Virus record (IMG/VR): IMGVR_UViG_3300035703_000010
Coordinates: 124,001 to 188,000 of that record
Reading direction: 5' to 3' (one strand)
Length of the DNA: 64,000 bases
Shown: piece after piece, positions 1 to 64,000 of the stretch
Layout: each line of letters begins with the position of its first letter
How positions within the stretch are numbered: position 1 is the stretch's first letter
The notes under the pieces: generated by a model
Database searches by the model: none
Told to the model about the DNA's origin: nothing
Seen by the model: only the letters and a program-made list of their open reading frames with translations
Position numbers and translations under genes: made by a program

Positions 1-846
1 ACACCAGCCACCGATGGGTCCGCCACTCCTTCGAATGATTCTCCTCAACAATCAAATGCTGGTAAAAATTTACAGGCTTTGGTTACTGTTAATGATGCAA
101 CTAAAAAGTTTATATCTGATCTTTCTAAGACATCAACGCAAGCTTTTGCAGATAACCTTAGAGGTTTAAGTATTCCTTATAACTCTAGTCATGTTGCTCA
201 AGGAATAACATTAGTTGATAATTCCAATAGAAACAATGGAAAAACCTTAGAAACAGTTGCTGATGATGACGTTTCTAATCCTTCATATTATGGAAAAAAT
301 CGTGCTCCTTTTAGAAATACAACAATAAAAGTTTTAGGGGTACAAGAATTTGACTATTTAATTTCTGTAGAATATTTCAATATGAAATTAATGAAAATGG
401 TAGAATCAAGAAATCTCATCACACCTCAGCAACTATCTGTATTAGTGAACAGTTCTATAGGCGTAAAAAATGCCTTAAATGAAAGGTTAAATACCCAACC
501 TCAAAACGTTGCCATTTCTGGATATAATAGCATCGTATCATTTATGCAAGAGAACACGAACGCAATTGTTCGTTCTTTTGAATCCGCAGGAGGAAAAGGA
601 CTTGCCGGTGTTATCGAGTCTATGAATTTTGATTGGTACAGCCAAACAACATGGGAGATAGCCCCTGGATCAACTGCTCCAAAAATGTGTAAGGTAACGG
701 TTAACTTCTCACCGATACATGATATCACACCAGGTATTGATCACATGGGTTATAATCGTGCACCGGTATATTCAGTTGGTAATGCCATGAATTCCACAAC
801 TCCGAATCAAGTTTCTGCGAACACGGTAGAGAAATCATCTAAGTAA
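1..846 (+). CDS. Partial (5'-truncated) virion protein, probably baseplate or tail-tube-initiator-like
   Basis: Frame +1 is open from base 1 to the TAA at 846. The C-terminus GLAGVIESMNFDW...APKMCKVTVNFSPIHD resembles tube-fold baseplate proteins of large myoviruses, and it lies next to a LysM-like wedge gene. Confidence 0.5.
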   Translation, partial: TPATDGSATPSNDSPQQSNAGKNLQALVTVNDATKKFISDLSKTSTQAFADNLRGLSIPYNSSHVAQGITLVDNSNRNNGKTLETVADDDVSNPSYYGKNRAPFRNTTIKVLGVQEFDYLISVEYFNMKLMKMVESRNLITPQQLSVLVNSSIGVKNALNERLNTQPQNVAISGYNSIVSFMQENTNAIVRSFESAGGKGLAGVIESMNFDWYSQTTWEIAPGSTAPKMCKVTVNFSPIHDITPGIDHMGYNRAPVYSVGNAMNSTTPNQVSANTVEKSSK

Positions 847-866
847 AGTAATTACTTACAATAAAA

Positions 867-1166
867 ATGGCAATTTTCAGTCGATATAAAAACGATCCTT
901 CATTAGGCTTTGGGTTTCAATATGGAACATCAACTTCGATATCTGCTGTAAGAAGCGCAATCAATGAAGGATTCATACCCATCGTAAAGACGATAGTTTT
1001 GACTGAAAATCAAAGGCTTGATCAACTTGCTGCGATATATTACAAAGATGCAAGATTTTGGTGGGTTTTGGCCGCAGGTTCAGACATAGGATGGGGATTA
1101 CAAGTTCCTCCTGGAACGATAATAAACATACCTGACATCAACGCCGTCGCCGCAATCGTGACTTGA
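867..1166 (+). CDS. LysM-like baseplate wedge / tail protein X-like protein
   Basis: Motif RLDQLAAIYYKDARFWWVLAA...PGTIINIP is typical of gp53/tail-X LysM-fold proteins. Confidence 0.65.
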   Translation: MAIFSRYKNDPSLGFGFQYGTSTSISAVRSAINEGFIPIVKTIVLTENQRLDQLAAIYYKDARFWWVLAAGSDIGWGLQVPPGTIINIPDINAVAAIVT

Positions 1167-1186
1167 AAAGGTTGTATAATTGAGCT

Positions 1187-4100
1187 ATGTCAAAAAGCTT
1201 TACAGATAGATTTAGCGCTAACTCTAACTATCAAGACGTGTATGCCGATTTTTCTTTTCCACAAGAACAAGACAAAGGATTAAGAGATCTTATAAGCATT
1301 CTGTTTCCTACATCTGCAGCTGGATTTTTAGATGCAAAACAAATTTGGGAAAAATTTAAAAATTTAGGATCGACATCGCCTTCATCAGGACAAACTATTG
1401 ATAATAAAAAGCTTGTATCATCTCTTTTAAGGATGTATCATTATCCTGGAAAGTTAGAAACTAATGGCATACCGCAACAAATAAAAGAATTTTATGCTGA
1501 AGATAACGCTGCAAGACCTTCTGCATATAATGCGTATTCTGAAGAACAGAAAAAAAGTAAAAGCGGATTTGCTGTTGTGGATGGAGATGTTTTAGAACAG
1601 CTATTTAAAATACAGCTGGCTGAAGAGAAATTTCAGTTTAATAGCGTTAATGAAGTTTTGCCCTCGGCGCTGTCTATGATTTTAGTCGATACACCATTGA
1701 TTGATTTGAAATTAAGAAACTGTGATATTGTTTCAACATTTCTTAATTACACACCCGGTATATTTGCTTCTCAGTTAGTACCTTATCTTGAAGCAACTTT
1801 CTCTTTTGAAAGAACAAAAACTGGACAAAGAGATTCGGCAGGAAGAGAAGTTGTAAAATCGAACAAAGTTATGTCTCCATTAACGTTTTTGTTGGGGCAA
1901 GAAGATGCATCTGCGGGTGACAAAGGGGGTTTAACAACTGCAACTTCTCTCATTTATGATTCATATGCAGCGACGAAAACGAAGAAATTTTATTCAACTG
2001 TAAACTTAAGTGAAGATTTTAAAAGGCAATATGCTGAAATTTGGCTCAAATCTGGAGATCAAAATCAGAGACAACAACAAGCAGATGCTTTGTTCCGCGG
2101 CAAGGTAACTTTGACTGATGAATATGCTCAGTCTGGTGAATATACTCAAGTTACAACGACAGGAATGGAAATGTTTACGATGCCACAAACATTAGTGAAC
2201 ATGGAATATGATCAAACAAAAAGGTATGAATCAGTACGTAATTCTACCATGCCTTTTGGTGCGATACAGACTTTCGTTGTTAACGTAACCTCAGCAGGAT
2301 TCGGTGTTTTCTCATATAAGACCGCGAATTTAACTTTAAAAGTATTCGATCGTTCAAGATTAAATGAAATTGCTGATTTTTTAAATCCATCATTGTATAG
2401 TCGAGCAACTATATGGATGACTTATGGGTGGCGTGCACCAGGTCAACCTCAAAGTGCGTCTGCTCGTGATAACAACGGATTTCACACAATGATTAATGAA
2501 AGTATGCTCAAGAAAGAAGCATATAGCATCATAAATACTTCTATTTCCATAGCAGATGATGGTTCATGCACGGTGACATTGAGCTTATGCATGAAATTTT
2601 CTAATGAGCTTTCTGTTGTTTCGTCGACCAGTGCAACTGCTGCGTATGATGTGGTGCAAGATCAGATTAACGACAAGCTAAGAAACATAAAAGATATTGC
2701 AGAACGTCTGGGACTAGGAGGCTCTGGCGCAGCAGACGTAAGAGGAAGCGTTCTTATACAAACTGCGTTAAATGGAAAATTGCCAGAATTAGATGCATCT
2801 GCATTACAAAAAGAGTTTAGTTCATTGGAAACTGCACTAAAAAATGATGCAGGCAACAATCCTGATTTAAAACAATTTCAGTCGTTAATAAAAGAGCTTT
2901 ATTCAGTTGCCGCAGGAGCTGGATCGAATAAATCTTCAGGAGCCGCTGCATTGGAAGGATCAGCAATAAGATCTGCGAATGAAAGGTTCGCGTCCTTAAA
3001 AAAACCAGAGAGTAGAAAATTAGACGTCTGGTCAGTTCCAAACAAAGATGGAAAATTTTCTCAAAATGAAAACATAGATCATCCATTTTATAAGTACTTA
3101 TATAAAGATTTAAACAAAGAAGCTGACACAGGATACGGAAGCTTCGGTGATGTTTCTTTTGCAAGATTATTCGCTACGTATTTTGCATCTGCGATGAAAT
3201 CGCTTGACGGGCTTGGAATCGCAGCTGTTGATGAATATCAAGTTATTTTTTATAGTTTTAACAACTATGCAGGTCCTGTCGCAGCAACGAATATTGGGGA
3301 GTTTCCGATAGATGTATCGACGCTAGAAAAAGCATATGCAGAAGAAGTTACCAAGAAGCGAGGAGAAAACTTTACTCTTTTAAATTTTTTAGAGATCGTT
3401 AGAAATTCACAATTTGGTAACGTTAGGCACAAGGCATTCGGATTTTCTTCATTATATGATGCTGAAGGAAAACTCTTGAAAGACAAAGATGCTGAATTTT
3501 TAAGAAAAAGAATATACAATAACAATTTGGGGGCTGCATTTACGATGCCTGCAGTAGATTTCTACGTTGAATCTTCTACGACTGCAGAAGGAATAAGTCA
3601 AAGAGATCTGTTATCAACCTATGATACAGGGTCCAGGTTGTCGTCAGCTAGCATAAATGGAGCGAAGCAAAACGGATTAAAAAAAATCGTTCGAATACAC
3701 ATTTATGATAAATCTTCGATTCCTCACGATGATGCTTACATGATTCTTCAAGGTCCTGAAGGATTCGTGAGATTAAAAAATGATTGGAGAAATAGAGTAA
3801 AAAATGCTAGCGATAACTTACGAAAACAGTTAGGAAAAGCTCCTGAAGTAGAAGTTACAACAAGTAGGGAAAATACCCAAATTAAATTGAAAGATCCCGA
3901 TGAACAATCAAAAGCCGACAAGGCACGAGCATCTAATGATGCTAGAGAAGCAGCAGCAAGAAAGATAGATGATGAATATCAAAAAGAAATTGAAGCATCA
4001 AAAAAAATCAAAAAGGAGAAACGTCAACAAGAAGCGCGCGAAGCTGCAGAAAGAAACCGAACAAAAAAATTGAGTAAGCTTGCTGCCCCGGTTAATGTTG

Positions 4101-4693
4101 AAGATAATGCCTACGTTGAAACAGTCGAATTACAAAATTTACAAATAAAAAACCAGTTAGGCATACCAAAATTCGAAAACCTGAAAAGGATAATAGCAGA
4201 ATCTGTTCCTACAATAACCGTCGGATCAAACGGAACATTGATAAAAACCATAAATTATTCCTCTGAACAAGATGCAGCACTGGCAACGATATTCATCATT
4301 CGTTCAAGAACAGAAGGCAAAGATCCAAATGCCGCGAACACTTCTGCACAAGGCGATCTTCCCATGAGAGTAACCCCTGGTCAATTGTCAATGACGACAA
4401 TGGGATGTCCGTTGTTAGAGTACATGCAACAATATTTCATAGATTTAGGAACCGGAACGACGATTGACAATCTTTATAACATAACTGGATTGACTCATAA
4501 TTTTGCTCCTGGAGTATTCACTTCAGATATTAAGTTCACATTTGCCGATGCATATGGAAAGTTCGAAGGCGCGCAAAACGTTGCTACCAAGGTCAACACA
4601 ATTGTTCGAAAGCTTGTTAATCAAATTGATGACGAAAAATCCGTTGCTGCCAAAAACGGAGGCCCAAAGAAAAAAAAGAAGCAGGCCCCGTAA
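1187..4693 (+). CDS. Large virion protein, probably baseplate hub (gp27/gpD-like)
   Basis: 1168 aa. Follows the LysM wedge gene. The C-terminus GCPLLEYMQQYFIDLGTGTTIDNLYNITGLTHNFAPGVFTS resembles hub-protein ends. Confidence 0.5.
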   Translation: MSKSFTDRFSANSNYQDVYADFSFPQEQDKGLRDLISILFPTSAAGFLDAKQIWEKFKNLGSTSPSSGQTIDNKKLVSSLLRMYHYPGKLETNGIPQQIKEFYAEDNAARPSAYNAYSEEQKKSKSGFAVVDGDVLEQLFKIQLAEEKFQFNSVNEVLPSALSMILVDTPLIDLKLRNCDIVSTFLNYTPGIFASQLVPYLEATFSFERTKTGQRDSAGREVVKSNKVMSPLTFLLGQEDASAGDKGGLTTATSLIYDSYAATKTKKFYSTVNLSEDFKRQYAEIWLKSGDQNQRQQQADALFRGKVTLTDEYAQSGEYTQVTTTGMEMFTMPQTLVNMEYDQTKRYESVRNSTMPFGAIQTFVVNVTSAGFGVFSYKTANLTLKVFDRSRLNEIADFLNPSLYSRATIWMTYGWRAPGQPQSASARDNNGFHTMINESMLKKEAYSIINTSISIADDGSCTVTLSLCMKFSNELSVVSSTSATAAYDVVQDQINDKLRNIKDIAERLGLGGSGAADVRGSVLIQTALNGKLPELDASALQKEFSSLETALKNDAGNNPDLKQFQSLIKELYSVAAGAGSNKSSGAAALEGSAIRSANERFASLKKPESRKLDVWSVPNKDGKFSQNENIDHPFYKYLYKDLNKEADTGYGSFGDVSFARLFATYFASAMKSLDGLGIAAVDEYQVIFYSFNNYAGPVAATNIGEFPIDVSTLEKAYAEEVTKKRGENFTLLNFLEIVRNSQFGNVRHKAFGFSSLYDAEGKLLKDKDAEFLRKRIYNNNLGAAFTMPAVDFYVESSTTAEGISQRDLLSTYDTGSRLSSASINGAKQNGLKKIVRIHIYDKSSIPHDDAYMILQGPEGFVRLKNDWRNRVKNASDNLRKQLGKAPEVEVTTSRENTQIKLKDPDEQSKADKARASNDAREAAARKIDDEYQKEIEASKKIKKEKRQQEAREAAERNRTKKLSKLAAPVNVEDNAYVETVELQNLQIKNQLGIPKFENLKRIIAESVPTITVGSNGTLIKTINYSSEQDAALATIFIIRSRTEGKDPNAANTSAQGDLPMRVTPGQLSMTTMGCPLLEYMQQYFIDLGTGTTIDNLYNITGLTHNFAPGVFTSDIKFTFADAYGKFEGAQNVATKVNTIVRKLVNQIDDEKSVAAKNGGPKKKKKQAP

Positions 4694-4708
4694 CAATAGA
4701 AATAACGA

Positions 4709-4737
4709 TTGTAAAGATTCGTTATTCATGTTATGTT
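4709..4737 (+). promoter_or_regulatory. Putative sigma70-like promoter
   Basis: TTGTAA (4709-4714), 17 nt spacer, TATGTT (4732-4737), ending 6 nt before the ATG at 4744. Confidence 0.35.
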
Positions 4738-4743
4738 TGTACC

Positions 4744-5934
4744 ATGGATGTCGTTATAGGATCATCATTACTTGGATCTAAAAAGAGTTTGTTGACTTCT
4801 GATGAAGGATTCACGTGGATCGATAAAGAAAAAAACGATACGTGGTTCTTGTCAGGCGAGTTGAAGCAAAGTTTTGGGTTTTGTCTTGACACGGTCTTCA
4901 AATTAGAAAGCTTGCCTCCTGTTCCATCTGTTCATGAAAAATATAAGAAATCGATGTCATTATTGATGAAAGGTTCTCCTCCGTGGTCGATGATTCTTCC
5001 AAAGGATGAATACAGGCATTTCTTTAATGACGTTATGTCGTATGTAAAGACACATGAAAACGTTTCGAAAGATTATTATAAGAATTCCTGGGTACCTGGA
5101 AATGCTGTTTTAAATTTGATTAAGCCTGCCAAAACAGACGCTAATAAGATTAATGACATCATTCAAGCTTCTGCGGTAAACTCTCAAGTTGTAGAATCTT
5201 TTCGCCCAAGGTCAGGAGGGTATGCATCACCTATCGTTTATGATCGATTTGGAACTGTTACAGGTCGTCTTGTTGCATCTTCTGGACCAAACATTCTATT
5301 GTTAAAAAAAGATTACCGACAGATACTAAAGCCATCTCATCCTGATGGCAGGATAGTATCACTTGATTTTTCGTCTTTGGAAGCTAGAATTTTGTTGTAT
5401 GAATCAGGAAAAGATTGTTTAGAATTTGATCTATACGAGATGTTATCCAAAAGGTTTGGAGGTCTTCCAAGACAGATGGTGAAAGCTGCCGTATTGTCTG
5501 TGTTATACGGATCTTCAAAATCTTCTGTTGCTCTTCATTTAGGGGTATCAGAAGACAAGATAGCAAAGCTGATTCTTCAGATTGAAGAATACATCGATAC
5601 TCGTTCTCTTTTGAAGAGGCTAAAAAAAGAGCATAAAGAAACAGGGTACATCAAAAACAAATTTGGTAGAAAAATTCCTGTTGACCGTACACAGGACAAC
5701 ATATTCATCAATTACTATGCTCAAAGCACAGGAGTTGATGTTTCTTTGATGGGATTTTCAAAGATCATGGAAACTCTAGGGACGAATGGCGTAAGGCCAA
5801 TCTTCGTCCTTCATGATGCATTATTATTAGATGTCCATCCAGACAGACTACAAGATGTTTCAGACGTTCGTAATGTAAATGTCCTTGGATATGATCAGGC
5901 ATTTCCAGTAAAATTCGAAGAAATTTCAAGATAA
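4744..5934 (+). CDS. Short family A DNA polymerase-like protein (polymerase domain only)
   Basis: Motif A DFSSLEARIL, motif B RQMVKAAVLSVLYG, motif C VLHDAL, and TVTGRL. Only 396 aa. Confidence 0.75.
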   Translation: MDVVIGSSLLGSKKSLLTSDEGFTWIDKEKNDTWFLSGELKQSFGFCLDTVFKLESLPPVPSVHEKYKKSMSLLMKGSPPWSMILPKDEYRHFFNDVMSYVKTHENVSKDYYKNSWVPGNAVLNLIKPAKTDANKINDIIQASAVNSQVVESFRPRSGGYASPIVYDRFGTVTGRLVASSGPNILLLKKDYRQILKPSHPDGRIVSLDFSSLEARILLYESGKDCLEFDLYEMLSKRFGGLPRQMVKAAVLSVLYGSSKSSVALHLGVSEDKIAKLILQIEEYIDTRSLLKRLKKEHKETGYIKNKFGRKIPVDRTQDNIFINYYAQSTGVDVSLMGFSKIMETLGTNGVRPIFVLHDALLLDVHPDRLQDVSDVRNVNVLGYDQAFPVKFEEISR

Positions 5935-5938
5935 AAAC

Positions 5939-5967
5939 TTGTACAGAAATAAAAAAAGAATTACGAT
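5939..5967 (+). promoter_or_regulatory. Putative sigma70-like promoter
   Basis: TTGTAC (5939-5944), 17 nt spacer, TACGAT (5962-5967), upstream of the ATG at 5976. Confidence 0.4.
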
Positions 5968-5975
5968 TCCTCATT

Positions 5976-6593
5976 ATGTCATTAACACCTGAAGAAATTG
6001 CTGCAAATTTTGATAAGTTTCGTTCTCTTTGCGAGAAGCTAGGCGACCGTTCAACTGTTGCATTAGAAATGGTAGACAAACTAGGCGAACAACTAGCTTT
6101 ATGTCCAGCTTCAAGTAGAAAAGAATTTCATGCAGCTTATCCAGGAGGCCTTGTAGAACATTCTCTTCGTGTGTTGTCAAATGCAATGAAGCTTGTCAAG
6201 ACTTATGGATGGGATGTTTCAAAAGAATCATTGATCATTAGCTGCCTGTTTCATGATATTGGTAAGGTAGGTCTTGCAAATGATGACGGAACAGTCACCG
6301 ATTATTATGTTCCTCAGGATTCAGAATGGCACCGCGAGAAACTTGGAGAGTTCTATAAGCACAACAAAGACATGCAGTATATGTCAACTCCTCAACGAAG
6401 CGTTAACATGTGTCAAGCATTCGGTCTCAAGTTGAAAACCGATGAGTATCTTTCAATTTTATTGAATGATGGTTTTGTTCTTGATGAAAACAAACCTTAC
6501 TGTTTGAAGACAAGTCCATTGGTTTTTGCAGTGATGACAGCTGACTATATTTCTACGATGCAAGAAAAAGTCGGCGGTCCCTGGACTCCTTGA
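5976..6593 (+). CDS. HD-domain phosphohydrolase (YhaM-like HD domain)
   Basis: GGLVEHSLRV...LFHDIGKVG...D pattern. Confidence 0.75.
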   Translation: MSLTPEEIAANFDKFRSLCEKLGDRSTVALEMVDKLGEQLALCPASSRKEFHAAYPGGLVEHSLRVLSNAMKLVKTYGWDVSKESLIISCLFHDIGKVGLANDDGTVTDYYVPQDSEWHREKLGEFYKHNKDMQYMSTPQRSVNMCQAFGLKLKTDEYLSILLNDGFVLDENKPYCLKTSPLVFAVMTADYISTMQEKVGGPWTP

Positions 6594-6607
6594 GCATACT
6601 TAATTTC

Positions 6608-6883
6608 ATGAAAGAACAACTTCGTCATTACATCAGGATCATTCTTGATGAAATCATTTCTGAAAATCCTCGTGTAGCATCGCAGCTTGTTGCTGAACCT
6701 CGAAATAAAAGTGCTAAACCTGCTCATGACGAAGAAGATCTTGAAAAAGAAATTGAAGAATTCAGCGGAGTAGGATCTATTCAAGGATTTGCATTGCCTT
6801 TGGGCATGAGTCCTGATATGCCTATTGCTGGTTCAAAGAAGCGAAAAAAGAGTTCAAAGCGTAAAAAGCCAAGTTGGACGTGA
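6608..6883 (+). CDS. Small hypothetical protein with N-terminal 'LRHYIRIILDE' helix and basic tail
   Basis: ATG at 6608 preceded by ATACTTA. Contains IEEFSGVGSIQGFALPLG and a Lys/Arg-rich C-terminus. Confidence 0.55.
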   Translation: MKEQLRHYIRIILDEIISENPRVASQLVAEPRNKSAKPAHDEEDLEKEIEEFSGVGSIQGFALPLGMSPDMPIAGSKKRKKSSKRKKPSWT

Positions 6884-7001
6884 ATAAAAGCGTTGAACAC
6901 AATTAAAAGTTAGTAGTAGGGTAGAACTCACCTGCATGGAGCAGGGAGAAAAAATATTCCTGCTACAAATAGGAATAGGAAACGGAAAAGGAAAAAATAT
7001 T

Positions 7002-7838
7002 ATGGCAATTGATCTAGAAGCAATTAAGCGTCGTGTGGCTGAGCTTTCAGGTGTGAAGAAGACATCATCTGTCCAACTATGGAAGCCAAGTCTTGGTGAA
7101 CACAAGATTCGATGTCTTCCATGGAAGAATTCACCTGATGGGCAACCTTTTGCTGAGAGGTGGTTCTATTATATCGGCGATAATGCAGGTATTCTTGCAC
7201 CACATCAGTTTGGAAAACCAGATCCAATTAACGATCTTATCAAGAAGCTTTACGGCAGTGGAAAGCCAGATGATCGCGTTCTAGCTAAGAAGCTTGCTCC
7301 AAAGATGCGGTGCTATGCACCAGTCATCGTTCGTGGAGAAGAGGATAAGGGCGTTCAAGTTTGGGCATTTGGAAAGCTTGTTTATCAACGAATGCTTGGG
7401 TTCTTTCTTGATGAGGAGGTTGGTGACATCCTCTCGCCTACTGAAGGTTTTGACTTGAAGGTATCGATTACGAAGCAACCAGGTAAGCAGTTTAATGATA
7501 CAACTGTTGATCCAGCTCGTAGGCCAACTAAGCTTCACGAAGATTCAAAGCAGATGGAAACATGGCTAAATTCAATTCCAAACATTGATGATATGTATCG
7601 TCTAAAGTCGACCCAAGAGATTGAGACTGTCCTTAACAACTGGCTGAATGGCGGGTCTGCTGCAGATGCAACACCAGAAATGTCTAGAGGGATTGTTACT
7701 TCTGATGCTCTTGATGATCTTGTTGCAGAAGTAAAGTCATCTGATTCTAAGCCAGCAGTAAAGAAATCCAAGAAGGATGAAGACACAAAAAAGCAATCGC
7801 TTGATGATGCATTTGCTGACTTGATGAACGACGAGTGA
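7002..7838 (+). CDS. Single-stranded DNA-binding protein, T4 gp32-like
   Basis: Likely start MAIDLEAIKRRV. Core LWKP...IRCLP...FAERWFYY, KGVQVWAFGK, GFDLKV; acidic tail LDDAFADLMNDE; lies just upstream of recA. Confidence 0.8.
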   Translation: MAIDLEAIKRRVAELSGVKKTSSVQLWKPSLGEHKIRCLPWKNSPDGQPFAERWFYYIGDNAGILAPHQFGKPDPINDLIKKLYGSGKPDDRVLAKKLAPKMRCYAPVIVRGEEDKGVQVWAFGKLVYQRMLGFFLDEEVGDILSPTEGFDLKVSITKQPGKQFNDTTVDPARRPTKLHEDSKQMETWLNSIPNIDDMYRLKSTQEIETVLNNWLNGGSAADATPEMSRGIVTSDALDDLVAEVKSSDSKPAVKKSKKDEDTKKQSLDDAFADLMNDE

Positions 7839-7856
7839 TAGATAACTGATCATATA

Positions 7857-7889
7857 AAACGCCGGAGATCAAATAGGTTTCCGGCGTTT
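7857..7889 (+). terminator. GC-rich hairpin between ssb and recA (terminator or processing stem)
   Basis: Perfect 10-bp inverted repeat AAACGCCGGA ... TCCGGCGTTT; only a short T run follows. Confidence 0.5.
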
Positions 7890-7927
7890 GTACTATTCAA
7901 GCACTTTAGGAGATAATAACAAGACAT

Positions 7928-9115
7928 ATGGCTAAAAACAAAGAAGAGAAGACGTCATCGAAAAACAATGAAGTTGATTTTGCCGCAGAATTAATTCGCG
8001 ATATCAACAAAGAATTTGGTACTCGAATCGCCTATAATCTCGCCGAGATGGATGCACCGACTATCGTAAAACGTTGGATCGATACTGGATCAATTCAATT
8101 GAATTACGCAATTAAGAACGCATTTGGAGGTGGATACCCCGAAGGCCGAATCATCGAAATCTCTGGGTTGCCGTCATCAGGCAAGTCTCATTTAGCCTAT
8201 CATGCTGCATCTGTCGTTCAAAAGATGGGCGGGTTAGTCGTATATATCGATACTGAAAACTCTGTACCTGTCCAAAAATTGTCAGACATGGGAATCGACG
8301 TTCGTAAACGTTTTGTTTACTGCGATTCTCACTGTACAGAGGAAGTCTTCTCTATCATCGAGTCGACGATTCTTAAAGCGAAGCAGATCATTGAAAAGAA
8401 TGTTCCCATCTTAGTCATTTGGGATTCAGTTGCTGCGACGTCTCCAAAAGCCGAGCTTGATGGAGAGTATGATCAAAATTCGATTGGTCTACAAGCCCGA
8501 GCGATTTCAAAAGGTATGAGAAAGATCACTGGAGTCATTGGGCAGAATAACGTCACTCTATTGTGCCTTAATCAGCTTCGCGATAATATCGGCGTGATGC
8601 ATGGTGATCCCGCTGTAACTCCAGGTGGTAAGGCGATTCCCTTCCATTCTTCTGTTCGTATTCGACTTGGTAGTGGAAATCAAGTCAAAGACAAGAACGG
8701 AAACCCAATTGGCATTCATACGACTGTAACAATTAAGAAAAATAAAGTTGCTGCTCCATTCAGAAAGATGGAGTTTGACATCATCTTTGGTAAGGGAATC
8801 GTCGAAGATGAATACCTTTTTGATGAATGTAGATCACACTGCAAAGAAAATGGTCCTGTTAAACGCAAGGGACATGCTATCAATATTTCAGGCGAAGGTG
8901 CATGGAAGGAATTGAGCGTTGTAGATGAAAAAACAGGCGAAGTCGTATTAGAAAAGAAATTTTATAAATCTGACTTTGGATCTTTGATGAGAGATGAAGT
9001 TCATGGTCCTTTCATCATGGAAGTAGTTGATTGTGCTCTTACGTTGACGACAGGTCCTGCAGCTGAATCAGATAGTGATGATAACGTTACAGATGATGGA
9101 GGTTCAGATGAGTGA
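7928..9115 (+). CDS. recA: RecA/UvsX recombinase
   Basis: Walker A GLPSSGKS, IDTENS, Walker B VIWDSVAA, NQLR, TPGGKAIPFHSSVRI, KNKVAAPF. Confidence 0.95.
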   Translation: MAKNKEEKTSSKNNEVDFAAELIRDINKEFGTRIAYNLAEMDAPTIVKRWIDTGSIQLNYAIKNAFGGGYPEGRIIEISGLPSSGKSHLAYHAASVVQKMGGLVVYIDTENSVPVQKLSDMGIDVRKRFVYCDSHCTEEVFSIIESTILKAKQIIEKNVPILVIWDSVAATSPKAELDGEYDQNSIGLQARAISKGMRKITGVIGQNNVTLLCLNQLRDNIGVMHGDPAVTPGGKAIPFHSSVRIRLGSGNQVKDKNGNPIGIHTTVTIKKNKVAAPFRKMEFDIIFGKGIVEDEYLFDECRSHCKENGPVKRKGHAINISGEGAWKELSVVDEKTGEVVLEKKFYKSDFGSLMRDEVHGPFIMEVVDCALTLTTGPAAESDSDDNVTDDGGSDE

Positions 9116-9557
9116 ACGAATCACAAATCCAATTTGGGTCAAAGTTTTAACAGATGATGATTCCCAAATACCAGCTTATCAAACACCAGGTTCTGCTGCT
9201 TGTGATTTAAAGTCAACAGATGATGTTGTCATCCCACCAGGATCTAGGTTTGTGGTTGGAACTGGCATCAAATTAGAGATTCCTAGCGGATTTGGAGCAA
9301 TGGTTTGTTCTAGATCAGGATTAGCTGCAAAGAACGGTATTCAAGTATTGAATGCTCCTGGTATCATTGACACCGACTATAGAGGAGAGATAAAGGTAAT
9401 TCTGCACAACTCAGGTCAGTCAGAGTTTATTGTTAAAAAAGGCGATAGGATTGCACAACTTTTATTTTTTCCCATTTTTCAAGCCATCTTTCAAAAGGCA
9501 AAGTCAGTAACTGAAACCGTCAGAGGCGAAGGCGGATTTGGTAGCACAGGAGTTTGA
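9108..9557 (+). CDS. dut: Trimeric dUTPase
   Basis: GSAACDL, SRSGLA, GIIDTDYRGEI, GDRIAQL, RGEGGFGSTG. Likely ATG at 9108. Confidence 0.95.
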   Translation: MSERITNPIWVKVLTDDDSQIPAYQTPGSAACDLKSTDDVVIPPGSRFVVGTGIKLEIPSGFGAMVCSRSGLAAKNGIQVLNAPGIIDTDYRGEIKVILHNSGQSEFIVKKGDRIAQLLFFPIFQAIFQKAKSVTETVRGEGGFGSTGV

Positions 9558-10513
9558 TCTTGAACATTGAACATCCGATCTTAATAGTTGATGCTCAAAA
9601 CTTATTTTTAAGAAGTTGGGCTGCATATCCAACTATGAATAAAAATGGAGAACCGATGGGCGGATGCATCGGTTTTCTAAAATCTCTTCAACGTATTTGT
9701 CGTGAAATTCAGCCTTCCCAAGTGTTTGTTGCTTGGGAAGGTGGCGGTTCACAACGAAGAAGAAACTTATATTCTGAATATAAGTTAGGACGAAGACCTG
9801 AAAAATTGAACAGGTTTTATGGCGACGATATACCGGATTCAGAAGAAAACAGAAAGCATCAACTGATAAGCCTATTAGGGATGTTAAAGTTTACTCCTGT
9901 TTGTCAGATCTATGTTTCAGATTGTGAAGGTGATGATGTCATAGCTCACCTTTGTAAAGGTCCGTTTAGGAATGATAAAAAAGTAATTGTCTCTTCAGAT
10001 AAAGACATGTATCAATTGTTAGATGACAAAACAGACATATACAGTCTTCATAAGAAAAAGATAGTTACTGCTGATAATATCTTTGAAGATTACAGGATAA
10101 AGACGCACAATTTTGCAATAGCAAAAGCAATTTGTGGAGATTCTGGTGATAATGTTCCTGGCGTAAAAGGTGTTGGATTTAAAAAGGTTGCATCTAAAAT
10201 TCCAATTCTTGCTGGAGATCAAGAGCTTATTTTGCAGGAAGTTTTTGACTTTTGTCAATCAAGAATTGATGAGTCTATTATTTATCGTCGCATCATGGAA
10301 AACGTTGACGACGTAAAACGAAACTGGAAATTAGTTCATTTAGACGGTGGAATGTTATCAGCAGATCAAGTTTCTAAAGTGCAATATGTTATCGATACAT
10401 TTGTTCCTAAGGTTGATAGGATGGGATTGATTAGAGCATTAGTCAAAGAAGGAATTGAAGACTTTGACATCGAAGGCTTTTTTTACGATCTGAATCCATT
10501 AGTTAAACGCTGA
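9554..10513 (+). CDS. 5'-3' exonuclease / T4 RNase H-like flap nuclease
   Basis: LIVDAQNLF, EGDDVIA, SSDKDMYQL, GDSGDNVPGVKGVG (FEN/PIN fold with H3TH motif). Confidence 0.9.
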   Translation: MILNIEHPILIVDAQNLFLRSWAAYPTMNKNGEPMGGCIGFLKSLQRICREIQPSQVFVAWEGGGSQRRRNLYSEYKLGRRPEKLNRFYGDDIPDSEENRKHQLISLLGMLKFTPVCQIYVSDCEGDDVIAHLCKGPFRNDKKVIVSSDKDMYQLLDDKTDIYSLHKKKIVTADNIFEDYRIKTHNFAIAKAICGDSGDNVPGVKGVGFKKVASKIPILAGDQELILQEVFDFCQSRIDESIIYRRIMENVDDVKRNWKLVHLDGGMLSADQVSKVQYVIDTFVPKVDRMGLIRALVKEGIEDFDIEGFFYDLNPLVKR

Positions 10514-10524
10514 TTAACATTTTT

Positions 10525-11946
10525 ATGACTACACAAAATACAACTCCTACGTTCGGTACTTACGGCAAGTCTTTTCAAGAAAAGATCATGCAAGCTTTGT
10601 TAACCGATTGGAAGTTTGCAGAACAAATGACTGAAGTTTTCAATTCTTCATATTTTGAATTGAAATATCTTCAATTCCTCGCAGACAGGTATTTCTCATA
10701 CTCTAAGAAATACAAGGTTTTTCCGACTCTACAACTTCTTGCTACAATTATCAAAGAAGATCTTAAGGTAGGAACAGATGTTATTCTTCGCGATCAAATC
10801 ATTGACTATCTTCAACGAATGAAGAGCAATCCTGACGCAGGAGATCTACAATTCGTTCGTGAAAAATCTTTGGACTTTTGCCGCAAGCAAGCGTTGAAGG
10901 CAGCTTTAGAAAATGCTGTCGATCAAATGCAAGCAGATAAATACGAGTCGATTGTAGAATCTATCAAAAAAGCTGTCCAGGTAGGAACGGCTCCTTCTGT
11001 CGGTCATGACTTTTTTAATGAACTAGATGCTAGATTTACTCGTCTAAAAAGAGATACTATCCCGACTGGTATTCCTGAGTTAGATAAAAAAGAAATTTTG
11101 CATGGTGGTTCTGGAAAAGGTGAACTTCTTTGCGTAGTAGGTGGTTCTGGTTCTGGTAAATCACACTTTTTGACTATGATTGGTGCAAATGCATTGCGTC
11201 ATGGAAAGAATGTTCTTCATTATACCTTTGAGCTATCTGAAACTGCTGTCGGTATTCGTTATGATTCAAATCTATGTGATATTGATTCCAATGAAGTAAT
11301 GGATCGCAAAGAAGAAGTCAAGAAATTCTATGATGACAACAAGGGATTAGGAAGGTTATTCATCAAGGAGTATCCTACGAACACTGCGTCGATCTTCACG
11401 ATTCGATCCCACGTCGAAAGGTTGGATCTTAAGGGGTTTAAACCTGATATCATCGTCATAGATTATGCAGATATCATGAGATCGACGCGTCAGTTCGATT
11501 CTTTACGACATGAACTTAAGCTTGTCTATGAAGAGCTTAGAGGGCTAGCAATGGAATATGGCGTTCCTATTTGGACTGCATCACAATCCAACAAGGAAGG
11601 AGCAAATGCTGAAGTTATCGACATGACAAACATGTCTGAGGCCTATGGTAAGGCGATGATTTGTGACTTCATCATTTCAGTTTCTCGCCGGTCTCATGAA
11701 AAGGCTACAGGATGGGGTCGACTTTTCGTTGCAAAGAACCGTGCTGGTCGAGACGGTCTTGTTTTTCCTGCAAAGATTAATACCGCAAGAAGCCAATTTG
11801 AAATTGTTGGTGCAGCAGACGTTCCAGAAGCAGCTACTGTATCAGATGATGAAGCTCAAAAAAGAGCACTTCGAGCAAAATGGCAAGAATTAAAGAAAGA
11901 ATTTTCGACTCAAAAGCCGAACAACTTAGAAGCTAACGTTATATAA
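10525..11946 (+). CDS. dnaB: Replicative helicase, DnaB/gp41 family
   Basis: Walker A GGSGSGKS, Walker B IVIDYAD, WTASQSN, VAKNRAG. Confidence 0.9.
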   Translation: MTTQNTTPTFGTYGKSFQEKIMQALLTDWKFAEQMTEVFNSSYFELKYLQFLADRYFSYSKKYKVFPTLQLLATIIKEDLKVGTDVILRDQIIDYLQRMKSNPDAGDLQFVREKSLDFCRKQALKAALENAVDQMQADKYESIVESIKKAVQVGTAPSVGHDFFNELDARFTRLKRDTIPTGIPELDKKEILHGGSGKGELLCVVGGSGSGKSHFLTMIGANALRHGKNVLHYTFELSETAVGIRYDSNLCDIDSNEVMDRKEEVKKFYDDNKGLGRLFIKEYPTNTASIFTIRSHVERLDLKGFKPDIIVIDYADIMRSTRQFDSLRHELKLVYEELRGLAMEYGVPIWTASQSNKEGANAEVIDMTNMSEAYGKAMICDFIISVSRRSHEKATGWGRLFVAKNRAGRDGLVFPAKINTARSQFEIVGAADVPEAATVSDDEAQKRALRAKWQELKKEFSTQKPNNLEANVI

Positions 11947-11974
11947 TTAAATTTCCCTAAACAGAGAACAACAA

Positions 11975-14554
11975 ATGACACACACACGAGATGAAGCATT
12001 TAAGGCATCGTTGGAATATTTCAATGGAGACGAATTGGCTGCATCAGTCTTCGTCGATAAGTACGCTCTAAGAACTCCAAAGGGTGAGTTATTAGAACTT
12101 ACTCCATCTGATATGCATCGTCGCATTGCTAAGGAGTTTGCTAGAATCGAGGCAAAGTATCCTAATCCACTCTCTGAGAAGGAAATTTTTTGTCTGTTGG
12201 CAGACGTCGAACACCTCGACATTGCACAAAGAGACAGGATGTCTATTGAAGAGCTTGCAAAGGAATCTAGAGGTTTAGGTCCAATCGTTCCCCAAGGTTC
12301 TCCTATGTCTGCAATTGGTAATGATTTCCAATACCAATCATTATCAAACTGCTTCGTCATTCAGTCACCCTACGATTCCTACGCAGGTATTCTTAAGGCC
12401 GACCAAGAACAAGCTCAGATCATGAAGCGTCGTGGTGGTGTTGGTTTCGATATCTCTACGATTCGTCCAAAGGGTATCGTAACAGCCAACGCAGCTCGTA
12501 CCACCGATGGTATCGGCGTCTTCATGGAGAGGTTCTCCAATACCTGCCGTGAGGTTGCTCAAGGTGGTCGTCGTGGTGCCTTGATGTTGACCATTGATGT
12601 TCATCATCCAGAGATTCGAACCTTCATCAACATCAAGCGAGACCTTAAGAAGGTTACCGGTGCTAACATCTCCATCCGTCTTACTGACGAGTTTATGCAG
12701 GCAGTGAAGGATGGCACACAAGTTCAACTTCGTTTCCCAGTAGAGAAGGATGCAAAGCACTCAATCGAACAAATGGTTGATGCCAAGCAACTTTGGCACG
12801 AGATCATCGAGGCAGCTTGGGCTTCTGCAGAGCCAGGTTTGCTCTTCTGGGATACCGTCAAGAAGAGAACTCCAACTGAGGCATACACTTCTTGTGGCTA
12901 TGGTTCGACTTCTACAAATCCATGCGGAGAGATCGTTCTTTCTCCATACGATTCTTGCAGATTGCTTCTCGTCAATCTCTATAAGTTTGTCAAAAATCCA
13001 TTCACTTCAGCCGCAGCTTTTGACAACGAAAGATTCAAGGACGTCGCTGTCAAGGCCCAAAGACTCATGGACGATTTGATCGACCTGGAGATCGAGGCGG
13101 TAGACAAGATTATCGCCAAGATCCAAAATGATCCAGAACCTGAAGAAGTCAAACAAGCCGAGCTCGATCTTTGGAACAAGATTAAGAAGGCAGCTCTTGG
13201 TGGAAGAAGGACTGGTTTAGGTATCACGGCCCTTGGCGATACTCTAGCGGCGATGGGATTCGTCTACGGCTCAAAGATTTCTATCCAGATGACAGAGTCT
13301 CTCTATAAGGCGCTGGCTCTATCTGCCTATCGTTCGACGGTAACGATGGCAGCAGAGCGTGGTGCATTCCCTGTCTTTTCTCACAAGCTTGAGGAGAAGC
13401 ATCCGTTCATCCAACAAATTCTCGAGTCAGACCCCGACCTCGTAAAGGATTATAAGAAGCATGGTCGCCGAAACATCGCTCTAACGACGACTGCGCCAGC
13501 TGGTTCTGTTTCTGTTCTTACGCAAACGACAAGTGGTATCGAACCGGCGTTCATGCTCTTCTACAAGCGCCGCAAGAAGGTCAACTGTGATGATCCAAAC
13601 ACCAGAGTCGACTTCGTCGATCCGCTCGGCGACAAGTGGCAAGAGTTCATGGTCTACCACCACGCTTTCAAGAAGTGGATGGAGGTCAATCATAAGACCG
13701 AGGAGCACGTCGCAGAGTCTCCATATCATGGCGGTACAGCCAATGAGATCGACTGGGTTGCCAAGGTGGATCTACAAGCGGCAGCGCAGAAGTGGATCTG
13801 CCATTCTATTTCTAACACCACTAACATTCCAAACTCAACTTCTGTCGACGTTGTTAAGGACATCTACATGAAGGGTTGGGAGACTGGATGTAAGGGCGTC
13901 ACTATCTATCGTGATGGTTGTCGAACCGGCGTCCTTGTGGCCGAGACGAAGAAGGAAGAGAGAAAGGTCGATGCTTCTGACCAACCGGAAACAATGGTAG
14001 AAAGCCACGCGCCAAAACGACCAAAAGAACTAACATGTGATATTCATAGAATTAACGTGAGGTCAGGAAATGACAACGAGTCATATCTTGTGTTGGTCGG
14101 TAAGCTAGCTGGTAAGCCTTATGAGATTTTCTGCGGATTGTCTCAACACGTCGAAGTTCCAAAGAAGGCTAAGACCGGAGTTCTTATTAAGAATGGCAAG
14201 AAAGACGGCGTAGCAACTTATAATCTCCAGATTCCAATTGGAGACGATGACCATCTTCTCTTCAAGGACGTTGTTGAGTTGTTCGCAAATCCCAACCATG
14301 GTGCCATGACAAGGACATTATCGCTAGCACTTCGACATGGTGTACCAGTTCAATACGTCGTTGAACAATTACAAAAGGATAAGCACAGTGGTCTACAGTC
14401 TTTCTCTAAGGCTGTTTCTAGAGTCCTAAAGACTTACATTCCTGATGGAACCAAGTCTCAATCAGACAAGACTTGTTCTTCTTGCGGAGTTGAAGGTTTG
14501 ATTTACAAAGAAGGATGCGTTACCTGTGCGTCGTGTGGCTGGAGCAAATGTTGA
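11975..14554 (+). CDS. nrdJ: Class II (adenosylcobalamin-dependent) ribonucleotide reductase
   Basis: SLSNCF, GGVGFD, TNPCGE, RRTGLG, TTAPAGS, WETGCKGVTIYRDG, and a C-terminal CxxC...CxxC redox tail. No NrdB gene nearby. Confidence 0.92.
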   Translation: MTHTRDEAFKASLEYFNGDELAASVFVDKYALRTPKGELLELTPSDMHRRIAKEFARIEAKYPNPLSEKEIFCLLADVEHLDIAQRDRMSIEELAKESRGLGPIVPQGSPMSAIGNDFQYQSLSNCFVIQSPYDSYAGILKADQEQAQIMKRRGGVGFDISTIRPKGIVTANAARTTDGIGVFMERFSNTCREVAQGGRRGALMLTIDVHHPEIRTFINIKRDLKKVTGANISIRLTDEFMQAVKDGTQVQLRFPVEKDAKHSIEQMVDAKQLWHEIIEAAWASAEPGLLFWDTVKKRTPTEAYTSCGYGSTSTNPCGEIVLSPYDSCRLLLVNLYKFVKNPFTSAAAFDNERFKDVAVKAQRLMDDLIDLEIEAVDKIIAKIQNDPEPEEVKQAELDLWNKIKKAALGGRRTGLGITALGDTLAAMGFVYGSKISIQMTESLYKALALSAYRSTVTMAAERGAFPVFSHKLEEKHPFIQQILESDPDLVKDYKKHGRRNIALTTTAPAGSVSVLTQTTSGIEPAFMLFYKRRKKVNCDDPNTRVDFVDPLGDKWQEFMVYHHAFKKWMEVNHKTEEHVAESPYHGGTANEIDWVAKVDLQAAAQKWICHSISNTTNIPNSTSVDVVKDIYMKGWETGCKGVTIYRDGCRTGVLVAETKKEERKVDASDQPETMVESHAPKRPKELTCDIHRINVRSGNDNESYLVLVGKLAGKPYEIFCGLSQHVEVPKKAKTGVLIKNGKKDGVATYNLQIPIGDDDHLLFKDVVELFANPNHGAMTRTLSLALRHGVPVQYVVEQLQKDKHSGLQSFSKAVSRVLKTYIPDGTKSQSDKTCSSCGVEGLIYKEGCVTCASCGWSKC

Positions 14555-14570
14555 GTAATATTTAGTTTTT

Positions 14571-14900
14571 ATGAAAATAAAAATTGCTGATCTGCGAAAA
14601 CTAATTCGTGAGAATTATGCTAGGGAAATTCCTCAATATGCAGTTGAGCAAGCATATTCTTCTTCAATAAAATTAAAAAGTCCAAAAAGAATTGCAGATA
14701 GATGCAAAGAAGAATTAGAGCATTATTTTAAGATGCATATTAATTCTACTTCATCAGGTCCTGCAGATATGAGAAAGAAGATTTTAAAAATGCATAATGT
14801 TTTTGAAACTATGAAAGAAGAAATTATAGATTCAAAAAACATTAAAGATGAATTAAAAGACATTATCGATCAAACAGTAAGACGATTCTTATTCATTTAA
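14571..14900 (+). CDS. Hypothetical protein with N-terminal 'MKIKIADLRKLIREN' helix
   Basis: ORF with ATATTTA at 14558; member of the shared N-terminal-motif family. Confidence 0.6.
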   Translation: MKIKIADLRKLIRENYAREIPQYAVEQAYSSSIKLKSPKRIADRCKEELEHYFKMHINSTSSGPADMRKKILKMHNVFETMKEEIIDSKNIKDELKDIIDQTVRRFLFI

Positions 14901-14925
14901 TTTTTACAATTTATAATATTCAACC

Positions 14926-15585
14926 ATGCCATCGCAACCAAACAAAGTAGAATTAATTGGTTTTTATGGGTCAGATGAATCGCATGCACTTTCAGCATGG
15001 ACTTCAACATCAAGAGACCTGACTGAAGACAAAAAAGACAGAATTCCAAAGTTGCTTAAAATGTTAGCAGAAAATGGACATGAAACTCCCTTTGAAAAGA
15101 GTTCACTCCACTTTCTAGTAACGACAGATATCGCTTCTCATATTCATCTACTTAAGCATCGAATTGGTGTTTCTATCAACGCTGAATCAGCACGTTACAA
15201 GGAACTTAAGGAAGACAAATACTACGTTCCAGTCGATTGGGATCTTGAAGAGCGCGAAGCTTACATTGAGCATCTAGAGTCAAGCTTGCAAAAGTATCAT
15301 TCAACTCTGGAAAGACTTGTCCAAAAAGGAATGAGTCGTAAACGTGCTAAGGAATCAGCTAGGCTCTATCTTCCGTATGGAAATCAGATCACTGCAGATG
15401 TAATGTTCAATTTTCGCAGTTTCGTTCATTTCATTAGGTTACGATATTCAGAACATGCTCAATTAGAGATTAAAGACATTGCAAAGCAAATGTTGGAATT
15501 GGTTCAAGAGACTGAATCATTTTCAGCAACAATGGATGCATTCGGATTAACTGTCGATGGGAAAGTTAGAGGTCCATTTACATGA
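14926..15585 (+). CDS. thyX: Flavin-dependent thymidylate synthase
   Basis: GHETPFE, KHRIGVSINAESARY (RHR..S...S.RY variant), ARLYLP, NFRSF, HAQLEI. Confidence 0.9.
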   Translation: MPSQPNKVELIGFYGSDESHALSAWTSTSRDLTEDKKDRIPKLLKMLAENGHETPFEKSSLHFLVTTDIASHIHLLKHRIGVSINAESARYKELKEDKYYVPVDWDLEEREAYIEHLESSLQKYHSTLERLVQKGMSRKRAKESARLYLPYGNQITADVMFNFRSFVHFIRLRYSEHAQLEIKDIAKQMLELVQETESFSATMDAFGLTVDGKVRGPFT

Positions 15586-16178
15586 GCAAAATTATTGTCA
15601 TAGAAGGGCCTGATCGTTGCGGAAAAGCAACACAAGCAAAGCTTTTAAGAGAACGTTTAGCTAGTTTTGGAATAATGTCAACGATAGTTGAAGTTCCAGT
15701 AAGGTCTGCTGTAACGTATAGGATCATTTACTGGATGCTACAAAACGGCCTGGCCAAAAAATTTCCAAAATTATTCCAGGTATTACAGTTCTTAAATAGA
15801 AAGATTTTTCAATTATTAGACCTGCCTGGTCTAGAGAAGCAATATGACGCTATCATTTTTGATAGATGGAGTTTATCGACAATTGTTTATGGTGGTGCTT
15901 CAGGAGTGTCGCAAGATTTTACTGTTAAACTTTCAAAACATCTTAGACAACCAGATCATACGTTTATTTTATTAGGTATGTCTTTTCCTCATGAAGCAGA
16001 AGATGTTTACGAGGCTGATAAAAACTTGCAAGAAGACGTAAGAATTCGATATTCTTTATGGGCTGCTAATCATCCAAATGATACGACAATGATTAACTGT
16101 CAACAAAATAAGAAGAAAATATCAGTTCAAATTTATGAAGTTTTGAAATCAAAAAAGATCATTGACAGCTATAGATGA
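15582..16178 (+). CDS. tmk: Thymidylate kinase
   Basis: IEGPDRCGKATQ P-loop and IIFDRWSLS. Confidence 0.85.
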   Translation: MSKIIVIEGPDRCGKATQAKLLRERLASFGIMSTIVEVPVRSAVTYRIIYWMLQNGLAKKFPKLFQVLQFLNRKIFQLLDLPGLEKQYDAIIFDRWSLSTIVYGGASGVSQDFTVKLSKHLRQPDHTFILLGMSFPHEAEDVYEADKNLQEDVRIRYSLWAANHPNDTTMINCQQNKKKISVQIYEVLKSKKIIDSYR

Positions 16179-16223
16179 TTGATACAAAGTATAAAATTAG
16201 TTGTAAAAGCATAAAGAGGTATT

Positions 16224-16487
16224 ATGAGCTATAAGATTTCAGATTCAGTTGCAATGCGTTTTATTCAAATTTTTCAAGAAGCAGTTCTTCTTGGTGTAGA
16301 TGGTGCGGATCTCATGAGGCAAGTTCGTTTAACTGTAGATTCTACTGATGAAGATACTTTAACTCTTTGTCCTGAATATGAACGAATGGTTGAGTCTCAA
16401 CATAAGAAGTATTTAGAGGATGCAGAGAAGCTTAAGACACAAACTGATGCAACACAAGATTTCCCAAAATTAATTTTTGAGAATTGA
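16224..16487 (+). CDS. Hypothetical protein
   Basis: 87-aa ORF with RBS AGAGG; co-directional in the operon. Confidence 0.6.
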   Translation: MSYKISDSVAMRFIQIFQEAVLLGVDGADLMRQVRLTVDSTDEDTLTLCPEYERMVESQHKKYLEDAEKLKTQTDATQDFPKLIFEN

Positions 16488-16488
16488 T

Positions 16489-16569
16489 ATGACGTTTTCT
16501 TTGGCGTCAGTAGCTGTTATTTTTTCCCTAATAGTTGTTTTTAAATTTTTTATCTCTGAGGATGATTGA
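16489..16569 (+). CDS. Possible 26-aa single-TM peptide (not in ORF track)
   Basis: MTFSLASVAVIFSLIVVFKFFISEDD*. Fills the gap exactly, and its TGA overlaps the next ATG (TGATG). Confidence 0.35.
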   Translation: MTFSLASVAVIFSLIVVFKFFISEDD

Positions 16570-16934
16570 TGGATAAGCTTCAAGAAATGTGGAATCAACA
16601 AGAAAAATTTATGGAATTGCTTCAATCACGAAGAGGATTTCCTGAATTTCCACTTGACATGAAATCAAAAACCGGTCAAAAGTTCCTCAAAGGAATTACT
16701 CATGAATGTATGCATGAGTTATTTGAAGCTAATCTTCTTTTGAAAAACTCAAAAGACCATAGAGCTACTGACGTAAAAGAATTTAATCGTGAAGATTACA
16801 TTGAAGAACTTGTCGATGCTCTTCACTACTTTTTTGAAATTGCAATTTGTAGTGGTGTTACTATGGATGAACTTCATGAAGCATACATGAAGAAAGGTAG
16901 AATTAACATCAATAGAATTGAAAATGGATATTAA
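16569..16934 (+). CDS. All-alpha (dimeric dUTPase / T4 gp56 dCTPase-like) dNTP pyrophosphatase
   Basis: HELFEA...EELVDALHYF...NINRIENGY pattern of the all-alpha NTP-PPase superfamily. Confidence 0.7.
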   Translation: MDKLQEMWNQQEKFMELLQSRRGFPEFPLDMKSKTGQKFLKGITHECMHELFEANLLLKNSKDHRATDVKEFNREDYIEELVDALHYFFEIAICSGVTMDELHEAYMKKGRININRIENGY

Positions 16935-17032
16935 AAAGTTCGTCGCACCCCTTTTCAACTTTAATAAGGTGATTATCATCTTTTTGTAACGATGAAAATT
17001 AAATTTTCATCAATTTCTAAAGGAGAAATAAA

Positions 17033-17395
17033 ATGTTGACTAGGTATTATGGTACCGCTCGTACACCCATGTTTGATTTGTTCGATCCATTTAAGGTTTT
17101 TGATGATTTTGAAGCCTCTAAACATCGTTCAAGATTAGACACGATTGACGAAGAAGGCATTAAAATCGAACTTCCCGGAGTTAAATCAACTGATGTTGAT
17201 GTATCCGTTGAAGGTAGAACATTGAAAGTTTCAGGCAAGTCTAGACATGGAAAAGAATTTAGCTATTCTTATAGTTTAAAATCTGTTGTTGATGATTCTG
17301 GAATTGTTGCAAAACTTGAAGATGGTCTTTTAACGATTACATTACCTAAAAAGCAAGAAAGCTCTGTAAGAAAGATTCCGGTTTCGTCTACTTAA
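17033..17395 (+). CDS. Small heat-shock protein, Hsp20 family
   Basis: IELPGVKSTDVDVSVEGRTLKVSG and AKLEDGLLTITLPK. Strong RBS AAGGAG. Confidence 0.9.
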   Translation: MLTRYYGTARTPMFDLFDPFKVFDDFEASKHRSRLDTIDEEGIKIELPGVKSTDVDVSVEGRTLKVSGKSRHGKEFSYSYSLKSVVDDSGIVAKLEDGLLTITLPKKQESSVRKIPVSST

Positions 17396-17418
17396 AGTTG
17401 TATTTGATGGTGCTCAAG

Positions 17419-17448
17419 GCTCAATAATAAACGTTATTGAGCTTTTTT
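17419..17448 (+). terminator. Intrinsic terminator after hsp20
   Basis: Stem GCTCAATAA / TTATTGAGC followed by TTTTTT. Confidence 0.7.
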
Positions 17449-17491
17449 ATTTTCTACGATATAATTACTTACATTAACTTTTGGTGATATC

Positions 17492-17983
17492 ATGAATATA
17501 ACAGAATCTAAGCTTAGAGAAATAATCAAAGAAGAATACCTCCGTTTAACACCAGTTTCTGCTGGCGAATTGATGTCTGAACATAGAGCAATGCACCTCG
17601 CAGAAGAGTTAATTAATGAAGGACTATGGGACAGCATCAAAGCTTTAGCTGCTGGAAGTAAAGCAGCTGTAAAAACAGTGGCCGGTGCAGGAGCTGAAGC
17701 ATTAGGAAGTGCTGCAAATTCAGTTGTTGCTCCGATGATCAAAGCTGGAACTGAAGCAGCACAAGCTATTAAGGCAGTAAAAGATGATGCAGTTAAAGCT
17801 GCCGCTGCTGCTGCAGCAGAGTCTTTAAAGAAGTCTATTCAGGCAAGTTTAAAGACATCGATTGCTGATATGATCAAAAAGCTTGTTGCTTCTGGAAAAG
17901 ATGAAGCGACGGCAAAGAAAGAAGCAGGTCAAGCTATCGGACCAGCGCTAAGCCAGGCAATTGCATCAGCATTAAATCAATGA
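17492..17983 (+). CDS. Ala-rich hypothetical protein with 'MNITESKLREIIKEE' N-terminus (putative head-associated)
   Basis: Shared N-terminal helix, LINEG site, and upstream ATAATTACTTA. Confidence 0.65.
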   Translation: MNITESKLREIIKEEYLRLTPVSAGELMSEHRAMHLAEELINEGLWDSIKALAAGSKAAVKTVAGAGAEALGSAANSVVAPMIKAGTEAAQAIKAVKDDAVKAAAAAAAESLKKSIQASLKTSIADMIKKLVASGKDEATAKKEAGQAIGPALSQAIASALNQ

Positions 17984-18002
17984 TGAATATTTTAAGGAAA
18001 AT

Positions 18003-18578
18003 ATGAAATTAACAAAAGCTTATTTGCAACAAATTATTCGCGAAGAATACGTAAAAGTTTTGTTTGAATCAAACGGTCAAACGATTTCTGATGAAAAAGC
18101 GAGATTGATTGCCGAAAACCTTGAAGAAGGTCTTTTTGGAGATCTTGTTAAAACTTTTAAAGCAGGAAAAGAAGCTTTCGGTTCTGCGCGTAAAGAATCT
18201 TTAGCTTCATCTGCCGCTGCTGCAATGGATTCAATTGCATCAAAACTTGATAAGTCCATGAAAGACCTTTTCTCTTCGACAGCTAGAGAGTTACAATCTA
18301 AAGCTAATCTTAGCATGGAAGATGCAGCAGAAAAAGCACAATCATTAATGACAATTTCTGCATCAAAACTTGTTCCAAGTCTTGAGCCTGTTGCTCAAAA
18401 AATGGAAAGAGATATAGAATTAGATTTCACAGATCCAGATACATACGCATGGCTTCAAACGGGAGAAAGACCTTCTGGCGAGTATCCTGCTGCGAAAAAA
18501 CAGAAAAAAATGATCGGCCGTCCTGTCCCACGGGTTAGAACAGGGTCTGGCCAGATGCGTGGCGCTAGCGGATTCTGA
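18003..18578 (+). CDS. Hypothetical protein with 'MKLTKAYLQQIIREE' N-terminus, paralogue-like to the upstream gene
   Basis: The first ~55 aa align with 17492..17983 (IIxEEY...A..+AE.L.EGL+..+.K). Confidence 0.65.
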   Translation: MKLTKAYLQQIIREEYVKVLFESNGQTISDEKARLIAENLEEGLFGDLVKTFKAGKEAFGSARKESLASSAAAAMDSIASKLDKSMKDLFSSTARELQSKANLSMEDAAEKAQSLMTISASKLVPSLEPVAQKMERDIELDFTDPDTYAWLQTGERPSGEYPAAKKQKKMIGRPVPRVRTGSGQMRGASGF

Positions 18579-18599
18579 TAGGCATTAGATTAATAGTTT

Positions 18600-18637
18600 A
18601 AATCGTGTCATTTATACAAATGACACGATTTTTTTAT
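18600..18637 (+). terminator. Intrinsic terminator
   Basis: Perfect 14-bp inverted repeat AAATCGTGTCATTT-atac-AAATGACACGATTT followed by a T run. Confidence 0.75.
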
Positions 18638-18647
18638 TATTATTTAA

Positions 18648-19085
18648 ATGTCTCCTGACCTTGATAAAGTTCTTTGTGAAAAATACCCAAAGATATTTAA
18701 GAACAGAAACGGTTCTATCATGGAAACATGTATGTCATGGGGATTTGAATGTGAAGATGGATGGTTTGACATCATCGATATTTTATGTCATGAGATTCAG
18801 CATCATGTAGATTGGAAATCAAAGGATCTTTCTGAAGAAGAAAGAGAATCATTCCAGGTCGTCGCTGATCAAGTAAAAGAAAAGTACGGTACACTTAGGT
18901 TTTATTACTACGGTGGAGATGAAGTTATTGAAGGAATGGTATCAATGGCTGAGTCAATGTCACATAGGACTTGTGAACATTGTGGCTGCCCAGGAGATCA
19001 TAGGCCTGGCGGGTACATTAAAACCTTGTGCGATTCTTGCGATGACGAATGGAAAACATCAAGAGGAGTTATTCGGTGCAAATAG
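18648..19085 (+). CDS. Conserved phage hypothetical protein (QVKEKYGTLRFY type)
   Basis: GFECEDGW...QVKEKYGTLRFY...CEHCG...TLCDSC pattern that I recognise from many phage genomes. Confidence 0.7.
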   Translation: MSPDLDKVLCEKYPKIFKNRNGSIMETCMSWGFECEDGWFDIIDILCHEIQHHVDWKSKDLSEEERESFQVVADQVKEKYGTLRFYYYGGDEVIEGMVSMAESMSHRTCEHCGCPGDHRPGGYIKTLCDSCDDEWKTSRGVIRCK

Positions 19086-19909
19086 GATGGGCAACTGACA
19101 TTCACCTAGACATGGCAGGTGATGTTTTAGGAAAAGTAAAAATGTTATCTTCACAATTAAAAAATTGTGAAGCTTTATTGATAACAGGAGATATATCAGT
19201 TTCAGAGATGTTGGTTCCTCATCTTTCTATGCTGGAGACAGTTATAGAAAAACCGATATATTTTGTTTTAGGAAATCATGATTATTATGGATCAAATATA
19301 GGAATCGTTAGAAGAAAAGTTACGAACATGTGTAATTCTTCTTCATTCCTAAGATACATGTCCAGCGTTCCTTTTATTAAAATTGACGAAGGGAAATACA
19401 TTATAGGTCATGATGGGTGGTATGATACGCAAAACGGTAATCCGTACAGTGATACATTGTTAATGAATGACTGGATAAGAATTGGAGATTTTAATTCTTC
19501 TATTCGAGCTTCCTATGATGGAAGAGCAATAAACAAAAATGTAATCGTTGGAATATCAAAACAGCTTGCTCAACAATCCGTAAATCATGTTGCTAACGCA
19601 ATTAAAGCAGTGATAAAAAGCAGCGAGCACATTGTTGTGATGACGCATGTCCCTCCGTTTAAAGAATCATTTAATGCTTCAGAAAAATATTCTGGTATAC
19701 CATCGACTGACATTTTACCATGGTACACTTCAAAAGTCATGGGTGATATGTTGCTGAATGCTGCGAAAACATATCCTCACGTTAAGTTTACAGTATTATC
19801 TGGACATGTCCATAGTCATTATGATGATGATTTGCTCAATAACTTAAATGTGAAAGTTGGAAGAGCAATTTATGGAAATCCGCAGCTAGCAACTTCGATA
19901 TCTGTTTAA
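19076..19909 (+). CDS. Calcineurin-like metallophosphoesterase
   Basis: TDIHLD, TGDIS, GNHDYY, THVPP, SGHVH. GTG at 19076 follows RBS AGAGGAG. Confidence 0.85.
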   Translation: MQIGWATDIHLDMAGDVLGKVKMLSSQLKNCEALLITGDISVSEMLVPHLSMLETVIEKPIYFVLGNHDYYGSNIGIVRRKVTNMCNSSSFLRYMSSVPFIKIDEGKYIIGHDGWYDTQNGNPYSDTLLMNDWIRIGDFNSSIRASYDGRAINKNVIVGISKQLAQQSVNHVANAIKAVIKSSEHIVVMTHVPPFKESFNASEKYSGIPSTDILPWYTSKVMGDMLLNAAKTYPHVKFTVLSGHVHSHYDDDLLNNLNVKVGRAIYGNPQLATSISV

Positions 19910-19925
19910 TTATATAAGGGCGGTT

Positions 19926-20456
19926 ATGAAGAGATCGCTACTACTAAACTCAAACGGCGAACCACTACAGTTCATTAGTGAAGTAAGGGCAATTAAGCTT
20001 GTACTTAGCGGAAGAGCAGATCCGCAAACCGGATCTACTGGTGAACCTTCTTACTGGGATGATGAATACAATACGTGTTCAAGCGCTTTTAAGCTTCCAG
20101 CTGTTTTACGATTGAAGAATTACATTGTTCGCAAAATTGATAGAAAACCTCCACGATTTCAAAAGCGAGTATTGTTTAATAGAGATTCTTGGTGCTGTCA
20201 ATATTGTGGTATAGAATTAAGTTATTCTTCTATTACGGTCGACCATGTATTACCAATTTGTAAGGGAGGCCCAACAACTTGGAATAATTGTGTTGCGGCT
20301 TGCAAGATTTGCAATCGTAAAAAAGGTGGAAAAACATTAGAAGAATCAGGAATGAAATTAAAAAAGAGACCAACAGAACCATCGCCACTTCATTTTTGGG
20401 ATATATCTAAGTCTACTGCATGGCATGATGATTGGTCTATTTTCGTGAATGTTTAA
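19926..20456 (+). CDS. HNH endonuclease (McrA-like)
   Basis: RDSWCCQYCG...TVDHVLP...GG...WNNCVAACKICN. Confidence 0.9.
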   Translation: MKRSLLLNSNGEPLQFISEVRAIKLVLSGRADPQTGSTGEPSYWDDEYNTCSSAFKLPAVLRLKNYIVRKIDRKPPRFQKRVLFNRDSWCCQYCGIELSYSSITVDHVLPICKGGPTTWNNCVAACKICNRKKGGKTLEESGMKLKKRPTEPSPLHFWDISKSTAWHDDWSIFVNV

Positions 20457-20516
20457 TTACTGACATTTACATAAACTGCGATTGAAGTGAATAGTTATGC
20501 TAGGAGTTTTTTACAC

Positions 20517-21569
20517 ATGCGTTTGAAGTTATCTGACTTACAGAAAGTTGTCAAAGAAACGTTGCAAGAAAAAAAGCAATCTGAAGAATTTTGTAATGAG
20601 ATAAAAAAAGCTTTTGGTCCTTCTGTAGTTCTAAAAGATGATTTACAATCTTTAGCAGAAGCAGCAAATGAGCGTTTAGATGTAATCGAATACATGGGAA
20701 GAGAGTCAGTTAACTTCTCAAGAAAAGTCGCATTAGCAATGTCTTCTCATGAATCAGCTGAAGTCAGAAAACTCGCTGCAAGGTTGCTACCTGAAAACGC
20801 TTCTACAATCTTATTATTCGATCCGAAACCAAATGTTCGTTTAGCTGCAGCAAAAAAAGCAAAAGTTGAAGTATTAGAAGAAGCTGTAAAGAAATTTCCG
20901 AAAGACGTAGCATTAAAAGATTTATTTGAAGAAAAGAAAAAAGAAAAAGCATCTGCAATCGAAGCATCTGCTAGCCATAAAGATGAAGATATGCTTAGCG
21001 ATGAATGGTATGAAGGAGTAGCAAGAAAATTAATTCAAGATTATGCAAGAACCCTAGATACAACATGGCAAGGTTCTGCAGTAAAACAATTTTGTTCTTC
21101 AGTTAGAGCAACGACAAGACTCCCAGTAGATCCATCAAAGTTAATGGAAAAAATGTCAGAACTTCTTAAAAATCATGATGAAGCAAGACAAGAGTATTTA
21201 GAAATTAACGAAAGCGTAGAATTTCCAGGTTCTGAGTCTTATGATCCTGTTGACGACATGATGTGTGAAAATCTCTCTTCACAAAAATTTATCGATCGTT
21301 GCAACGAAGTTTTAAACATCAAATATTCTCAACTACCTCCTTCTATAATGAAATTTAAAATTCAAGAAGGATATACGATTAAAAAAATCCCAGTTTCGTG
21401 TACGTTGCCTCACGGCGGAGCTCCCAGACGGATAGATGAAATTGCTTTAGATACGTACGTAAAAAGCTGGAATGATAAGCAACGTTTAAATGGTGAACCA
21501 TTCGAAATTAAGTGGTCTTCTCACCCAGACGCAATAAATAAGATTACATTCAAGGTGGAATTAAAGTGA
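20517..21569 (+). CDS. Hypothetical protein with 'MRLKLSDLQKVVKET' N-terminus and short HEAT-like repeats
   Basis: Likely ATG at 20517, ATAGTTA at 20491, and repeats EVRKLAARLL / NVRLAAAKK. Confidence 0.6.
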   Translation: MRLKLSDLQKVVKETLQEKKQSEEFCNEIKKAFGPSVVLKDDLQSLAEAANERLDVIEYMGRESVNFSRKVALAMSSHESAEVRKLAARLLPENASTILLFDPKPNVRLAAAKKAKVEVLEEAVKKFPKDVALKDLFEEKKKEKASAIEASASHKDEDMLSDEWYEGVARKLIQDYARTLDTTWQGSAVKQFCSSVRATTRLPVDPSKLMEKMSELLKNHDEARQEYLEINESVEFPGSESYDPVDDMMCENLSSQKFIDRCNEVLNIKYSQLPPSIMKFKIQEGYTIKKIPVSCTLPHGGAPRRIDEIALDTYVKSWNDKQRLNGEPFEIKWSSHPDAINKITFKVELK

Positions 21570-22129
21570 TGAAAAAGAAAAAGCTTTCTGAGTCTATGGA
21601 AATGATGCTTACTGTTGAACCAAACTTAATGGTGATGACTGACAATATGATTGCTGAATGGGGCGGAACTCCTTATGCGGCTCTTTCAGTTTTGTTAGTT
21701 CATCTTAAGTACCTTTACTCTCTTCACCAAAATCATCATTGGACAGCAATGGGAGATCCTTACTATGGTGATCATCTTTTATTTCAACGCCTTTACGATG
21801 GAATTTTAAAAGAAGTCGATTCAGTTGCCGAAAAAGCAATTGGCCTTGGATGCACAGGAAATGTTGATCTTCAATTAGTTAATTCTCAAGTTCTTAAGTT
21901 AATCTGCGGACAAGGTTCTGCTAGCATGATTCCTCAATCATCTGATTTAGCTAAAAAATCTTTGATTGCTGAAATGAACTTTATTAAAGTAATTGATCAT
22001 GTTATTTCATCACTAGAAGAGTGTGGTCTTTTAACTTCAGGACTTTCAAATATGCTTGAAGGCATTGCAGACGTTCATGAAGGCCATGTATACTTACTGA
22101 AGCAAAGAATCTCTAAGCCTTTAGTTTGA
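21566..22129 (+). CDS. Dps/ferritin-like protein
   Basis: HQNHHW...DHLLFQRLYD...EVDSVAEKAIG...DVHEGHVYLL ferritin-like four-helix pattern. Confidence 0.65.
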   Translation: MMKKKKLSESMEMMLTVEPNLMVMTDNMIAEWGGTPYAALSVLLVHLKYLYSLHQNHHWTAMGDPYYGDHLLFQRLYDGILKEVDSVAEKAIGLGCTGNVDLQLVNSQVLKLICGQGSASMIPQSSDLAKKSLIAEMNFIKVIDHVISSLEECGLLTSGLSNMLEGIADVHEGHVYLLKQRISKPLV

Positions 22130-22139
22130 GGAATTTATC

Positions 22140-22373
22140 ATGGATCCAATGTTAGCAACAATCATGTACTTCGCAGGAAATTTTATCCCTCAAGGATGGA
22201 TGCCTTGCGACGGTTCTACGTTACAGGCGCAACAAAACGTAGCCTTATTTTCTTTGCTTGGAAACAGATTTGGCGGTGATGGTATCCACACTTTCTGCCT
22301 TCCAAAGATTCCTGATCTAAATGGACTTAAGGCAATAATCTGCGTTGAGGGTATCTATCCTGCAAGACCATAA
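22140..22373 (+). CDS. Stand-alone phage tail-collar domain protein
   Basis: IMYFAGNFIPQGWMPCDG...ALFSLLGNRFGGDG...FCLP matches the tail-collar signature. Confidence 0.85.
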   Translation: MDPMLATIMYFAGNFIPQGWMPCDGSTLQAQQNVALFSLLGNRFGGDGIHTFCLPKIPDLNGLKAIICVEGIYPARP

Positions 22374-22383
22374 GGAAAACAAC

Positions 22384-22644
22384 ATGAAAATTACAGCAAC
22401 TCAACTTCGCAAAATTATCAAAGAAGAAGTAAAAAACGCAACTATCCTTGCAGAAGCTTCATCTGACTCTTACATGAAAGTTCAAGATACAGAAAATGGA
22501 AAGCAATATTCTGTTTTTGTTCAAGAAGGAACGACTCCTTATTCTGTTTCAATTTCTTTCGGAAATTCTTTCTCTATTAATCTAAACGTTGAAGATGCAC
22601 AGGCTCTGTGCGATGCAATCTCTAAAGCGTCAATGGAAATTTGA
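22384..22644 (+). CDS. Hypothetical protein with 'MKITATQLRKIIKEE' N-terminus
   Basis: ATG at 22384 after RBS AAGGA. Confidence 0.65.
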   Translation: MKITATQLRKIIKEEVKNATILAEASSDSYMKVQDTENGKQYSVFVQEGTTPYSVSISFGNSFSINLNVEDAQALCDAISKASMEI

Positions 22645-22667
22645 TACAATTTTATAAAGAGAACAAT

Positions 22668-23204
22668 ATGAAAATCACACCAGCAAAACTTCGTCAAATT
22701 ATCAAAGAAGAACTTTCACGCGCTCTGAAAGAAGATGAATCGTGCCCCAAAGACACAATGAATGAAGCAATGTCAAGAATTACACCTGACGAAGTTGAAG
22801 CTTGGAAGAGCGGAGACTGGGGTTATGTTTCTGGTGATGAACCGCATCATGTGGATACGGGCAGTGAAGATCCTAACCGCTTCCTACATGGTAAGGATGG
22901 TCATGATGATGAAGGTGCAATGGTTAAGTCTCGTCTTCATTCAATGAAAGATATGTCTAAAGACATTTGTGATGTCGTTCAACCTGAGGATCAACTTCCT
23001 GGTTGGGTTCAAGATCATATCTCTGTGGCTCATGAGAACCTTCAACAAGTTCATGGTTACCTTATGGGTAAGCAACATTCAATGGAACATGGCGTGATGG
23101 AATCAAAGAAGAATCTTACAGAAGCTCATAACAGAGTTACTCGTGAAGAGATGGATGCTTGGATGCGTGGCGATTGGGGATTTGTTTCAGAAGAAAATGA
23201 ATGA
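22668..23204 (+). CDS. Hypothetical protein with 'MKITPAKLRQIIKEE' N-terminus and an internal repeat
   Basis: Two copies of EA..R+T.+E++AW..GDWG+VS, plus a central EGAMVKSRL...DQLPGWVQDHI segment. Confidence 0.65.
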   Translation: MKITPAKLRQIIKEELSRALKEDESCPKDTMNEAMSRITPDEVEAWKSGDWGYVSGDEPHHVDTGSEDPNRFLHGKDGHDDEGAMVKSRLHSMKDMSKDICDVVQPEDQLPGWVQDHISVAHENLQQVHGYLMGKQHSMEHGVMESKKNLTEAHNRVTREEMDAWMRGDWGFVSEENE

Positions 23205-23240
23205 TACAAAGATAAGTTAATAGTATATCATTTATTAGAT

Positions 23241-24317
23241 ATGCAAAGAACTTTATGCTTTGATGATGTACTATTAGTCCCTCAATACTCTGAAATTGAA
23301 TCAAGAAAAAATGTTGATTTATCAGTTTCAGGGTTTGACGTTTCTGAAGCACAACTGACTACTTCTCATCCTGTTTTAAAGTGTCCAATTGTTGGATCTC
23401 CGATGGATACAGTTATCAGTCCTGCTGCAGCTGCAATTCTAGAAGACTTTGGAGGCTTTGGAGTTCTTCATCGGTACTGTACGATTCAGGAATCAGTTAA
23501 AATGTTTTTAGAAACTGTCAGCAAATGCCCTGGCAGTCAAACGCCTAATATCATGGTTGCTGTTGGAGCAACTGGCGATTATCTTGAAAGGGCCACTGCA
23601 TTATACGAAGCAGGTTGTCGAGCTTTTTGTATCGATGTAGCGCATGGTCATCATTCTTCTGTAAAGAATGCATTATCAGAAATGCGTTTAAAGTTTGCAA
23701 ATGAAGTTCACATCATGACAGGAAACGTTGCAACCCTTGAAGCGTTTAACGATTTAGCTGATTGGGGGTCAGATTCAATCCGCGTTGGCGTCGGAGGAGG
23801 TTCGATGTGTTCGACAAGAATCAGAACCGGTCATGGCGTTCCGACGTTACAATCTATTATGGATTGTGCAAAATCTGATAGAGATGTTTTTATCGTTGCT
23901 GATGGAGGAATTCGCAATTCTGGCGATGCTGTTAAGGCTCTTGCTGCAGGTGCTGATATGATTATGCTTGGTTCAGTACTAGCAGGTCATGATGAATCTC
24001 CTGGAGAATTGATCGATTCGCACGGATTATCTTATCAAAACAAGCCATTAGGAATTAGCCTATTTAAAAAATTCAGAGGAATGGCGTCAAGAGAAGCTCA
24101 AATTCAATGGAGAGGAAGAGTTTCAGTCGTCGAAGGTGAATCAACAACAATACCTTACAAAGGATCATTATCAAACACAATAACTGATCTATTAGAAGGT
24201 ATTAGATCTGGTCTTTCTTATTCTGGAGCTAGAACCATTAGAGAACTAAGAACCAGCGCTAGATTCATCACAGTGACAGCACAAGGGGTCCGAGAAAACG
24301 GACCCCATGGTAAATGA
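23241..24317 (+). CDS. IMP dehydrogenase / GMP reductase family protein (no CBS domain)
   Basis: FDDVLLVP, PMDTV, IDVAHGH, GVGGGSMCSTR (catalytic Cys), IVADGGIRNSGD, FRGMAS. Confidence 0.9.
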   Translation: MQRTLCFDDVLLVPQYSEIESRKNVDLSVSGFDVSEAQLTTSHPVLKCPIVGSPMDTVISPAAAAILEDFGGFGVLHRYCTIQESVKMFLETVSKCPGSQTPNIMVAVGATGDYLERATALYEAGCRAFCIDVAHGHHSSVKNALSEMRLKFANEVHIMTGNVATLEAFNDLADWGSDSIRVGVGGGSMCSTRIRTGHGVPTLQSIMDCAKSDRDVFIVADGGIRNSGDAVKALAAGADMIMLGSVLAGHDESPGELIDSHGLSYQNKPLGISLFKKFRGMASREAQIQWRGRVSVVEGESTTIPYKGSLSNTITDLLEGIRSGLSYSGARTIRELRTSARFITVTAQGVRENGPHGK

Positions 24318-24329
24318 ATCTAAATTATA

Positions 24330-24833
24330 TCATTTTTCTCGTGGCCATTTCCCTGTAGCTTTATGCATCATCCATGCTGCTGCAGCTGCAGGGTTTTCTG
24401 CCCATCCTGATACTTTCTCCATTTTCTTAGCGAAAGTATCAGCTCCTTTTAATATTTTCTTTGCCGTTTTTTTGCTTGGGCCTTTTTGCTTTTTCTTTTT
24501 TGCTTCAGTCATTGCGCAACCGCATGGTTGTTCGATTTGAGTAGCCATCATTCCACATGCTGGGCAAACTCCGCTCATGTCACAAACACATTGTGAAACG
24601 GGTAATCCACATCCTTCGCAACTCTGCTCTGATGGCATGCATCCGCACTTTCCGGCGACGGACATCATTCCGCATGTTGGACAAATGTCACCCATACTAT
24701 CTTCGTCTAAGTCTCTTGCTCCAATAGCTCCGACAACCTTTATTCCAGGAACATCTCCAATTTTTGTTCCCATCTTAGAGTCAATAGGGTCGCCAAACAT
24801 TTCTAATATTGTTTTTTCTACGTTCTTTTTCAT
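24330..24833 (-). CDS. Cys-rich hypothetical protein with three CxxCG motifs and a basic C-terminus
   Basis: Likely ATG at 24833 with ATATTTA just upstream; CPTCGM, CEGCGL, CPACGM. Confidence 0.6.
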   Translation of the reverse strand: MKKNVEKTILEMFGDPIDSKMGTKIGDVPGIKVVGAIGARDLDEDSMGDICPTCGMMSVAGKCGCMPSEQSCEGCGLPVSQCVCDMSGVCPACGMMATQIEQPCGCAMTEAKKKKQKGPSKKTAKKILKGADTFAKKMEKVSGWAENPAAAAAWMMHKATGKWPREK

Positions 24834-24867
24834 GAAATTAAATATTCTCAATACATAGATTATACAA

Positions 24868-25173
24868 ATGGAATCTGATATTGCTTCTATGAATATCCTT
24901 TTATATTTCACCGCGTTTGTTTTAGGATACATCGTAGGGCGTATAACTGGAAAGCCTGACATCAGCGATCATAGAATCGATGCAAAAGGATCATTTTTTA
25001 AACCTGAAATTAGACAAAGAAAGCAAGTTGAAATTGATGAGAAGAAATTTGTAACATCTGTTTCTACTGATTCTTTAGAACGAAAAGGTAAAGATTTAGG
25101 AACGCAAACTATCGTAGAAGATGATCTTGCAACATCTGCATCAAAATTGGCGATGTTAAAGAAAAACAAGTAG
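24868..25173 (+). CDS. Membrane-anchored hypothetical protein
   Basis: N-terminal hydrophobic ILLYFTAFVLGYIVG; directly upstream of the actin-like gene. Confidence 0.6.
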   Translation: MESDIASMNILLYFTAFVLGYIVGRITGKPDISDHRIDAKGSFFKPEIRQRKQVEIDEKKFVTSVSTDSLERKGKDLGTQTIVEDDLATSASKLAMLKKNK

Positions 25174-25198
25174 TATATAATTCATCTAGGAGACAAAC

Positions 25199-26203
25199 AT
25201 GGCTAAAGGATTAGACGTCGGTACATCATTTATAGTTCTTGCTGAAGAAGGCGCAAAAGGAAAAGTTACATACAAAGATTTCCGCGATGCTTTTTATGTC
25301 ATCAAACCTACAACTCCAATTGCAACAAAGATGATTGAAAAGGGATTAGCAGGAAAAACTTTCGTTAAGGATGCCGATGGTTCTTTCATCATCCTTGGAA
25401 AAGACGCAATTGAGAAGGCAGTCGAGAGAAACGATTCAGCTAAGAGACCGATGTATAAAGGCGTAGTTTCTTCAAAAGAAAAAGATGCAAGAAGAATTTT
25501 GACTTATATCCTTAAAGAAGTATCAGGAACACCAGCAGAACCAGGAGAAAAATTAGTCTTCTGCGTACCAGCTCAACCTGTCGATCAAGAAGATGAGGAT
25601 TTTGACGTCGGATACCATGAAGACGTAATCGTAAAACTTCTTACAGAAGTTGGGTATTCAGCACGTGCAATAAATGAGGCCGAAGCTCTTTGTTATTCTG
25701 AACTAGAAAAGGATGATTATACTGGAGTGGCTCTATCATGGGGCGCGGGAATGGTTAACGTTTGCGTAATGCTCAATGGTGAACCTGTCGTTACTTTCTC
25801 TACAACGAAGTCTGGTGACTGGGTTGATCGCATGGCTGCAGTGGCTACTGGAGAACCTGATTCTATCGTTCAGGCAGAAAAGGAAAATGGAGATTTTACC
25901 GTAGGTCAGCCGAATGACAATCAAGTTCTTGCTGCGGTTGCTTCTTATTATGATCGTCTAATCGATTACACGACGAAGCAATTGGCATCATCCATGGAAG
26001 GACATAAGTCTATTCCAAAGTTCAAGGATCCGCTTCCAGTCGTCGTTGCTGGAGGAACCTCAAAAGCAAAAGGATTCGTCGATCTTTTTGCAAAGAAACT
26101 TAATGAGAATGGTTTTCCGCTTCCTGTCAAAGAAGTTCGTCATGCAGCTGATCCACTTCATGCTGTTGCTCGCGGTTGCCTAATCGCTGCGCAAATTATG
26201 TAA
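25199..26203 (+). CDS. Actin-like ATPase (MreB/MamK/ParM superfamily)
   Basis: Phosphate-1 GLDVGTS, connect-1 INEAEAL, phosphate-2 variant LSWGAGM, adenosine motif VAGGTS, connect-2 AVARGC. Confidence 0.85.
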   Translation: MAKGLDVGTSFIVLAEEGAKGKVTYKDFRDAFYVIKPTTPIATKMIEKGLAGKTFVKDADGSFIILGKDAIEKAVERNDSAKRPMYKGVVSSKEKDARRILTYILKEVSGTPAEPGEKLVFCVPAQPVDQEDEDFDVGYHEDVIVKLLTEVGYSARAINEAEALCYSELEKDDYTGVALSWGAGMVNVCVMLNGEPVVTFSTTKSGDWVDRMAAVATGEPDSIVQAEKENGDFTVGQPNDNQVLAAVASYYDRLIDYTTKQLASSMEGHKSIPKFKDPLPVVVAGGTSKAKGFVDLFAKKLNENGFPLPVKEVRHAADPLHAVARGCLIAAQIM

Positions 26204-26224
26204 GTTTATTGTCGAGTTGTTTGG

Positions 26225-26250
26225 AAAGGGCTCCGTGTGGAGCCCTTTTT
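26225..26250 (+). terminator. Intrinsic terminator after the actin-like gene
   Basis: AAAGGGCTCC-gtgt-GGAGCCCTTT followed by TT. Confidence 0.85.
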
Positions 26251-26268
26251 CATTTTAGAATCTTACTG

Positions 26269-26298
26269 GTGCAAAATATCTTGTCTTTAGGTTACAAT
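26269..26298 (+). promoter_or_regulatory. Putative sigma70-like promoter of dnaE
   Basis: GTGCAA (26269), 18 nt spacer, TACAAT (26293), immediately after the terminator. Confidence 0.35.
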
Positions 26299-26311
26299 AT
26301 GAAAATAGGTA

Positions 26312-29005
26312 ATGACTACAAAAGTTCCTTCACGATTCGTAGGCCTTCACAGCCACTCGGGGTTTAGTACCTTTGATGGACTTGATTATCCGCAAGAACA
26401 CATCGATTACGTTCTAGAGAACGGTATGGATGCCTGGTCGTTGACTGACCATGGTCACATGAACGGATTCTGCCATGCATATCTTCATGCCGAGAAGATG
26501 AAAAAATCAGGTAAGAACTTCAAGTTCATTCCTGGCTGCGAGATGTACGTCCATCCTGATCTAAAACAATGGCAGATCGATCTCGATAAGTCGAGAGAAA
26601 AACCGATCAAGGACGAATCTATCCTCACACCCCTCGCTGCGATCGTTGACGGTAACGATGAAACGACTGACATCGGTACCGATGAAGCCGCATTGACCAT
26701 CGAAAACGAGGAGGAAACAAAATCAGGCAAGTACAACGACCCGATCAAACGTCGGCATCATCTCGTTGTCCTACCGAAAACATCAATTGGCCTACAAAGG
26801 TTATTCCATCTAGTTTCTCGAGGTTATTTGGAGGGCTTCTATAGGTTCCCACGAGTTGATTATGCGATGTTGAAGGAAGCCGCAAAGGGAGGTCATCTCA
26901 TGATTTCAACAGCATGCCTAGGTGGTGTGCTGAGCTATGACGTCTTCTCAAAGGTTCAACGCGTCAAGTTCGATGACCTATCACACAAACTTCTTGATGA
27001 TAGGAGCTTGCTTGAGTCAACCTTGCTTGAGATGGGTAACACATATGACAAATTGGTTAATGCTGTAGGACGAGACAATGTTTGCCTTGAGCTACAATTC
27101 AACAAACTTCCAGCCCAACATCTTGTTAACCGCGCAATTCTTGAATTTGCGAAGAAGAATTCATTGACTGATCGACTCGTTGTAACTTGCGATTCTCATT
27201 ATTCTCGTCCAGACAACTGGAAAGAGCGTGAGATCTACAAGAAGCTAGGATGGCTTAATTACCAAAACTTCGATCCGAACATGCTGCCGAAGTCGAAGGA
27301 CGATCTGAAGTGCGAGTTGTATCCAAAGAACGCACCTCAGGTCTGGGATTCCTACCTGTCCACGTCTGAAGACATGTCATTCTATGATGATGATGTTGTT
27401 CGTGAAGCAATCGAGCGGACTCATGACATCGTCCACAATGAAATCGGCGATATCCATCCTGATAAGGAGATGAAGCTACCATCCTACGTCATCCCTGAAG
27501 GATTCACTGAAGATAAAGCATTGGTCGATGCATGTAAGAAAGGTCTCATTTGGCGAGGGCTCGATGACAAGCCTGAGTACATCGAACGTATCAAGTATGA
27601 GCTATCGATCATCAAAGGTAAGAAGTTCTCACGCTACTTCTTGACGATGAAGGCGATCATGGATTTGGCACGAGAACATATGTTGATCGGGCCAGGTCGC
27701 GGATCTGCTGCAGGTTCTCTCGTTGCTTATGTTCTTGGTGTTACTAACCTTGACCCTATTGAATACGACTTATCATTTGAACGCTTCCTTAACCCATCTC
27801 GACAAGGCGCTCCTGATATCGATTCTGACATTGGAGATCGCGATAAACTAATCGAGCTCATGCGCGAAAACTTTGGTAATAACAATGTTATCCCAATTTC
27901 TAACTACAATACTTTTAAGTTAAAGAGCCTCATTAAAGACATCGCGCGGTTCTACAACATCCCATTTGAAGAAGTCAATGCAGCCTTAGCTCCCGTTGAA
28001 GATGACGTAAAGAAAGAGGTCTTTAAGCCAGGAGTTGATAAGAATCTTTTCGTCTTGACTTATGAAGATGCGATGAAGTATTCAAAGTCGATGCAAGACT
28101 TCGTCGCAGCGCATCCAGAGGTTGCAGAACCTATCGAGATCTTATTCAAACAAAACCGATCTCTCGGCCGACATGCGGGTGGCGTCATCGTGTCGGAGAA
28201 CGTTGCAGAGAGGATGCCTCTTATTCTTGCTCGTGGCGAACCTCAAACCCCATGGGTCGAAGGTATGCACTATAAACACCTAGAAGAGTTCGGCTGGATC
28301 AAATTCGATCTACTAGGTCTTGAAACCCTGCGCATTATCGAACGAGCTATCTACCTGATTCTGCAACGTCGAGAAGGTGTAGCAAATCCAACATTTAAGG
28401 ATGTGAAGGCTTGGTTCGACAAGCATATGGATCCTAAGAATATCGATCTCAATGATCAAAGGGTGTATGAATACGTTTATCATGAGGGACGATTTGCTGG
28501 TGTGTTCCAGTGTACGCAACCTGGTGCTCAACGATTGTTCACTAAGGCAAAGCCTCGCAGCATCATCGACATTGCAACTTTGACATCGATCTATCGTCCT
28601 GGTCCTCTAGCGGCCAATGTCGATAAGATCTATATCGGCGCCAAGAACGAACCTGATAAGATCGATTACCAGCACCCTTTGATCAAGAAGGTGCTTGAGT
28701 CTACATACGGATGTTTACATGGATCAACTGTTATTACAACTGATATTGGAGATATTACGATTGAAAAAATCGTAGAAGATCAGTTAGTCGGAACAAAATT
28801 GCCATCTTTTAACGAAGAATCTTGCGAGATTGAACAAGACGAAATTGTTGCTGCAGTTTGCACTGGCGTTCAAGAGACTCTAACGATTGAACTTGAAGAT
28901 GGAAAAACTATTCGTTTAACATCAGATCATAGAGTGTACACAACTAGAGGCTGGGTCGAGGCTGGAGATTTGACTGCAGAAGACGAAATTTTTGGAATTG
29001 AATAG
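26312..29005 (+). CDS. dnaE: DNA polymerase III alpha, N-terminal part, fused to the N-half of a split intein
   Basis: PHP domain (HSHS, TDHG, GCE, DSHY), GPGRGSAAGS, catalytic PDIDSD, KFDLLGL, RPGP. Ends STYG|CLHGST (IntN from residue 801). Confidence 0.95.
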   Translation: MTTKVPSRFVGLHSHSGFSTFDGLDYPQEHIDYVLENGMDAWSLTDHGHMNGFCHAYLHAEKMKKSGKNFKFIPGCEMYVHPDLKQWQIDLDKSREKPIKDESILTPLAAIVDGNDETTDIGTDEAALTIENEEETKSGKYNDPIKRRHHLVVLPKTSIGLQRLFHLVSRGYLEGFYRFPRVDYAMLKEAAKGGHLMISTACLGGVLSYDVFSKVQRVKFDDLSHKLLDDRSLLESTLLEMGNTYDKLVNAVGRDNVCLELQFNKLPAQHLVNRAILEFAKKNSLTDRLVVTCDSHYSRPDNWKEREIYKKLGWLNYQNFDPNMLPKSKDDLKCELYPKNAPQVWDSYLSTSEDMSFYDDDVVREAIERTHDIVHNEIGDIHPDKEMKLPSYVIPEGFTEDKALVDACKKGLIWRGLDDKPEYIERIKYELSIIKGKKFSRYFLTMKAIMDLAREHMLIGPGRGSAAGSLVAYVLGVTNLDPIEYDLSFERFLNPSRQGAPDIDSDIGDRDKLIELMRENFGNNNVIPISNYNTFKLKSLIKDIARFYNIPFEEVNAALAPVEDDVKKEVFKPGVDKNLFVLTYEDAMKYSKSMQDFVAAHPEVAEPIEILFKQNRSLGRHAGGVIVSENVAERMPLILARGEPQTPWVEGMHYKHLEEFGWIKFDLLGLETLRIIERAIYLILQRREGVANPTFKDVKAWFDKHMDPKNIDLNDQRVYEYVYHEGRFAGVFQCTQPGAQRLFTKAKPRSIIDIATLTSIYRPGPLAANVDKIYIGAKNEPDKIDYQHPLIKKVLESTYGCLHGSTVITTDIGDITIEKIVEDQLVGTKLPSFNEESCEIEQDEIVAAVCTGVQETLTIELEDGKTIRLTSDHRVYTTRGWVEAGDLTAEDEIFGIE
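28712..29005 (+). mobile_element. Split intein N-part (IntN, 97 aa)
   Basis: Starts with Cys1 (CLHGSTVI), has block B IRLTSDHRVYTTRGW, then a TAG stop with no block F/G. Confidence 0.93.
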
Positions 29006-29048
29006 ACATATGGGTATATTTATCTTCCAAGAAAGAGGCTCTTGGAAG

Positions 29049-29954
29049 ATGAGAACTTGTGAATGTTGTGATAAAAAATTTGTTTATACAGGACCAAAAG
29101 GAAAAAATTATCCCGCAAAGACTTGCAGCGCAGAATGTTATAAGATATTAAGATCAAAAAAAATATCTCAATCAAACATCGATAGAAGGATACACGAAAA
29201 AGTAGAAAAGATTTGCGAAATTTGTGGTACGATAATCATAACAAATGATACAGAGAACCAACGCATAACTTGCTCTAAGAAATGTCATTCTAAGAGATTA
29301 TCGAAATTATACGCAGGAAGAAAAATAACTGAAGAGTGGCGACAAAATCAGAATAAGTCAAAGACTAAAGACAAAATTGTAAAGCATGGAGATTTTTCAT
29401 GTGATAAATGTCAAAAACATTTTGATACCAACACTTCGCTTAGATCTCATAGATCATATTGTACTCCTGGAAATGAAGGTCATATTTGTTGCGAAATATG
29501 CAATAAGAGTTTTTCTACGCGAGGGTACAAGATCCATTTTAAGAGTCATGATTTAATATGGAGATCGAAGACTACAAGTTCTCTTCAAAAATCTCTACTA
29601 ACAAGAACGAAATGTCAGACTACCTCTAAATCAGAGTTAGAATTTTTTGAAAAATTAAAGTCTTTGTTGGGTGATGATGTTGTACACAAGTTTAAAATTG
29701 AAGGAATTACTCATGAATATGATTTTTTTGTTCCTTCAAAAAATGTTATCATAGAGTTTGATGGTGATTATTGGCATGGCAATAAGAAGCTATACGAGTT
29801 ATCTTCTAGAATGAAACGTCAATATCAGATTGATAAAGTGTGGAATGAAAAAGCAATAGCTGCTGGGTATAGAATAATAAGAGTTTGGGCATCAGAGTCA
29901 AAAGATTTTAAGTTGGAAAATTATGTTAACACCCTTGAAAATAAAGTCGATTAA
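29049..29954 (+). mobile_element. Free-standing Vsr/DUF559-like homing endonuclease with N-terminal zinc fingers, lying between the intein halves
   Basis: C-terminal SKSELEF...YDFFVPSKNVIIEFDGDYWHG. N-terminal CxxC..CS..C motifs and C2H2-like fingers. ATG at 29049 after RBS AGAGG. Confidence 0.85.
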
Positions 29955-31206
29955 ACGTGACGTACCTGCAAAAGTTTATGATATTCAAACCAAGAAAAAT
30001 CATAACTTCATTGCAAATGGCTTCTTAGTTCATAATTGCATAATTTTTCAAGAGCAAACTATGAAGTTATGTTCTGTCGTTGCTGGGTTCCCGGAGGCTG
30101 AAACTGACACGATTCGTAGAAACATCATGAAGCGTTCTGCGTCTAAAAAGGATGCAGCTGCTGCAGACGCGAAGAAGGCAAAAGAAGACTTCGTCGCCGG
30201 AGCGATGAAGAACGGTGTGCCTGAAAAGGTGGCTGATGAACTATACGAGAAGATTCTCTTCTTCTCTGGCTACGGCTTTAACGCTTCTCACGCAGTGTCT
30301 TACGCAATTGATTCATATTACTGTGCCTGGCTTCTCACCTACTTTGAGGAGGAATGGCTATGCGCTTACCTCGAGTCGATGTCAGGAAATGATGAAAAGC
30401 GTGCTAAGGCATTCTCTGAAGTCAAGGCATTAGGTTACAAGATCGTCAACATCGACATCAACTATGCAACGAAGAGCTGGACGATCCTGGATGGTAAACG
30501 ATTCATGCCTAGCTTCCTTTCATGTAAGGGTGTAGGGGAATCCGCAGTAGAAGAAATCATGGAAAATCGTCCGTATAAATCAGTGGAAGATATGTTATGG
30601 AATGAGGATGGGTCATGGAGGCATTCCAAGTTCAATAAACGTGCCTTGGAGGCCCTCATTGCAATTAAGGCATTTGATTCTCTTGATTGTATCGGTCATG
30701 ATAGGACTTTCACCGGATACAAACACATGAGTGAGATCTTGATCAACAGAAACGGCGATATCAAGAAACATACAAAGAAGAATCCGACTGCAGGAATCGA
30801 AGCATTCCGTGAAGCTTTGATCGATACGAAGAACATGGATGAATGGTCCAGATCAGAATTGGTAGATAACAGCATAAAGTATCTCGGTTCATTCAACGCT
30901 GCGATGCTGATGCCAGAAGAGATCTTACAAAAGCTTGAGAGCAGAGGAGTCAAGTCTGTTGATGATTTATCTGAAAGCGACATCTATTGGTTTATCGTTT
31001 CTGATACAAAGCCTAAGAAAACGAAGACAGGAAAAAACTATTTGTTGTTAACGATTACTGGGCTTGGAGGACAAAACCATAGGTTGTTCTGTTGGGGATG
31101 GAATGGCGAAACAGAAATTCCCAAGTACAGCGTTTGCCTTTCAGAAATCACCGTAGATGGCTACGGTAATAAAACTTTCATGAGTAAGATTAAAGTCCTT
31201 GATTGA
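29923..31206 (+). CDS. dnaE: Split intein C-part (38 aa, 29923-30036) fused to the DnaE C-terminal part
   Basis: MLTPLKIKSIK...VYDIQTKKNHNFIANGFLVHN|CIIFQEQ, then DnaE motifs YGFNASHAVSY and HhH KGVGESAV. Confidence 0.95.
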   Translation: MLTPLKIKSIKRDVPAKVYDIQTKKNHNFIANGFLVHNCIIFQEQTMKLCSVVAGFPEAETDTIRRNIMKRSASKKDAAAADAKKAKEDFVAGAMKNGVPEKVADELYEKILFFSGYGFNASHAVSYAIDSYYCAWLLTYFEEEWLCAYLESMSGNDEKRAKAFSEVKALGYKIVNIDINYATKSWTILDGKRFMPSFLSCKGVGESAVEEIMENRPYKSVEDMLWNEDGSWRHSKFNKRALEALIAIKAFDSLDCIGHDRTFTGYKHMSEILINRNGDIKKHTKKNPTAGIEAFREALIDTKNMDEWSRSELVDNSIKYLGSFNAAMLMPEEILQKLESRGVKSVDDLSESDIYWFIVSDTKPKKTKTGKNYLLLTITGLGGQNHRLFCWGWNGETEIPKYSVCLSEITVDGYGNKTFMSKIKVLD

Positions 31207-31217
31207 AGAGGTATAAT

Positions 31218-31739
31218 ATGGGAATGGTTATTTTATTTGACGGGCCTGACAAGGTCGGTAAAACTGAAATGGTCAAAGAACTTTCTAAAAGGCTAAACGT
31301 TCCTTCGTTTAAGAATGAATCTGAATGGAAAGCTTTTTCTGATGATCCTGATTATTTCGTTAACGCTTTAAGATACGGTGATCCATACTTTTATAATTTT
31401 CTAAAATCTACAGGGACATCAGTCATTCTAGATAGATCATATCCTTCAGAATGGGTGTACTCTAAAGTTTACGGAAGAAAGACTGATCAAGAAGCGTTGA
31501 GGCATATCGACTCTTTGGCTGCATCGTTTGGAGTAAAGATTATTGTTCCATATCGTACTTCTTACGATGGATTGCATGATGATATGCATGACATAGATTC
31601 TGAACAAATGAAAAAGATTTCAGACGTTTATATCGAGTTTATTGAATGGACGAAGTGTAATGTCCTACGTCTGTGTGTAGATTCAGAAGACCTTGATTGG
31701 GAAATGAAAACCATTCTAAAATTTATTGGGAAAAATTGA
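31218..31739 (+). CDS. Second deoxynucleoside-monophosphate kinase (thymidylate-kinase-like)
   Basis: P-loop FDGPDKVGKT and ILDRSYPSEWVY. Confidence 0.8.
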   Translation: MGMVILFDGPDKVGKTEMVKELSKRLNVPSFKNESEWKAFSDDPDYFVNALRYGDPYFYNFLKSTGTSVILDRSYPSEWVYSKVYGRKTDQEALRHIDSLAASFGVKIIVPYRTSYDGLHDDMHDIDSEQMKKISDVYIEFIEWTKCNVLRLCVDSEDLDWEMKTILKFIGKN

Positions 31740-31743
31740 TATT

Positions 31744-32769
31744 ATGAAACTAGGAATCAGTTATTGGGGATTTTGTGAGCCATTTGAAGCATCTAAAGAG
31801 GCAAAGACTCCTGATGGTCATCGTTACGGTCGGCCTATCATGGTAGATGCCTTACTTAATCAAGGGCATGAAGTGTATGCGCTGCAGGAAAGAAGAGAAT
31901 CTACTCCATATCCTGGAATCACATATGACATGGGATTTCCTGATATTGACGTTCTATTTGTAGAATGGCGTTGGAAGACATACAAGAATTCTGGACCAAA
32001 CAAGTTTGAAAAAGATTTGGACAGACAGTTTGAACTATTGACTCATTATCATGGAAAGATTCCTGTCGTTATTTGGGATTGTGATTATAAAGTCACACAC
32101 TTAGATGAAATGATGTGGCCTGAAGCGATTATCGCAGATCCAGCTTTTGAGCCCAGGTATCTTACAAGAAAACGAGAAAGAATAATGTTCTGGACGGATT
32201 GGAAAAAGCTTCTTCCAGCTGTTTCTACATCATTTGAATATGGGTATGTAGGAAATAACTATGAGCGTCCTCAAGCTTTTGAAAAGTATTATTCTTTTCC
32301 GTCGTCGACTCTTCGCAATTATGGAATTCAAACGACAGTTCATGGAAATTGGTTGGAAGTTTCACCAGAAAGAGAATCTCCGAAAGTATTGATTTCTTCT
32401 CACCCTAGTATTTCATTTGCTCAAAGATTGAATTTCTATGAATCGATGAAGAGATTAAACTCATTTATTTGTACGACACATATTACAAAACCAGAATATG
32501 CTCAAAGAGGTTTTGCTTCTCCTAGATATGTTGAGAATATCGTTTCGAACGTGCCAGCTTTGGTTCCAAAAGAATTTTTGAAGTCGAATCTATTAGGGAA
32601 AGACTGGGCAGTTGAAGGTGGAGATTCTGTCATTGAAAAAGTCAAATTAATTTTTTCAATGAATTTAGAAGAAAGAAATTCGTTAATTTTAGAACAGGAA
32701 AATAATTTAAAATCTAGCGGTGTATTTTCAGTAAGTAATGTTGTAGATTTTCTTGAGTCGGTTAAGTGA
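31744..32769 (+). CDS. GT-B glycosyltransferase, T4 beta-glucosyltransferase-like
   Basis: The C-terminal half YGYVGNNYER...TTVHGNW...KPEYAQRGFASPRYVENIVSNVPALVPKEF resembles, from memory, T4 BGT IYGG..R...EFFGN...KNYNDNFITLRVWETMASDAVMLIDEEF. Confidence 0.65.
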   Translation: MKLGISYWGFCEPFEASKEAKTPDGHRYGRPIMVDALLNQGHEVYALQERRESTPYPGITYDMGFPDIDVLFVEWRWKTYKNSGPNKFEKDLDRQFELLTHYHGKIPVVIWDCDYKVTHLDEMMWPEAIIADPAFEPRYLTRKRERIMFWTDWKKLLPAVSTSFEYGYVGNNYERPQAFEKYYSFPSSTLRNYGIQTTVHGNWLEVSPERESPKVLISSHPSISFAQRLNFYESMKRLNSFICTTHITKPEYAQRGFASPRYVENIVSNVPALVPKEFLKSNLLGKDWAVEGGDSVIEKVKLIFSMNLEERNSLILEQENNLKSSGVFSVSNVVDFLESVK

Positions 32770-32776
32770 GGAAAAA

Positions 32777-33772
32777 ATGAAAGTATTAATTACAGGTATT
32801 GCTGGTCTTCTTGGTGCAAACTTTTCTCGTTATTTGCTTGATAAAGGCTATAAAGTAGTTGGAATCGATGATTTAAGCGGCGGGTATGAAGATTCAGTAC
32901 CAAAGGATGCTACTTTTTATAAGCTTGACTTGACCGACCAAAAGAAGGTTGACGAGATTTTTAACGCAGAAAAGCCTGATTACGTTTTTCATTTTGCAGC
33001 ATATGCAGCTGAAGGTCTTAGTCCATTCATAAGAAATTACAATTACACAAATAATGTATTAGCTTCAACCAATGTAATCAACGCTTGCGTAAATCATGAT
33101 GTAAAGAAAATCATCTTTACGTCGTCAATGGCTGTTTATGGAGTAGGAAATCCTCCATTTACCGAAGAGCAACTACCAACGCCTGAAGATCCATATGGTA
33201 TTGCAAAATATGCAGTTGAAATGGATCTGAAGTTGGCTCATGAAATGTTTGGTCTTCGATACAGCATTGTTCGACCGCACAATGTAGTTGGAATCTACCA
33301 GAACATTTGGGATCGTTATCGCAACGTAATTGGAATTTGGATTCGAAAAGCAATGAATGGCGAACCACTTTCGATTTTTGGAGATGGTACACAAGTTCGA
33401 GCATTTTCAGACATTAAGTTTTATTTGGAACCATTTGAAAAATTAATGGATTCTTACGATGGAGAAATCTTCAACATCGGTGCTGACAAACATTACACAA
33501 TTAATGAAGCTGCAGACACAGTAATCGGCGTTGCAAAAGAGCTAGGAATTAACGCAACTAAAGTTCATCTAGAAAAGAGGAATGAAGTTCATACAGCATA
33601 TTGTGATCATACTAAGGCTCATAAGCTCTTGTCTTTTGAGGACAAAACAGATTTGCGAGAAACCGTTATGAAGATGTTTAAGTGGGCCATGGAACAGCCA
33701 AATCGTCCTACAAAGAGCATGAACTATGAAATTGAAAAGAACATGTATTCTTTTTGGAAGAACACAAAATGA
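32777..33772 (+). CDS. NAD-dependent NDP-sugar epimerase/dehydratase
   Basis: ITGIAGLLG, FTSSMAVYG, catalytic YGIAK, GDGTQVRAF. Confidence 0.92.
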   Translation: MKVLITGIAGLLGANFSRYLLDKGYKVVGIDDLSGGYEDSVPKDATFYKLDLTDQKKVDEIFNAEKPDYVFHFAAYAAEGLSPFIRNYNYTNNVLASTNVINACVNHDVKKIIFTSSMAVYGVGNPPFTEEQLPTPEDPYGIAKYAVEMDLKLAHEMFGLRYSIVRPHNVVGIYQNIWDRYRNVIGIWIRKAMNGEPLSIFGDGTQVRAFSDIKFYLEPFEKLMDSYDGEIFNIGADKHYTINEAADTVIGVAKELGINATKVHLEKRNEVHTAYCDHTKAHKLLSFEDKTDLRETVMKMFKWAMEQPNRPTKSMNYEIEKNMYSFWKNTK

Positions 33773-34548
33773 TCACGAATTTATCTTTTCCTGAAAATTT
33801 AAAAGATAGAGAGAAATTTATTTTTGATCAAGTTTTGTTAGGAAACTTTGATGCTTCATGGGTTCCTTTAACCTATGATATTTCTGGTAAAAAAGTTATT
33901 TTGAACGTTATGTCAGACGCGCTAAAAGTTGGAGGAATTAGAGTAAACGTCTCTGCGTTCCTCCAACAACAGCTAGCAGATGTTTTTGATGCTTCTTTGT
34001 TAACTGCGTTAGTTGCAGATTTGATGTACGTTCACGCGTCGAATATCCTAAATCCAGTTCCACAACCGATATCATCAACAGTGTCTTCTATGATATCTCA
34101 TGATGATAAAGTGACTAAACAATTGAAGTCTTATAATGGCGGAATAGTTTCTACAGTGGGAAAACATTGGATTTTAGATAAAAAAATAGATCAGCAACCT
34201 AGTAAAGCTTGCAATTATGGATGGCATTTTACAGGATCTAATTTTCAAGGAATTAATGGATTTCCTTCTACAACATTACAAAAAACGTTAGATGGTAAAC
34301 CAATCAAAGTGATTCAGCCGAATGCTACTGCTCATGATGCAAAGCATTCTGATTATTCACAAATTTGTCAATTGGTTTCTCAACAATGTTGGATTAATGG
34401 AGTAGAACATAGATTTTCTGATCTATTGCAAGATTCTTCATTGTGTAATTTGGTCAACCACAATGGTACATTAAAAAATACTAGACAACCTGGAGTTCAA
34501 AAGATTTCTGGCCAAGTTGTGTTATTTCCAACAACAATTTCACCTTGA
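33769..34548 (+). CDS. Hypothetical protein
   Basis: 259-aa ORF coupled (ATGA overlap) to the epimerase. Conserved-looking VGKHW, NYGWH and HSDYSQ motifs. Confidence 0.6.
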   Translation: MITNLSFPENLKDREKFIFDQVLLGNFDASWVPLTYDISGKKVILNVMSDALKVGGIRVNVSAFLQQQLADVFDASLLTALVADLMYVHASNILNPVPQPISSTVSSMISHDDKVTKQLKSYNGGIVSTVGKHWILDKKIDQQPSKACNYGWHFTGSNFQGINGFPSTTLQKTLDGKPIKVIQPNATAHDAKHSDYSQICQLVSQQCWINGVEHRFSDLLQDSSLCNLVNHNGTLKNTRQPGVQKISGQVVLFPTTISP

Positions 34549-34555
34549 GGATATT

Positions 34556-34753
34556 ATGCCAACTTATGAATATCAATGCGAATCTTGTTCATTTTTTATG
34601 GAAAAAGTTCAATCAATAAAGGATGATCCTCTATCTGATTGTCCTCATTGTAATAAAAACTGCTTAAAACGCTTGATTTCAGTAGGAGGAGGATTTACTT
34701 TAAAGGGTGGAGGTTGGTACAAGGATCTTTATTCTTCTACTCCTTCGAAGTAG
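34556..34753 (+). CDS. FmdB-family zinc-ribbon protein
   Basis: MPTYEYQCESC...CPHC...LKRLIS..GFTLKGGGWY. Confidence 0.9.
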   Translation: MPTYEYQCESCSFFMEKVQSIKDDPLSDCPHCNKNCLKRLISVGGGFTLKGGGWYKDLYSSTPSK

Positions 34754-35456
34754 ATCCCAACTTTTTTACGATGTTTCTGCTTGTTCTAGCAGCAGGATGA
34801 GATGGTTTAATTAAATTATGTTCGTCTTCATCAATTTTTGACTCAAATTTAGGTTTGATTTCTCCTGTCTCACAATTCAATATTATGTTGTATCCACCTT
34901 TTCCAAGCTTTAAAGGCTCAGTTAATGTGGATAGATAATCATATCTTCCTGCATTTATCATTTCTTTGTCAAACCATTGTTCTAGAACGAAATTAGAAAC
35001 GCTGACATTAGTACCATTGACATTAATTTCATATGAATTGCTTTCAACAGGATCACATAATTCAACAGCTACAAATGTTTCGTCTCCTCTATGCGACCAT
35101 AAATTGATATAAGGATTATAAAAAGTTTCAAGTATTTCATGAGAAAGAACTACGGAGACGGATTTTGATCCAGATAATACCGTTCCTCCATTGTCTAAAA
35201 CAGGATTAACAAAAACTCTACCCCAAACTTTTCCATCTGGGTCTTGTGTGTGGTATCCTAATGCGCTAGCATGATCTGAATCATCCATTATCACCATTGG
35301 AAATCCATCGTTGCCTTCTATTTTTATTTCCCATGGTAGTCTTCCTAAAATAGGACATGCATGATCTCTAAGTTGAATTCTGCACGCCTCGACCATAAGT
35401 TCGACATCTTGAGGAGATATTCTGTTTGATTTGTTTATGACGTTGAAAGTTTTCAT
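34737..35456 (-). CDS. Putative zinc metallopeptidase-like protein
   Basis: ALGYH...SHEILE...ELCDPVE metal-binding pattern. Confidence 0.55.
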   Translation of the reverse strand: MKTFNVINKSNRISPQDVELMVEACRIQLRDHACPILGRLPWEIKIEGNDGFPMVIMDDSDHASALGYHTQDPDGKVWGRVFVNPVLDNGGTVLSGSKSVSVVLSHEILETFYNPYINLWSHRGDETFVAVELCDPVESNSYEINVNGTNVSVSNFVLEQWFDKEMINAGRYDYLSTLTEPLKLGKGGYNIILNCETGEIKPKFESKIDEDEHNLIKPSHPAARTSRNIVKKLGSTSKE

Positions 35457-35514
35457 AGATATTCATAATTAACAATGAACTTTTAAAATAAAAAAGCGTA
35501 ATATAGGAAATGTT

Positions 35515-36483
35515 ATGAAAACCAAGAAAGCACTATTAACAGGCGCAGCTGGATTTATTGGAAGCAACTTGGCAAAAGAACTTTTGTCTAAAGGCGTAGA
35601 CTTAGATGTTGTTGATGATCTTTCAAGCGGTCATGTAGAGTTTTTACCTCAGCAGCTTCAAGAAACGTTAATAAAAGAGGATTTTTCATCACAAAATGTT
35701 TTAGATTTGATTAAAAACAAAAAATATGATGCTGTTTTTCACATTGCAGCAATTCCTCGAGTCAGCTATTCTGTAGATTTTCCAGTACAAACAAATGACA
35801 ATAACGTATCTAAGACCCTGTCATTAATTGATGCTTGTAGAGGTAATGTAGGAAGATTTGTTTTTGCTTCTTCATCATCAGTGTACGGCGATACGAATAT
35901 TTTACCAACTCCTGTTACATGTGAAAAAAATCCTAAATCTCCATATGCATTACAAAAATCTATCATAGAAGATTATTTGAAAATTTATTACAATTTGTAT
36001 GGATTGGACTCTGCTTGCTTAAGGTTTTTTAACGTATTCGGTCCTCATCAGCTTGGAAATTCTCCGTATTCTACTGCTTTAGGGGCTTGGTTGACTGCAA
36101 TCCATTCTGGAAATCAAATGCGATCTGATGGAGACGGATCACAATCCAGAGATTTATGTTATGTTGATAACGTTGTTGACGTTTGTATAAGAGCAGCAGA
36201 GTCCCAACAAGAATTAAAAGCCGTTAAATTAAACGTAGCTTGCGGAGTAAGAACTACGAATAAAGAAATTCTTTCTTACCTTTTATCCAAATATCCAAAT
36301 GCAAAATATTATGATGCACCATGGAGACCAGGTGACGTAATGCATACATTAGCTGATATTTCTATGACAAAGGAAGTTTTAGGTTATGAGCCTTTAGTCC
36401 TTCCTTGGGAAGGGATTGATAAAACCATTAAATGGTATGATGAAAATTGGGATATGATTAAAACTCTAGGTCTTTCAAAATGA
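35515..36483 (+). CDS. Second NAD-dependent NDP-sugar epimerase (GalE/WbpP-like)
   Basis: TGAAGFIGS, FASSSSVYG, YALQK, LRFFNVFGP, GDGSQSRD. Confidence 0.92.
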   Translation: MKTKKALLTGAAGFIGSNLAKELLSKGVDLDVVDDLSSGHVEFLPQQLQETLIKEDFSSQNVLDLIKNKKYDAVFHIAAIPRVSYSVDFPVQTNDNNVSKTLSLIDACRGNVGRFVFASSSSVYGDTNILPTPVTCEKNPKSPYALQKSIIEDYLKIYYNLYGLDSACLRFFNVFGPHQLGNSPYSTALGAWLTAIHSGNQMRSDGDGSQSRDLCYVDNVVDVCIRAAESQQELKAVKLNVACGVRTTNKEILSYLLSKYPNAKYYDAPWRPGDVMHTLADISMTKEVLGYEPLVLPWEGIDKTIKWYDENWDMIKTLGLSK

Positions 36484-37481
36484 AAGTTTACGAGAATTTC
36501 ACTGAAGCTTACGTCGACATTGTCAAAGATGTCTATACAGAGCCTGAATTCATTTCGTCTCCTCGCGGAATGAAGATCAAGGAGATCTTGGGATACCAAT
36601 TCAAGATCCTTAATCCTCGAAACAGAATTCCTTATGTTCCTGGAAGAGAGCTGTCGATCCACTACATGATCGCAGAGCTTCTTTGGTATTTGAGCGGAAA
36701 TGATTCAACGGATTGGATCTCGAACTATTCTGCTTTCTGGTCAAAGATCTCAGATGACGGCAAGACGGCCAACAGCGCTTATGGCGCTCGTATTTTCAAG
36801 CCTCATGATAGAATCGCAGCTAAGGTAAAACAGGACTGGACCCAATGGAATTATGTCGTAAATGAACTAAAGTCCGACCCTGATTCTCGCCGTGCCGTTG
36901 TTCATATCAGGTCTCCGCAGGATTCCATTCTTGCTAGCCTTGATGTGCCGTGTACTTTATCTCTTCAATTCTTTTTGAGGAATGACAAGGTTCACATGGT
37001 AACATCCATGAGATCATCCGATGTTATCCTTGGTTTAGCTTATGATGTTCCAGCATTTACTATCTTCCAAGAACTTTTGGCTCTTCAACTTACTCTAGAG
37101 CTAGGTCGTCCTATTGGTCTTGGGACATACACTCATTTAAGCGCTTCTCTTCATTTGTACGAGAGGCATTTTAAAATGGCAGAAAAAATACTTGAGGAAG
37201 ATAAGAAGCAGGATTATAGAAATGTTTTAGAGATGCCTCCTATGCCTTCTATGCCTCCGCTTGATGATCTGATGGTAGCGGAACGTGAGATTAAAAAGTG
37301 TATGACGGTTCCTGTTCTTTCAAGGGCGATTAATAACATCAACTTGAAAAGTGATTATTGGAACGATTGGTGTAGAGTTTTAGCATCTCATAAAGCTATT
37401 AAACTAAACGATGAACAAGCTTGTAACGAATTACTTTCTAATACAAAATTTGAAGGATACAGGTATTTCATAAAATCATGA
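36480..37481 (+). CDS. Thymidylate-synthase-fold enzyme, probably dCMP hydroxymethylase (T4 gp42-like)
   Basis: AELLWYLSG, AYGARI, DPDSRRAV, catalytic PC158T, MRSSD. Residue 189 is Asp where ThyA has the dUMP-specifying Asn. Confidence 0.8.
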   Translation: MKVYENFTEAYVDIVKDVYTEPEFISSPRGMKIKEILGYQFKILNPRNRIPYVPGRELSIHYMIAELLWYLSGNDSTDWISNYSAFWSKISDDGKTANSAYGARIFKPHDRIAAKVKQDWTQWNYVVNELKSDPDSRRAVVHIRSPQDSILASLDVPCTLSLQFFLRNDKVHMVTSMRSSDVILGLAYDVPAFTIFQELLALQLTLELGRPIGLGTYTHLSASLHLYERHFKMAEKILEEDKKQDYRNVLEMPPMPSMPPLDDLMVAEREIKKCMTVPVLSRAINNINLKSDYWNDWCRVLASHKAIKLNDEQACNELLSNTKFEGYRYFIKS

Positions 37482-38056
37482 CTACGACATTTACTGTATT
37501 TTGTGGACCCATGTTTTCTGCTAAGACCACATCTTTGTTGTCTGTTTTAGACAGGTTTAAATATCAAGGTAAGAAGATTGCAGTTTTTAAACCCATGCTA
37601 GATGATCGATACAGTGTAGATAACATATCAACTCATGGAGGATGGAAAATTCCTGCAACTTGCGTAAAATTAGGAACCGATATTCTTGAGCATCTTGCAA
37701 ATATGGATGAAAATCCTAATGTAATTGCAGTAGATGAAGCTTTTATGATTCCTGGAGTTGCCGATGTTCTTATTTGGTTGTATCGAAGCGGTTATTCTAT
37801 CGTTGTTTCCAGTTTAGACTTGTCAGCAACTGGAAAGTCATTTAATGAAATCGAAAAAATGCTTCCTTGGGCAACTAAGGTCGAAAAACTAAGCGCAGTT
37901 TGTACAGTATGTAATAAAGATGCTTTTTACACATATAAAAAGCAAACAGGCGGAGATGAGATTGAAGTAGGAGGCGTTGAATTGTATGAGCCTAGATGTT
38001 CTAGATGCCATCCTATAATTCTAAATCAAGATAGAAATTATGCCATGAAGGATTGA
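37478..38056 (+). CDS. tdk: Thymidine kinase
   Basis: GPMFSAKT, FKPMLDDRY, IAVDEA, KLSAVCTVC, YEPRCSRC. Confidence 0.9.
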   Translation: MTTTFTVFCGPMFSAKTTSLLSVLDRFKYQGKKIAVFKPMLDDRYSVDNISTHGGWKIPATCVKLGTDILEHLANMDENPNVIAVDEAFMIPGVADVLIWLYRSGYSIVVSSLDLSATGKSFNEIEKMLPWATKVEKLSAVCTVCNKDAFYTYKKQTGGDEIEVGGVELYEPRCSRCHPIILNQDRNYAMKD

Positions 38057-38059
38057 TTT

Positions 38060-38539
38060 ATGTCAAATTCTTTAGAACGTAGTATTCAAAAATTGAGCGT
38101 TTTCATGAAAATGTGCAATGAATTGTCTACGCTGTCATATGATGACAAATATAAAGTTGCTTCTATAATAATAACGAAGGATTATAGAGAAGTTTGTGCT
38201 ATAGGATATAATGGAGGATACAAAGGCGGTCCTAATAAAAGATCATCTTTAGAACAAGGAAAATCAGGGTTTTTGCATGCTGAAGAGAATGCATTGTTCC
38301 ATTTATGCAAACCTTATGAACTTAGAGGTGATCTTTTGATGCTATGCACTCATAAACCATGTTCAATGTGCGCAAGAAGAATTGTCAATAGTGGGATTAA
38401 GAACATTATCTATTATTCTGATTATATTGATGCAGAAGCCGCTTCCGATGATATTTTTAAGGTTACTGGAACTTCTTGTGTTAAATTTGATCAACTTTTG
38501 CAGAATCCAGCTATTATCCTGAATATTCTAGAGTCCTGA
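38060..38539 (+). CDS. dCMP deaminase family protein
   Basis: AIGYNG, HAEENAL, PCSMCA. Confidence 0.88.
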   Translation: MSNSLERSIQKLSVFMKMCNELSTLSYDDKYKVASIIITKDYREVCAIGYNGGYKGGPNKRSSLEQGKSGFLHAEENALFHLCKPYELRGDLLMLCTHKPCSMCARRIVNSGIKNIIYYSDYIDAEAASDDIFKVTGTSCVKFDQLLQNPAIILNILES

Positions 38540-38567
38540 TCGATAATTACTTAGAAGCGGAGTTGTT

Positions 38568-38933
38568 ATGAAGCATAAGCTTACAGAAAATTACATTATC
38601 AATATTATGAGAGAAGAATGGCAAAAAAAAATTAATTCTTTAATCTCAGAATCAAAGAAAGAAAAGCCGCGTGGTCTTCGCATGCAGGTTGATGTTGACG
38701 GCGACGGAAATAAAGAAAACGTTATAGACGTTGGATTACGAGTTCAAAAAAAGAAGCCTGACGATAAAAGGATCAATGTAAAAAGTGATCCTTCCATGGG
38801 TTTAGTATATACGGTTGTTTCAGTAAATGAACGAGATGGTACAATAACGTTAGGACGTCCAGGATCAGGAGACGGAGATAAAACAATAGTTATAACTAAA
38901 CAAGCTTTTGAAAGCGAATACGAAAGAAAGTGA
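38568..38933 (+). CDS. Hypothetical protein with 'KLTENYIINIMREE' N-terminus
   Basis: Preceded by ATAATTACTTA at 38543. Confidence 0.6.
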   Translation: MKHKLTENYIINIMREEWQKKINSLISESKKEKPRGLRMQVDVDGDGNKENVIDVGLRVQKKKPDDKRINVKSDPSMGLVYTVVSVNERDGTITLGRPGSGDGDKTIVITKQAFESEYERK

Positions 38934-38943
38934 TAATAACATC

Positions 38944-39675
38944 ATGAACATTAAATCTTTAGGCGTAGATTTAGATAACATCTTAAAAGATGTTGTGAAA
39001 AATTCTATTAAAACACAAACAAATCAGTTACCAACTATTGAAAAGTTAGATGAAGCTTATGTTGCTGAACCAAAGGTTTTTAAGCAAGTATCAGAATTTT
39101 CTACACAAAAAACTAAAGATTCACATGATGCGTTATACAAAGGTTATGTAGAGTCATTAAACAAAATTTCTGCCGAATTAGATTCAGCCGATCGATCTTC
39201 TGCTGATTCAAAGCATTCTCAATATCGTTCTTTAAAGCTTGATGAAGTTTATAATTTAAATGCAACATGGCTTCATGAACTATATTTTGCAAATGCATTT
39301 GATCCTCATTCTGAAATTACCATGGATTCTTTATCATACATGAGGCTTGAACGCGATTTCGGAACTTTTGAAGATTGGCAAAGAGATTTTATGGCATGTG
39401 CAATGTCAGCCGGTAGCGGATGGGCAGTTTGCGGATATCACATGTTTCTTCAACGATACGTTAATACAGTAATAAGCAATCACAGTGATAATGTAATGTT
39501 GGGACTTTATCCCATTATCGTTGTAGACATGTGGGAACATGCTTATTATCGTGATTATCTAAATGACAAAAAGAGTCATTTAGTTGCAAGAATGAGAGAA
39601 TTTGATTGGGAAGTTATCGAAGAAAGAATTAAAAAAGCAGAACTATTCGCCCAGACGCTAAAGGTGAACCGATGA
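38944..39675 (+). CDS. Fe/Mn superoxide dismutase with an N-terminal extension
   Basis: Four metal ligands present: SH(DALY), LH(ELYF) and DMWEH (D, H); also GSGW. About 40 extra N-terminal residues. Confidence 0.8.
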   Translation: MNIKSLGVDLDNILKDVVKNSIKTQTNQLPTIEKLDEAYVAEPKVFKQVSEFSTQKTKDSHDALYKGYVESLNKISAELDSADRSSADSKHSQYRSLKLDEVYNLNATWLHELYFANAFDPHSEITMDSLSYMRLERDFGTFEDWQRDFMACAMSAGSGWAVCGYHMFLQRYVNTVISNHSDNVMLGLYPIIVVDMWEHAYYRDYLNDKKSHLVARMREFDWEVIEERIKKAELFAQTLKVNR

Positions 39676-40226
39676 CTCGAAAATTAGACGTTTTTAAATT
39701 AAAGAAAATAATTCAGGAACAAGTAAAGCTAGTTCTTGAACAAAAAGAAAAAAAAGAAATTGAAGATTCTTTAGATCAACAAGTTGATGATCTGCTAGCA
39801 TCCTATGAATCTGAATCAAGATCAAAGAAAAATGAAGGTTTAGATTTTAGAATGATGACTCGCAGGTTTTTATCTTCAACAACTCGTACTTTAGTAGAAG
39901 CACAAGATGAAGATAAAAAAGAAGAAGAACCTTCAGAAGAAAAGAAAAAATTAACAATTGAAGATATTGATGTTGAAGAATTTGCTTCAAACGTGGCAAG
40001 AATGATTGAGAATTATGATTCTTTGCTTGAAGTAAGAAATACTCTTGCTAGAAGAGCTGTCAATTTTTTAATTGAAAACTATGAAGAAGACGTCGTTAAT
40101 CAATTCAAAGACGTATTAGAAGAAGTACACGATATTGAAATAGGAAAGTCAAAAGCAGAAATTGAAGATGAGAATTTTCAAGCACCACCAGCTGATCGTG
40201 CCGGAGGTGGTGGAGGTGCCGCTTGA
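39672..40226 (+). CDS. Acidic hypothetical protein with 'KLKKIIQEQ' N-terminus
   Basis: ORF coupled to sod; shared N-terminal helix motif. Confidence 0.6.
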   Translation: MTRKLDVFKLKKIIQEQVKLVLEQKEKKEIEDSLDQQVDDLLASYESESRSKKNEGLDFRMMTRRFLSSTTRTLVEAQDEDKKEEEPSEEKKKLTIEDIDVEEFASNVARMIENYDSLLEVRNTLARRAVNFLIENYEEDVVNQFKDVLEEVHDIEIGKSKAEIEDENFQAPPADRAGGGGGAA

Positions 40227-40525
40227 TTCGTACTGATATTCTTTACGATAAAAAGTGCATTCATGTTAAGTTAACGAAAAATACTCATTTAAAATTAAGA
40301 GAAAAATTATTTCAGTATCAACTTTCAATGCAATCAGTTTTTGATGAATTTGCAAGACTGATAATAGAAGATGATAAAGTTGCAATTAAAGTATTAGAAG
40401 ATCTTTGCTTAAGACGAGCAAAATTAGAACTTGAAAAACCTATAAAAAAGACAACTTCATATAATAGAGATCGCATTAATGAACTAGATCATAATACGTT
40501 GTATAATATGATCAACGATGACTGA
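40223..40525 (+). CDS. Hypothetical protein
   Basis: Overlapping-start ORF in the operon. Confidence 0.55.
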   Translation: MIRTDILYDKKCIHVKLTKNTHLKLREKLFQYQLSMQSVFDEFARLIIEDDKVAIKVLEDLCLRRAKLELEKPIKKTTSYNRDRINELDHNTLYNMINDD

Positions 40526-40817
40526 AGAAAAAAAACAAAAAGAAGATAGACCAAAGATAAAATTATTTGATTATATCTTTGAGTCTTCAATCAAGTCTTC
40601 AAAAACAATACAAGGTATTGTTGCTGAGTTAGTCTTATTGACTGAAGACATACGTTCATTACGCGATACACTATTGGCACTATCAAAGGTCATACAAGTT
40701 CATCAAGGTATCATAGAAGATATTTGCATTGCATTTGAGCATGCTGCGAAGCAAGCTAAAAAAGATGAAATTTTATTACCTACGATTAAAGACGCAAAAA
40801 AGGATAAACTTAACTAA
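40518..40817 (+). CDS. Hypothetical coiled-coil protein
   Basis: ORF in the operon with a heptad-like central helix. Confidence 0.55.
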   Translation: MTEEKKQKEDRPKIKLFDYIFESSIKSSKTIQGIVAELVLLTEDIRSLRDTLLALSKVIQVHQGIIEDICIAFEHAAKQAKKDEILLPTIKDAKKDKLN

Positions 40818-41207
40818 ATGACTTGGAATAAAGTTTTAAAAACTGCAAAAAAATATTGGCAATATGTTGCTTTATTTTTTGTTGGTATTTTTGGATTTAT
40901 AATTTTTAGAAAAAAAGAAGTTGCTTCTGATGATCAAAAATCTTCTAGAGATTCAAAAAACAATCAATTAGACCAAATTGACGTTATAAGAAAAGATGAA
41001 CGAGATCAACAAGATGCAGTTGATAAAACTCTTGAAGATGGATTAAAAGTTGTTGAACAGCAGTATGAGCAACAAAAGAAAGAATTGACGCAAAAGAAAA
41101 AAGAAGAAATAAAGAACGTTTTAGAAATGCACAAAAATGATCCAGTCGGATTAGCAAAAAAACTGTCAGAGGTGACTGGATTTAAAATTATAATGCCAGA
41201 AGAATGA
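40818..41207 (+). CDS. N-terminally membrane-anchored coiled-coil protein (i-spanin-like architecture)
   Basis: TM segment YVALFFVGIFGFIIF followed by a charged coiled coil. Confidence 0.5.
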   Translation: MTWNKVLKTAKKYWQYVALFFVGIFGFIIFRKKEVASDDQKSSRDSKNNQLDQIDVIRKDERDQQDAVDKTLEDGLKVVEQQYEQQKKELTQKKKEEIKNVLEMHKNDPVGLAKKLSEVTGFKIIMPEE

Positions 41208-41779
41208 GATATATGAAAAATAAATTAATTAATTTAGTTGTAGCTTTGTCTATTACGATGTCTTCAGTCTCTAATGCAGATGATTATTCTTTGAGTCCAG
41301 ACCCTGAAGAAGCAATAGACATTAACGTCGTTCCAAAAACAACGACGTTAACATTTCCAGAAATTCCAGAAATTCCAGAATCAGAACCTGATGTTGGTGA
41401 AGCAATTTCTCCAATGAAAAGATGGCAAAGGGCTCCTTTTACGGGCTTATTGCTTTCTCCAAGAGCTATTGCTTCTATCATGTATGATCTTCAAGAAAAA
41501 CAAGATTTAATTGAAATTGAAGTCAATAAAGTAACAAAGAAGCTTAATTTATTGCACAATCACGAAATATCAATTTTAAAGATTAGAAATGAATCAGATT
41601 CAAAAATTGATAAACTAAGAATTGAAGAACAGAAGAAAGAAATTGAAAAGCTTGATCTTCAAATAAAAAAAGAAAGAGAAAGCCGTCCTGATCCACTACT
41701 ATGGGCATCAATCGGAGCAGGGGCAGGAATTGTATTAACAACACTAACGGCTGCAGTTATTGTTTCAGTTGGAAAATAA
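41204..41779 (+). CDS. Secreted/membrane protein with signal peptide and C-terminal TM
   Basis: Signal-like LINLVVALSITMSSVSNA-DD, a coiled coil, then LLWASIGAGAGIVLTTLTAAVIV. Confidence 0.55.
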   Translation: MRYMKNKLINLVVALSITMSSVSNADDYSLSPDPEEAIDINVVPKTTTLTFPEIPEIPESEPDVGEAISPMKRWQRAPFTGLLLSPRAIASIMYDLQEKQDLIEIEVNKVTKKLNLLHNHEISILKIRNESDSKIDKLRIEEQKKEIEKLDLQIKKERESRPDPLLWASIGAGAGIVLTTLTAAVIVSVGK

Positions 41780-41789
41780 ATGAAATAGA

Positions 41790-42110
41790 ATGGTGGAAAA
41801 AATGGTAAAAAAATCGCAAGAAGATAAAAAAGTTCAAGACGCTCAGCAAAAAGAAAATAAAGTTCCTTGGTGGTGGATGAGAAATGATAAGGGACTTCAG
41901 TCTGTTTCAGTTACGTTTTCAGCTGTTTCTTTTATTGTTACCACTTTAATTTACTTAGGATCTGCATTTGAAAAAATAGGTCCAATCACGTTTAGGCCGT
42001 TTGACGTATCTGCAGCAATGACATATTTTATTCCTGTATTATCTTTGTATTTCGGCAGAAGACTTACTGATGCAAAATACAACGTTACGAATAAAAATGA
42101 CGCAGTCTGA
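41790..42110 (+). CDS. Small two-TM membrane protein (holin-like)
   Basis: Two hydrophobic segments and a C-terminal YFGRR; charged N-terminus. Confidence 0.5.
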   Translation: MVEKMVKKSQEDKKVQDAQQKENKVPWWWMRNDKGLQSVSVTFSAVSFIVTTLIYLGSAFEKIGPITFRPFDVSAAMTYFIPVLSLYFGRRLTDAKYNVTNKNDAV

Positions 42111-42131
42111 TAATACTTATCGACATTCGAC

Positions 42132-42989
42132 ATGCATCATATTTTAATAACAGAATCATCTCTACGAGAATTGTTAAAAGAAATAATGGACTCATCTGCT
42201 CCTGTTAATGTAAACCCAGTAGTAGATCCACAGGCAGCAGAAACAAATCCTACAAATCAAAATTTTTCTCCTGACAATAAAATAGAATTAATGTCTGCAT
42301 TAAGAATGTTGGTAAATTCTGTAAATGATGAAGATGCTAACGATGTATACGTCGCAATTAAAGATGCAATAGAAGAAAAGGAAGATGAAATGAAAAAGGC
42401 TAACGTTGAAGAAGCAATTCGTATGACAATTAGAAAGATGCTAACTGAAGTGAACGATGATGATAGTGAAGACGATCTTCCAGGTCTTCCACCAGTAACA
42501 AAAATTCCAGCTGGACAACATGGTTCAGAGTTCATGAAAAGATTTGAGAAGTCAAAAGCAGGATTACAAAAAACGTTTTCATCCATGAGAGATGAAGATT
42601 ATGAACAACCTAGAGCAGATGAGCCTGCAGCTGGTAGAGGAAGAAAAAACGTAATGATGACAGACGTTAGCGGTGCATCATTTAAAGATATAGCAAAAGA
42701 GATGGGTTTTGCAGCTGAGTCAGGGGCAAAACAAGCTGTAGAGAAAGCATTATCAAAAGCAAAATTCGTTATGAAAATGGATTTAATGGATCCAGAACAA
42801 TTAGAAATTATCGTTCTTCAAAGCATGAAAGATTACATTGATGTATTGAAGAATACAGGAGAACTTGACACAGCAGAAGTCAAGATATTAAAAGATAACC
42901 CAGGAATAGTTCGAGAATTAGATGGATTCAGAGAATTTTTGGATAAAGAATTAAGAAAAGTAAGAAAATCCAACGAAGGCGAAGAATGA
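42132..42989 (+). CDS. Hypothetical protein with 'ITESSLRELLKE' N-terminus and an internal HTH-like segment
   Basis: ATACTTA at 42113; internal GASFKDIAKEMGFAAESGAKQAVEKAL. Confidence 0.6.
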   Translation: MHHILITESSLRELLKEIMDSSAPVNVNPVVDPQAAETNPTNQNFSPDNKIELMSALRMLVNSVNDEDANDVYVAIKDAIEEKEDEMKKANVEEAIRMTIRKMLTEVNDDDSEDDLPGLPPVTKIPAGQHGSEFMKRFEKSKAGLQKTFSSMRDEDYEQPRADEPAAGRGRKNVMMTDVSGASFKDIAKEMGFAAESGAKQAVEKALSKAKFVMKMDLMDPEQLEIIVLQSMKDYIDVLKNTGELDTAEVKILKDNPGIVRELDGFREFLDKELRKVRKSNEGEE

Positions 42990-42993
42990 TAAT

Positions 42994-43752
42994 ATGAATG
43001 TTCAAGAAGCCATAGTAGCAGCCGTTCAGTTTGAACCTAAAATACTTAAAGTTCATGAAAACCTTGGTACGGCAGTTCAGCTTGTTCATGAAGCAGCTGC
43101 TAAAGGAGCTTCTGTTATCGTTCTTCCTGAACTTTGTATTAGCGGATACGCTTTAAGAAATTCTTCTGAGGCAATGGAATGTGCTCAAACAAGAGATGGG
43201 TATCAAACTCAAGCCTTTAAAAGAATTGCTGAAAATTATAATTGTCATGTAGTTTTAGGATACGTAGAACTTAGAGACGGTAATCTTTATAATTCTGCTG
43301 GAGTAATAGGTCCTACTGGGTTGGTTTCAAACCATCAAAAACATAATCTTTGGGGTAGTGATTATCTTTGGGCAACCCCATCTGATGCAATCAATCCAGT
43401 AGTGATTACAAGAGCTGGAAGATTAGGCACACTTATTTGCCGCGACGCGATGAACAATTATAGAAATTCTTATAAGTTTTTTAATGAAAACCATCGTTTC
43501 TATAAAAAAGGATCTATAGATACATTAGCACTATTAACCAACTGGAGCGGTGAGTATGGCTATCCAGATAATAACTGGGTTGATTTAGCTGAAGAAACAT
43601 GTTCAAACGTCATCGTTTCTAACAGGGTTGGCAAAGAAAGAGACTTAAGTTTCAAAGGCGGATCATGCATCATCGATAAAAATCGAAAGATTTGGTCTAA
43701 TGGTTCATCATTTACCGAATCAGCAGTCGTCGGTGGAGTCATTCTTTTATGA
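42994..43752 (+). CDS. Carbon-nitrogen hydrolase (nitrilase superfamily)
   Basis: AAVQF, LPEL (E), HQKHNL (K), LICRD (C): complete E-K-C triad. Confidence 0.88.
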   Translation: MNVQEAIVAAVQFEPKILKVHENLGTAVQLVHEAAAKGASVIVLPELCISGYALRNSSEAMECAQTRDGYQTQAFKRIAENYNCHVVLGYVELRDGNLYNSAGVIGPTGLVSNHQKHNLWGSDYLWATPSDAINPVVITRAGRLGTLICRDAMNNYRNSYKFFNENHRFYKKGSIDTLALLTNWSGEYGYPDNNWVDLAEETCSNVIVSNRVGKERDLSFKGGSCIIDKNRKIWSNGSSFTESAVVGGVILL

Positions 43753-44120
43753 AGCTAGTTGATTTAAATAGAGATTTTATAGAAAGAACAGTTAAACCTG
43801 TCGTTTCTGGTCTACCGATTAAGGTCTCAAATCCTGACAAATTAATCATTCCAATAGAAAAATGGAAGATTGATAAAGATAAGAAACTTACAAAAAAGTT
43901 TATCTTTGAATCGTACGAAGACAGAAATAGATTTCTTACTTCGATGTTATCGTACGAATTTCAATTAGGCCATCATGCATCTTTTGAGATGCATGAGCTT
44001 GAAATAAAAATATCTTTGTTGACTAAAGGCGTAGAAAAAATAACTGAACTTGATAAAGAATATGCTAAGTATGCGGACACGGTCCGAAGAGATTTAGTAT
44101 ATAAATTTAAAAATGATTGA
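43749..44120 (+). CDS. Pterin-4-alpha-carbinolamine dehydratase-like protein
   Basis: W...KLTKKFIF...GHHA...ITELDKEYAK. Confidence 0.65.
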   Translation: MKLVDLNRDFIERTVKPVVSGLPIKVSNPDKLIIPIEKWKIDKDKKLTKKFIFESYEDRNRFLTSMLSYEFQLGHHASFEMHELEIKISLLTKGVEKITELDKEYAKYADTVRRDLVYKFKND

Positions 44121-44487
44121 CATAGACGATAAGCTAATGATGAGTGAGGAATTAATAGGCTTAATTCCAGATCTTGAAGAATATCATAAAGAAAATAAGC
44201 CGTTTATTTCTTATAAACTTTTAGGAAATGAATCTGCTTTTAGTTTCTACTTAAATTCAATTTCGGCAGGAAATACATTTTTTATAGAATATTTCTGCGA
44301 CTTGAAATCTTCATTAGAAATTACAAAAAATTATAATGAAATTGTAATAGAAGAATTTAATTTAATTTATAATGAGTTCATTTCTTCATTCGAAGGGCCA
44401 TTTAAGATTTTAAACGTATCGTTAAAACCAAGTAGCCAATCTGATAAGTCATTCTTATTACGTTTAGATTTAATCAAAGACGTGTAA
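44113..44487 (+). CDS. Hypothetical protein
   Basis: ORF in the operon. Confidence 0.5.
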   Translation: MIDIDDKLMMSEELIGLIPDLEEYHKENKPFISYKLLGNESAFSFYLNSISAGNTFFIEYFCDLKSSLEITKNYNEIVIEEFNLIYNEFISSFEGPFKILNVSLKPSSQSDKSFLLRLDLIKDV

Positions 44488-44531
44488 GTTATGTTTTTGT
44501 TTGTTCATCCTATTTATTAAAGGAGCGTATC

Positions 44532-44711
44532 ATGTCACAAGACAACGACAACGAAGATCTTACTTTCACATTTGATAAATTCATGGATGATATCTTGATA
44601 AAAGAATCTGCACAAAAGCCAGTTCTTTTAGAAGAAACTCCATCACGCAAGTACGTAAAGCGTTACATTGAAAAAGCAGCGAATAGAATCAAATACACAA
44701 AGGTGACGTGA
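44532..44711 (+). CDS. Small hypothetical protein, 59 aa (not in ORF track)
   Basis: MSQDNDNEDLTFTFDKFMDDILIKES...; RBS AAGGAG; its stop overlaps the next start. Confidence 0.6.
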   Translation: MSQDNDNEDLTFTFDKFMDDILIKESAQKPVLLEETPSRKYVKRYIEKAANRIKYTKVT

Positions 44712-45205
44712 TGTTGAAACGTGATGTGATTACAACTAAAATAGATTTAAAAGATTTTTTAAGCGGTGTAATTAAAGAATCTCTTCATTCAACGAAAAAA
44801 GTGATCAAAGAAGATGAAGAGAAAGAAGCTTTAAAAACTGGCGATGTGTCCGTAGAAGAAGTCATTGATAAGCTAAATACAATTAGAGCTGGAAAGTCTT
44901 TTAAAAGTGAAGAGATAAAATCTGCGATGGAATCTTATTTAAATGATTTAAATTCTGCAGAGAAAACAGCTTTATTTGCATTTCTAAAAGGAATTTCTCA
45001 AGTTGTTGGTGGCGAGGTTGAAGGAAGCAAAGCCGTAGAACCTCAAGATTCACCAGCAAATGTAAAAATGGAAAAGAAACCGTCTTCACAGAAAGTTACA
45101 GTTAAGCCAGTCGTAATTAAGAAACCAGAAGCGCAACCAGGTTCTGGCGCGAAAGGCAAAGAAGATACGACTCCTCCTGTGCCTATTGCACCCAAGAAAA
45201 AGTAA
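44708..45205 (+). CDS. Hypothetical protein with 'LKDFLSGVIKES' helix and a Pro/Lys-rich tail
   Basis: ORF in the operon. Confidence 0.6.
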   Translation: MMLKRDVITTKIDLKDFLSGVIKESLHSTKKVIKEDEEKEALKTGDVSVEEVIDKLNTIRAGKSFKSEEIKSAMESYLNDLNSAEKTALFAFLKGISQVVGGEVEGSKAVEPQDSPANVKMEKKPSSQKVTVKPVVIKKPEAQPGSGAKGKEDTTPPVPIAPKKK

Positions 45206-45227
45206 AGTCTAATAAACTTGGTGTATA

Positions 45228-45422
45228 TTGTTATACATGAATACCGATAGCACCAAGTTTATTAAACTTCCTAATGGAAACACGTTAGAAGTTTCTATTT
45301 TTCCAGGTTTTTTAGAAAAAGTTAAAGAACATTTTTCTTTGAGTAATGTCGAAGAAGTCAATGATGATCATGTTAGAATGTATATTTATGGTGCATTTAA
45401 AAGCGCATTAGATAAGCAATAG
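45228..45422 (+). CDS. Small hypothetical protein
   Basis: 64-aa ORF filling the gap, with native-looking composition. Confidence 0.55.
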   Translation: MLYMNTDSTKFIKLPNGNTLEVSIFPGFLEKVKEHFSLSNVEEVNDDHVRMYIYGAFKSALDKQ

Positions 45423-45442
45423 CATGAAAGGAATCATTATAC

Positions 45443-45730
45443 ATGACCACTCCGATGTTGCAAGAGCTGATAAAACTTATTATCTTACAAGAATCTCGGA
45501 TTAGAGAAGCTGAAATAACTGGTGATCGCAAGGTTCCATGGGGATCTGAAGATCACGTTTCTGACTTAGAGAATCGCTGCGCAAATGTTGAGTATTGGAG
45601 AAATAAGTACCCAAGAGGTTCTGCAAAAAGAGATCATTACGGTACAGTTCTCAAACACCTAAAAAATGAATTAAAATCTGCAAAGAAAGCTGCGCAACAT
45701 AGACAACTTCACGAAAAAGAAGAGGAATAA
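45443..45730 (+). CDS. Hypothetical protein with 'LQELIKLIILQE' N-terminus
   Basis: ORF in the operon. Confidence 0.55.
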   Translation: MTTPMLQELIKLIILQESRIREAEITGDRKVPWGSEDHVSDLENRCANVEYWRNKYPRGSAKRDHYGTVLKHLKNELKSAKKAAQHRQLHEKEEE

Positions 45731-45733
45731 ATC

Positions 45734-46966
45734 ATGGGTGGTGCCGTTGGGCATTTGCAGCACTTGTATGACGATCGTAATCTCACATTCGATGAGATAC
45801 AAGACATTCTTACTTCTGCCGCTACAGGCAAGCTTGAAAAAGTTTCAGAAAAGTTAGATGGATTAAACCTAGTTTTTTCTTGGGATGTTTCTTCAAATCT
45901 TTTAAAGGTTGCTAGGGCGGGAGGAGACATCAAGCGTGGAGGAATGGATGCAAAAGCATTAGCTTCTAAGTTTGCTGGAAGGGGTAATCTTACAGAGGCT
46001 TTTACTTTTGCATTTCATGTTCTAAATGAATCTCTTGTTGGATTGCCAAAAAAAGTAAAGTTGAAAATTTTTGGACCTCGCTCCAACAGATGGTATTCTG
46101 TTGAGATCATTTATGCAGCCAATCCTAACGTCATCAATTACAATTCTAACAACGTAGTGTTTCACAGATGGCCTGTATTTTCTGTTAGCAAAAGCGGAAA
46201 AGTGCAGATGACCACTGATGACCTTGGTGGCTTTGACCTTTTGACAAAACATATTGATAGAATGCAAAAGTCTATCAGCATGAAGGATTGGAACATTCAA
46301 GGTCCAACTTCTGTCAAACTTAAAAACTTTTCCAACTTAGCTTTTTTAAATAATGTTCTTGTAAAGATTAAAGATGAGTTATCTACGGTGGGATTATCAG
46401 GTAATTCTACGATTAGAGAATATCTAGGAGAAAAGATTAGACGTGATGCGGAACGTCTAAATCTTCAGCCTCACGTCGTTGGTATGTTGATTGAACGATG
46501 TCTTGCAGAACCTGGTTCTCCGACCCTTGTTCAAATTAAAAAAAATGCTAATAAATCAGACCATGATACAATCAACGATTTTGTTCGTAATTCTCTTGAA
46601 AGGATGAAGAGTTACGTGTTGCCAATTGAATTGGCTATCAACGATTTTGCTATTGAGCTTTTAAAAGGCCTTGAGTCAACGTTCGTTAATAACGCTGAAG
46701 AAGAAGTGTTACGACTACGTAATCAAGTTGCAAAAGCGATTTCTACTATCGAATCATCTGGTGATGAAACAGCCATGAGTATTTTAAAAAACCAGATGAA
46801 TAAATTGAAGTCGTTGGAAAATATCACATCACCAGTTGAGGGTGTAGTATTCATCTATAAAGGTAATGCATACAAATTTACAGGAAGTTTTAGTTCAGCG
46901 AATCAGATTTTAGGTCTATTCAAATATGGAAGAAAAGGTTCAGTCTTAAACCCTGAATCAATCTAA
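45734..46966 (+). CDS. RNA/DNA-ligase-like nucleotidyltransferase of large phages
   Basis: N-terminus MGGAVGHLQH, motif I EKLDG, and C-terminal EGVVF...YKFTG (ligase motifs IV/V-like). Confidence 0.6.
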   Translation: MGGAVGHLQHLYDDRNLTFDEIQDILTSAATGKLEKVSEKLDGLNLVFSWDVSSNLLKVARAGGDIKRGGMDAKALASKFAGRGNLTEAFTFAFHVLNESLVGLPKKVKLKIFGPRSNRWYSVEIIYAANPNVINYNSNNVVFHRWPVFSVSKSGKVQMTTDDLGGFDLLTKHIDRMQKSISMKDWNIQGPTSVKLKNFSNLAFLNNVLVKIKDELSTVGLSGNSTIREYLGEKIRRDAERLNLQPHVVGMLIERCLAEPGSPTLVQIKKNANKSDHDTINDFVRNSLERMKSYVLPIELAINDFAIELLKGLESTFVNNAEEEVLRLRNQVAKAISTIESSGDETAMSILKNQMNKLKSLENITSPVEGVVFIYKGNAYKFTGSFSSANQILGLFKYGRKGSVLNPESI

Positions 46967-46970
46967 AATG

Positions 46971-47951
46971 TCATCCCCAGGTTTCTTTCCCTGATCGTCC
47001 TTTAACAGGTACTTTAAACTTTGGTTTGCCTTGCGATATCCTGCTGAATTTTATTTTGTCTTTATACGGGCTTTTAATCATCATAAATCCTTCAGGGGTG
47101 ACTAAAATGATGCCTGTTAAATCAAATACATCTTCTGCTAAAATAGTTTTTTCCCATTGAGACTTTAAAATATCTGGATTTGAAAAAACAGGACTGTTTA
47201 GTATTGATAGAGCTGCAGCTATGCTTGAAACGTCGCCTAGTTTACTTGAAGCTTCATCTTCATCGATGCCTAACAATCTAAGTATTTTCAACATGTTCGT
47301 TGGAGCAACTTTATATGTTTTATCGTTTATTTTGACATTCATCACTTTGCTTTCTGCAATTTTGATTATGCTTGAAGCGGCCATAATGATTTTCATAATG
47401 TCATTGAAACGTGCAGCAGTTATCTCTCCGCTTTGTAACAAATCATAATTGCTTTTACCTGATTTTGTGACGGCGTCTTTCATAAAAGACACAATTTGAT
47501 TGTATTCTGATGACATTCCGTTACTTTTTACAATTTCTTCAATGCCTGGAAAATCTATGAATTCTTGTAATTCATCAAACGCTATTCTTAGAGTCTTATT
47601 TATAGCACCTACAGCTAGATTTCCTTCCGTACCAGGTCTAATTTCGCTGTCTTTATCAGGGGCTTTTACTTCCCATTTTCCGCTGAATGGACCATCTGGG
47701 ATGTCTAAATCATATGATTCTGATTGACCTTGTACTTTTCCGCCTAAAATATCAGCTAGGCGATTTTCACCTGGTCCAACGCCTGTTTCTCCACTCAGCG
47801 GAACATCACTAGGAAAATCAACCCATTTATTTAATTCATCAAATTTAGGAGCATTATTAGGAGACTGTTCAGTTAATTTTTTTTCGAAGATCATCTTAGA
47901 CAGCTCTTCATTTATTATGCTTCGTAATTCTTTAATACGCATCTTCATCAT
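46971..47951 (-). CDS. PD-(D/E)xK nuclease-like protein with 'IKELRSIINEE' N-terminus
   Basis: GVGPGE..L...GG...YDLDI...WEVK; upstream ATAATTA. Confidence 0.55.
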   Translation of the reverse strand: MMKMRIKELRSIINEELSKMIFEKKLTEQSPNNAPKFDELNKWVDFPSDVPLSGETGVGPGENRLADILGGKVQGQSESYDLDIPDGPFSGKWEVKAPDKDSEIRPGTEGNLAVGAINKTLRIAFDELQEFIDFPGIEEIVKSNGMSSEYNQIVSFMKDAVTKSGKSNYDLLQSGEITAARFNDIMKIIMAASSIIKIAESKVMNVKINDKTYKVAPTNMLKILRLLGIDEDEASSKLGDVSSIAAALSILNSPVFSNPDILKSQWEKTILAEDVFDLTGIILVTPEGFMMIKSPYKDKIKFSRISQGKPKFKVPVKGRSGKETWG

Positions 47952-48018
47952 CTTAATTATACTTCTTGCTTGAGTACGACACTGCGTATTTTCGATAAAA
48001 TAGGAATATTTTGACTTC

Positions 48019-48897
48019 CTACTTTACTTCAGGATCGCTACAACATCTAAATCCTTGCTGGTAAAACGTGTGTAATTCTCCATGAGTTCTAATTGAACTT
48101 CTACATTGGGCTTTGGTACCAGACCAATATCCTCCTTTTAATATCGACCGGTATTTGTTTGAAATTGACGTCACAGTCCATTCTTCAACGTTTCCTATCA
48201 TGTCATGAACGTTGAATGGGCTTGCACACTTAGTTCGTGATCCTGAAAGATACCCTTGCCATAAGTGGTTTAACTCTATGCCACTTTTCATCGTTCCCCT
48301 TGGGAACATTAATCTATTATCATAAGCCTTCCATGGTTTGTCGATATTGCAACTTTCAGCATCTCGAATGTATCCATTCGGAAAAGGTAACATTTCTTCA
48401 CCTTCGCATGCAAATGTCCATTCGTCTTCTGAACACAATCTTTTTCCTTTTAATTCGCACAATTCTTTTGATTCTTCCCATGTTGTCATAACCCATGGCG
48501 CTGCACCGTCACGGTTTGGCCATTCGTATGGGTCGATACAAAAATGCATATCTTTTCTAGGAAGATCTTTTTTTATTTTTTCCCATTTTGCTTGATCAAA
48601 TTCAAGACAATATTCTTTTTTTTCTGACCATTTTTTACATGTAGATTTTTGCAAATTTTCTATATTGTCATATGAAAATGGATTGGAATCACGGGTTATT
48701 CCCATTTTTCCTTTAATTTCTATCATATCATTTCCAGGACAATTTTGTGAACCTTCATGAACAATTCCTGGATCTTTTTCAGCAATCCAGTATTTCTTAT
48801 CGATAAACTTCCAATTTATAATGTTTGATTCGATTCGAGGGCAGTTTTCTGTGCATTCTGCAAATAGAAGTTGTGATAGAACAATAACAAAATTCAT
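48019..48897 (-). CDS. Formylglycine-generating-enzyme (FGE-sulfatase/SUMF1) fold protein, exported
   Basis: FCIDPYEWP, RLCSEDEWTFAC, DMIGNVEEW, LKGGYW, GFRCC; hydrophobic N-terminus. Confidence 0.88.
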   Translation of the reverse strand: MNFVIVLSQLLFAECTENCPRIESNIINWKFIDKKYWIAEKDPGIVHEGSQNCPGNDMIEIKGKMGITRDSNPFSYDNIENLQKSTCKKWSEKKEYCLEFDQAKWEKIKKDLPRKDMHFCIDPYEWPNRDGAAPWVMTTWEESKELCELKGKRLCSEDEWTFACEGEEMLPFPNGYIRDAESCNIDKPWKAYDNRLMFPRGTMKSGIELNHLWQGYLSGSRTKCASPFNVHDMIGNVEEWTVTSISNKYRSILKGGYWSGTKAQCRSSIRTHGELHTFYQQGFRCCSDPEVK

Positions 48898-48901
48898 AGC
48901 T

Positions 48902-49159
48902 TTATTTTTTTACGTTATCGACCATACTGTACGGCACCCATCCCATTTCAGAATTACCTGTTAGGATTTTTATCCAAACTTGTGCGCCATGCCCTAGTCG
49001 TGATTCAATAATTATACCAATTTGGCCAGGTTCTAAATTTTCTATTCTAGAAAAAACGTATCCTGGTCCTATTCTCAGGACAACAGGAAATTTTCTTTTA
49101 GGTAAGATTACGATTAAGTCGCCTATGTCAAATTTTTTATCAAAAGATTCATCATTCAC
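48902..49159 (-). CDS. Small SH3/KOW-like protein
   Basis: FDIGDLIV...GIIIE...KILT....GWV. Confidence 0.55.
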   Translation of the reverse strand: MNDESFDKKFDIGDLIVILPKRKFPVVLRIGPGYVFSRIENLEPGQIGIIIESRLGHGAQVWIKILTGNSEMGWVPYSMVDNVKK

Positions 49160-49719
49160 ATTATAATTTCATCTACACAACCCCACTTTAGGGAGTCTTT
49201 AGCACTTAAATACCAGTCTTTCTTTTTGTTGTAGACTTTTTGTAGTTTTTCTTTAGTAATTTTTGTGCTTTCTAATGTCATCTCTTCAATTTTCTTTTGA
49301 AGTCGTTTTGTTTCAATGACATCCTCTTCTATTTCCTTTAGCTTCCCCCAGGCGGCAGAGCTAACTTGATGATACATCATTGTACCATGTTTATGAATAG
49401 AACGATGGTCACCATGGATCGCTATCATAAATCCGCAAGACATAGCGCAACCAGTCACCACGGTGTTAACAGGTGTTCCTTTATCTTTCATAATTGAAAG
49501 AAGTCCAAAGCATTGATAAACAGCCCCACCATATGAATCGATGTGAATTACGATGGGCTTTGGTTCATAAGATATTCCGTATATTGGATAAAACTTTTTT
49601 AGAAATTCGTCATGTTGCCTGATTTCTAAAATGCTTTTTGAAAGTTGATTCATCGAATCTTGATCGACTTGTTGCGCAAGGAAAAGACTGCGTGGAAATG
49701 GTTTTTCTAAATCAGCCAT
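49156..49719 (-). CDS. clpP: ClpP-like serine protease subunit
   Basis: IHIDSYGG, AMSCG (Ser), MYHQ (His), DWYLSAKDSLKWGCVDEI. Confidence 0.85.
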   Translation of the reverse strand: MADLEKPFPRSLFLAQQVDQDSMNQLSKSILEIRQHDEFLKKFYPIYGISYEPKPIVIHIDSYGGAVYQCFGLLSIMKDKGTPVNTVVTGCAMSCGFMIAIHGDHRSIHKHGTMMYHQVSSAAWGKLKEIEEDVIETKRLQKKIEEMTLESTKITKEKLQKVYNKKKDWYLSAKDSLKWGCVDEIIM

Positions 49720-49756
49720 AATAAAATAACGTACTATACTATTTGATAGTTGTATA

Positions 49757-50047
49757 TTACGCTATTAAGCTGCTAAGGTATTTTGCACTAACCCAGCCTA
49801 CTATGTTTCTTTCAGTGCATATCTTTGCGCCGACGGATCCTTTTAAGGGGCTATAAATTTCTAAAAGAACAGCAATTTCATTTTTATTAAATTTGCCAAT
49901 AATTTTAGGCCAAAAATTTTCAAATAATTCTTCATGGCCTTCCCAAGTTTCCCAGATGGCTAATCCATTAGGCTGTCCAAAATCGACTAGAACGACAAGA
50001 TCGCCTGGATTTAATAGATTTTCGTTTATTGAATTAAACTTCTTTAT
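49757..50047 (-). CDS. SH3-like 96-aa ORF lacking an ATG/GTG/TTG start (not in ORF track)
   Basis: Translated by hand: IKKFNSINENLLNPGDLVVL...GWVSAKYLSSLIA*. Similar layout to 48902..49159. Confidence 0.5.
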   Translation of the reverse strand: MKKFNSINENLLNPGDLVVLVDFGQPNGLAIWETWEGHEELFENFWPKIIGKFNKNEIAVLLEIYSPLKGSVGAKICTERNIVGWVSAKYLSSLIA

Positions 50048-50210
50048 ATTCTTCTATTTCCTTATCTTGTTCTAGGTTGTCTAATTCTATGATTAATTTA
50101 ATTAATTCTTGAACTTCTTGAGAACAGTCTTTGCCAATACTTCGCAAGTGTCGAATGAGATCATTTAATTGATTGATCTCTTCGACAAGAGATTCGCGTT
50201 TGCTCGTCAT
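50034..50210 (-). CDS. Small helical hypothetical protein, 58 aa (not in ORF track)
   Basis: MTSKRESLVEEINQLNDLIRHLRSIG...EEYKEV*; RBS-like AGGT upstream. Confidence 0.55.
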   Translation of the reverse strand: MTSKRESLVEEINQLNDLIRHLRSIGKDCSQEVQELIKLIIELDNLEQDKEIEEYKEV

Positions 50211-50416
50211 AACGTTACCTACGCGATTTTAAATATCAAGTAAGTTTGATAAAAACAAAAAATAAAAAAGAGCAAAAAAGTTGCAATGTATAAGATACAT
50301 TATCTTATATGCAGCAATTTGCCCTAGAGATATTAAAAAAAGTTTTAGACTTTTTCTGGAAATTTCTCTTTTTTTCTGGATTTCTTGTTAAGTTTTTTGA
50401 TTTTTTATACCTTTAA

Positions 50417-50668
50417 TCAATCGTCTAAACAAATATTAGAATCAAGTTCATGATACGTTTGATCGCTTTGCAAGATTTCTTGCAGGCTTACTTTTTTAGT
50501 TTCATCTTTAGAAAAGTAGCAAGATCCTTCTTCTAATTCATTAATTTTTTCTTCGAAAAGAGATAATTGATTTTGTGGTTCATCATAAGAAACGTTCTTC
50601 ATTTTAGGAACGTTGGGTAAGATGCAAATTGCGAAAGATGCTACGTATAAAACTTTTAAAATTTGCAT
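50417..50668 (-). CDS. Hypothetical protein with hydrophobic N-terminus
   Basis: Starts 1 nt after the aceA stop. Confidence 0.5.
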   Translation of the reverse strand: MQILKVLYVASFAICILPNVPKMKNVSYDEPQNQLSLFEEKINELEEGSCYFSKDETKKVSLQEILQSDQTYHELDSNICLDD

Positions 50669-50669
50669 A

Positions 50670-51920
50670 TCAACCCTTATTGATAAATTGTTGCATTTCA
50701 GTTGAATGTTCTAACGCTAGAGTTGATGAAGTTCCTCCTGAAATTACTTTTGATACTTCATCAAAGTAACCTGTTCCAACTTCTCTTTGATGCTTTGTTG
50801 CAGTATATCCAAATTCCTCTGAAGCAAATTCAGCTTGTTGCAATTCAGAATAAGCCGCCATACCATGATCGCGATACTTTCTTGCTAACTCAAACATTCC
50901 ATGATTCAATGAATGGAAGCCTGCCAAAGTAACGAATTGGAACTTGTAACCCATAGCGCCAAGTTCTCTCTGAAACTTTGCAATTGTCGTATCATCAAGC
51001 TTCTTCTTCCAGTTGAATGACGGTGAACAATTGTATGCAAGAGGCTTACCTGGGAATTTTGCATGGATGCCTTCTGCAAATGTTTTAGCCTCTTCAAGAT
51101 CTGGTGTTGACGTTTCCATCCAGATCATATCTGCATAAGGCGCGTATGCAAGCCCTCTAGCAATAGAACGCTCCATTCCTGTCCTACATAGGTAATGGAA
51201 TCCTTCTGGAGTTCTCTTTCCAGATTCGATGTAATCGTGATCATATGGATCAACGTCGCTAGTGATAAGATTTGCCGATTCAGCATCTGTTCTAGCAATG
51301 ATAATCGTTGGAACATCCATGACGTCAGCAGCAAGACGAGCTGCAGTTAGTGTGCGAATAAATTGAGATGTTGGGACAAGAACCTTTCCTCCTAAATGAC
51401 CACATTTCTTTTCTGATGCAAGTTGATCTTCCCAATGAACGGCTGCTGCACCTGCTTCAATCATCGCTTTCATTAATTCAAAAGCATTAAGAGGACCTCC
51501 AAAACCAGCTTCTGCATCAGCTACGATAGGAGCCATCCAGTGTTTATCATTATTCGGATTTTCAGCATGATCAATTTGTTCTGCGCGTAACAATGCATTA
51601 TTGATTCTTTTAACGATTGCTGGTACGCTGTTTGCTGGATAAAGACTTTGGTCAGGATATGTGTTTCCAGAAAGATTTGCGTCAGCTGCGACCTGCCACC
51701 CAGATAGATAGATAGCTTCTAGACCTGCTTTAACTTGCTGTACGGCCATAGCTCCAGTCGACGCTCCAAGAGCATTGATATATGGTTTTTCGTTAATTAG
51801 CTTCCATAATCTTTCAGCTCCAAGCCGAGCAATAGTATGTTCTACCTTAGTTTTTCCTCTAAGTTTTTCAACGTCTGCTTGAGTATAAAGTTTTTTAATA
51901 TTCGCAAATCTGTCATCCAT
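50670..51920 (-). CDS. aceA: Isocitrate lyase
   Basis: [67 protein letters not shown]; RBS AGGTGA. Confidence 0.97.
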
Positions 51921-51984
51921 AAGTCACCTATAAAAGAATGTGGGAATAAATCTATCTACTTCATTAAAAGTTTTTACAAGTTTT

Positions 51985-52638
51985 TTAACTTTTTATTAGG
52001 ACTTGACGAACATATTTGCGGATCAATGATTCACCAATAATGTCATTCTTTAATATATCGAATATTTCATTGCCATGTTTTTGAATTGACTTTGGCAAAA
52101 AAGAAATGAATAGTTCTTTATTGTCATTTTCTTCTTCGACATCATCTTCGTCGTCAAATTCATTTTCATCTTCTTCAGCTGCATCTTCTAAGAAATCTCT
52201 CATTTGAGTTCCACTGATGTCAATCGTTTCTTGCCTGCTGATGCCTCTTGGAATAATCTGGCCATTCTTTAATAAATTTGGTGCAGATTCAATTAAGCTT
52301 TTTTCATTATAATTTCTGATGATGTCTTCATCATCAGAATAAATTGTGTACACATCTGTTGATGCTTCAGATTCAGCACGTTCTAATTCATTATAAACTT
52401 TTGCGACAGGAGAAGTACGATCATAATCTGGCGTTACGTTACTAGGTAACGTATCTTGAATATACGTTAACCAAATGTACAGCATCGTATCTCCACTTAT
52501 TCCTATGTCATCTTCTCTTCTATCTGCAGTAGAAACATATAATTTAACTTGATCATTTTCTTTTGCTGCAATTCTAACGAGCATATCATGACCAGCATGG
52601 TATGGTTTTGCAGCCATTGGAACTAAACCTATTTTCAT
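51985..52638 (-). CDS. HIGH-superfamily nucleotidyltransferase (phage cytidylyltransferase-like)
   Basis: KPYHAGH, ISGTQMR; C-terminal IIGESLIRKYVRQVL helix. Confidence 0.75.
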   Translation of the reverse strand: MKIGLVPMAAKPYHAGHDMLVRIAAKENDQVKLYVSTADRREDDIGISGDTMLYIWLTYIQDTLPSNVTPDYDRTSPVAKVYNELERAESEASTDVYTIYSDDEDIIRNYNEKSLIESAPNLLKNGQIIPRGISRQETIDISGTQMRDFLEDAAEEDENEFDDEDDVEEENDNKELFISFLPKSIQKHGNEIFDILKNDIIGESLIRKYVRQVLIKS

Positions 52639-52677
52639 AATCCTATATTTATCCTGAAATAATAATAAGTTTATGTT

Positions 52678-53100
52678 ATGTTAAAAACCGTAATATCATG
52701 CGGAGCAGTTGTTTATAAAAAAGAGGAAGAAAAAACTTACGTTCTTCTTGTAAAACAATCTGGACCGGTTCCTGGGTGGGGAATTCCTAAGGGACATATG
52801 GAACCAGGGGAAACTTACATAAAAACAGCGATTAGAGAAGTAAAAGAAGAGACAGGAGCAGACGTAAAAATTTTGACGAGACTTCCTCACGTCGTTTTAG
52901 AAAAAAGGAACTATAGAAAAATCGTTATTCCTTACTTGGCAATTCAAGCAAAAAATTCAATTCCTCGTTGCGATCATAAAATGAGTGAAGTTGTTGATGT
53001 AAAGTGGTTTGATATCGAAAATCTTCCTCAAATATATTCTTATCAAAAGCCAATCATCGATGCAGCAATGCTTATTTTGGGAGGATACCTCGATGGATAA
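52678..53100 (+). CDS. Nudix hydrolase
   Basis: Nudix box GHMEPGETYIKTAIREVKEETG. Confidence 0.92.
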   Translation: MLKTVISCGAVVYKKEEEKTYVLLVKQSGPVPGWGIPKGHMEPGETYIKTAIREVKEETGADVKILTRLPHVVLEKRNYRKIVIPYLAIQAKNSIPRCDHKMSEVVDVKWFDIENLPQIYSYQKPIIDAAMLILGGYLDG

Positions 53101-53326
53101 AAGAATTTTAGATGAAGCCATTGAAGCTGTGTCTTCATACGTTGGAAAAACAGATAATTGGATTATTATAAAAAAAGAGCTTTTAAAGTCGTTGTCTTCT
53201 CAAGATAGAATGTATTTTTCCACGAGAGACCCTATCACAAAAAAGCAGTCTATGAATGACTTTGAAAAAATTGTGGCAGAAAAATGGTATAAAAAAACAG
53301 GAATACGTCCTATACTTATCGAATGA
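53093..53326 (+). CDS. Small hypothetical protein
   Basis: ATG at 53093 after GGAGG. Confidence 0.55.
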   Translation: MDKRILDEAIEAVSSYVGKTDNWIIIKKELLKSLSSQDRMYFSTRDPITKKQSMNDFEKIVAEKWYKKTGIRPILIE

Positions 53327-53327
53327 A

Positions 53328-54260
53328 ATGAATGTCCAAGAAAAAATTATAAGAGAGTTTATAAGAGAATCTTTGCTTTCTAATGAAATTATTGTTGAAA
53401 GCTCTTTTACTTCTGGCGTGAAATCTGCTGTTTCAGATTTGGGGAAAGTCGTTGCTGGATCTGCTGCAACTATATTAGCTTCAGTGAAACAATTAACAGG
53501 TTTAACGTATCAAGCTATAAAAGAAGTAGGTTCGTTGGGGATATTTAAAGCTGACTACGATAAAGTAAAAAGTCAATATCACCAAAACTTGGCAGAGATA
53601 CAAAAAGAATATGGAGCTGAAATTGATGCAGCTGAAAAAACTTTTTCAAAAGCCTTGTTCCCTTTAACTTCTGCAGCAAAAATAGGATTAGGAGCAACAG
53701 CTACAGCATTTTTCTTTGCAAACCCATTAGCGTTTATTGCCTTAGAAGGCACGGCTACTGGAACATCTAAAAAAATAAAAGGTGAAGTTGTGCCAAAGAT
53801 TAAAGATCTAAAATCTCAGGCACAAAAAGCCATTGATAAGTGGTCTGGTTATGAAGAACAAAGTGAAACTAAAAATAAAGGTAATGACCTTTTAAGACAA
53901 GATTGGGTAAGAGAAGGACAACAAAAGTTTAAACAATCTACAGAGTTGTATTTTAAACAAATAAATGATAAGATTAAAAAAATTTCATCTGCTGCAGATG
54001 TTAAAAGTCTTGGAATTCCTGATAAGATAGTTCAGCAGCTTTCGAAAGATTCAAAAAATCAAGCGGAAATATTAAAAGCTTGTAAAGCTTTAGCATTGAA
54101 TGAAATTCTTAATACTGTAAAAGTCGACAAAGAAAAACAAATAGCTGATGCAAAAAAAGCTAACGTTCCTGAGTCTGCAATAACTGGATCTAAAAGTTTC
54201 ATTAAATTATACGATAAGATCATAGTGACAATTAACGAAAAAATTTCATCATTAAAATGA
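53328..54260 (+). CDS. Hypothetical protein with 'IIREFIRESLL' N-terminus
   Basis: ATG at 53328; ATACTTA at 53312. Confidence 0.6.
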   Translation: MNVQEKIIREFIRESLLSNEIIVESSFTSGVKSAVSDLGKVVAGSAATILASVKQLTGLTYQAIKEVGSLGIFKADYDKVKSQYHQNLAEIQKEYGAEIDAAEKTFSKALFPLTSAAKIGLGATATAFFFANPLAFIALEGTATGTSKKIKGEVVPKIKDLKSQAQKAIDKWSGYEEQSETKNKGNDLLRQDWVREGQQKFKQSTELYFKQINDKIKKISSAADVKSLGIPDKIVQQLSKDSKNQAEILKACKALALNEILNTVKVDKEKQIADAKKANVPESAITGSKSFIKLYDKIIVTINEKISSLK

Positions 54261-54302
54261 AATGTTCTAAACATGTGATCGACATCTTGTATAGTTTACA
54301 TT

Positions 54303-54608
54303 ATGCCGAAACGACAACAAAAAAGTTATAATGTTGATTTGATGCAGCCAGATGAACTAGGTGAAGTCAAAAAACTTGTAAAAGAGTTCGTGTCTAGAAT
54401 TGAAAACGTTGATAATGAAATTGAACTCTTAAAGCAAGATAGAAAAGAAATTATTGAAGAATATTCTACAAAGTTAGACTTAAAAGTACTCCAAGCTGCA
54501 ATGAGGGTTGTTAAGATTAAGCAAGGAGTCGCTCATAAAGATACGTTTGATCTCTTTTTGGAAGTTTTAGACCCAGAATTGGGATCATCATCAGAAGGTG
54601 ATACATGA
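54303..54608 (+). CDS. GapR / T4 DsbA-like DNA-binding protein
   Basis: VKEFVSRIENVDNEIELLKQDRKEIIEE...DLKVLQAAMR pattern. Confidence 0.65.
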   Translation: MPKRQQKSYNVDLMQPDELGEVKKLVKEFVSRIENVDNEIELLKQDRKEIIEEYSTKLDLKVLQAAMRVVKIKQGVAHKDTFDLFLEVLDPELGSSSEGDT

Positions 54609-54988
54609 GTAAATCTCCTAAAAAAACGCAACCTCAGCAGGAAGTCGAATTGAAGCCAAAGAAAAGTTTTTCTTTAAAGCTTTCCAAGCAAGAGCTTGTT
54701 CACTTGCGAGATTTATTTGGTGTGATGCTACCTGCAGACATGAAGTCAACAGTCAGTCAATCTCTTGCTTCTAGCCAGGATAGACAATTGGTCGAATCAA
54801 AGCTCTGGAATAAGGTTATTTCTTTATGTTCTGAGGCTGAAATTCCAATGGGAGAATATGCTCCTGATTTCGTCATAAGCATATCTGCTCCACCTCAACT
54901 TAATGTTTTTGAAATGATTTCTGACGATGAAGCCGTGGCTGCTACAGTAGTTCAACAGATGTTAGAAGAAGATGATTCGGAGGAGTAA
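54605..54988 (+). CDS. Hypothetical protein
   Basis: ORF in the operon. Confidence 0.55.
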   Translation: MSKSPKKTQPQQEVELKPKKSFSLKLSKQELVHLRDLFGVMLPADMKSTVSQSLASSQDRQLVESKLWNKVISLCSEAEIPMGEYAPDFVISISAPPQLNVFEMISDDEAVAATVVQQMLEEDDSEE

Positions 54989-55401
54989 TGAAGTACTCTA
55001 TAGGTCAAGTCTTATATGTTTTGATGAACCGTGAAACAAAAATTTGTCCAGTTCAAGTCGTAGAAGAAATTACTAAAAAGAGTTTAAACGGAGAAACTAC
55101 AAATTACGTTGTTCGTACAGGAGCTAAGGGAGAAACTATTTCTTTGTCTGATTTAGACGGACAAATATTTGATTCGATAGATACATTGAAGCAAACTTTA
55201 CATGAAAAAGTAGTAAAGATGATTGATATTGTAGTAGAAAATTCAGAAAAAAGAGCAAAACAGTGGTTCTTCAATGAAGAGAAAAGTCTTGAAACTAATG
55301 TTGAAGAGATTCAAAACACATCAACGAATACTGATGATGCAATCGTAATTTTGCCTGATGGAACAAAAGCAAAAGTAAAAATACCTCTTTCGGGAACATG
55401 A
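54988..55401 (+). CDS. Hypothetical protein with KOW-like N-terminus
   Basis: YSIGQVLYV...; coupled to the upstream stop. Confidence 0.55.
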   Translation: MKYSIGQVLYVLMNRETKICPVQVVEEITKKSLNGETTNYVVRTGAKGETISLSDLDGQIFDSIDTLKQTLHEKVVKMIDIVVENSEKRAKQWFFNEEKSLETNVEEIQNTSTNTDDAIVILPDGTKAKVKIPLSGT

Positions 55402-55404
55402 TCT

Positions 55405-55671
55405 ATGATAGAGCAAAGAAGTGATGAATACGATAATGTCTATAAGACATTAAATGAAATTAAGAAAAAACTGACGGAGTTATCACTTACTGATTTATCA
55501 AAAATTCATGTAGGCATTGAATGGACATGGATGCCTTATGTAAAAGATCATATAGATTTTTTGATAGAGCAAACAGACGGAATATTACAAAACATTCATG
55601 ATTCTCCGCCTCCTGTAGCTAAAAATATCGATGCTGCAATCGATAACGATAATTTATCGATGAATGAATGA
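55405..55671 (+). CDS. Hypothetical protein
   Basis: ORF in the operon. Confidence 0.5.
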   Translation: MIEQRSDEYDNVYKTLNEIKKKLTELSLTDLSKIHVGIEWTWMPYVKDHIDFLIEQTDGILQNIHDSPPPVAKNIDAAIDNDNLSMNE

Positions 55672-55701
55672 AAAATCCATCACCTATGTGTTATCATATA
55701 G

Positions 55702-56286
55702 GTGATGGACTCGTTAGAAATCAAGCATGATCAAGAAAGCCCTTATTCTCTATGGGCTAGAAACGTTATTGATGAATTTAAAAACCTGACAAATGATGAA
55801 ATTTGTAAGCGAATTCAAGAACGTTCAAACGGATTTGCTGTTCTTATGACACATGTTAATGGAGACTTTAACATTGGAACAGTTCTAAGGTCTGCAAACT
55901 CGCATGGAGTTAAAGACTTTTTCTACTATGGTCGTAAGAAATTTGATCGTAGAGGATGTGTAGGGGTTCATAACTATACTCAAATGCAATTTTTAAGAGA
56001 TCTTGATGAAGTTATCAAGATCAAAAACGACTATTGTTTTGTCGCTTTAGAGAACAATATTGATGGTGTCGTATCATTACCAGATTTTGATTGGAATTTA
56101 AGTAAACCACCTTGCATTATCGTAGGAGAAGAATGCAACGGTATTCCAAAAGAAATTCTTGATCTTTGTGATGCGTTTGTAGAAATTCCTAGTTTTGGAT
56201 CTGTAAGAAGCATGAATGTCGGTTCTGCTTCTTCAATTGCGATGTATGATTATGTAAGTAAAAAACGAAAGATTAAATCTCAGTAG
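55702..56286 (+). CDS. SpoU/TrmH-family (SPOUT) RNA 2'-O-methyltransferase
   Basis: NIGTVLRSA, IVGEECNGI, VEIPSFGSVRSMNVGSA..IAMY. Confidence 0.9.
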   Translation: MMDSLEIKHDQESPYSLWARNVIDEFKNLTNDEICKRIQERSNGFAVLMTHVNGDFNIGTVLRSANSHGVKDFFYYGRKKFDRRGCVGVHNYTQMQFLRDLDEVIKIKNDYCFVALENNIDGVVSLPDFDWNLSKPPCIIVGEECNGIPKEILDLCDAFVEIPSFGSVRSMNVGSASSIAMYDYVSKKRKIKSQ

Positions 56287-56311
56287 TTTAAACGTACTAA
56301 AAAACTGATTT

Positions 56312-57055
56312 TTATTTATCAAGAAATTTTCTTGTTACGCTAGGAAAATTTTTCTCAGCATATAAAATCCATGAATTTCTAATGTCTTCAATTGTTTTGT
56401 CAATCATTTGTTGATCATTTATCCCATGATTGATGAATGATCTTTCAATTTTTTGTAACATTTCATCTATGATCTCATAAAATGATTTTTTTTGTTTCTT
56501 TGACTGTTGTCTTGCTCCGGCAACAAATGCTGGTATTTCAGAAGGATCAGTATAGTATTTTTTCTTTTTTTCTATGTCTTTTTTATCTTGCATCATTTCA
56601 TATCCTGTCTGTATCGAAGAAACAGCTAATTCAGGACCTTGAGATGAATGTTCTAATTCATGTCTGATAGCGTTGTGTAGGTAAGGCTGAATCATTCTTA
56701 GATGAATAGGCATGAGCATTCCAGTAGTTGATTGAACCGTGATTGAAATGTTCAATTCATTTAATTGCCAGTCCCATGATGCTTCTGCTAAAGCTTTATC
56801 GTTCTTAGTATGAAGAACTTTAACGATCATACTTAATGAAATTTTTTCAGAAGTCTGTGGTGCAATATCATTGCTTATTTCTATAAGAAATTTTGCAATT
56901 CTAACAATGAAATTTCCTTCTTTCATTCTTGGAAGATCATTGATTTTTTCAATAGAAGAAGCAAGTTTCTTCATTGCAATTCTACTGATCTTGCTAGCAA
57001 GAGAATCAAGCTTCGACTCTAAAAGTAAACGTCTAATTATCGACTCATAAATCAT
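56312..57055 (-). CDS. Zincin-like (HExxH) protein with 'IIRRLLLE' N-terminus
   Basis: RHELEH plus a downstream YY..PSEIPAF; ATATTTA just upstream of the ATG at 57055. Confidence 0.6.
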   Translation of the reverse strand: MIYESIIRRLLLESKLDSLASKISRIAMKKLASSIEKINDLPRMKEGNFIVRIAKFLIEISNDIAPQTSEKISLSMIVKVLHTKNDKALAEASWDWQLNELNISITVQSTTGMLMPIHLRMIQPYLHNAIRHELEHSSQGPELAVSSIQTGYEMMQDKKDIEKKKKYYTDPSEIPAFVAGARQQSKKQKKSFYEIIDEMLQKIERSFINHGINDQQMIDKTIEDIRNSWILYAEKNFPSVTRKFLDK

Positions 57056-57118
57056 AAAGTAAATATTTGTTGAAATGCTATAATGCAATTTTTATTGTCT
57101 ATGTAATATGATTGTTTA

Positions 57119-57808
57119 ATGAGCAAAACATTACTTTCAAGAATTTCTGCATCTATGTTGAAAGACGGATTGTCTCCAACATTAGAGATGATATCATACG
57201 CATTAGTTTGTGATGAATACGCAGCAGGAGTTGCCGATGAAGATCAATTACAGTTTGCTATGTGCAATTATCTCGATCAATCAGCAAGAAGATCAAGATC
57301 GCTTTCAGAAGTAATCAATAGAGTTAAAGAACCTCCTATTTCAGAGATTTTTACTGAATGCACGATCATGATGGTTGATGCGGTTATCAGATCACCAAAA
57401 TTTATTCATAGATCACTTCACGTTTCATCAGAAAATAATATCAAAATAGGGGATGGGAAATACATCAAACCAGATGTAGCAATTTGGAATGACGATAAGA
57501 TAATTGGAGTGATTGAATGTAAGACTAGTTTAGGAAGAGCTAGGAAAGAATGGAAAAATGATTTTGAACAAAGAGTTGAGATTTTTAAAGGAGTTGGCAT
57601 TAAGCCTGACTCGGTGTTCTTTGTAGTTGCAACAGAAAATTCTTGGCAAGGTTTTCCAGCAGATGATCCAAATACATTAAATTCGTGGTTTTCCTTATGC
57701 CCTAAAGGAACTTGGTTCGGAGGAGGAAAGCAAGGTGAACTTAAACTTTCAGATAAAATGAATCAAGGATGCTTGAAAAAATTAATTCAAAAATTAGAAA
57801 ATCTATGA
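57119..57808 (+). CDS. Restriction-endonuclease-like PD-(D/E)xK protein
   Basis: IKPDVAIW...VIECKTSL. Confidence 0.6.
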   Translation: MSKTLLSRISASMLKDGLSPTLEMISYALVCDEYAAGVADEDQLQFAMCNYLDQSARRSRSLSEVINRVKEPPISEIFTECTIMMVDAVIRSPKFIHRSLHVSSENNIKIGDGKYIKPDVAIWNDDKIIGVIECKTSLGRARKEWKNDFEQRVEIFKGVGIKPDSVFFVVATENSWQGFPADDPNTLNSWFSLCPKGTWFGGGKQGELKLSDKMNQGCLKKLIQKLENL

Positions 57809-58174
57809 TTTTTTGTCTTCAAACGTATCACGTTCATCTGGTCTTTTAGACAATTTTTTATCTGATTCTTGTTCTTTTCTTTCTTCGTCTTGAAACTTAT
57901 CTTGAGCTCTCTGTAGCTTTGAAGACATATTGATATAATCGTACATTCTTCTTATGCTGATTCCAAGGGTTTTTGCAGCTTCTCTTGCATTACCATCAGA
58001 AGCTGCAAGAGCTTTCATTGCATCAGCAATTGCATCTGATCTTTCTATTTTATATTCTGCGCCGAATTTAGTTAGACCACCACCTGGCTTATCATCTTCA
58101 TTTAATAAAGATTCTTTTACAAATTCTCTAATGAGAACCTTTAAATTTGATAGTGTTCTTTTATTGCTCATCAT
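57803..58174 (-). CDS. Fis-type HTH protein with 'LKVLIREFVKESLL' N-terminus
   Basis: ALAASDGNAREAAKTLGISIRRMYDYI matches the Fis/HTH_8 pattern GN..+AA..LGIS...LY. Confidence 0.65.
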   Translation of the reverse strand: MMSNKRTLSNLKVLIREFVKESLLNEDDKPGGGLTKFGAEYKIERSDAIADAMKALAASDGNAREAAKTLGISIRRMYDYINMSSKLQRAQDKFQDEERKEQESDKKLSKRPDERDTFEDKKS

Positions 58175-58233
58175 TTTTATTCATGATAATTATCTATCGA
58201 TAGCCTTTTTTAAACTACTCGATACATATTACC

Positions 58234-61086
58234 GTGACTACGACGCAAATAAAAGGAAGCCAAATTCAAGATGGTTCTATCAAATCAGAAGATGTTGATG
58301 ATTCTCTTGAAAAAGATTTTACCAGAGTTAGAGTAACAACAGGTGATTCGTCACCAGACTTTCTTTCTACGAAGATCATAGCTGGTGATAATATCACGCT
58401 CAACATTGTCGGTTCTTCTGGATCGATTCAATATCTCGCCATATCTGGATCAGCAGGTGGTGGTGGTGGGGGAGGCAGCGGCGACATAACCTCAGTTTCT
58501 GCAGGAACTGGATTGAGCGGTGGTGGGACAAGCGGCGACGTTACTTTAGCGATAAATGATTCTATCGTTGCGACCGTTTCAGGAACAACATTTATAGGAC
58601 GAACAGTTCATTTAAATGGACTGAGCGGATCATTAACAACGCTTGCTGACGGAACTTCTTATCTAATCGCTGGTAATAACGTTGTTATAACATCTGGATC
58701 AGCTGGATCAATCACGATATCTAGCCTTGGAGGTTTCGTCGGTGGGAATGGGACTAATAACAACTTAGTTACCGCTGATGGAAGCGGAGCAATTGTCGCT
58801 GAATCAAACTTAAACTTTAACGGATCTATCCTTGACGTAACAGGAAGTATCATTGCTTCTAATTTAAGCCTGTCAGACAAGGTATTGATTACTTCTGGTT
58901 CGACTAGAACGATATCTCAAGCTTCGAATTTGACATGGGATAGTACAAACAGCTATCTTGGTATCAACGTTCCAACGGCTGCAAGAAACTTACACGTTCC
59001 AGCTGGAATCAGGGTTGGGACTACAAACTATCTTGAATGGGTTCAAGTTAGTTCTGCAGTACAAAGATTTACAGGAGGAGGTTCAACAACAACTTTAGAA
59101 TCCAACGCAGACATTTTGTTGCCTCCTGGGAAAACTTTAGGATTTCAACCAGGATTAGGCCAAACAAAAGATGCAGGATTTATTAGAGCTGGAGCTGGAA
59201 TTATAAACGTTAGCGGTTCTGCTCCCGGTGTAGTTCTAAGATTTAATGATTCCTCTACCCCATTAGCCGCTGGTGATCTTGGGATGAATGTATCTACAGG
59301 CCGCCCATCTGCTTTCATAGGAGGAGCTGTAAGATCCCTGGCTCACACAGATGAAATGGGAAATGTAGTAGGGCCAGCTTCAGCGACTGACAATGCTGTA
59401 GTACGTTTCGATCTTACAACTGGAAAACTAATCCAAGATTCGGTCGTAACAATTGCAGACACGACTGGCAACATTACAACACCAGGAGATCTTGCAGTTA
59501 ATGGCGGAGATATAACAACAACGGCTGCTTCGTTTAATCTTCTGAACGGTGCTAGCACGTTAAACATTGGCACTTCGAACATCGCAAGAACTATTAACGT
59601 TGGAACGCCGTCGTCAGAAGCGCAATCGATTAACATAGGTAGCAACTCTTCTCCAAATTCAATCATTATTGGAAACACGACGACAGCGACGACCACAAGA
59701 ATTCGAGCTGGTGATTTGTACTTAAATGACCTCAGCAGCGGTCTTGTGACTGTAGGAAGCACGACCAGCACTGGAAGTATAACAATCGGTCGTTCTACTG
59801 CAAGCAACTCAATATCGATAGGAGCTTCTGGAAACAACACTTCGAATACACAAACGATCAACATTGGTTCTGGAACTGGAACTTCTGCAATCATGATCGG
59901 ATCGAAGTCAGGGGCTTCTCCTGTCGTTATTCAAGCTGGAACTTCAGGACTATCCATCAGCGGATCAGCAAGGTTTAATCAAGGATTCAGTGGTTCATTG
60001 ACACAGTTAACTGACGGAACCCCATACCTTCTTGCAGGATCTAATATTACATTGTCAACTGGATCAAACGGAGCAGTGACAATATCGTCTACGGCTTCTG
60101 GCGGATCTGGAGCGCCGACAGATGCTTCATATGTAGTTCTTTCCAGCAATGGAACATTAACATCAGAAAGAGTTCTTACTGCTGGATCTGGTATCAGCAT
60201 CACAGATGGAGGTGCAGGAGGTAATGTTACTATCGCCGCTACAGGAGCTGGTGGGGGATCAGGAGGAATAAACTACTTTGATTCAACTGCAGCTGGATCA
60301 ATTTTTACATCAGGATCGACTGCATTTAAAGGCAACGAATTAGTTAGCTCACCGCGAAACAAGGGCTCTGATGTATTTTTCTATGTAAGCGGATCATCTG
60401 CTGATAAAACTTTGTTTGGTGGAGACGTTAGGATAAGTGGATCATTGACGATAGGATCAGGTTCTATAACGCTTACGTCGAATGACATTCAGTTCGGTTC
60501 GTCTGCTAACAGAATACAATTGAATGGTTCTGATCTAACGTTCGTAGATGTTTCAAACCCGAGCGGTAGGACGTTATCAAATATCTCAGATCTTATCTTA
60601 ATTGAAAGTAAATATATTGAAAGTAATACGCAGTCAGTCGTATTTTCTAACCTAGATGGGAACAGAGATAGAAATTATTACTTAGTTGGTAGAAGAATCA
60701 ACGGAGTCAATACGGTAACTTACGAAGTTAGACCGAACCAGTCAAATGCGAATCTTTTCGCGGTTTACCACATAATTGCGACCAACGGTTCGACTGTAAC
60801 ACACGCTGCATCTACTGCTTATGGAGCAAATTTTTACTGGGGTTCTTCTTTATCATCAGGATCTGTCGGAGATATCGAGATGTTTTTTAATGCCGAAAGT
60901 AGTAGGAATAGATTTTTTACATTAAAATCTCGTTATACTTCTGTATCTTCTTTGTATAATAATTTAGAAGTTTTTACTCGATGGACAAGTTCCGATAACT
61001 TTACTTCCCTTGAGATTAGAGGAAGCGCAGCAGATTCCTTTGTTTCAGGTTCTGAGTTCCATCTATATAGACTTAGAAGAGGTTAA
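58234..61086 (+). CDS. Tail fibre / virion appendage protein
   Basis: 950 aa, Gly/Ser/Thr-rich. Repeated SGSLT.L.DGT.YL.AG.N..I motif; globular C-terminal module shared with 61783..63306. Confidence 0.75.
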   Translation: MTTTQIKGSQIQDGSIKSEDVDDSLEKDFTRVRVTTGDSSPDFLSTKIIAGDNITLNIVGSSGSIQYLAISGSAGGGGGGGSGDITSVSAGTGLSGGGTSGDVTLAINDSIVATVSGTTFIGRTVHLNGLSGSLTTLADGTSYLIAGNNVVITSGSAGSITISSLGGFVGGNGTNNNLVTADGSGAIVAESNLNFNGSILDVTGSIIASNLSLSDKVLITSGSTRTISQASNLTWDSTNSYLGINVPTAARNLHVPAGIRVGTTNYLEWVQVSSAVQRFTGGGSTTTLESNADILLPPGKTLGFQPGLGQTKDAGFIRAGAGIINVSGSAPGVVLRFNDSSTPLAAGDLGMNVSTGRPSAFIGGAVRSLAHTDEMGNVVGPASATDNAVVRFDLTTGKLIQDSVVTIADTTGNITTPGDLAVNGGDITTTAASFNLLNGASTLNIGTSNIARTINVGTPSSEAQSINIGSNSSPNSIIIGNTTTATTTRIRAGDLYLNDLSSGLVTVGSTTSTGSITIGRSTASNSISIGASGNNTSNTQTINIGSGTGTSAIMIGSKSGASPVVIQAGTSGLSISGSARFNQGFSGSLTQLTDGTPYLLAGSNITLSTGSNGAVTISSTASGGSGAPTDASYVVLSSNGTLTSERVLTAGSGISITDGGAGGNVTIAATGAGGGSGGINYFDSTAAGSIFTSGSTAFKGNELVSSPRNKGSDVFFYVSGSSADKTLFGGDVRISGSLTIGSGSITLTSNDIQFGSSANRIQLNGSDLTFVDVSNPSGRTLSNISDLILIESKYIESNTQSVVFSNLDGNRDRNYYLVGRRINGVNTVTYEVRPNQSNANLFAVYHIIATNGSTVTHAASTAYGANFYWGSSLSSGSVGDIEMFFNAESSRNRFFTLKSRYTSVSSLYNNLEVFTRWTSSDNFTSLEIRGSAADSFVSGSEFHLYRLRRG

Positions 61087-61089
61087 TCC

Positions 61090-61398
61090 ATGAATCATCC
61101 TTGTAATTGTAATCCACCTGCAGTCGTATCTACTATAGTCGGTGATAGATGCCACATCACTAATGAAAGAGGAGAATGGTGCGCAATAATAAACAAAGAT
61201 GGAGTTTACTTACAAAACCTATTAGTTCCATCATCAGAAGAAATAACCAGAGAACAGGAACATCAACAAAAAATTCTTGCTGAACAATCAATTGCTGAAT
61301 CACGTGAAGCAAGAAAACAAGAGTTAAAAGCTAAATTAGACAGTGGCGAAACTTTAACTCTTCAAGAACTCACAGAATTATTAAAATTAGCATTATAA
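61090..61398 (+). CDS. Small protein downstream of the tail fibre (possible fibre chaperone)
   Basis: Position, plus a coiled-coil C-terminus. Confidence 0.45.
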   Translation: MNHPCNCNPPAVVSTIVGDRCHITNERGEWCAIINKDGVYLQNLLVPSSEEITREQEHQQKILAEQSIAESREARKQELKAKLDSGETLTLQELTELLKLAL

Positions 61399-61410
61399 TT
61401 GGAGAAAACA

Positions 61411-61656
61411 ATGCCTTTAGATATTACGCCAAACACAGTTACATTAGACAAAGTTCGTATTGAACAGTTTACCGTCAGCCCTCAGTTAAACGCCGTTATG
61501 GTTCAATACTCAAAAGGTTATGATGATGCAAATGGACAGTATGTTCCAAAGGAATATACTCATGTTAATTTTACAGACGTATCATTCGATCAAACACTTT
61601 ATGAACAAGTGAAAAATACCTTATACTCTATGTTGAGCTCTCATCTCAATCAATGA
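61411..61656 (+). CDS. Small hypothetical tail-associated protein
   Basis: ATG at 61411 after GGAG. Confidence 0.55.
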   Translation: MPLDITPNTVTLDKVRIEQFTVSPQLNAVMVQYSKGYDDANGQYVPKEYTHVNFTDVSFDQTLYEQVKNTLYSMLSSHLNQ

Positions 61657-61782
61657 TTTTGAAGTAAAATAAAAATAAATTACGAACTTTAAAAAAATCG
61701 CCGCGGAATTTGATAAATATTTAGACGGCGAATTCGCCATCGCACGCCTTTCGCTTGAACATAAAAAGAAAGGGCCTTAAGA

Positions 61783-63306
61783 ATGGCAATCTTATCAATA
61801 AGAAACTTCGGCAATATACAAATATTGAGAGTTGATTCTAATCCAGAGGGTATATCTGCTCCTACAAATTCACTTGCGACAGTATCCACTAGTCGAAACG
61901 TTTACAGAAACGTCGGAGGGACTAGCTGGCAATTATTGAATTCTGTTTCTATATTACCTCCAGTTGTTCCGAAGCCAGGTTCCGGATCTGGTTCAGGTTC
62001 CGGAGGCGCACAAGGTGCTCAAGGAAGAGTTGGGCATCAAGGTCTTCAAGGCCTTCAAGGATATCAAGGAAGCCAAGGTACTATGGGCACACAAGGTGTT
62101 CAAGGTGCACAAGGCGCTTTTGGGTATGGACCTCAAGGAAATAGAGGTCCTCAAGGCCTTCAAGGCGTCCAAGGTGATGATGGTGTCCAAGGACCTCAAG
62201 GTGTTCCAGGATCTCAAGGAGCAACTGGTATTGGAGCTCAAGGATATCAAGGCCGACCTGGAAATAAAGGAGAAGATGCAACTGAACCTGGTCCTCAAGG
62301 TTATCAAGGTCCTCAAGGTAATACAGGACCTGCAGGAACGTCAGGAACTCAAGGCCTTCAAGGAGCTCAAGGCGTTCAAGGAGCTCAAGGAAGAGTAGGC
62401 CCTAACGGGTCTATTGGTCCTCAGGGTCTTCAAGGTGCCCAAGGACGACAAGGATCAGGCGGAATCGGTCAACAAGGTTCACAAGGATATGATGGTGCGC
62501 AAGGTAGATCTGGATCAGCTGGATCTCAAGGTACTCAAGGCGCTCAAGGACATCCTGGATCTGACGAAATTGGAGCTCAAGGTGCTCAAGGAGTTCAAAG
62601 CGTAGTTGCAGGCCCTCGAGGATATGCTGGATTAATTGGCCCACAAGGTGGGATAGGCCCACAAGGCGATACTGGAGCTCAAGGATACGGAATACCAGGT
62701 CCTCAAGGTGACGTTGGTGCTCAAGGGCATCAAGGTAGAATCGGTTCGAATGGGTTATCAGGAAATACTGGAGATTCTAACGGGTCAGCTTTGATTCTAG
62801 TTGAAGCAAAACAAATCAGCACTGGAGTTCAAACAGTAACATTCGAAAATCTAGATGGAGATTCTGATAGAATTTATTTTATTAGAGGAAGAGTGTTAAG
62901 ACCAGCAGGATCTGCAGGAACTACATTTACTTATTCAGTTCGTCCTAATGGATTAACAACTAATTTAGCTTATATAAGCTACGGTGGATATTATAGCACC
63001 GCTGCAGGATCAAACGCTATCTCAACCAGCGCAGGATCTAGTGGGTATTTGATAGGTAGCAGCACTTCTACAACAAGATTTGATCTTCAGATGTGGATTT
63101 CTGCTGAAAAAACGTTGCCTAGACTCTTCGACATCGCTATTAGCAGAAGAGTTTTTGATGGATCAAACCAACAATTTGATGTTTGGAGAAGCGGGGTTCG
63201 TTGGAATGAAACTACAACGAATTTAACATCAATAGAAATTAACTGTGATAGATCTGGCGGTCTTGCTGCTGGAACTGAGCTTTACCTTTATAAATTAGTA
63301 TGCTGA
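61783..63306 (+). CDS. Collagen-like fibre protein
   Basis: Long Gly-X-Y (mostly G-X-Q) tract between an N-terminal anchor domain and a C-terminal globular domain. Confidence 0.88.
   Translation: MAILSIRNFGNIQILRVDSNPEGISAPTNSLATVSTSRNVYRNVGGTSWQLLNSVSILPPVVPKPGSGSGSGSGGAQGAQGRVGHQGLQGLQGYQGSQGTMGTQGVQGAQGAFGYGPQGNRGPQGLQGVQGDDGVQGPQGVPGSQGATGIGAQGYQGRPGNKGEDATEPGPQGYQGPQGNTGPAGTSGTQGLQGAQGVQGAQGRVGPNGSIGPQGLQGAQGRQGSGGIGQQGSQGYDGAQGRSGSAGSQGTQGAQGHPGSDEIGAQGAQGVQSVVAGPRGYAGLIGPQGGIGPQGDTGAQGYGIPGPQGDVGAQGHQGRIGSNGLSGNTGDSNGSALILVEAKQISTGVQTVTFENLDGDSDRIYFIRGRVLRPAGSAGTTFTYSVRPNGLTTNLAYISYGGYYSTAAGSNAISTSAGSSGYLIGSSTSTTRFDLQMWISAEKTLPRLFDIAISRRVFDGSNQQFDVWRSGVRWNETTTNLTSIEINCDRSGGLAAGTELYLYKLVC
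62005..62775 (+). repeat. Gly-X-Gln collagen repeat tract (9-nt periodicity, recurrent CAAGG)
   Basis: Direct reading: GAQGAQGRVGHQGLQGLQGYQGSQG...; coding repeat with a few interruptions. Confidence 0.9.
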
Positions 63307-63321
63307 TGAAAGGAACATGAT

Positions 63322-64000
63322 ATGGCTGTTTTATTAAGAAAAAAATTTGGCATCATAGACTTGTTAAGAGTTGATGCTGTTCCTGATGGAATAACGGCTC
63401 CTGTTAATTCATTGGCAACGTTGTCGACTAATGGAAGCATCTATAAAAACGTAGGAGGGACTTCATGGCAATTAGTGAGTTCTTCAACGTTACTTCTTCC
63501 TTCTAATGATGAAGGTGGACAAGAAGGAGGCGGAGGAGCGGGTTCTCAAGGCGCTCAAGGAGCAAGAGGCGTACAAGGTGCTCAAGGTGCTCAAGGACCA
63601 GTCGGAAATGAAGGTTCAAAAGGAACTTCTGGATTAGGTGGGCCAGGAGGTGATTCTGGTTCCGGAGCGCAAGGTTTACAAGGGCCTCAAGGATTATTAG
63701 GACCACAAGGTCGTCCTGGGATGGTCGGCGCGCAAGGACATCAAGGAGTCCAAGGAGCAAACGGCGATACTACCCAACAAGGGCCGCAAGGAAATCCTGG
63801 AATCAAAGGTGCAGATGGTTCAGATAGCATTGGGTCAATTGGCCCGCAAGGGTTGCCTGGATCGCAAGGACCTCAAGGACAAAGTTATGCTGGTTATGCT
63901 GGACATAGAGGCATGTCAGGAGATACTGGTCCTCAGGGATCTTCTAATAATTCTCCAGGATTAACTGGACATACTGGATCACCAGGGCTTCCTGGAGATG
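63322..64000 (+). CDS. Second collagen-like fibre protein (3'-truncated by the window end)
   Basis: MAVLLRKKFGIIDLLRVDAVPDGITAPVNSLATLST...KNVGGTSWQL is clearly paralogous to the N-terminus at 61783, then G-X-Q repeats. RBS AAGGA. Confidence 0.88.
   Translation, partial: MAVLLRKKFGIIDLLRVDAVPDGITAPVNSLATLSTNGSIYKNVGGTSWQLVSSSTLLLPSNDEGGQEGGGGAGSQGAQGARGVQGAQGAQGPVGNEGSKGTSGLGGPGGDSGSGAQGLQGPQGLLGPQGRPGMVGAQGHQGVQGANGDTTQQGPQGNPGIKGADGSDSIGSIGPQGLPGSQGPQGQSYAGYAGHRGMSGDTGPQGSSNNSPGLTGHTGSPGLPGD

Follow-up and report, generated by a model that had tools for sequence, protein, structure and literature searches.

How a phage can obtain a complete DNA polymerase III alpha subunit from a dnaE gene that is encoded in two pieces is the question raised by this locus. 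The host of the window (the whole stretch of 64,000 nucleotides that was analyzed) is an uncultivated 205-kb freshwater phage. Its dnaE is interrupted by a 1325-bp cassette (28712..30036, + strand; a length that is not a multiple of three), with the junction exactly at TYG / C. Three ORFs follow each other head to tail on a single strand and in three different reading frames: the first (26312-29005, +; 897 aa) encodes DnaE residues 1-800 and then an N-terminal intein half (IntN, aa 801-897), the last (29923-31206, +; 427 aa) a C-terminal intein half (IntC, aa 1-38) and then CIIFQEQ with the remaining DnaE, and between the two lies the gene of a free-standing homing endonuclease. In the composition profile the cassette has a GC content of ~32% versus ~45% in its flanks; tblastn with all cassette parts found no second copy of any of them elsewhere in the window. 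Very probably, the locus represents a fractured dnaE: a selfish cassette of split intein and endonuclease, inserted between Gly800 and a native Cys, that would be removed from the polymerase by trans-splicing and spread by homing. The layout itself is real, and it is probably functional.

The DnaE N-extein (aa 1-800, 26312..28711, +; ending ESTYG) comprises, according to Pfam, the PHP domain, the pol III alpha domain and the first two thirds of the finger domain (PF02811, PF07733, PF17657 positions 9-114 of 166; phrog_405). The C-extein (30037..31206, +; 389 aa and stop, starting with Cys+1 of CIIFQEQ) contains the rest of the finger domain, a GYGFNASH motif, HhH and the C-terminal region (PF17657 positions 113-165 of 166, PF14579 (HHH_6); phrog_405). 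As the finger-domain matches end at position 114 and resume at 113, they abut at profile position 113/114. Both exteins are collinear with uninterrupted homologues, the N-extein up to aa 800 and the C-extein from aa 1 onwards; these homologues read PTYG / CI(I/V)FQE over the exact insertion point, and in more than 25 related phage contigs (including L003, L004 and L036) the equivalent of aa 800 is joined in frame to C-extein aa 1, in many cases with a native Cys at +1. The seamless TYG-CIIFQEQ junction postulated in the earlier note is thereby confirmed. Likewise, its statement that the site differs from the cyanobacterial one holds: the cyanobacterial split DnaE site, which we take to be EY / CFNKSH, has its counterpart in a contiguous, intact GYGFNASH at C-extein residues 78-85, ~80 residues past the junction, so that the cassette is not positioned before CFNKSH, nor are its halves at separate loci. 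In this phage clade, dnaE is broken at five or more positions, and a single gene can carry as many as three inteins. A megablast search of the GenBank phages with 28000-31000 gave 0 matches, and tblastn of the N-terminal DnaE part nothing above 30% identity; there is thus no cultured relative in that collection.

The two intein halves are 920 bp apart and encoded by separate ORFs (TAG 29003; ATG 29923, in a different frame). IntN (28712..29005, +; 97 aa and TAG stop at 29003-29005) starts with Cys1 (CLHGST, aa 801), contains block B as LTSDH at IntN 70-74 and ends with IFGIE. IntC (29923..30036, +; 38 aa) reads MLTPLKIKSIKR...VYDIQ...HNFIANGFLVHN, with block F as VYDIQ...NHNF and block G as FLVHN; its end, VYDIQ...NHNFIANGFLVHN / C, provides the block F Asp, the His-Asn pair and Cys+1, and it matches positions 122-155 of 155 of Pfam Intein_splicing. 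The lengths of both halves and all residues quoted in the earlier note are correct, and every catalytic residue that it listed (Cys1, TxxH, block-F Asp, His-Asn, Cys+1) is present in the window. Against solved inteins, IntN matched NrdJ-1 (E=7e-8) and Ssp DnaE (1zd7, E=5.5e-7), and IntC matched Spl DnaX (E=1e-5); because of these matches, and because the homologues are uninterrupted exactly there, the identification as an intein is not due to chance. The nucleophile and TxxH, the block F Asp, HN and +1 residue and the precise in-frame interruption are those of a class-1 HINT intein; the separate ORFs, the real stop after IntN and the independent start of IntC are those of a naturally split one.

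A contiguous 138-aa mini-intein without endonuclease occupies the same dnaE site in a relative (P0007/L116); it tiles as IntN (97 aa), three additional residues and IntC (38 aa) and is 70% identical. A search of MAG contigs with this single contiguous homologue gave only generic intein matches (30-37%). Its AF2 model (P0007:599-746, pLDDT 86) superimposed with TM 0.85-0.9 on the Ssp DnaB, NrdJ-1 and NpuDnaB inteins, with TM 0.86 at 35% identity on 8ubs and with TM 0.77-0.88 on gp41-1 (overall TM ~0.8-0.9 for Ssp DnaB, NrdJ-1, Npu DnaE and gp41-1); the HINT fold is thus seen in a model of the contiguous homologue, not of the split pair itself. Trans-splicing of the DnaE halves can be inferred with good support from these features. 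The promoter and terminator scan of 26000-31500 revealed no excess over shuffles, so that nothing points to separate transcription units; co-transcription of the three ORFs is probable. DnaE-N-IntN (897 aa) and IntC-DnaE-C (427 aa) would be made as separate proteins, the acidic IntN (net charge -16) and the basic IntC (+5) would associate into the canonical class-1 HINT fold, and protein trans-splicing would ligate the exteins to a polymerase of 1189 aa that reads TYG-CIIFQEQ across the joint.

The endonuclease gene (29049..29954, +; 301 aa; phrog_559, phrog_3339) overlaps IntC by 32 bp (29923-29954) in a different frame. This third ORF between the intein halves had been given no weight in the earlier note. 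Its start is placed at the conserved ATG 29049; the upstream ATG 29010, which would yield a 314-aa form, is absent in L002, an 82%-related contig with ~83-87% nucleotide identity across the cassette. The N-terminal part consists of four zinc-binding modules (two CxxC...CxxxC, one C2HC, one C2H2), and the C-terminal part (~29628-29942, ~aa 194-298 of the 301-aa form) of a Vsr-like/EDxHD nuclease domain with the invariant motif D...EFDGDYWH...D; among 17 homologues, D225, E236, D238 and H243 do not vary, and 15 of the 17 keep D262. Pfam returned no model over the nuclease domain and a single-sequence PDB search found zinc fingers only, so that a profile built from 17 sequences and a structure model were needed: the profile matched the catalytic domain of I-Bth0305I (3r3p, E=8e-6), 3hrl (5e-6) and Vsr (1cw0, 0.04), and the AF2 model, submitted to Foldseek, Vsr (1cw0, E=3e-4) and 3r3p (TM 0.65). 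The Vsr-like fold and the acidic/His catalytic residues are those of the EDxHD family, whose prototype I-Bth0305I (PMC3239194, PDB 3r3p) also carries a C-terminal Vsr-like catalytic domain; its D196, E206, H213 and D222 (mapped via the mutations of the crystal construct) align with residues of the window enzyme. I-Bth0305I is, however, encoded in a recA group I intron and uses NUMOD/HTH repeats for DNA binding, whereas the window enzyme has a free-standing gene between the two halves of the intein and carries the four zinc-binding modules instead; the search of its N-terminal 190 aa for NUMOD/HTH repeats found zinc-finger matches alone. As these repeats are a feature of the prototype and not of the family, the assignment to the EDxHD nucleases stands. 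GenBank phages contained no tblastn match to the endonuclease.

An RNA hairpin (29019..29053, +) with a 14-bp stem and a 7-nt loop spans the endonuclease start: the loop, AAGAGGC, is the Shine-Dalgarno sequence, and AUG 29049-29051 lies within the 3' arm. Its free energy is -22 kcal/mol (z=-3.8 in the window, z=-5.9 in L002), and L002 differs by a compensatory C>U / G>A pair. The hairpin is conserved at six loci, including L039, L041, L043 and L045; 95% of the cells are paired versus 43-54% in slid controls, while the covariation did not stand out significantly from shuffled alignments (75 of 500 shuffles). The structure probably acts as a translational gate that limits synthesis of the endonuclease.

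The predicted and most likely target of the endonuclease is an intein-less dnaE allele in a co-infecting relative; once this is cut, recombination repair would copy the whole cassette and short extein flanks into it. Comparison with L002 revealed a lower divergence of the cassette than of its surroundings: intein and endonuclease are 87-95% identical, the exteins only 72-81%, and the synonymous difference amounts to 0.53-0.62 in the cassette versus 0.83-0.84 in the exteins. All three parts of the cassette are under strong purifying selection, with dN/dS of 0.03 for IntN, 0.07 for the endonuclease and 0.04 for IntC; the exteins have dN of 0.13-0.21, their synonymous sites being saturated. In metagenome run X5, ~4-5 differences from the window were counted in the 1325-bp cassette (~0.3%) versus 24 in the 212 bp upstream (11%), and the low-diversity tract extends beyond the cassette into both exteins, by ~32 bp on the upstream and ~110 bp on the downstream side. 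In run X2, an empty allele (28710 joined to 30037) is present alongside the occupied one. At least 79% of the sampled words of the stretch are present in 19 metagenome runs; one RNA run contained only 13%. This persistence in at least 19 runs, the low dN/dS of the intein halves and their conserved catalytic residues speak indirectly for splicing activity. Low cassette divergence and strong purifying selection fit recent homing of a working element. In principle, low divergence of this kind could also arise by ordinary recombination, with no homing by an endonuclease involved.

If the endonuclease had been domesticated or inactivated, the cassette would now be immobile, and its low divergence would reflect ordinary homologous recombination between co-infecting phages. 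Endonuclease decay is indeed known in this family (L116 retains a 65-aa remnant between intein halves at another dnaE site), but the enzyme of the window is of full length, its invariant D/E/D/H/D residues are kept and its dN/dS is low; moreover, the cassette lies at the center of the low-diversity tract, whose flanks are short, as predicted for co-conversion, and empty target alleles co-occur with the occupied one. Loss of mobility is therefore unlikely, and homing of the cassette remains the preferred reading.

A second explanation concerns the fate of the proteins: the halves might no longer splice, the DnaE fragments either forming a non-covalent complex via the intein halves or being inactive while another polymerase replicates the genome. 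Non-covalent assembly has been documented for the Aeh1 NrdA split by a mobile endonuclease (PMC3045599), and a PolA-family ORF is also encoded in the window; DnaE may be essential, as the earlier note had it, but need not be the only polymerase. All splicing residues are, however, kept in the window, in L002, in P0003-P0011 and in the contiguous P0007; the dN/dS values of both intein halves would be unexpected if these served only for docking or if the gene were dead, and the exteins are conserved as well. We thus regard a loss of splicing as very unlikely and retain trans-splicing as the probable route to the polymerase.

The reading as one uninterrupted intein that contains the endonuclease as an internal domain and was broken up in assembly or sequencing by a spurious stop and spurious frameshifts draws on the head-to-tail order of the three parts on one strand and on the indels that metagenome assemblies can contain, but it would require one false stop and two false frameshifts and is effectively refuted by the same three-frame layout in L002 (with TAA instead of TAG and indels after the stop), by cassette-spanning contigs without a single indel from three independent studies (runs X5, X11 and X14; assembler contigs, not raw reads, were compared with the window), by the conserved Shine-Dalgarno sequence, hairpin and ATG of the endonuclease's own, by the recurrence of the split layout in L038-L046 at an endonuclease identity of only 37-44%, and by the free-standing nature of the EDxHD endonucleases known from fractured genes (Dassa et al. 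2009, PMC2677866). The stop and the frame change, whose possible origin in assembly errors the earlier note had raised, are thus real.

Fractured genes, including three DnaE loci (DnaE-1, -2 and -3), and Vsr-like endonucleases were described in 2009 (Dassa, London, Stoddard, Schueler-Furman & Pietrokovski, PMC2677866), in agreement with the earlier note, which had called this layout known from metagenomic phage sequences. As in the window, those genes consist of the N-part with IntN, a free-standing endonuclease and IntC with the C-part on one strand, the host gene is of the phage DNA-metabolism type, and the sequences come from aquatic metagenomes in both cases; a free-standing endonuclease between the halves on the same strand is found in the window, L002 and L038-L046. 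In the 2009 set, the endonuclease gene shares its last 6-69 bp with the IntC ORF, a range that includes the 32 bp of the window, and a hairpin at the endonuclease start is common to both; the Vsr-like domain of the DnaE-2 endonuclease (aa 196-315) has a position similar to that of the window enzyme. The likeness to DnaE-1/-2/-3 refers to the layout; phage-type DnaE sites were found to differ from the cyanobacterial site in that study as well. The window locus is complete at both ends and accompanied by empty, contiguous-intein and decayed-endonuclease alleles and population data, which the read-level data of 2009 could not give.

To the same fractured-gene set belong gp41-1, gp41-8, NrdJ-1 and IMPDH-1, which serve as fast trans-splicing tools. 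Like the intein of the window, they are class-1 mini-inteins that occur in nature as two pieces, have about the same length and are divided in the loop where an endonuclease is canonically inserted; among solved structures, NrdJ-1 matches IntN best. The window intein differs from them in its host protein and flanks (G at -1, CII at +1 to +3) and shares only ~25-35% identity with them and other characterized inteins; the pair (97 + 38 aa) is a reasonable candidate for an orthogonal trans-splicing tool. The Ssp/Npu split DnaE inteins share with it the Pol III alpha host, class 1 and Cys1/Cys+1, and the similarity is weak but significant (the 1zd7 match cited above; TM ~0.8 for the model of the contiguous homologue); the window intein is unlike them in its other insertion site, its adjacent halves, the endonuclease between these and its phage host. 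A search of the later literature found no paper on the TYG / C DnaE site, and the inteins tested by Pinto et al. (2020) included none from fractured DnaE genes.

No new kind of system is revealed, since the 2009 study (PMC2677866) had already reported fractured DnaE genes that combine split inteins with Vsr-like endonucleases. We tentatively suggest that the TYG / C cassette might be an uncharacterized allele in active homing, its split intein and free-standing endonuclease moving together through a freshwater phage population with coexisting empty, contiguous-intein, split and endonuclease-decayed stages of the homing cycle, that its intein pair might be a new fast orthogonal splicing tool, and that its endonuclease might naturally combine a zinc-finger array with a Vsr-type nuclease in one protein, a modular design that has yet to be characterized among homing enzymes. 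The alleles form a natural series at one dnaE site (empty, contiguous mini-intein, split with endonuclease), with a split, decayed-endonuclease form at a second site; together with the co-conversion-like tract in the population data, this series allows a direct test of the 2009 model, in which genes are fractured by an invading endonuclease. With its dnaE broken at several sites, the phage clade is also a good system for asking why replisome genes attract inteins.

On the plus strand of the window (source contig UViG_3300035703_000010: IMG/VR, viral, 204,651 bp), three ORFs are arranged head to tail, each in a different frame, and dnaE is distributed over two of them with one intein half each, as the earlier note had described. 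The first ORF (26312-29005, 897 aa) comprises the PHP domain, the pol III alpha domain and positions 9-114 of the 166-position finger-domain profile; from Cys801 onwards it encodes the 97-aa N-terminal intein half, IntN (CLHGST...LTSDH...IFGIE), which is closed by a TAG stop. The middle ORF (ATG at 29010 or 29049, end at 29954) encodes a Cys/His-rich protein with an EFDGDYWH motif in its C-terminal part. The third ORF (29923-31206, 427 aa) shares 32 bp with the 3' end of this endonuclease gene and begins with the 38-aa C-terminal half, IntC (...VYDIQTKKNHNFIANGFLVHN), followed by the remaining DnaE (CIIFQEQ...; domain profile matches to finger-domain positions 113-165 of 166 and to HHH_6). The finger-domain matches of the two DnaE ORFs meet at profile position 113/114. 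The GC content falls from approximately 45% to approximately 32% across 28700-30050; no promoter or terminator signals stood out inside the locus.

DnaE is probably the replicative polymerase of the phage; that it is essential, as in the previous description as an essential replicase, is a presumption. A PolA-family protein is also encoded in the window. This protein (a short ORF of 396 aa) is part of a replication/recombination module (4744-5934, 7928-9115, 10525-11946, 11975-14554) together with RecA, a DnaB-like helicase and a class I/II-type ribonucleotide reductase with TSCPD domain; no second intein or endonuclease copy was found in the genes of this module. Five further phage-encoded genes (50670-51920 on the minus strand, 61783-63306 on the plus strand, 23241-24317, 32753-33772 and 35515-36483) may serve auxiliary metabolism or surface modification; they encode an isocitrate lyase family protein (E=6e-100), a collagen-repeat protein, a dehydrogenase and two nucleotide-sugar epimerase-like proteins. 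Two very large ORFs (1187-4693 and 58234-61086; 1168 and 950 aa) matched no Pfam family at E<=1e-5.

The precision of the insertion was evident from a tblastn comparison of the five parts of the locus with 36 related IMG/VR loci: in more than 25 of these, dnaE is uninterrupted and residue 800 is joined in frame to residue 1 of the C-extein (...PTYG|CI(I/V)FQE..., the bar marking the insertion site). The +1 residue of the uninterrupted genes is Cys in close relatives and A, M, H, L, V or F in more distant ones. One related locus, L002, has the identical three-ORF layout; identity to the window is 81% and 72% for its exteins and 93%, 87% and 95% for its IntN, endonuclease and IntC, respectively, and its IntN stop codon is TAA instead of TAG, with small indels directly past the stop. 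When words sampled from 28600-30150 were sought in public DNA runs, 19 of these (river, lake, reservoir, freshwater, viral-fraction and subsurface metagenomes) held at least 79% of them. In the assembler contigs of X5, X11 and X14, three runs independent of one another, the cassette is free of insertions and deletions. A further run, X2, yielded both a window-identical contig and a diverged contig with 28710 joined directly to 30037, which is a natural empty allele. The rival explanation raised in the earlier note, that the stop and frame change are assembly errors in a contiguous intein, is effectively ruled out by the L002 layout, by the indel-free contigs (the comparison being made at the level of assembler contigs) and by the cassette length: 1325 bp is no multiple of three, and such an explanation therefore fails.

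Among solved inteins, IntN matched NrdJ-1 (7e-8), Ssp DnaE (5.5e-7) and also DnaB inteins by sequence, and IntC matched Spl DnaX (1e-5) and, more weakly, Npu DnaE, NrdJ-1 and gp41-1. When 5.8 billion proteins were searched with the IntN region, 11 were retrieved, all of them DnaE fragments (52-100% identity); no close relative of the intein turned up when representative genomes of bacteria and archaea were scanned. One DnaE-fragment protein, P0007 (residues 604-741; L116:4563-4976), contains a contiguous 138-aa mini-intein without endonuclease at the matching site (...ETYS|CLHG...EILGIE-ALR-SIAPLKIKSIKR...IVHN|CIIFQEQ). It corresponds exactly to IntN (97) + 3 + IntC (38) residues, is 70% identical to the halves of the window and originates from two independent JGI samples (loci L116 and L117) of a phage of roughly 60% GC; its model (pLDDT 86) superimposed on the Ssp DnaB, NrdJ-1, NpuDnaB, RecA, Npu DnaE and gp41-1 inteins with TM 0.77-0.9. 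Naturally split inteins typically have halves of opposite charge, and the net charges of IntN and IntC are -16 and +5. The dN/dS values between the window and L002 amount to 0.03 (IntN) and 0.04 (IntC). The earlier proposal that DnaE is made by protein trans-splicing is thus supported by intein matches, contiguous homologue, charges and dN/dS; at the level of sequence, the halves are predicted to be active and would restore a DnaE of 1189 aa.

In the middle gene, Pfam revealed only weak C2H2 zinc fingers; the PHROGs families of this gene are annotated as homing or HNH endonucleases. Across 17 aligned homologues a D...EFDGDYWH...R pattern is invariant; the profile of these homologues matched 3r3p (I-Bth0305I catalytic domain, 8e-6), 3hrl (endonuclease-like protein, 5e-6) and 1cw0 (Vsr, 0.04), and the conserved residues align with D196, E206, H213 and D222 of I-Bth0305I (D196A and H213A are mutations of the crystal construct). 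The best structural matches of the AF2 model (pLDDT 78) were Vsr (E=3e-4) and 3r3p (TM 0.65). From profile matches, aligned catalytic residues and model, the predicted protein is therefore assigned to the Vsr-like/EDxHD homing endonuclease family, of which I-Bth0305I is the characterised prototype (Taylor et al. 2011, PMC3239194). In contrast to I-Bth0305I, which binds DNA by N-terminal NUMOD/HTH repeats, the window endonuclease has four zinc-binding modules in its N-terminal DNA-binding region. Its dN/dS (window versus L002) is 0.07. Since ATG 29010 is absent from L002, ATG 29049 is the conserved start. The latter lies within the 3' arm of an RNA hairpin (29019-29053; 14-bp stem) whose loop presents the Shine-Dalgarno sequence AAGAGGC (z-score -3.8 in the window; -5.9 in L002, in which both sides of one pair are altered). 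The hairpin recurs in L039, L041, L043 and L045 (95% of cells paired versus 43-54% in slid controls); the shuffle test was not significant with six sequences, which are too few. In the X5 strain, a G>T change at window position 29037 converts the Shine-Dalgarno sequence in the loop to AAGATGC, which may be a step toward silencing of the endonuclease.

Dassa et al. (2009, PMC2677866) described split-intein/endonuclease arrangements at 26 loci of ocean and lake metagenomes, affecting eight types of enzyme. DnaE was interrupted at three of these loci, each time at another site and never at the cyanobacterial one. The same study described a new family of Vsr-like endonucleases; a hairpin was present at the start of the endonuclease in 15 of 16 loci, and the overlaps with the IntC ORF were 6-69 bp. 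The DnaE-2 endonuclease of that study has its Vsr-like domain at residues 196-315 and is close in size to that of the window. As the arrangement is exactly the published one, the window locus is a genuine, complete and well-supported case of a known kind.

Other split-intein/endonuclease cassettes fracture the dnaE of the phage clade, and they occupy at least four further sites: STA|C, located in the PHP domain (L006:6646-8096, Vsr-like endonuclease); GRG|S (L031); before the catalytic (S/G)APDIDSD motif (L018:7482-8797, also L019-L021, L023, L029 and L030), with a different, PD-(D/E)xK-like endonuclease; and FN(K/R)|SH (L022:8652-10202, also L031), which lies three residues from the cyanobacterial DnaE intein site. 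The two cassettes of L031 are at 7287-8564 and 9847-11360. Some of these inteins have Ser/Thr as first residue or Ser at +1. Three inteins are present in one polymerase gene in P0006 (a DnaE fragment of 609 aa), namely a GRG|S-site IntC at its beginning, a contiguous mini-intein ahead of the PDIDSD motif and a TYG|C-site IntN at its end. At STA|C in L116 (1558-2770), all that is left between the two intein halves is a 65-aa remnant ORF of a Vsr-like endonuclease (2461-2658), which shares 4 nt with the IntC ORF; this looks like a decayed-endonuclease stage. A zinc-finger/PD-(D/E)xK-like ORF (L116:625-1509) lies directly upstream of this dnaE.

The cassette is better conserved than its host gene dnaE: the synonymous difference to L002 is 0.53-0.62 in the cassette versus 0.83-0.84 (saturated) in the exteins. 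The X5 contig differs from the window at approximately 4-5 positions in the 1325-bp cassette versus 24 in the 212 bp upstream, and downstream differences start again at 30147; the low-diversity tract therefore extends beyond the cassette into the exteins, by about 32 bp on the upstream side and about 110 bp on the downstream side, which resembles co-conversion during homing. In much more distant phages (L038-L046) the same layout occurs at the same DnaE site (HN|CLIFQE) with endonucleases only 37-44% identical. The TYG|C site occurs in empty, contiguous-intein and split-with-endonuclease form, and a second site provides a split allele whose endonuclease is decayed. The locus is of value chiefly as the source of a candidate orthogonal split intein and as a natural record of the intein/endonuclease life cycle that is unusually complete.

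What the first reader, a model, noticed from the sequence alone, without database searches (positions are those of the whole stretch)
31744..33772. BGT-like glycosyltransferase translationally linked to an NDP-sugar epimerase
Kinase, GT and epimerase are packed 4-7 nt apart. The GT C-terminal domain follows the T4 beta-glucosyltransferase pattern as I recall it (Y.G..R ... T/F.GN ... K.Y....+.PR..E.+.S....L+..EF), but its N-terminal acceptor domain (WGFCE...DGHRYGR...EWRW) is quite different. That may reflect a different sugar or acceptor.
Basis: partly seen in the sequence, partly recalled or inferred. Interest (0 to 1): 0.65.

Follow-up and report, generated by a model that had tools for sequence, protein, structure and literature searches.

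The report
Marine phage DNA sugar-tagging gene module
An uncultured large marine phage carries an unannotated glycosyltransferase, a distant relative of the phage T4 enzyme that puts glucose on modified cytosine in DNA, locked in a conserved gene module with a cytosine hydroxymethylase, a nucleotide kinase and sugar-nucleotide epimerases, so it most likely decorates the phage's own DNA with a sugar other than glucose.

Summary
The glycosyltransferase (GT) is at 31744-32769 and the SDR epimerase at 32777-33772. A P-loop kinase ends 4 nt upstream of the GT, and the epimerase starts 7 nt after it.

The GT matches no Pfam, PHROG or NCBIfam model. A confident model (pLDDT 94) has the GT-B fold. T4 beta-glucosyltransferase (BGT) is the best solved match (Z 23.3), but GT4 enzymes score almost as well (Z 21-22).

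A profile comparison links the whole C-terminal domain to the BGT family (89%, E 2e-6). The N-terminal domain shows no significant similarity. It is therefore a separate, virus-only family, not a BGT member.

Context is the strongest evidence. In 34 distinct related viral loci, across at least 10 gene orders, the GT stays beside the same kinase and a ThyA homologue. That homologue carries the dCMP-hydroxymethylase signature of T4 gp42. An epimerase is usually present, and often a UDP-galactopyranose mutase.

The phage has a separate ThyX, a Tmk and a candidate dCTPase. The cultured Lactobacillus phage ATCCB has the same module with a true BGT relative in the GT position.

Best reading: a 5-hydroxymethylcytosine DNA glycosyltransferase using a phage-made UDP-sugar, probably galactose-type. 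No biochemistry exists.

The parts
31203..31739 (+). P-loop nucleotide kinase, about 173-178 aa. The ORF opens at TTG 31203, but the homology to RB69 gp45 starts at the ATG at 31218. Proposed role: kinase for the modified dCMP.
   Evidence: It matches phrog_761 at 1.6e-13 and has weak Tmk/AAA Pfam hits. BLASTP gives 1e-8 to the RB69 gp45 'nucleotide kinase' and 3e-11 to phage ATCCB_0044. It lies within 1.75 kb of the GT in 33 of 34 distinct related loci. A separate true Tmk exists at 15582-16178.
31744..32769 (+). GT-B glycosyltransferase, 341 aa. It founds an unannotated virus-only family. Proposed role: 5-hydroxymethylcytosine DNA glycosyltransferase.
   Evidence: It has no Pfam, PHROG or NCBIfam hit. 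At least 220 homologues were found, all unnamed. The AF2 model has pLDDT 94.4. VIA-align puts T4 BGT on top at Z 23.3. HHalign to the BGT family gives 89%. The context is conserved.
32777..33772 (+). SDR NDP-sugar 4-epimerase 1, 331 aa.
   Evidence: It matches PF01370 at 1e-50. Its best PDB match is 4zrm, Thermotoga UDP-glucose 4-epimerase, at 1.7e-45. The S-Y-K triad is kept, there is no dehydratase D-E pair, and Ala sits at the E. coli GalE Y299 position.
33769..34548 (+). 259-aa ORF of unknown function. Its start overlaps the epimerase stop (ATGA). It is present only in the window's close clade.
   Evidence: No family hit was found. The Atlas search returned only hypothetical viral and Bacteroidota clusters. 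It is conserved at 58-76% identity in L012-L021.
34737..35456 (-). 239-aa ORF of unknown function on the opposite strand. It is present only in the window's close clade.
   Evidence: No family hit was found. It is conserved in L012-L021.
35515..36483 (+). SDR NDP-sugar 4-epimerase 2, 322 aa. This is the epimerase type kept in nearly all related modules.
   Evidence: It matches PF01370 at 8e-50. Its best PDB matches are 6dnt at 1.6e-55 and the UDP-GlcNAc 4-epimerases WbgU and WbpP at 1e-47 to 1e-43. The S-Y-K triad is kept, and Thr sits at the GalE Y299 position.
36480..37481 (+). ThyA homologue, 333 aa. Predicted role: dCMP 5-hydroxymethylase.
   Evidence: Its best PDB match is MilA CMP hydroxymethylase at 4e-45, against 1e-19 for true thymidylate synthases. 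Its signature at ThyA positions L143/C146/D169/N177 is D-C-D-D, as in T4 gp42, whereas the RB69 5hoC synthase is E-C-N-D. The rule comes from PMC13326640.
37478..38539 (+). Thymidine kinase (37478-38056) and dCMP deaminase (38060-38539).
   Evidence: They match PF00265 at 1.7e-38 and PF00383 at 1.2e-16.
14926..16178 (+). ThyX (14926-15585) and a true thymidylate kinase (15582-16178). Together they cover dTMP and dTDP synthesis, which leaves the ThyA homologue and the 178-aa kinase free for another job.
   Evidence: They match PF02511 at 7.7e-36 and PF02223 at 1.7e-15 (57.7 bits against a 27-bit cut-off).
16566..16934 (+). All-alpha nucleotide pyrophosphohydrolase, 122 aa. It is a candidate dCTPase, the counterpart of T4 gp56.
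   Evidence: It matches PF08761 at 24.6 bits, over the cut-off, weakly matches PF12643, and matches phrog_12184 at 1.3e-13. Its substrate was not tested.

Best explanation
The window holds a pre-replicative cytosine-hypermodification module of the T-even type, built from different parts.

Proposed pathway. Every step is inferred; none has been measured.
1. The all-alpha NTP pyrophosphohydrolase (16566-16934) and the dCMP pool supply dCMP.
2. The ThyA homologue (36480-37481) converts dCMP to 5-hydroxymethyl-dCMP.
3. The small P-loop kinase (31203-31739) phosphorylates this nucleotide. Host enzymes take it to the triphosphate, and the phage DnaE-type replicase incorporates it into DNA.
4. After replication, the GT-B enzyme (31744-32769) transfers a sugar from a UDP-sugar onto the hydroxymethyl group of cytosine in DNA. 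It binds UDP with a BGT-like C-terminal domain (R261, E264, Y252). It probably uses an invariant Asp after strand beta-4 (D112 or D114) as general base, as BGT uses D100. That would invert the anomeric configuration.
5. The two 4-epimerases (32777-33772 and 35515-36483) make the donor from host UDP-Glc or UDP-GlcNAc. The donor is most likely UDP-Gal and/or UDP-GalNAc. Related phages add a UDP-galactopyranose mutase (furanose donor) or a UXS-like decarboxylase, so the sugar probably differs between lineages.

The likely benefit is protection of phage DNA from host nucleases.
For: Fold and remote homology:
- The GT has the GT-B fold, with T4 BGT as top solved neighbour (Z 23.3, 303 residues, rmsd 3.6; Z 21.9 in the search that did not rely on Foldseek).
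- HHalign to the BGT family gives 89% and E 2.3e-6 over the whole C-domain, with invariant residues on invariant residues.
- Controls give nothing: 0.5% against the RB69 gp46:47 DNA-GT family and 2.4% against the phage's own Glycos_transf_1 enzyme.

Acceptor:
- The ThyA homologue is closest to MilA cytosine hydroxymethylase.
- It has the D-C-D-D signature of T4 gp42 in the window and in all 43 related loci that carry it. The rule is from PMC13326640.
- The phage has its own ThyX and Tmk, so the ThyA homologue and the 178-aa kinase are not needed for thymidylate.
- Locus L028 pairs this GT family with a T4-type gp42-like enzyme instead.

Linkage:
- Of 34 distinct loci, 32 have the ThyA homologue within 3.7 kb. 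The other two are cut by a contig end.
- In 33 of the 34, the kinase lies within 1.75 kb.
- This holds across at least 10 gene orders.

Parallels:
- Kinase-GT-ThyA-homologue triads occur in RB69, DLP3 and RL38J1, where DNA glycosylation has been shown chemically (PMC13326640). The window kinase is homologous to RB69 gp45.
- The cultured phage ATCCB has a kinase, a D-C-D-D ThyA homologue, a true BGT-family GT and a UDP-Galp mutase in a row.

Donor:
- Both SDRs keep the S-Y-K triad and lack the dehydratase pair. Both have a small residue at the GalE Y299 gate.
- A UDP-Galp mutase sits beside the GT in two separate GT clades.

Distribution: no relative was found in 185,579 prokaryote genomes.
Against: - There is no biochemical or DNA-chemistry evidence for any step.
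- Fold search cannot separate BGT from GT4 enzymes that act on lipids or small molecules (PimA Z 21.8, BshA Z 21.5). The nearest ESM Atlas shapes are bacterial CgeB-like PF13524 enzymes.
- The BGT Pfam model does not match, and the N-terminal acceptor domain has no significant similarity to BGT.
- BGT R191 has no aligned Arg, and R175 lies one column away from BGT R195.
- The D169 rule separating hydroxymethylase from hydroxylase rests on one paper's test set.
- The kinase's substrate is unknown even in RB69, which also has a separate gp1-type dNMP kinase.
- The genome has at least five other GT1-family enzymes at 29-43 kb that could also consume the epimerase products.
- Net charge of the family is not basic, though the same is true of BGT relatives.
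Confidence: 0.68

Rival explanations
1. The GT glycosylates a non-DNA acceptor, such as a virion protein, a host envelope glycan or a small molecule. In this reading the epimerases feed that pathway, and the position among nucleotide-metabolism genes is incidental.
For: Structural scores to GT4 and CgeB-like enzymes of glycan and small-molecule pathways are as high as to BGT. The phage has a large separate glycosyltransferase cluster. No sequence model of a DNA GT matches.
Against: The GT keeps the ThyA homologue and the kinase as neighbours through at least 10 rearrangements in 34 distinct loci. Incidental placement does not explain that. The same slot holds a true BGT relative in phage ATCCB. 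The C-domain homology is specific to BGT when set against two GT-B controls.
Confidence: 0.12
2. The module glycosylates a different modified base. One option is 5-hydroxycytosine, as in RB69, DLP3 and RL38J1. The other is 5-hydroxymethyluracil, made directly or through the adjacent deaminase.
For: The 5hoC synthases of RB69 and DLP3 also have MilA as their best structural match. The kinase is homologous to RB69 gp45. RL38J1 joins galactose to 5hoC and encodes a UDP-Galp mutase. A dCMP deaminase lies 0.6 kb downstream.
Against: The residue at ThyA position 169 is Asp in the window and in all 43 related loci. Every tested 5hoC synthase has Asn there. Position 177 is Asp, which marks cytosine specificity, not the Asn of dUMP enzymes. 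The GT shows no detectable relation to the RB69 first arabinosyltransferase family.
Confidence: 0.12
3. The ThyA homologue and the kinase make hmC DNA, but the GT and epimerases act on a nucleotide or nucleotide-sugar intermediate before replication, not on polymer DNA.
For: The GT's direct neighbour is a nucleotide kinase in nearly all loci. The N-terminal acceptor domain is unlike that of BGT.
Against: In every characterised phage cytosine glycosylation system, the sugar is added to DNA after replication (PMC13326640). A polymerase would have to accept a bulky glycosylated dNTP.
Confidence: 0.05

Closest known systems
T4 beta-glucosyltransferase (BGT; Pfam PF09198, CAZy GT63) with gp42 dCMP hydroxymethylase
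   Same: Both are GT-B enzymes of about 340-350 aa. BGT is the best solved structural match. The C-terminal UDP-binding domain is homologous at profile level, with R..E, Tyr and Gly invariants aligned. An invariant Asp follows strand beta-4. Both are linked to a D-C-D-D ThyA homologue.
   Different: PF09198 does not match. The N-terminal domain has no significant sequence similarity. The hydroxymethylase is MilA-like and 333 aa long, not gp42-like. The module carries its own kinase and sugar-nucleotide epimerases, so the donor is probably not UDP-glucose. The host phage has a DnaE-type replicase.
Lactobacillus phage ATCCB genes 0044-0047 (MK504445)
   Same: It has the same four functions side by side: a gp45-like kinase (3e-11), a D-C-D-D ThyA homologue (39% identity), a GT and a UDP-galactopyranose mutase (48% identical to the one in L004).
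   Different: Its GT is a true BGT-family member (PF09198 at 78 bits; HHalign 100% to the BGT profile). As a single sequence it is not detectably related to the window family (0.4%). It has no epimerase in the cluster. Its DNA chemistry is not described in the paper that reports it.
RB69 / DLP3 / RL38J1 glycosyl-5-hydroxycytosine clusters (PMC13326640)
   Same: All have the triad of a Tmk-like nucleotide kinase, a first GT and a ThyA homologue, plus phage-encoded NDP-sugar synthesis genes. RL38J1 uses galactose and a UDP-Galp mutase. The window kinase is homologous to RB69 gp45.
   Different: Those ThyA homologues carry D169N and make 5hoC, whereas this one keeps Asp. The first-GT families are unrelated at profile level. 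Their sugar genes make UDP-arabinose, whereas this module has 4-epimerases.
CgeB-like / Glyco_trans_1_2 (PF13524) bacterial GT-B enzymes
   Same: They are the nearest predicted shapes in the ESM Atlas (TM 0.75-0.77). PF13524 matches 28 of 61 family members, with a best E of 1e-9. BGT relatives also carry it.
   Different: The window protein itself does not reach E 1 against PF13524. The family is virus-only in the collections searched and is tied to nucleotide-modification genes.

Membership tests
T4 BGT family (PF09198 / GT63) | GT-B fold with two Rossmann-like domains, about 350 aa | tested here: met
   The AF2 model has pLDDT 94.4. BGT 1qkj scores Z 23.3 with 303 of 341 residues aligned.
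T4 BGT family (PF09198 / GT63) | Match to the family's sequence model above its cut-off (27 bits) | tested here: not met
   There was no hit at E up to 10 in the genome. None of the 61 family members hit it at E up to 1. The true relative ATCCB_0046 scores 78 bits.
T4 BGT family (PF09198 / GT63) | C-terminal UDP-binding residues (BGT R191, R195, Y261, R269, E272; the roles are from my recollection of the BGT structure papers) | tested here: inconclusive
   HHalign places invariant R261, E264, Y252 and G201 on BGT R269, E272, Y261 and G214. R191 aligns to Gly, and R175 is one column off R195.
T4 BGT family (PF09198 / GT63) | Catalytic Asp100 at the end of strand beta-4 of the N-domain | tested here: inconclusive
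   Invariant D112 and D114 follow the predicted strand 108-111. A non-significant collinear alignment puts D114 on D100. No residue-level structural alignment was available.
T4 BGT family (PF09198 / GT63) | Transfers glucose from UDP-Glc to 5hmC in duplex DNA | not testable with these tools
   This needs an enzyme assay.
T-even-type pre-replicative hmC pathway | ThyA homologue with cytosine specificity (N177D), water access (L143D/E) and Asp169 retained | tested here: met
   The D-C-D-D signature is present in the window and in 43 of 43 related loci, identical to T4 gp42. MilA is the best PDB hit.
T-even-type pre-replicative hmC pathway | Dedicated nucleotide kinase and a dCTP-depleting pyrophosphatase | tested here: inconclusive
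   A second kinase exists besides the true Tmk. An all-alpha NTP pyrophosphohydrolase is present. The substrates of both are unknown.
5-hydroxycytosine glycosylation clusters (RB69 type) | ThyA homologue with D169N | tested here: not met
   Asp occupies this position in all 44 sequences, whereas RB69 gp48 has Asn.
5-hydroxycytosine glycosylation clusters (RB69 type) | First GT homologous to RB69 gp46:47 / DLP3 gp79 | tested here: not met
   HHalign of A1 against A3 gives probability 0.5%.
GT4 / Glycos_transf_1 (PF00534) retaining enzymes | Match to PF00534 and an E-x7-E motif in the donor domain | tested here: not met
   PF00534 matched none of the 61 members. The only E-x7-E strings are at residues 89 and 309, not at the R261/E264 donor site. 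HHalign to the phage's own PF00534 enzyme gives 2.4%.
UDP-hexose 4-epimerases (GalE-like SDR) | S-Y-K triad, no dehydratase Asp-Glu pair, significant match to solved 4-epimerases | tested here: met
   Searches show this. The TIGR01179 scores (145 and 143 bits) are below the equivalog cut-off of 262, so the exact substrate is open.

The most novel reading that the evidence does not exclude
This GT family is a previously unrecognised, abundant class of DNA glycosyltransferases in large marine phages. Together with phage-encoded UDP-sugar 4-epimerases, UDP-galactopyranose mutases and UXS-like decarboxylases, it would attach lineage-specific sugars (galactopyranose, galactofuranose, N-acetylgalactosamine or pentoses) to 5-hydroxymethylcytosine. 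To my knowledge these bases have not been described for the pre-replicative hmC route. If so, ocean viral DNA would carry a diversity of glycosylated cytosines.
Probability: 0.35. Interest if true: 0.75.

Novelty: new variant of a known kind. Interest (0 to 1): 0.6.

Why it matters
Glycosylated hydroxymethylcytosine is the classic phage defence against restriction enzymes and CRISPR. Until recently it was known mainly from T-even coliphages with glucose.

This module suggests the same strategy is widespread in uncultured large marine phages. At least 220 homologues were found, on contigs up to 288 kb. These phages use an unannotated transferase family and their own sugar-nucleotide tailoring enzymes.

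If confirmed, three things would follow. New DNA sugar modifications and new enzymes for labelling 5hmC would become available. It might explain why such phage DNA can be hard to sequence or clone. It would also show that DNA glycosyltransferases swap in and out of a conserved kinase-hydroxymethylase scaffold.

Tried and rejected
- Sequence searches of the GT found nothing useful: Pfam, PHROGs, NCBIfam, PDB by phmmer and by profile and tblastn against 50,697 phage records. The 4a05 cellobiohydrolase hit (E 9e-4) covers a loop-rich N-terminal stretch and does not fit the GT-B model, so I rejected it.
- BLASTP of the GT against T4 BGT is not significant. Only profile-profile comparison detects the link.
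- Global or N-domain-only HHalign to BGT gave nothing.
- Net charge and pI as a hint of DNA binding were uninformative. This family, BGT relatives and the RB69 GT family are all near neutral or acidic.
- The promoter and terminator scan of 25-40 kb gave no more sites than shuffled sequence, so it says nothing about operon structure.
- A MazG (PF03819) search for a dCTPase was negative. The candidate came from PF08761 instead.
- An Atlas search of the 259-aa ORF returned only hypothetical clusters.
- Cluster look-ups gave no names for any homologue.
- I considered that the kinase might be a 5-hmdU-DNA-kinase-like enzyme acting on DNA. Its only detectable phage relatives are gp45-like proteins next to ThyA homologues, so I did not pursue it further.
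- I did not run the large representative-protein search, the read-mapping tools or complex prediction. No claim here rests on them.
Full report
**What is there.**
The window is bases 124001-188000 of a 204,651-bp IMG/VR virus record, estimated about 60% complete. It is a large tailed phage with about 36% G+C. It encodes a DnaE-type polymerase, a DnaB helicase, a UvsX-like recombinase, ribonucleotide reductase and tail fibres.

- A P-loop kinase ends at 31739.
- The glycosyltransferase (GT) runs from the ATG at 31744 to 32769, after a 4-nt gap.
- An SDR epimerase runs from 32777 to 33772, after a 7-nt gap containing a GGA-rich stretch.
- The epimerase stop overlaps the ATG of a 259-aa ORF.

The following genes lie downstream:
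- a zinc-ribbon ORF
- a 239-aa ORF on the opposite strand
- a second epimerase (35515-36483)
- a ThyA homologue (36480-37481)
- thymidine kinase
- dCMP deaminase

**The glycosyltransferase.**
It matches nothing in Pfam, PHROGs or NCBIfam and nothing credible in the PDB by sequence. It also matches nothing in 50,697 phage records.

It has at least 220 homologues in metagenomes, many of them marine. They sit on contigs up to 288 kb, and none has a name. No relative was found in 185,579 prokaryote species genomes.

An AlphaFold2 model built on 61 homologues is confident (pLDDT 94.4, pTM 0.91). It shows two Rossmann-like domains, the GT-B fold.
- Foldseek ranks GT4 enzymes and T4 BGT together.
- VIA-align puts T4 BGT first: 1qkj at Z 23.3, 303 residues, rmsd 3.6.
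- In the search that does not depend on Foldseek, BGT scores Z 21.9. PimA (21.8) and BshA (21.5) are tied with it.
- The nearest ESM Atlas shapes are bacterial CgeB-like PF13524 enzymes.

Fold alone therefore says "GT-B" and cannot name the acceptor.

**Is it BGT-like?**
I built a BGT-family alignment from 31 relatives of the T4 protein and compared the profiles.
- The whole C-terminal domain aligns (window residues 133-327 to BGT 153-337) at 89% probability and E 2.3e-6.
- Family-invariant R261, E264, Y252 and G201 fall on BGT-invariant R269, E272, Y261 and G214.
- Two controls give nothing: the RB69 gp46:47 DNA-arabinosyltransferase family at 0.5% and the phage's own Glycos_transf_1 enzyme at 2.4%.
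- The N-terminal domains do not align significantly (1%). They are collinear, however, and invariant D112 and D114 follow strand beta-4, where BGT has its catalytic D100.
- The BGT Pfam model never matches. PF13524, which BGT relatives also carry, matches 28 of 61 members.

The underlying claim still holds: the donor domain is BGT-like and the acceptor domain is different. The protein is a distinct family, not a BGT member.

**The acceptor: evidence from context.**
The ThyA homologue is far closer to MilA, a cytosine 5-hydroxymethylase (4e-45), than to thymidylate synthases (1e-19).

A 2026 paper (PMC13326640) gives residue rules in E. coli ThyA numbering:
- N177D marks cytosine specificity.
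- L143D/E marks a non-methyl product.
- D169N marks the flavin-dependent 5-hydroxycytosine synthases.

The window enzyme reads D-C-D-D at positions 143/146/169/177. That is identical to T4 gp42, whereas RB69 gp48 reads E-C-N-D.

The phage also has a ThyX and a true Tmk, a dUTPase, and an all-alpha NTP pyrophosphohydrolase that could serve as a dCTPase. The ThyA homologue and the 178-aa kinase are therefore surplus to thymidylate synthesis.

**Conservation of the module.**
I fetched 43 viral loci plus two assembly loci that encode relatives of the GT at 30-82% identity.
- Among 34 distinct loci, a D-C-D-D ThyA homologue lies within 3.7 kb in 32. The other two are cut by the contig end.
- The kinase lies within 1.75 kb in 33 of the 34, and usually within 90 bp.
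- There are at least 10 different gene orders.
- An epimerase of the second type is present in nearly all loci.
- A UDP-galactopyranose mutase lies directly beside the GT in two separate GT clades.
- Some loci add a UXS-like SDR.
- One locus (L028) pairs the GT with a T4-type gp42-like hydroxymethylase instead.

Linkage that survives this much shuffling argues for one pathway.

**Parallels with characterised and cultured phages.**
RB69, DLP3 and RL38J1 carry glycosylated 5-hydroxycytosine, shown chemically. Each has a Tmk-like kinase, a first GT and a ThyA homologue side by side. The window kinase is homologous to RB69 gp45 (1e-8).

The only other cultured-phage relatives of the kinase are in Pectobacterium phage PM2 and Lactobacillus phage ATCCB. 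ATCCB has, in a row:
- the kinase (3e-11)
- a D-C-D-D ThyA homologue (39% identical)
- a true BGT-family GT (PF09198 at 78 bits; HHalign 100%)
- a UDP-galactopyranose mutase

The slot filled by the window's GT is thus filled by a genuine BGT relative in another phage. The paper describing ATCCB does not discuss these genes.

**The donor.**
Both SDRs keep the Ser-Tyr-Lys triad and lack the Asp-Glu pair of 4,6-dehydratases.
- The first is closest to Thermotoga UDP-glucose 4-epimerase.
- The second is closest to the UDP-GlcNAc 4-epimerases 6dnt, WbgU and WbpP.
- At the position of E. coli GalE Y299 they have Ala and Thr. By my recollection of the GalE literature, a bulky residue there excludes N-acetylated substrates. 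If so, both could handle UDP-GlcNAc/GalNAc as well as UDP-Glc/Gal.

Together with the recurrent mutase, this points to galactose-type sugars, but the exact donor is open. No mutase was found in the part of this genome that is held.

**Mechanism and confidence.**
The proposed route is:
- dCMP is converted to hm-dCMP by the ThyA homologue.
- hm-dCMP is phosphorylated to hm-dCDP by the kinase.
- hm-dCDP is taken to hm-dCTP and incorporated into DNA.
- After replication, the GT glycosylates hmC using a phage-made UDP-sugar.

All steps are inferred from homology, residue signatures and gene linkage; none is measured. My confidence that this is an hmC-DNA glycosyltransferase module is about 0.68.

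The rivals are a non-DNA acceptor (0.12), another modified base (0.12) and action on nucleotides rather than DNA (0.05).

The claim of translational coupling rests only on the short gaps. The promoter and terminator scan was at chance level, and the GT-epimerase junction is not conserved.

**Novelty.**
The kind of system is known: phage cytosine hydroxymethylation followed by glycosylation. Three things are new:
- an unannotated, virus-only GT family in the transferase slot
- its coupling to phage-encoded sugar-nucleotide epimerases and mutases
- its spread in large uncultured marine phages

I rate it a new variant of a known kind, with interest 0.6.

Noticed in passing
window 26312-31206: The DnaE polymerase gene is broken inside its finger domain into two ORFs. 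The first carries the N-half of an intein and the second the C-half. A free-standing 320-aa cysteine-rich ORF (28992-29954, no Pfam hit) lies between them. This is a split-intein 'fractured gene' arrangement. Relatives have the polymerase intact at this site, or interrupted at another site.
   Followed up: partly
window 25199-26203: This is a full-length match to the Volactin family of actin-like proteins (PF25216, 1e-66), just upstream of DnaE.
   Followed up: no
genome G000:C1 about 28000-47000 (outside the window): A long minus-strand run of 250-420-aa ORFs includes at least five Glycos_transf_1 glycosyltransferases. It is a separate glycan-building cluster that could also use the epimerase products or extend a DNA glycan.
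   Followed up: partly
L004 5393-7473; L026 7400-9461; L025 3115-4062; L030 9012-9968: Some related modules carry a third SDR with the UDP-glucuronate decarboxylase (UXS) type motif STSE[IV]YG, in two cases next to the UDP-galactopyranose mutase. This hints at pentose or furanose donors in those lineages.
   Followed up: partly
L028 12971-13456: One distant relative of the GT is paired with a short T4 gp42-type hydroxymethylase (216 aa as extracted) instead of the MilA-like 330-aa type. This is a non-orthologous replacement within the same module.
   Followed up: partly
L059 (Lactobacillus phage ATCCB, MK504445 33827-37391): This cultured phage has a kinase, a D-C-D-D ThyA homologue, a BGT-family GT and a UDP-galactopyranose mutase in a row. 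That predicts a galactose-type hmC modification, which its describing paper does not mention.
   Followed up: partly
window 33769-34548 and 34737-35456: Two ORFs of unknown function (259 aa on the plus strand, 239 aa on the minus strand) are inserted between the two epimerases, only in the window's close clade. The first overlaps the epimerase stop by ATGA.
   Followed up: partly
window 38908-39675; 42994-44120: The phage encodes an Fe/Mn superoxide dismutase that is conserved downstream of the module in most relatives. It also encodes a carbon-nitrogen hydrolase followed by a pterin-4a-carbinolamine dehydratase.
   Followed up: no
window 61783-63306: This ORF matches tail-fibre families, some of them annotated as collagen-like. 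The next ORFs, of similar size, were not scanned.
   Followed up: no

What the first reader, a model, noticed from the sequence alone, without database searches (positions are those of the whole stretch)
36480..37481. Thymidylate synthase homologue has Asp at the substrate-specificity position
The sequence reads M177-R-S-S-D-V-I-L-G-L-A-Y-D189 (GAT at 37044-37046). E. coli ThyA has RSCDVFLGLPFN177, and this Asn selects dUMP; T4 dCMP hydroxymethylase has Asp at this position. The catalytic Cys158 is in PCT, without the following His of ThyA. An automatic 'thyA' call would probably be wrong. The product could be 5-hydroxymethyl-, 5-methyl- or another 5-substituted dCMP.
Basis: partly seen in the sequence, partly recalled or inferred. 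Interest (0 to 1): 0.75.

Follow-up and report, generated by a model that had tools for sequence, protein, structure and literature searches.

The report
Phage dCMP hydroxymethylase mislabelled thymidylate synthase
This gene of a freshwater jumbo phage looks like thymidylate synthase but has the active-site residues of a dCMP hydroxymethylase, and it sits among genes for making and probably sugar-coating 5-hydroxymethylcytosine DNA, a known way for phages to evade host restriction enzymes.

Summary
ORF 36480-37481 (+) encodes a 333-aa ThyA-fold protein with Cys158 in PCT and Asp189 (GAT 37044-37046) at the E. coli Asn177 position.

At every diagnostic position the residues match T4 gp42 dCMP hydroxymethylase:
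- Asp at 143, which admits water and gives a hydroxymethyl product.
- Cys146 and Thr147.
- Arg126 and Ser167, the deoxyribose signature that MilA lacks.
- Asp169 retained, so it is not a 5-hydroxy-dCMP synthase.
- Asp177.

All of these are invariant in 121 relatives of 55-95% identity. The fold matches MilA over the full length (TM 0.81-0.85), including MilA's extra C-terminal helical domain.

The phage makes dTMP separately, through ThyX followed by Tmk. It also has a T4 gp56-like NTP pyrophosphatase and a second kinase. Beside that kinase is a glycosyltransferase whose best structural match is T4 beta-glucosyltransferase.

In close relatives the same slot instead holds a T4-type alpha-glucosyltransferase, a TobZ-like O-carbamoyltransferase, or another predicted GT-B glycosyltransferase (language-model lead only). 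The first two act on 5hmC or belong to a family that does.

Verdict: this is a dCMP hydroxymethylase feeding a (probably glycosylated) 5hmC-DNA pathway. It is a new, uncharacterised member of a known kind. Nothing has been shown biochemically.

The parts
36480..37481 (+). TS-fold protein, 333 aa, predicted dCMP hydroxymethylase (5hm-dCMP synthase). It has a TS core (about residues 1-245) and a MilA-like C-terminal helical domain (about 246-333).
37044..37046 (+). Codon GAT for Asp189, equivalent to E. coli Asn177, T4 Asp179 and MilA Asp186. This position determines cytosine specificity.
   Evidence: Invariant in 121 of 121 sequences. Role taken from PMC5175136, PMC8670742 and PMC13326640.
36951..36953 (+). 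Codon for Cys158, the catalytic nucleophile (E. coli C146). The next residue is Thr159, not His.
36942..36944 (+). Codon for Asp155, at the E. coli Leu143 position. An acidic residue here correlates with hydroxymethyl or hydroxyl products.
   Evidence: Rule from PMC13326640.
37020..37022 (+). Codon for Asp181, at the E. coli Asp169 position. It is retained; 5-hydroxy-dCMP synthases have Asn here.
   Evidence: Rule from PMC13326640.
36888..36890 (+). Codon for Arg137 (E. coli Arg126; MilA has Lys133). Together with Ser179 at 37014-37016 (E. coli Ser167; MilA has Ala176) it forms the deoxyribose-preference signature.
   Evidence: Mutagenesis in PMC5175136.
31203..31739 (+). Second, thymidylate-kinase-like P-loop kinase. 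Predicted to phosphorylate 5hm-dCMP. This role is inferred.
   Evidence: phrog_761 at 1.6e-13. Weak hits to TIGR00041, AAA_28 and PPK2. 31.5% identity to RB69 gp45, E 1e-5. Syntenic in relatives.
31726..32769 (+). GT-B glycosyltransferase. The probable start is Met at 31744, giving 341 aa. Predicted DNA 5hmC glycosyltransferase.
   Evidence: AF2 model pLDDT 94.4. Best structural match is T4 beta-glucosyltransferase: Z 23.4, TM 0.67-0.69 over the full length. Atlas score 0.97-0.98 to Glyco_trans_1_2 and T4-Gluco-transf clusters. Some homologues carry PF13524. Sequence-level comparison with T4 BGT is weak, probability 18%.
32753..33772 (+). SDR NAD-dependent nucleotide-sugar 4-epimerase-like protein (GalE-like).
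   Evidence: PF01370 at 1.2e-50. TIGR01179 at 2e-42, below its cut-off. Best PDB hit is the UDP-glucose 4-epimerase 4zrm at 8.6e-46.
33754..34548 (+). Conserved 264-aa protein of unknown function inside the cluster.
   Evidence: No family hits. Atlas structural neighbours are all hypothetical proteins. 196 unnamed homologues. Syntenic in relatives.
34737..35456 (-). Conserved 239-aa protein of unknown function on the opposite strand. A 78-aa ORF at 34517-34753 (+) whose orthologues carry Zn_ribbon_8 lies beside it.
35515..36483 (+). SDR nucleotide-sugar 4-epimerase-like protein (WbgU/WbpP/TviC-like), translationally coupled to the TS homologue.
   Evidence: PF01370 at 7.6e-50. PDB hits: 6dnt at 1.6e-55, WbgU at 1.1e-47, WbpP at 7.5e-43. 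Adjacent to the TS homologue in most relatives.
37478..38056 (+). Thymidine kinase.
   Evidence: PF00265 at 1.7e-38.
38060..38539 (+). dCMP deaminase, which supplies dUMP for ThyX.
   Evidence: PF00383 at 1.2e-16 and phrog_174 at 1.2e-26.
14926..15585 (+). ThyX, the flavin-dependent thymidylate synthase. This is the phage's real dTMP synthase.
   Evidence: TIGR02170 at 109.2 bits, above the 87.9 cut-off. PF02511 at 6e-37, also present in all four related records.
15582..16178 (+). Thymidylate kinase (Tmk) next to ThyX.
   Evidence: PF02223 at 57.7 bits.
16566..16934 (+). All-alpha NTP pyrophosphatase related to T4 gp56 dCTPase/dUTPase. Candidate dCTPase.
   Evidence: PF08761 at 26 bits, above the 22.9 cut-off. 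BLASTP against T4 gp56: 32% over 56 aa, E 4e-7. hhalign probability 91%, E 1e-6. Orthologues in relatives.
9075..9557 (+). Trimeric dUTPase. Its presence makes the gp56-like enzyme redundant as a dUTPase.
   Evidence: PF00692 at 122.5 bits.
26312..31206 (+). DnaE-type (Pol III alpha) replicative polymerase, interrupted by an intein and a homing endonuclease. It would have to incorporate 5hm-dCTP.

Best explanation
The gene encodes a folate-dependent dCMP hydroxymethylase (5-hydroxymethyl-dCMP synthase) with MilA-type architecture. It is not a thymidylate synthase.

Proposed enzyme mechanism, inferred from residues conserved with T4 gp42, MilA and ThyA:
- Cys158 adds to C6 of dCMP.
- Asp189 reads and protonates the N3/N4 face of cytosine.
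- Arg29, Arg137', Arg138', Arg178 and Ser179 hold the 5'-phosphate of a 2'-deoxynucleotide.
- Methylene-THF donates CH2 to C5, with the Glu66/Tyr101 network acting in proton transfer.
- Asp155 replaces the water-excluding Leu143 of ThyA, so water attacks the exocyclic methylene instead of hydride transfer occurring. The products are 5hm-dCMP and THF, not DHF.

Proposed pathway (inferred):
- The gp56-like NTP pyrophosphatase (16566-16934) converts dCTP to dCMP.
- The hydroxymethylase makes 5hm-dCMP.
- The adjacent TMK-like kinase (31203-31739) and the host NDK raise it to 5hm-dCTP.
- The phage DnaE polymerase incorporates it.
- The BGT-like GT-B enzyme (31726-32769) then glycosylates 5hmC in DNA. 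The sugar may come from a UDP-sugar produced by the two phage 4-epimerases.
- dTTP is made in parallel by dCMP deaminase or TK, then ThyX, then Tmk.

The purpose would be protection of phage DNA from host restriction and related nucleases.
For: Shown by computation:
1. TS fold. PF00303 matches at 5.7e-31. The AF2 model has pLDDT 90.9 and matches MilA over the full length at TM 0.81-0.85 and 30-31% identity. ThyA structures reach only TM about 0.55 and cover the core alone.
2. First-shell residues equal T4 gp42 at D143, C146, T147, M165, S167, D169, G173, D177, W80 and Y94. They differ from ThyA (L143, H147, N177). They differ from Xp12 dCMP methylase (N143, P147) and from RB69 5-hydroxy-dCMP synthase (N169, V173). 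They also differ from the SPO1/SP10 dUMP hydroxymethylases (N177) and from MilA (K133, A176).
3. These residues are invariant in 121 of 121 family members.
4. A separate dTMP route exists. ThyX is above its equivalog cut-off and is followed by Tmk. ThyX and the TS homologue co-occur in all 5 records, including a complete 298-kb genome.
5. No DHFR was found in any of the 5 records, whereas Xp12 has DHFR beside its methylase.
6. A gp56-like NTP pyrophosphatase is present in addition to a true dUTPase.
7. Conserved synteny runs DnaE, kinase, a variable transferase slot, epimerase(s), TS homologue, TK, dCMP deaminase.
8. The slot holds different transferases in different genomes. Here it is a GT-B enzyme whose best structural match is T4 BGT (Z 23.4). 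In L034 it is a PF11440 T4-type alpha-glucosyltransferase, 38% identical to phage G gp313. In L006 it is a TobZ-family O-carbamoyltransferase. In L002 and L007 it is a second GT-B-like protein.

From the literature:
- A 5hmC carbamoyltransferase paired with an Asp177 TS homologue has been demonstrated experimentally (PMC8670742).
- The residue rules come from PMC13326640 and PMC5175136.
Against: - There is no biochemical or DNA-chemistry evidence for this phage or any member of its clade.
- The rule that an acidic residue at position 143 means a hydroxymethyl product is a correlation over few characterised enzymes. The authors themselves say it 'appears to correlate'.
- The protein is only 26% identical to T4 gp42, and the family tree is unresolved. 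Function therefore rests on active-site residues and gene context, not on orthology.
- The closest solved relative, MilA, uses CMP.
- The GT-like protein matches T4 BGT only structurally (hhalign probability 18%), and other GT-B enzymes score nearly as well (Z 21-22).
- The epimerase next to the TS homologue persists in relatives that carry a carbamoyltransferase instead of a GT. Its link to DNA glycosylation is therefore uncertain.
- The kinase's substrate is unknown.
- The record is only about 60% complete.
Confidence: 0.8

Rival explanations
1. It is a dCMP methyltransferase like that of phage Xp12. It would make 5-methyl-dCMP by reductive methyl transfer, so the phage DNA would carry 5mC.
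For: Asp at position 177 alone turns ThyA into a dCMP methylase (Liu & Santi 1992 and Hardy & Nalivaika 1992, cited in PMC8670742). Xp12's enzyme also has D177, S168, and a dCMP deaminase next door.
Against: Position 143 is Asp here, against Asn in Xp12 and Leu in ThyA. The C-terminus is a MilA-type helical domain placed away from the active site, not the ThyA/Xp12-type closing tail. No DHFR was found in 5 records including a complete genome, while Xp12 has one adjacent. The neighbouring transferases (AGT, O-carbamoyltransferase, BGT-like) need a hydroxyl acceptor.
Confidence: 0.06
2. It is a flavin-dependent 5-hydroxy-dCMP synthase of the RB69 gp48 / DLP3 gp80 type, whose product is then glycosylated through an ether link.
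For: It shares D177 and an acidic residue at 143. Those enzymes also have MilA as their best structural hit. The gene neighbourhood is similar: a TMK-like kinase, GT-B transferases and sugar-nucleotide genes (PMC13326640). The kinase is homologous to RB69 gp45.
Against: The diagnostic D169N change is absent: Asp181 is invariant in 121 of 121 sequences, and G173 is also kept, whereas RB69 has Val. Relatives carry a T4-type AGT and an O-carbamoyltransferase; the AGT is known to act on 5hmC and the carbamoyltransferase belongs to a family shown to do so.
Confidence: 0.04
3. It is a CMP (ribonucleotide) hydroxymethylase like MilA or BcmA, feeding a nucleoside or antivitamin product or an RNA modification rather than DNA.
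For: MilA is the closest solved relative by sequence (E 4e-45) and by structure (TM 0.81-0.85), and shares the extra C-terminal domain.
Against: Arg137 and Ser179 replace MilA's Lys133 and Ala176. The MilA A176S/K133R double mutant loses CMP activity and keeps dCMP activity (PMC5175136). No MilB-like N-glycosidase context was seen. The gene sits in a DNA replication and dNTP module.
Confidence: 0.03
4. It is an ordinary thymidylate synthase (ThyA), or a dUMP hydroxymethylase, as automatic annotation would say.
For: It matches Pfam PF00303. Relatives are named 'thymidylate synthase' by JGI and NCBI. TK and dCMP deaminase are adjacent.
Against: N177 is Asp, H147 is Thr and L143 is Asp. The score is far below all NCBIfam ThyA equivalog cut-offs. 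ThyX is already present in every related record. dUMP hydroxymethylases keep Asn177 (SPO1, SP10).
Confidence: 0.02

Closest known systems
T4 gp42 deoxycytidylate 5-hydroxymethyltransferase (EC 2.1.2.8; PDB 1B5E, 6A9B)
   Same: It has the same first-shell residues (D143, C146, T147, M165, S167, D169, G173, D177, W80, Y94) and the same deoxy-type Arg/Ser pair. The pathway logic is the same: gp56-like NTP pyrophosphatase, kinase, dCMP deaminase, TK and a BGT-like glycosyltransferase.
   Different: Only 26% identity (E 3e-17 pairwise). The query is 333 aa against 246 aa and has an extra C-terminal five-helix domain. The partner dTMP synthase is ThyX, not Td. The polymerase is DnaE-type, not family B. 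The kinase is TMK-like, not gp1.
MilA, CMP 5-hydroxymethylase of Streptomyces rimofaciens (PDB 5JNH, 5B6D, 5B6E)
   Same: It is the closest solved relative: E 4e-45, 30-31% identity, TM 0.81-0.85 over the full length. It shares the C-terminal helical domain and has Asp at positions 143 and 177 (PMC13326640).
   Different: MilA has Lys133 and Ala176, which give its ribonucleotide preference. The query has Arg137 and Ser179. MilA works in antibiotic biosynthesis in a bacterium, not in a phage dNTP module.
Metagenomic phage Asp177 TS homologues paired with 5hmC carbamoyltransferase (MetaGPA study, eLife 2021, PMC8670742)
   Same: Asp177 with a non-His residue at 147. The published study found co-occurrence with dCMP deaminase, an NTP pyrophosphatase and a carbamoyltransferase. 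Relative L006 of this lineage has exactly the TS homologue and carbamoyltransferase pairing.
   Different: The window's own genome carries a BGT-like GT-B enzyme in that slot instead of a carbamoyltransferase. I could not test identity with the published contigs.
Bacillus phage G gp319 and its neighbourhood (alpha-glucosyltransferase gp313, kinase gp315, deaminase gp317, DnaE gp329)
   Same: It is the closest isolate-phage homologue covering the full length: 33% identity, E 1e-56, same residue signature, same C-terminal extension and same gene neighbourhood. It belongs to the DnaE-type jumbo phage group.
   Different: Phage G gp319 is itself uncharacterised. In the tree it groups weakly with the SPO1/SP10 dUMP hydroxymethylases (support 89/82).
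RB69 gp48 / DLP3 gp80 5-hydroxy-dCMP synthases (PMC13326640)
   Same: TS fold, D177, an acidic residue at 143, an adjacent TMK-like kinase and GT-B transferases.
   Different: They have Asn169 and bind flavin. The query keeps Asp169 (D181).

Membership tests
ThyA thymidylate synthase (EC 2.1.1.45) | TS fold and PF00303 domain with a catalytic Cys | tested here: met
   PF00303 at 108 bits. C158 aligns to C146.
ThyA thymidylate synthase (EC 2.1.1.45) | Asn177 (uracil specificity), His147, and a hydrophobic Leu143 | tested here: not met
   The query has D189, T159 and D155 at these positions.
ThyA thymidylate synthase (EC 2.1.1.45) | Scores above curated equivalog thresholds | tested here: not met
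   The best NCBIfam ThyA model gives 93 bits against a cut-off of 327. All 7 models score below their cut-offs.
ThyA thymidylate synthase (EC 2.1.1.45) | Makes dTMP (complements thyA) | not testable with these tools
   This needs an experiment. A separate ThyX is present.
dCMP hydroxymethylase (T4 gp42 type, EC 2.1.2.8) | Catalytic Cys plus Asp at the Asn177 position | tested here: met
   C158 and D189, both invariant in the family.
dCMP hydroxymethylase (T4 gp42 type, EC 2.1.2.8) | Acidic residue at position 143, with Asp169 retained | tested here: met
   D155 and D181. Rule from PMC13326640.
dCMP hydroxymethylase (T4 gp42 type, EC 2.1.2.8) | Deoxyribonucleotide signature (Arg126' and Ser167) | tested here: met
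   R137 and S179. Mutagenesis in PMC5175136.
dCMP hydroxymethylase (T4 gp42 type, EC 2.1.2.8) | Pathway partners: dCTPase, a kinase, and a transferase acting on 5hmC | tested here: inconclusive
   Homologues are present: a gp56-like NTP pyrophosphatase, a TMK-like kinase and a BGT-like GT-B enzyme. AGT or carbamoyltransferase occupies the slot in relatives. Their substrates are not shown.
dCMP hydroxymethylase (T4 gp42 type, EC 2.1.2.8) | Converts dCMP and CH2-THF to 5hm-dCMP and THF | not testable with these tools
   An enzyme assay is needed.
dCMP hydroxymethylase (T4 gp42 type, EC 2.1.2.8) | Orthology with T4 gp42 (common clade) | tested here: inconclusive
   The tree is unresolved, with long branches. 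The query family forms its own clade at 88/95 support.
5-hydroxy-dCMP synthase (RB69 gp48 type) | Asn at the Asp169 position | tested here: not met
   D181 is invariant.
MilA/BcmA CMP hydroxymethylase | MilA architecture with an extra C-terminal five-helix domain | tested here: met
   Foldseek TM 0.81-0.85 over about 337 columns. The HMMER alignment runs to residue 311.
MilA/BcmA CMP hydroxymethylase | Lys133 and Ala176 (ribose preference) | tested here: not met
   The query has Arg137 and Ser179.
dCMP methyltransferase (Xp12 type) | Non-acidic residue at position 143, and DHF recycling by a linked DHFR | tested here: not met
   D155 here against N in Xp12. No PF00186 hit in 5 records.

The most novel reading that the evidence does not exclude
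This freshwater jumbo-phage lineage may use its MilA-type dCMP hydroxymethylase as a fixed entry point to a fast-evolving 'tailoring slot'. In this particular genome, a BGT-like transferase fed by two phage-encoded UDP-sugar 4-epimerases would put a non-glucose sugar on 5hmC. Candidates are galactose, GalNAc or a uronic sugar. Sister genomes would make alpha-glucosyl-, carbamoyl- or otherwise decorated 5hmC. That would be a not-yet-described cytosine hypermodification in this genome. A bolder version, which the evidence also does not exclude, is that the conserved 264-aa and 239-aa unknown proteins, or the second kinase, add further chemistry. One example would be phosphorylation of 5hmC in DNA, analogous to 5-hmdU DNA kinase.
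Probability: 0.25. Interest if true: 0.6.

Novelty: new member of a known kind. Interest (0 to 1): 0.4.

Why it matters
- **Annotation.** A family with more than 1,600 metagenomic homologues at E<=1e-10 is being labelled 'thymidylate synthase'. It most likely marks genomes with fully or partly replaced cytosine.
- **Practical consequences.** Such DNA resists many restriction enzymes and some Cas nucleases. It can also bias library preparation and base-calling, and so affect how these abundant freshwater jumbo phages are detected. This phage is nearly identical in at least 10 studies.
- **Biology.** The lineage shows a T4-like hmC pathway rebuilt from different parts: a MilA-architecture hydroxymethylase, ThyX, a TMK-like kinase and a DnaE polymerase.
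- **Enzyme sources.** Close relatives swap the 5hmC-tailoring enzyme. That is a compact natural example of arms-race diversification, and a source of new DNA-modifying enzymes for hmC mapping tools.

Tried and rejected
- **Phylogeny.** I built a tree with characterised enzymes (ThyA, T4 gp42, RB69 gp48, SPO1/SP10, others). The backbone was unresolved and long branches attracted each other. I could not use it to assign function. It did show that Asn/Asp switches occur within clades: phage G gp319 groups with the SPO1 dUMP hydroxymethylases.
- **MilA in the tree.** I could not add it, because no tool gave its sequence by reference.
- **Sequence tests of the GT-like ORF.** There was no Pfam, NCBIfam or PHROG hit, and a PDB profile search found nothing. 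hhalign against T4 BGT gave probability 18%. Only structure prediction resolved it.
- **PRA-PH/MazG family search in the own genome.** It found nothing. The orthologue was recovered by tblastn from relatives, then matched PF08761 and T4 gp56.
- **Other modification enzymes in the 204-kb record.** AGT, carbamoyltransferase, C5-methyltransferase and the 428-aa GT of relatives have no homologue there.
- **The 264-aa and 239-aa neighbours.** Their function stayed unknown.
- **Promoter and terminator scan.** It found no more sites than shuffled sequence gave.
- **Sequencing runs.** All holders are assembled contigs with no raw long reads, so there is no direct read-out of base modification.
Full report
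**1. Observation**

The window is bases 124001-188000 of a 204,651-bp IMG/VR virus record, estimated about 60% complete. ORF 36480-37481 (+) is open and encodes 333 aa. MRSSDVILGLAYD occupies residues 177-189, D189 is GAT at 37044-37046, and Cys158 lies in PCT.

The ORF's GC content (40%) is close to the window's (37.5%). Its start overlaps the stop of the upstream gene, and its stop overlaps the start of the downstream gene. That suggests translational coupling within an operon.

Pfam assigns PF00303 at 5.7e-31. Alignments to E. coli ThyA place D189 on N177, C158 on C146 and T159 on H147.

**2. Conservation**

A search of 5.8 billion proteins found 1,623 homologues at E<=1e-10. Many lie on contigs of 100-300 kb. 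Where a source names them, the name is 'thymidylate synthase'.

I aligned the query with the 120 best homologues (55-95% identity). The following residues are invariant:
- D155, P157, C158 and T159.
- R137, R138, R178 and S179.
- D181, G185 and D189.
- E66, Y101, H225 and Y227.

The Asp is therefore a selected feature of an active enzyme, not an error.

**3. What the active site says**

Three papers supply residue rules.

- *Positions 177 and 147.* In a metagenome association study these were the two positions that best separated TS homologues on cytosine-modified contigs from those on unmodified contigs. Asp177 marks dCMP use (PMC8670742).
- *Positions 143 and 169.* A bulky Leu143 in ThyA excludes water. 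T4-type hydroxymethylases and MilA have Asp or Glu there. 5-hydroxy-dCMP synthases (RB69 gp48, DLP3 gp80 and nine others tested) are marked by Asp169 changed to Asn (PMC13326640).
- *Ribose versus deoxyribose.* MilA prefers CMP because Lys133 and Ala176 replace the Arg and Ser of dNMP-using enzymes. The A176S/K133R double mutant loses CMP activity and keeps dCMP activity (PMC5175136).

I fetched characterised enzymes from public records and aligned them. Positions use E. coli ThyA numbering.

| Enzyme | 143 | 146 | 147 | 167 | 169 | 173 | 177 |
|---|---|---|---|---|---|---|---|
| E. coli ThyA | L | C | H | S | D | G | N |
| Xp12 dCMP methylase | N | C | P | S | D | G | D |
| T4 gp42 | D | C | T | S | D | G | D |
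| RB69 gp48 | E | C | T | S | N | V | D |
| SPO1 and SP10 dUMP hydroxymethylases | D | C | N | S | D | G | N |
| Query and its family | D | C | T | S | D | G | D |

The query also has Arg at 126 and 127. It therefore equals T4 gp42 at 10 of the 12 residues that lie within 6 Å of C5. It fails the signatures of ThyA, of the Xp12 methylase, of the 5-hydroxy-dCMP synthases, of the dUMP hydroxymethylases and of the ribo-specific MilA.

It also fails all seven NCBIfam ThyA equivalog cut-offs, with a best score of 93 bits against a cut-off of 327.

**4. Fold**

An AlphaFold2 model built on 32 family sequences has pLDDT 90.9. Its best matches in the PDB are the MilA structures, at TM 0.81-0.85 and 30-31% identity over about 337 columns. 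That coverage includes MilA's extra C-terminal five-helix domain. ThyA structures match only the core, at TM about 0.55 by the query's length.

By sequence, MilA is also the top solved hit at E 4e-45. E. coli ThyA scores 2e-19 and T4 gp42 scores 1e-12. Pairwise identity to T4 gp42 is only 26%. Identity to Bacillus phage G gp319 is 33% over the full length.

A maximum-likelihood tree left the backbone unresolved. The query family forms its own clade at 88/95 support. So this is a distinct MilA-architecture clade with a T4-like active site. Function rests on residues and gene context, not on orthology.

**5. The phage makes dTMP another way**

ORF 14926-15585 is ThyX. It scores 109.2 bits against TIGR02170, above the 87.9 cut-off. 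It is followed by a true thymidylate kinase at 15582-16178 (PF02223, 57.7 bits).

ThyX and the single TS homologue co-occur in the own record and in all four related IMG/VR records. One of these is a complete 297,894-bp genome with terminal repeats.

A published survey of jumbo phages reports that classic TS and ThyX are normally anticorrelated (PMC7824862). Their constant co-occurrence here fits a different job for the TS homologue.

No DHFR (PF00186) was found in any of the five records. Xp12, which makes 5-methyl-dCMP reductively, has DHFR and dCMP deaminase right beside its enzyme. Neither ThyX nor a hydroxymethylase produces DHF. This point is weak, because a host DHFR could serve.

**6. 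Pathway partners**

- *NTP pyrophosphatase.* ORF 16566-16934 is an all-alpha NTP pyrophosphatase (PF08761, 26 bits against a 22.9 cut-off). It is related to the C-terminal half of T4 gp56 dCTPase/dUTPase. BLASTP gives 32% identity over 56 aa at E 4e-7, and both proteins end in NGY. hhalign gives probability 91%. The phage also has a canonical trimeric dUTPase at 9075-9557 (122 bits), so a dCTPase role for the gp56-like protein is plausible. That role is inferred.
- *Second kinase.* ORF 31203-31739 is a second, TMK-like kinase (phrog_761, 1.6e-13). It is homologous to RB69 gp45, the 'nucleotide kinase' that sits beside RB69's TS homologue (E 1e-5; PMC13326640).
- *Glycosyltransferase.* ORF 31726-32769 has no sequence-family hit. 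Its model (pLDDT 94.4) has a GT-B fold. The best structural matches are the T4 beta-glucosyltransferase entries, at Z 23.4, 23.2 and 22.6 over the full length and TM up to 0.69. Other GT-B enzymes follow at Z about 21-22, and T4 alpha-glucosyltransferase at Z about 20.
- *Epimerases.* Two SDR enzymes flank the unknown genes. ORF 32753-33772 is GalE-like. ORF 35515-36483 is WbgU/WbpP/TviC-like.
- *Downstream genes.* Thymidine kinase and dCMP deaminase follow the TS homologue.

**7. Comparative context**

The gene order is conserved in relatives whose TS homologue is 56-80% identical. It runs DnaE, kinase, a variable slot, epimerase(s), TS homologue, TK, dCMP deaminase, SOD-like protein.

The slot differs between genomes:
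- The BGT-like GT (341-347 aa) is found here and in L003, L004 and L038.
- A 428-435-aa protein occupies the slot in L002, L007, L035, L036 and L037. A language-model search places it among GT4/GT1 glycosyltransferases. This is a lead only.
- L034 has a PF11440 T4-type alpha-glucosyltransferase, 38% identical to phage G gp313. It sits with a cytidylyltransferase-like protein and a C5 DNA methylase.
- L006, the complete genome, has a 588-aa TobZ/NovN-family O-carbamoyltransferase.
- L007 has a SAM methyltransferase in addition to the 434-aa protein.

T4 alpha-glucosyltransferase acts on the hydroxyl of 5hmC. A carbamoyltransferase of the same family, paired with an Asp177 TS homologue, was shown experimentally to carbamoylate 5hmC (PMC8670742). 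Finding such enzymes beside orthologues of this gene is the strongest contextual evidence that the product carries a hydroxymethyl group.

Phage G, a DnaE-type jumbo phage, has the same neighbourhood: alpha-glucosyltransferase, kinase, deaminase, TS homologue and DnaE.

**8. Mechanism and confidence**

I conclude that the gene encodes a dCMP hydroxymethylase, with confidence about 0.8. It would feed a T4-like pathway for 5hmC DNA that is probably glycosylated. That pathway is built from non-orthologous parts: ThyX instead of Td, a TMK-like kinase instead of gp1, and DnaE instead of a family B polymerase.

*Shown by computation:*
- The fold.
- The residue signature and its invariance across the family.
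- Co-occurrence with ThyX.
- The homologies of the partner genes.
- The conserved synteny and the variable slot.

*Inferred:*
- The chemistry of the reaction.
- The substrates of the kinase, the NTP pyrophosphatase, the GT and the epimerases.
- Whether cytosine is replaced fully or only in part.

*Caveats:*
- The position-143 rule is a correlation over few enzymes. I added one independent data point: the Xp12 methylase has Asn there.
- The epimerase beside the TS homologue persists in relatives that lack a GT in the slot.
- No member of this clade has been assayed.

**9. Rivals**

The rival explanations are a dCMP methylase (0.06), a 5-hydroxy-dCMP synthase (0.04), a CMP hydroxymethylase (0.03), and ThyA or a dUMP hydroxymethylase (0.02). 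Each fails at least one tested defining residue, as detailed in the rival and membership sections.

**10. Novelty**

Phage dCMP hydroxymethylases, the Asn-to-Asp rule and the pairing of Asp177 TS homologues with tailoring enzymes are all published.

The moderately interesting extras are:
- The MilA architecture combined with a deoxy-type signature.
- The rebuilt pathway.
- The tailoring slot that changes between close relatives.
- The possibility of a non-glucose sugar on 5hmC.

The phage is widespread. Near-identical sequence occurs in freshwater, aquatic and subsurface metagenomes from at least 10 studies.

Noticed in passing
window 26312-31206 (+): The dnaE (Pol III alpha) gene is split into three ORFs in three different frames. 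The first is the N-extein plus the intein N-splicing domain (26312-29005). The second is an HNH/homing-endonuclease-like ORF (28992-29954). The third is the intein C-splicing motif plus the C-extein (29923-31206). Relatives show three states: no insert (L007, L034, L037), one continuous ORF with an insert (L006, 1304 aa), or the same three-ORF layout (L032). This is a polymorphic intein. The three-ORF form may be a 'fractured gene' with a split intein and a free-standing endonuclease.
   Followed up: partly
window 50670-51920 (-): The phage encodes an isocitrate lyase (PF00463, 336 bits). This is an unusual auxiliary metabolic gene for a phage. Beside it is a 217-aa ORF with a weak citrate-lyase-ligase-like hit.
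   Followed up: no
window 25199-26203 (+) and 23241-24317 (+): A volactin-family actin-like protein (PF25216, 226 bits) and a GMP reductase/IMPDH-family enzyme (298 bits) lie just upstream of dnaE.
   Followed up: no
window 38908-39675, 42994-43752, 43749-44120 (+): An Fe/Mn superoxide-dismutase-like protein, a carbon-nitrogen hydrolase and a pterin-4a-carbinolamine dehydratase lie downstream of the TS homologue. All three are syntenic there across relatives.
   Followed up: no
window 33754-34548 (+), 34517-34753 (+), 34737-35456 (-): A conserved trio sits between the two epimerase genes: a 264-aa protein, a small protein whose orthologues carry Zn_ribbon_8, and a 239-aa protein on the opposite strand. 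None has a recognisable family. The 264-aa protein has 196 unnamed homologues and a confident Atlas model (pTM 0.89) whose neighbours are all hypothetical proteins.
   Followed up: partly
window 6936-14554 (+): A replication and nucleotide module: gp32-like SSB, RecA, trimeric dUTPase, 5'-3' exonuclease, DnaB helicase, and a ribonucleotide reductase with a TSCPD domain. A short family A polymerase-like ORF lies at 4744-5934.
   Followed up: no
window 48019-48897 (-), 49156-49719 (-), 55702-56286 (+), 61783-63306 (+): An FGE-sulfatase-domain protein, a ClpP-like protease, a SpoU-family RNA methyltransferase and a collagen-triple-helix-repeat protein.
   Followed up: no
L034 7796-9022 (relative carrying P0073): One relative carries a C5 DNA methyltransferase (PF00145) directly between its alpha-glucosyltransferase and the epimerase/TS-homologue pair. 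It may therefore combine 5mC and 5hmC chemistry.
   Followed up: no
Xp12 record MT664984, 44377-46195 (L041): The only TS homologue of phage Xp12, whose DNA is fully 5-methylcytosine, has Asn143, Pro147 and Asp177. It sits in a TS, dCMP deaminase, DHFR operon. This is a useful extra data point for the rule separating methylation from hydroxymethylation.
   Followed up: yes
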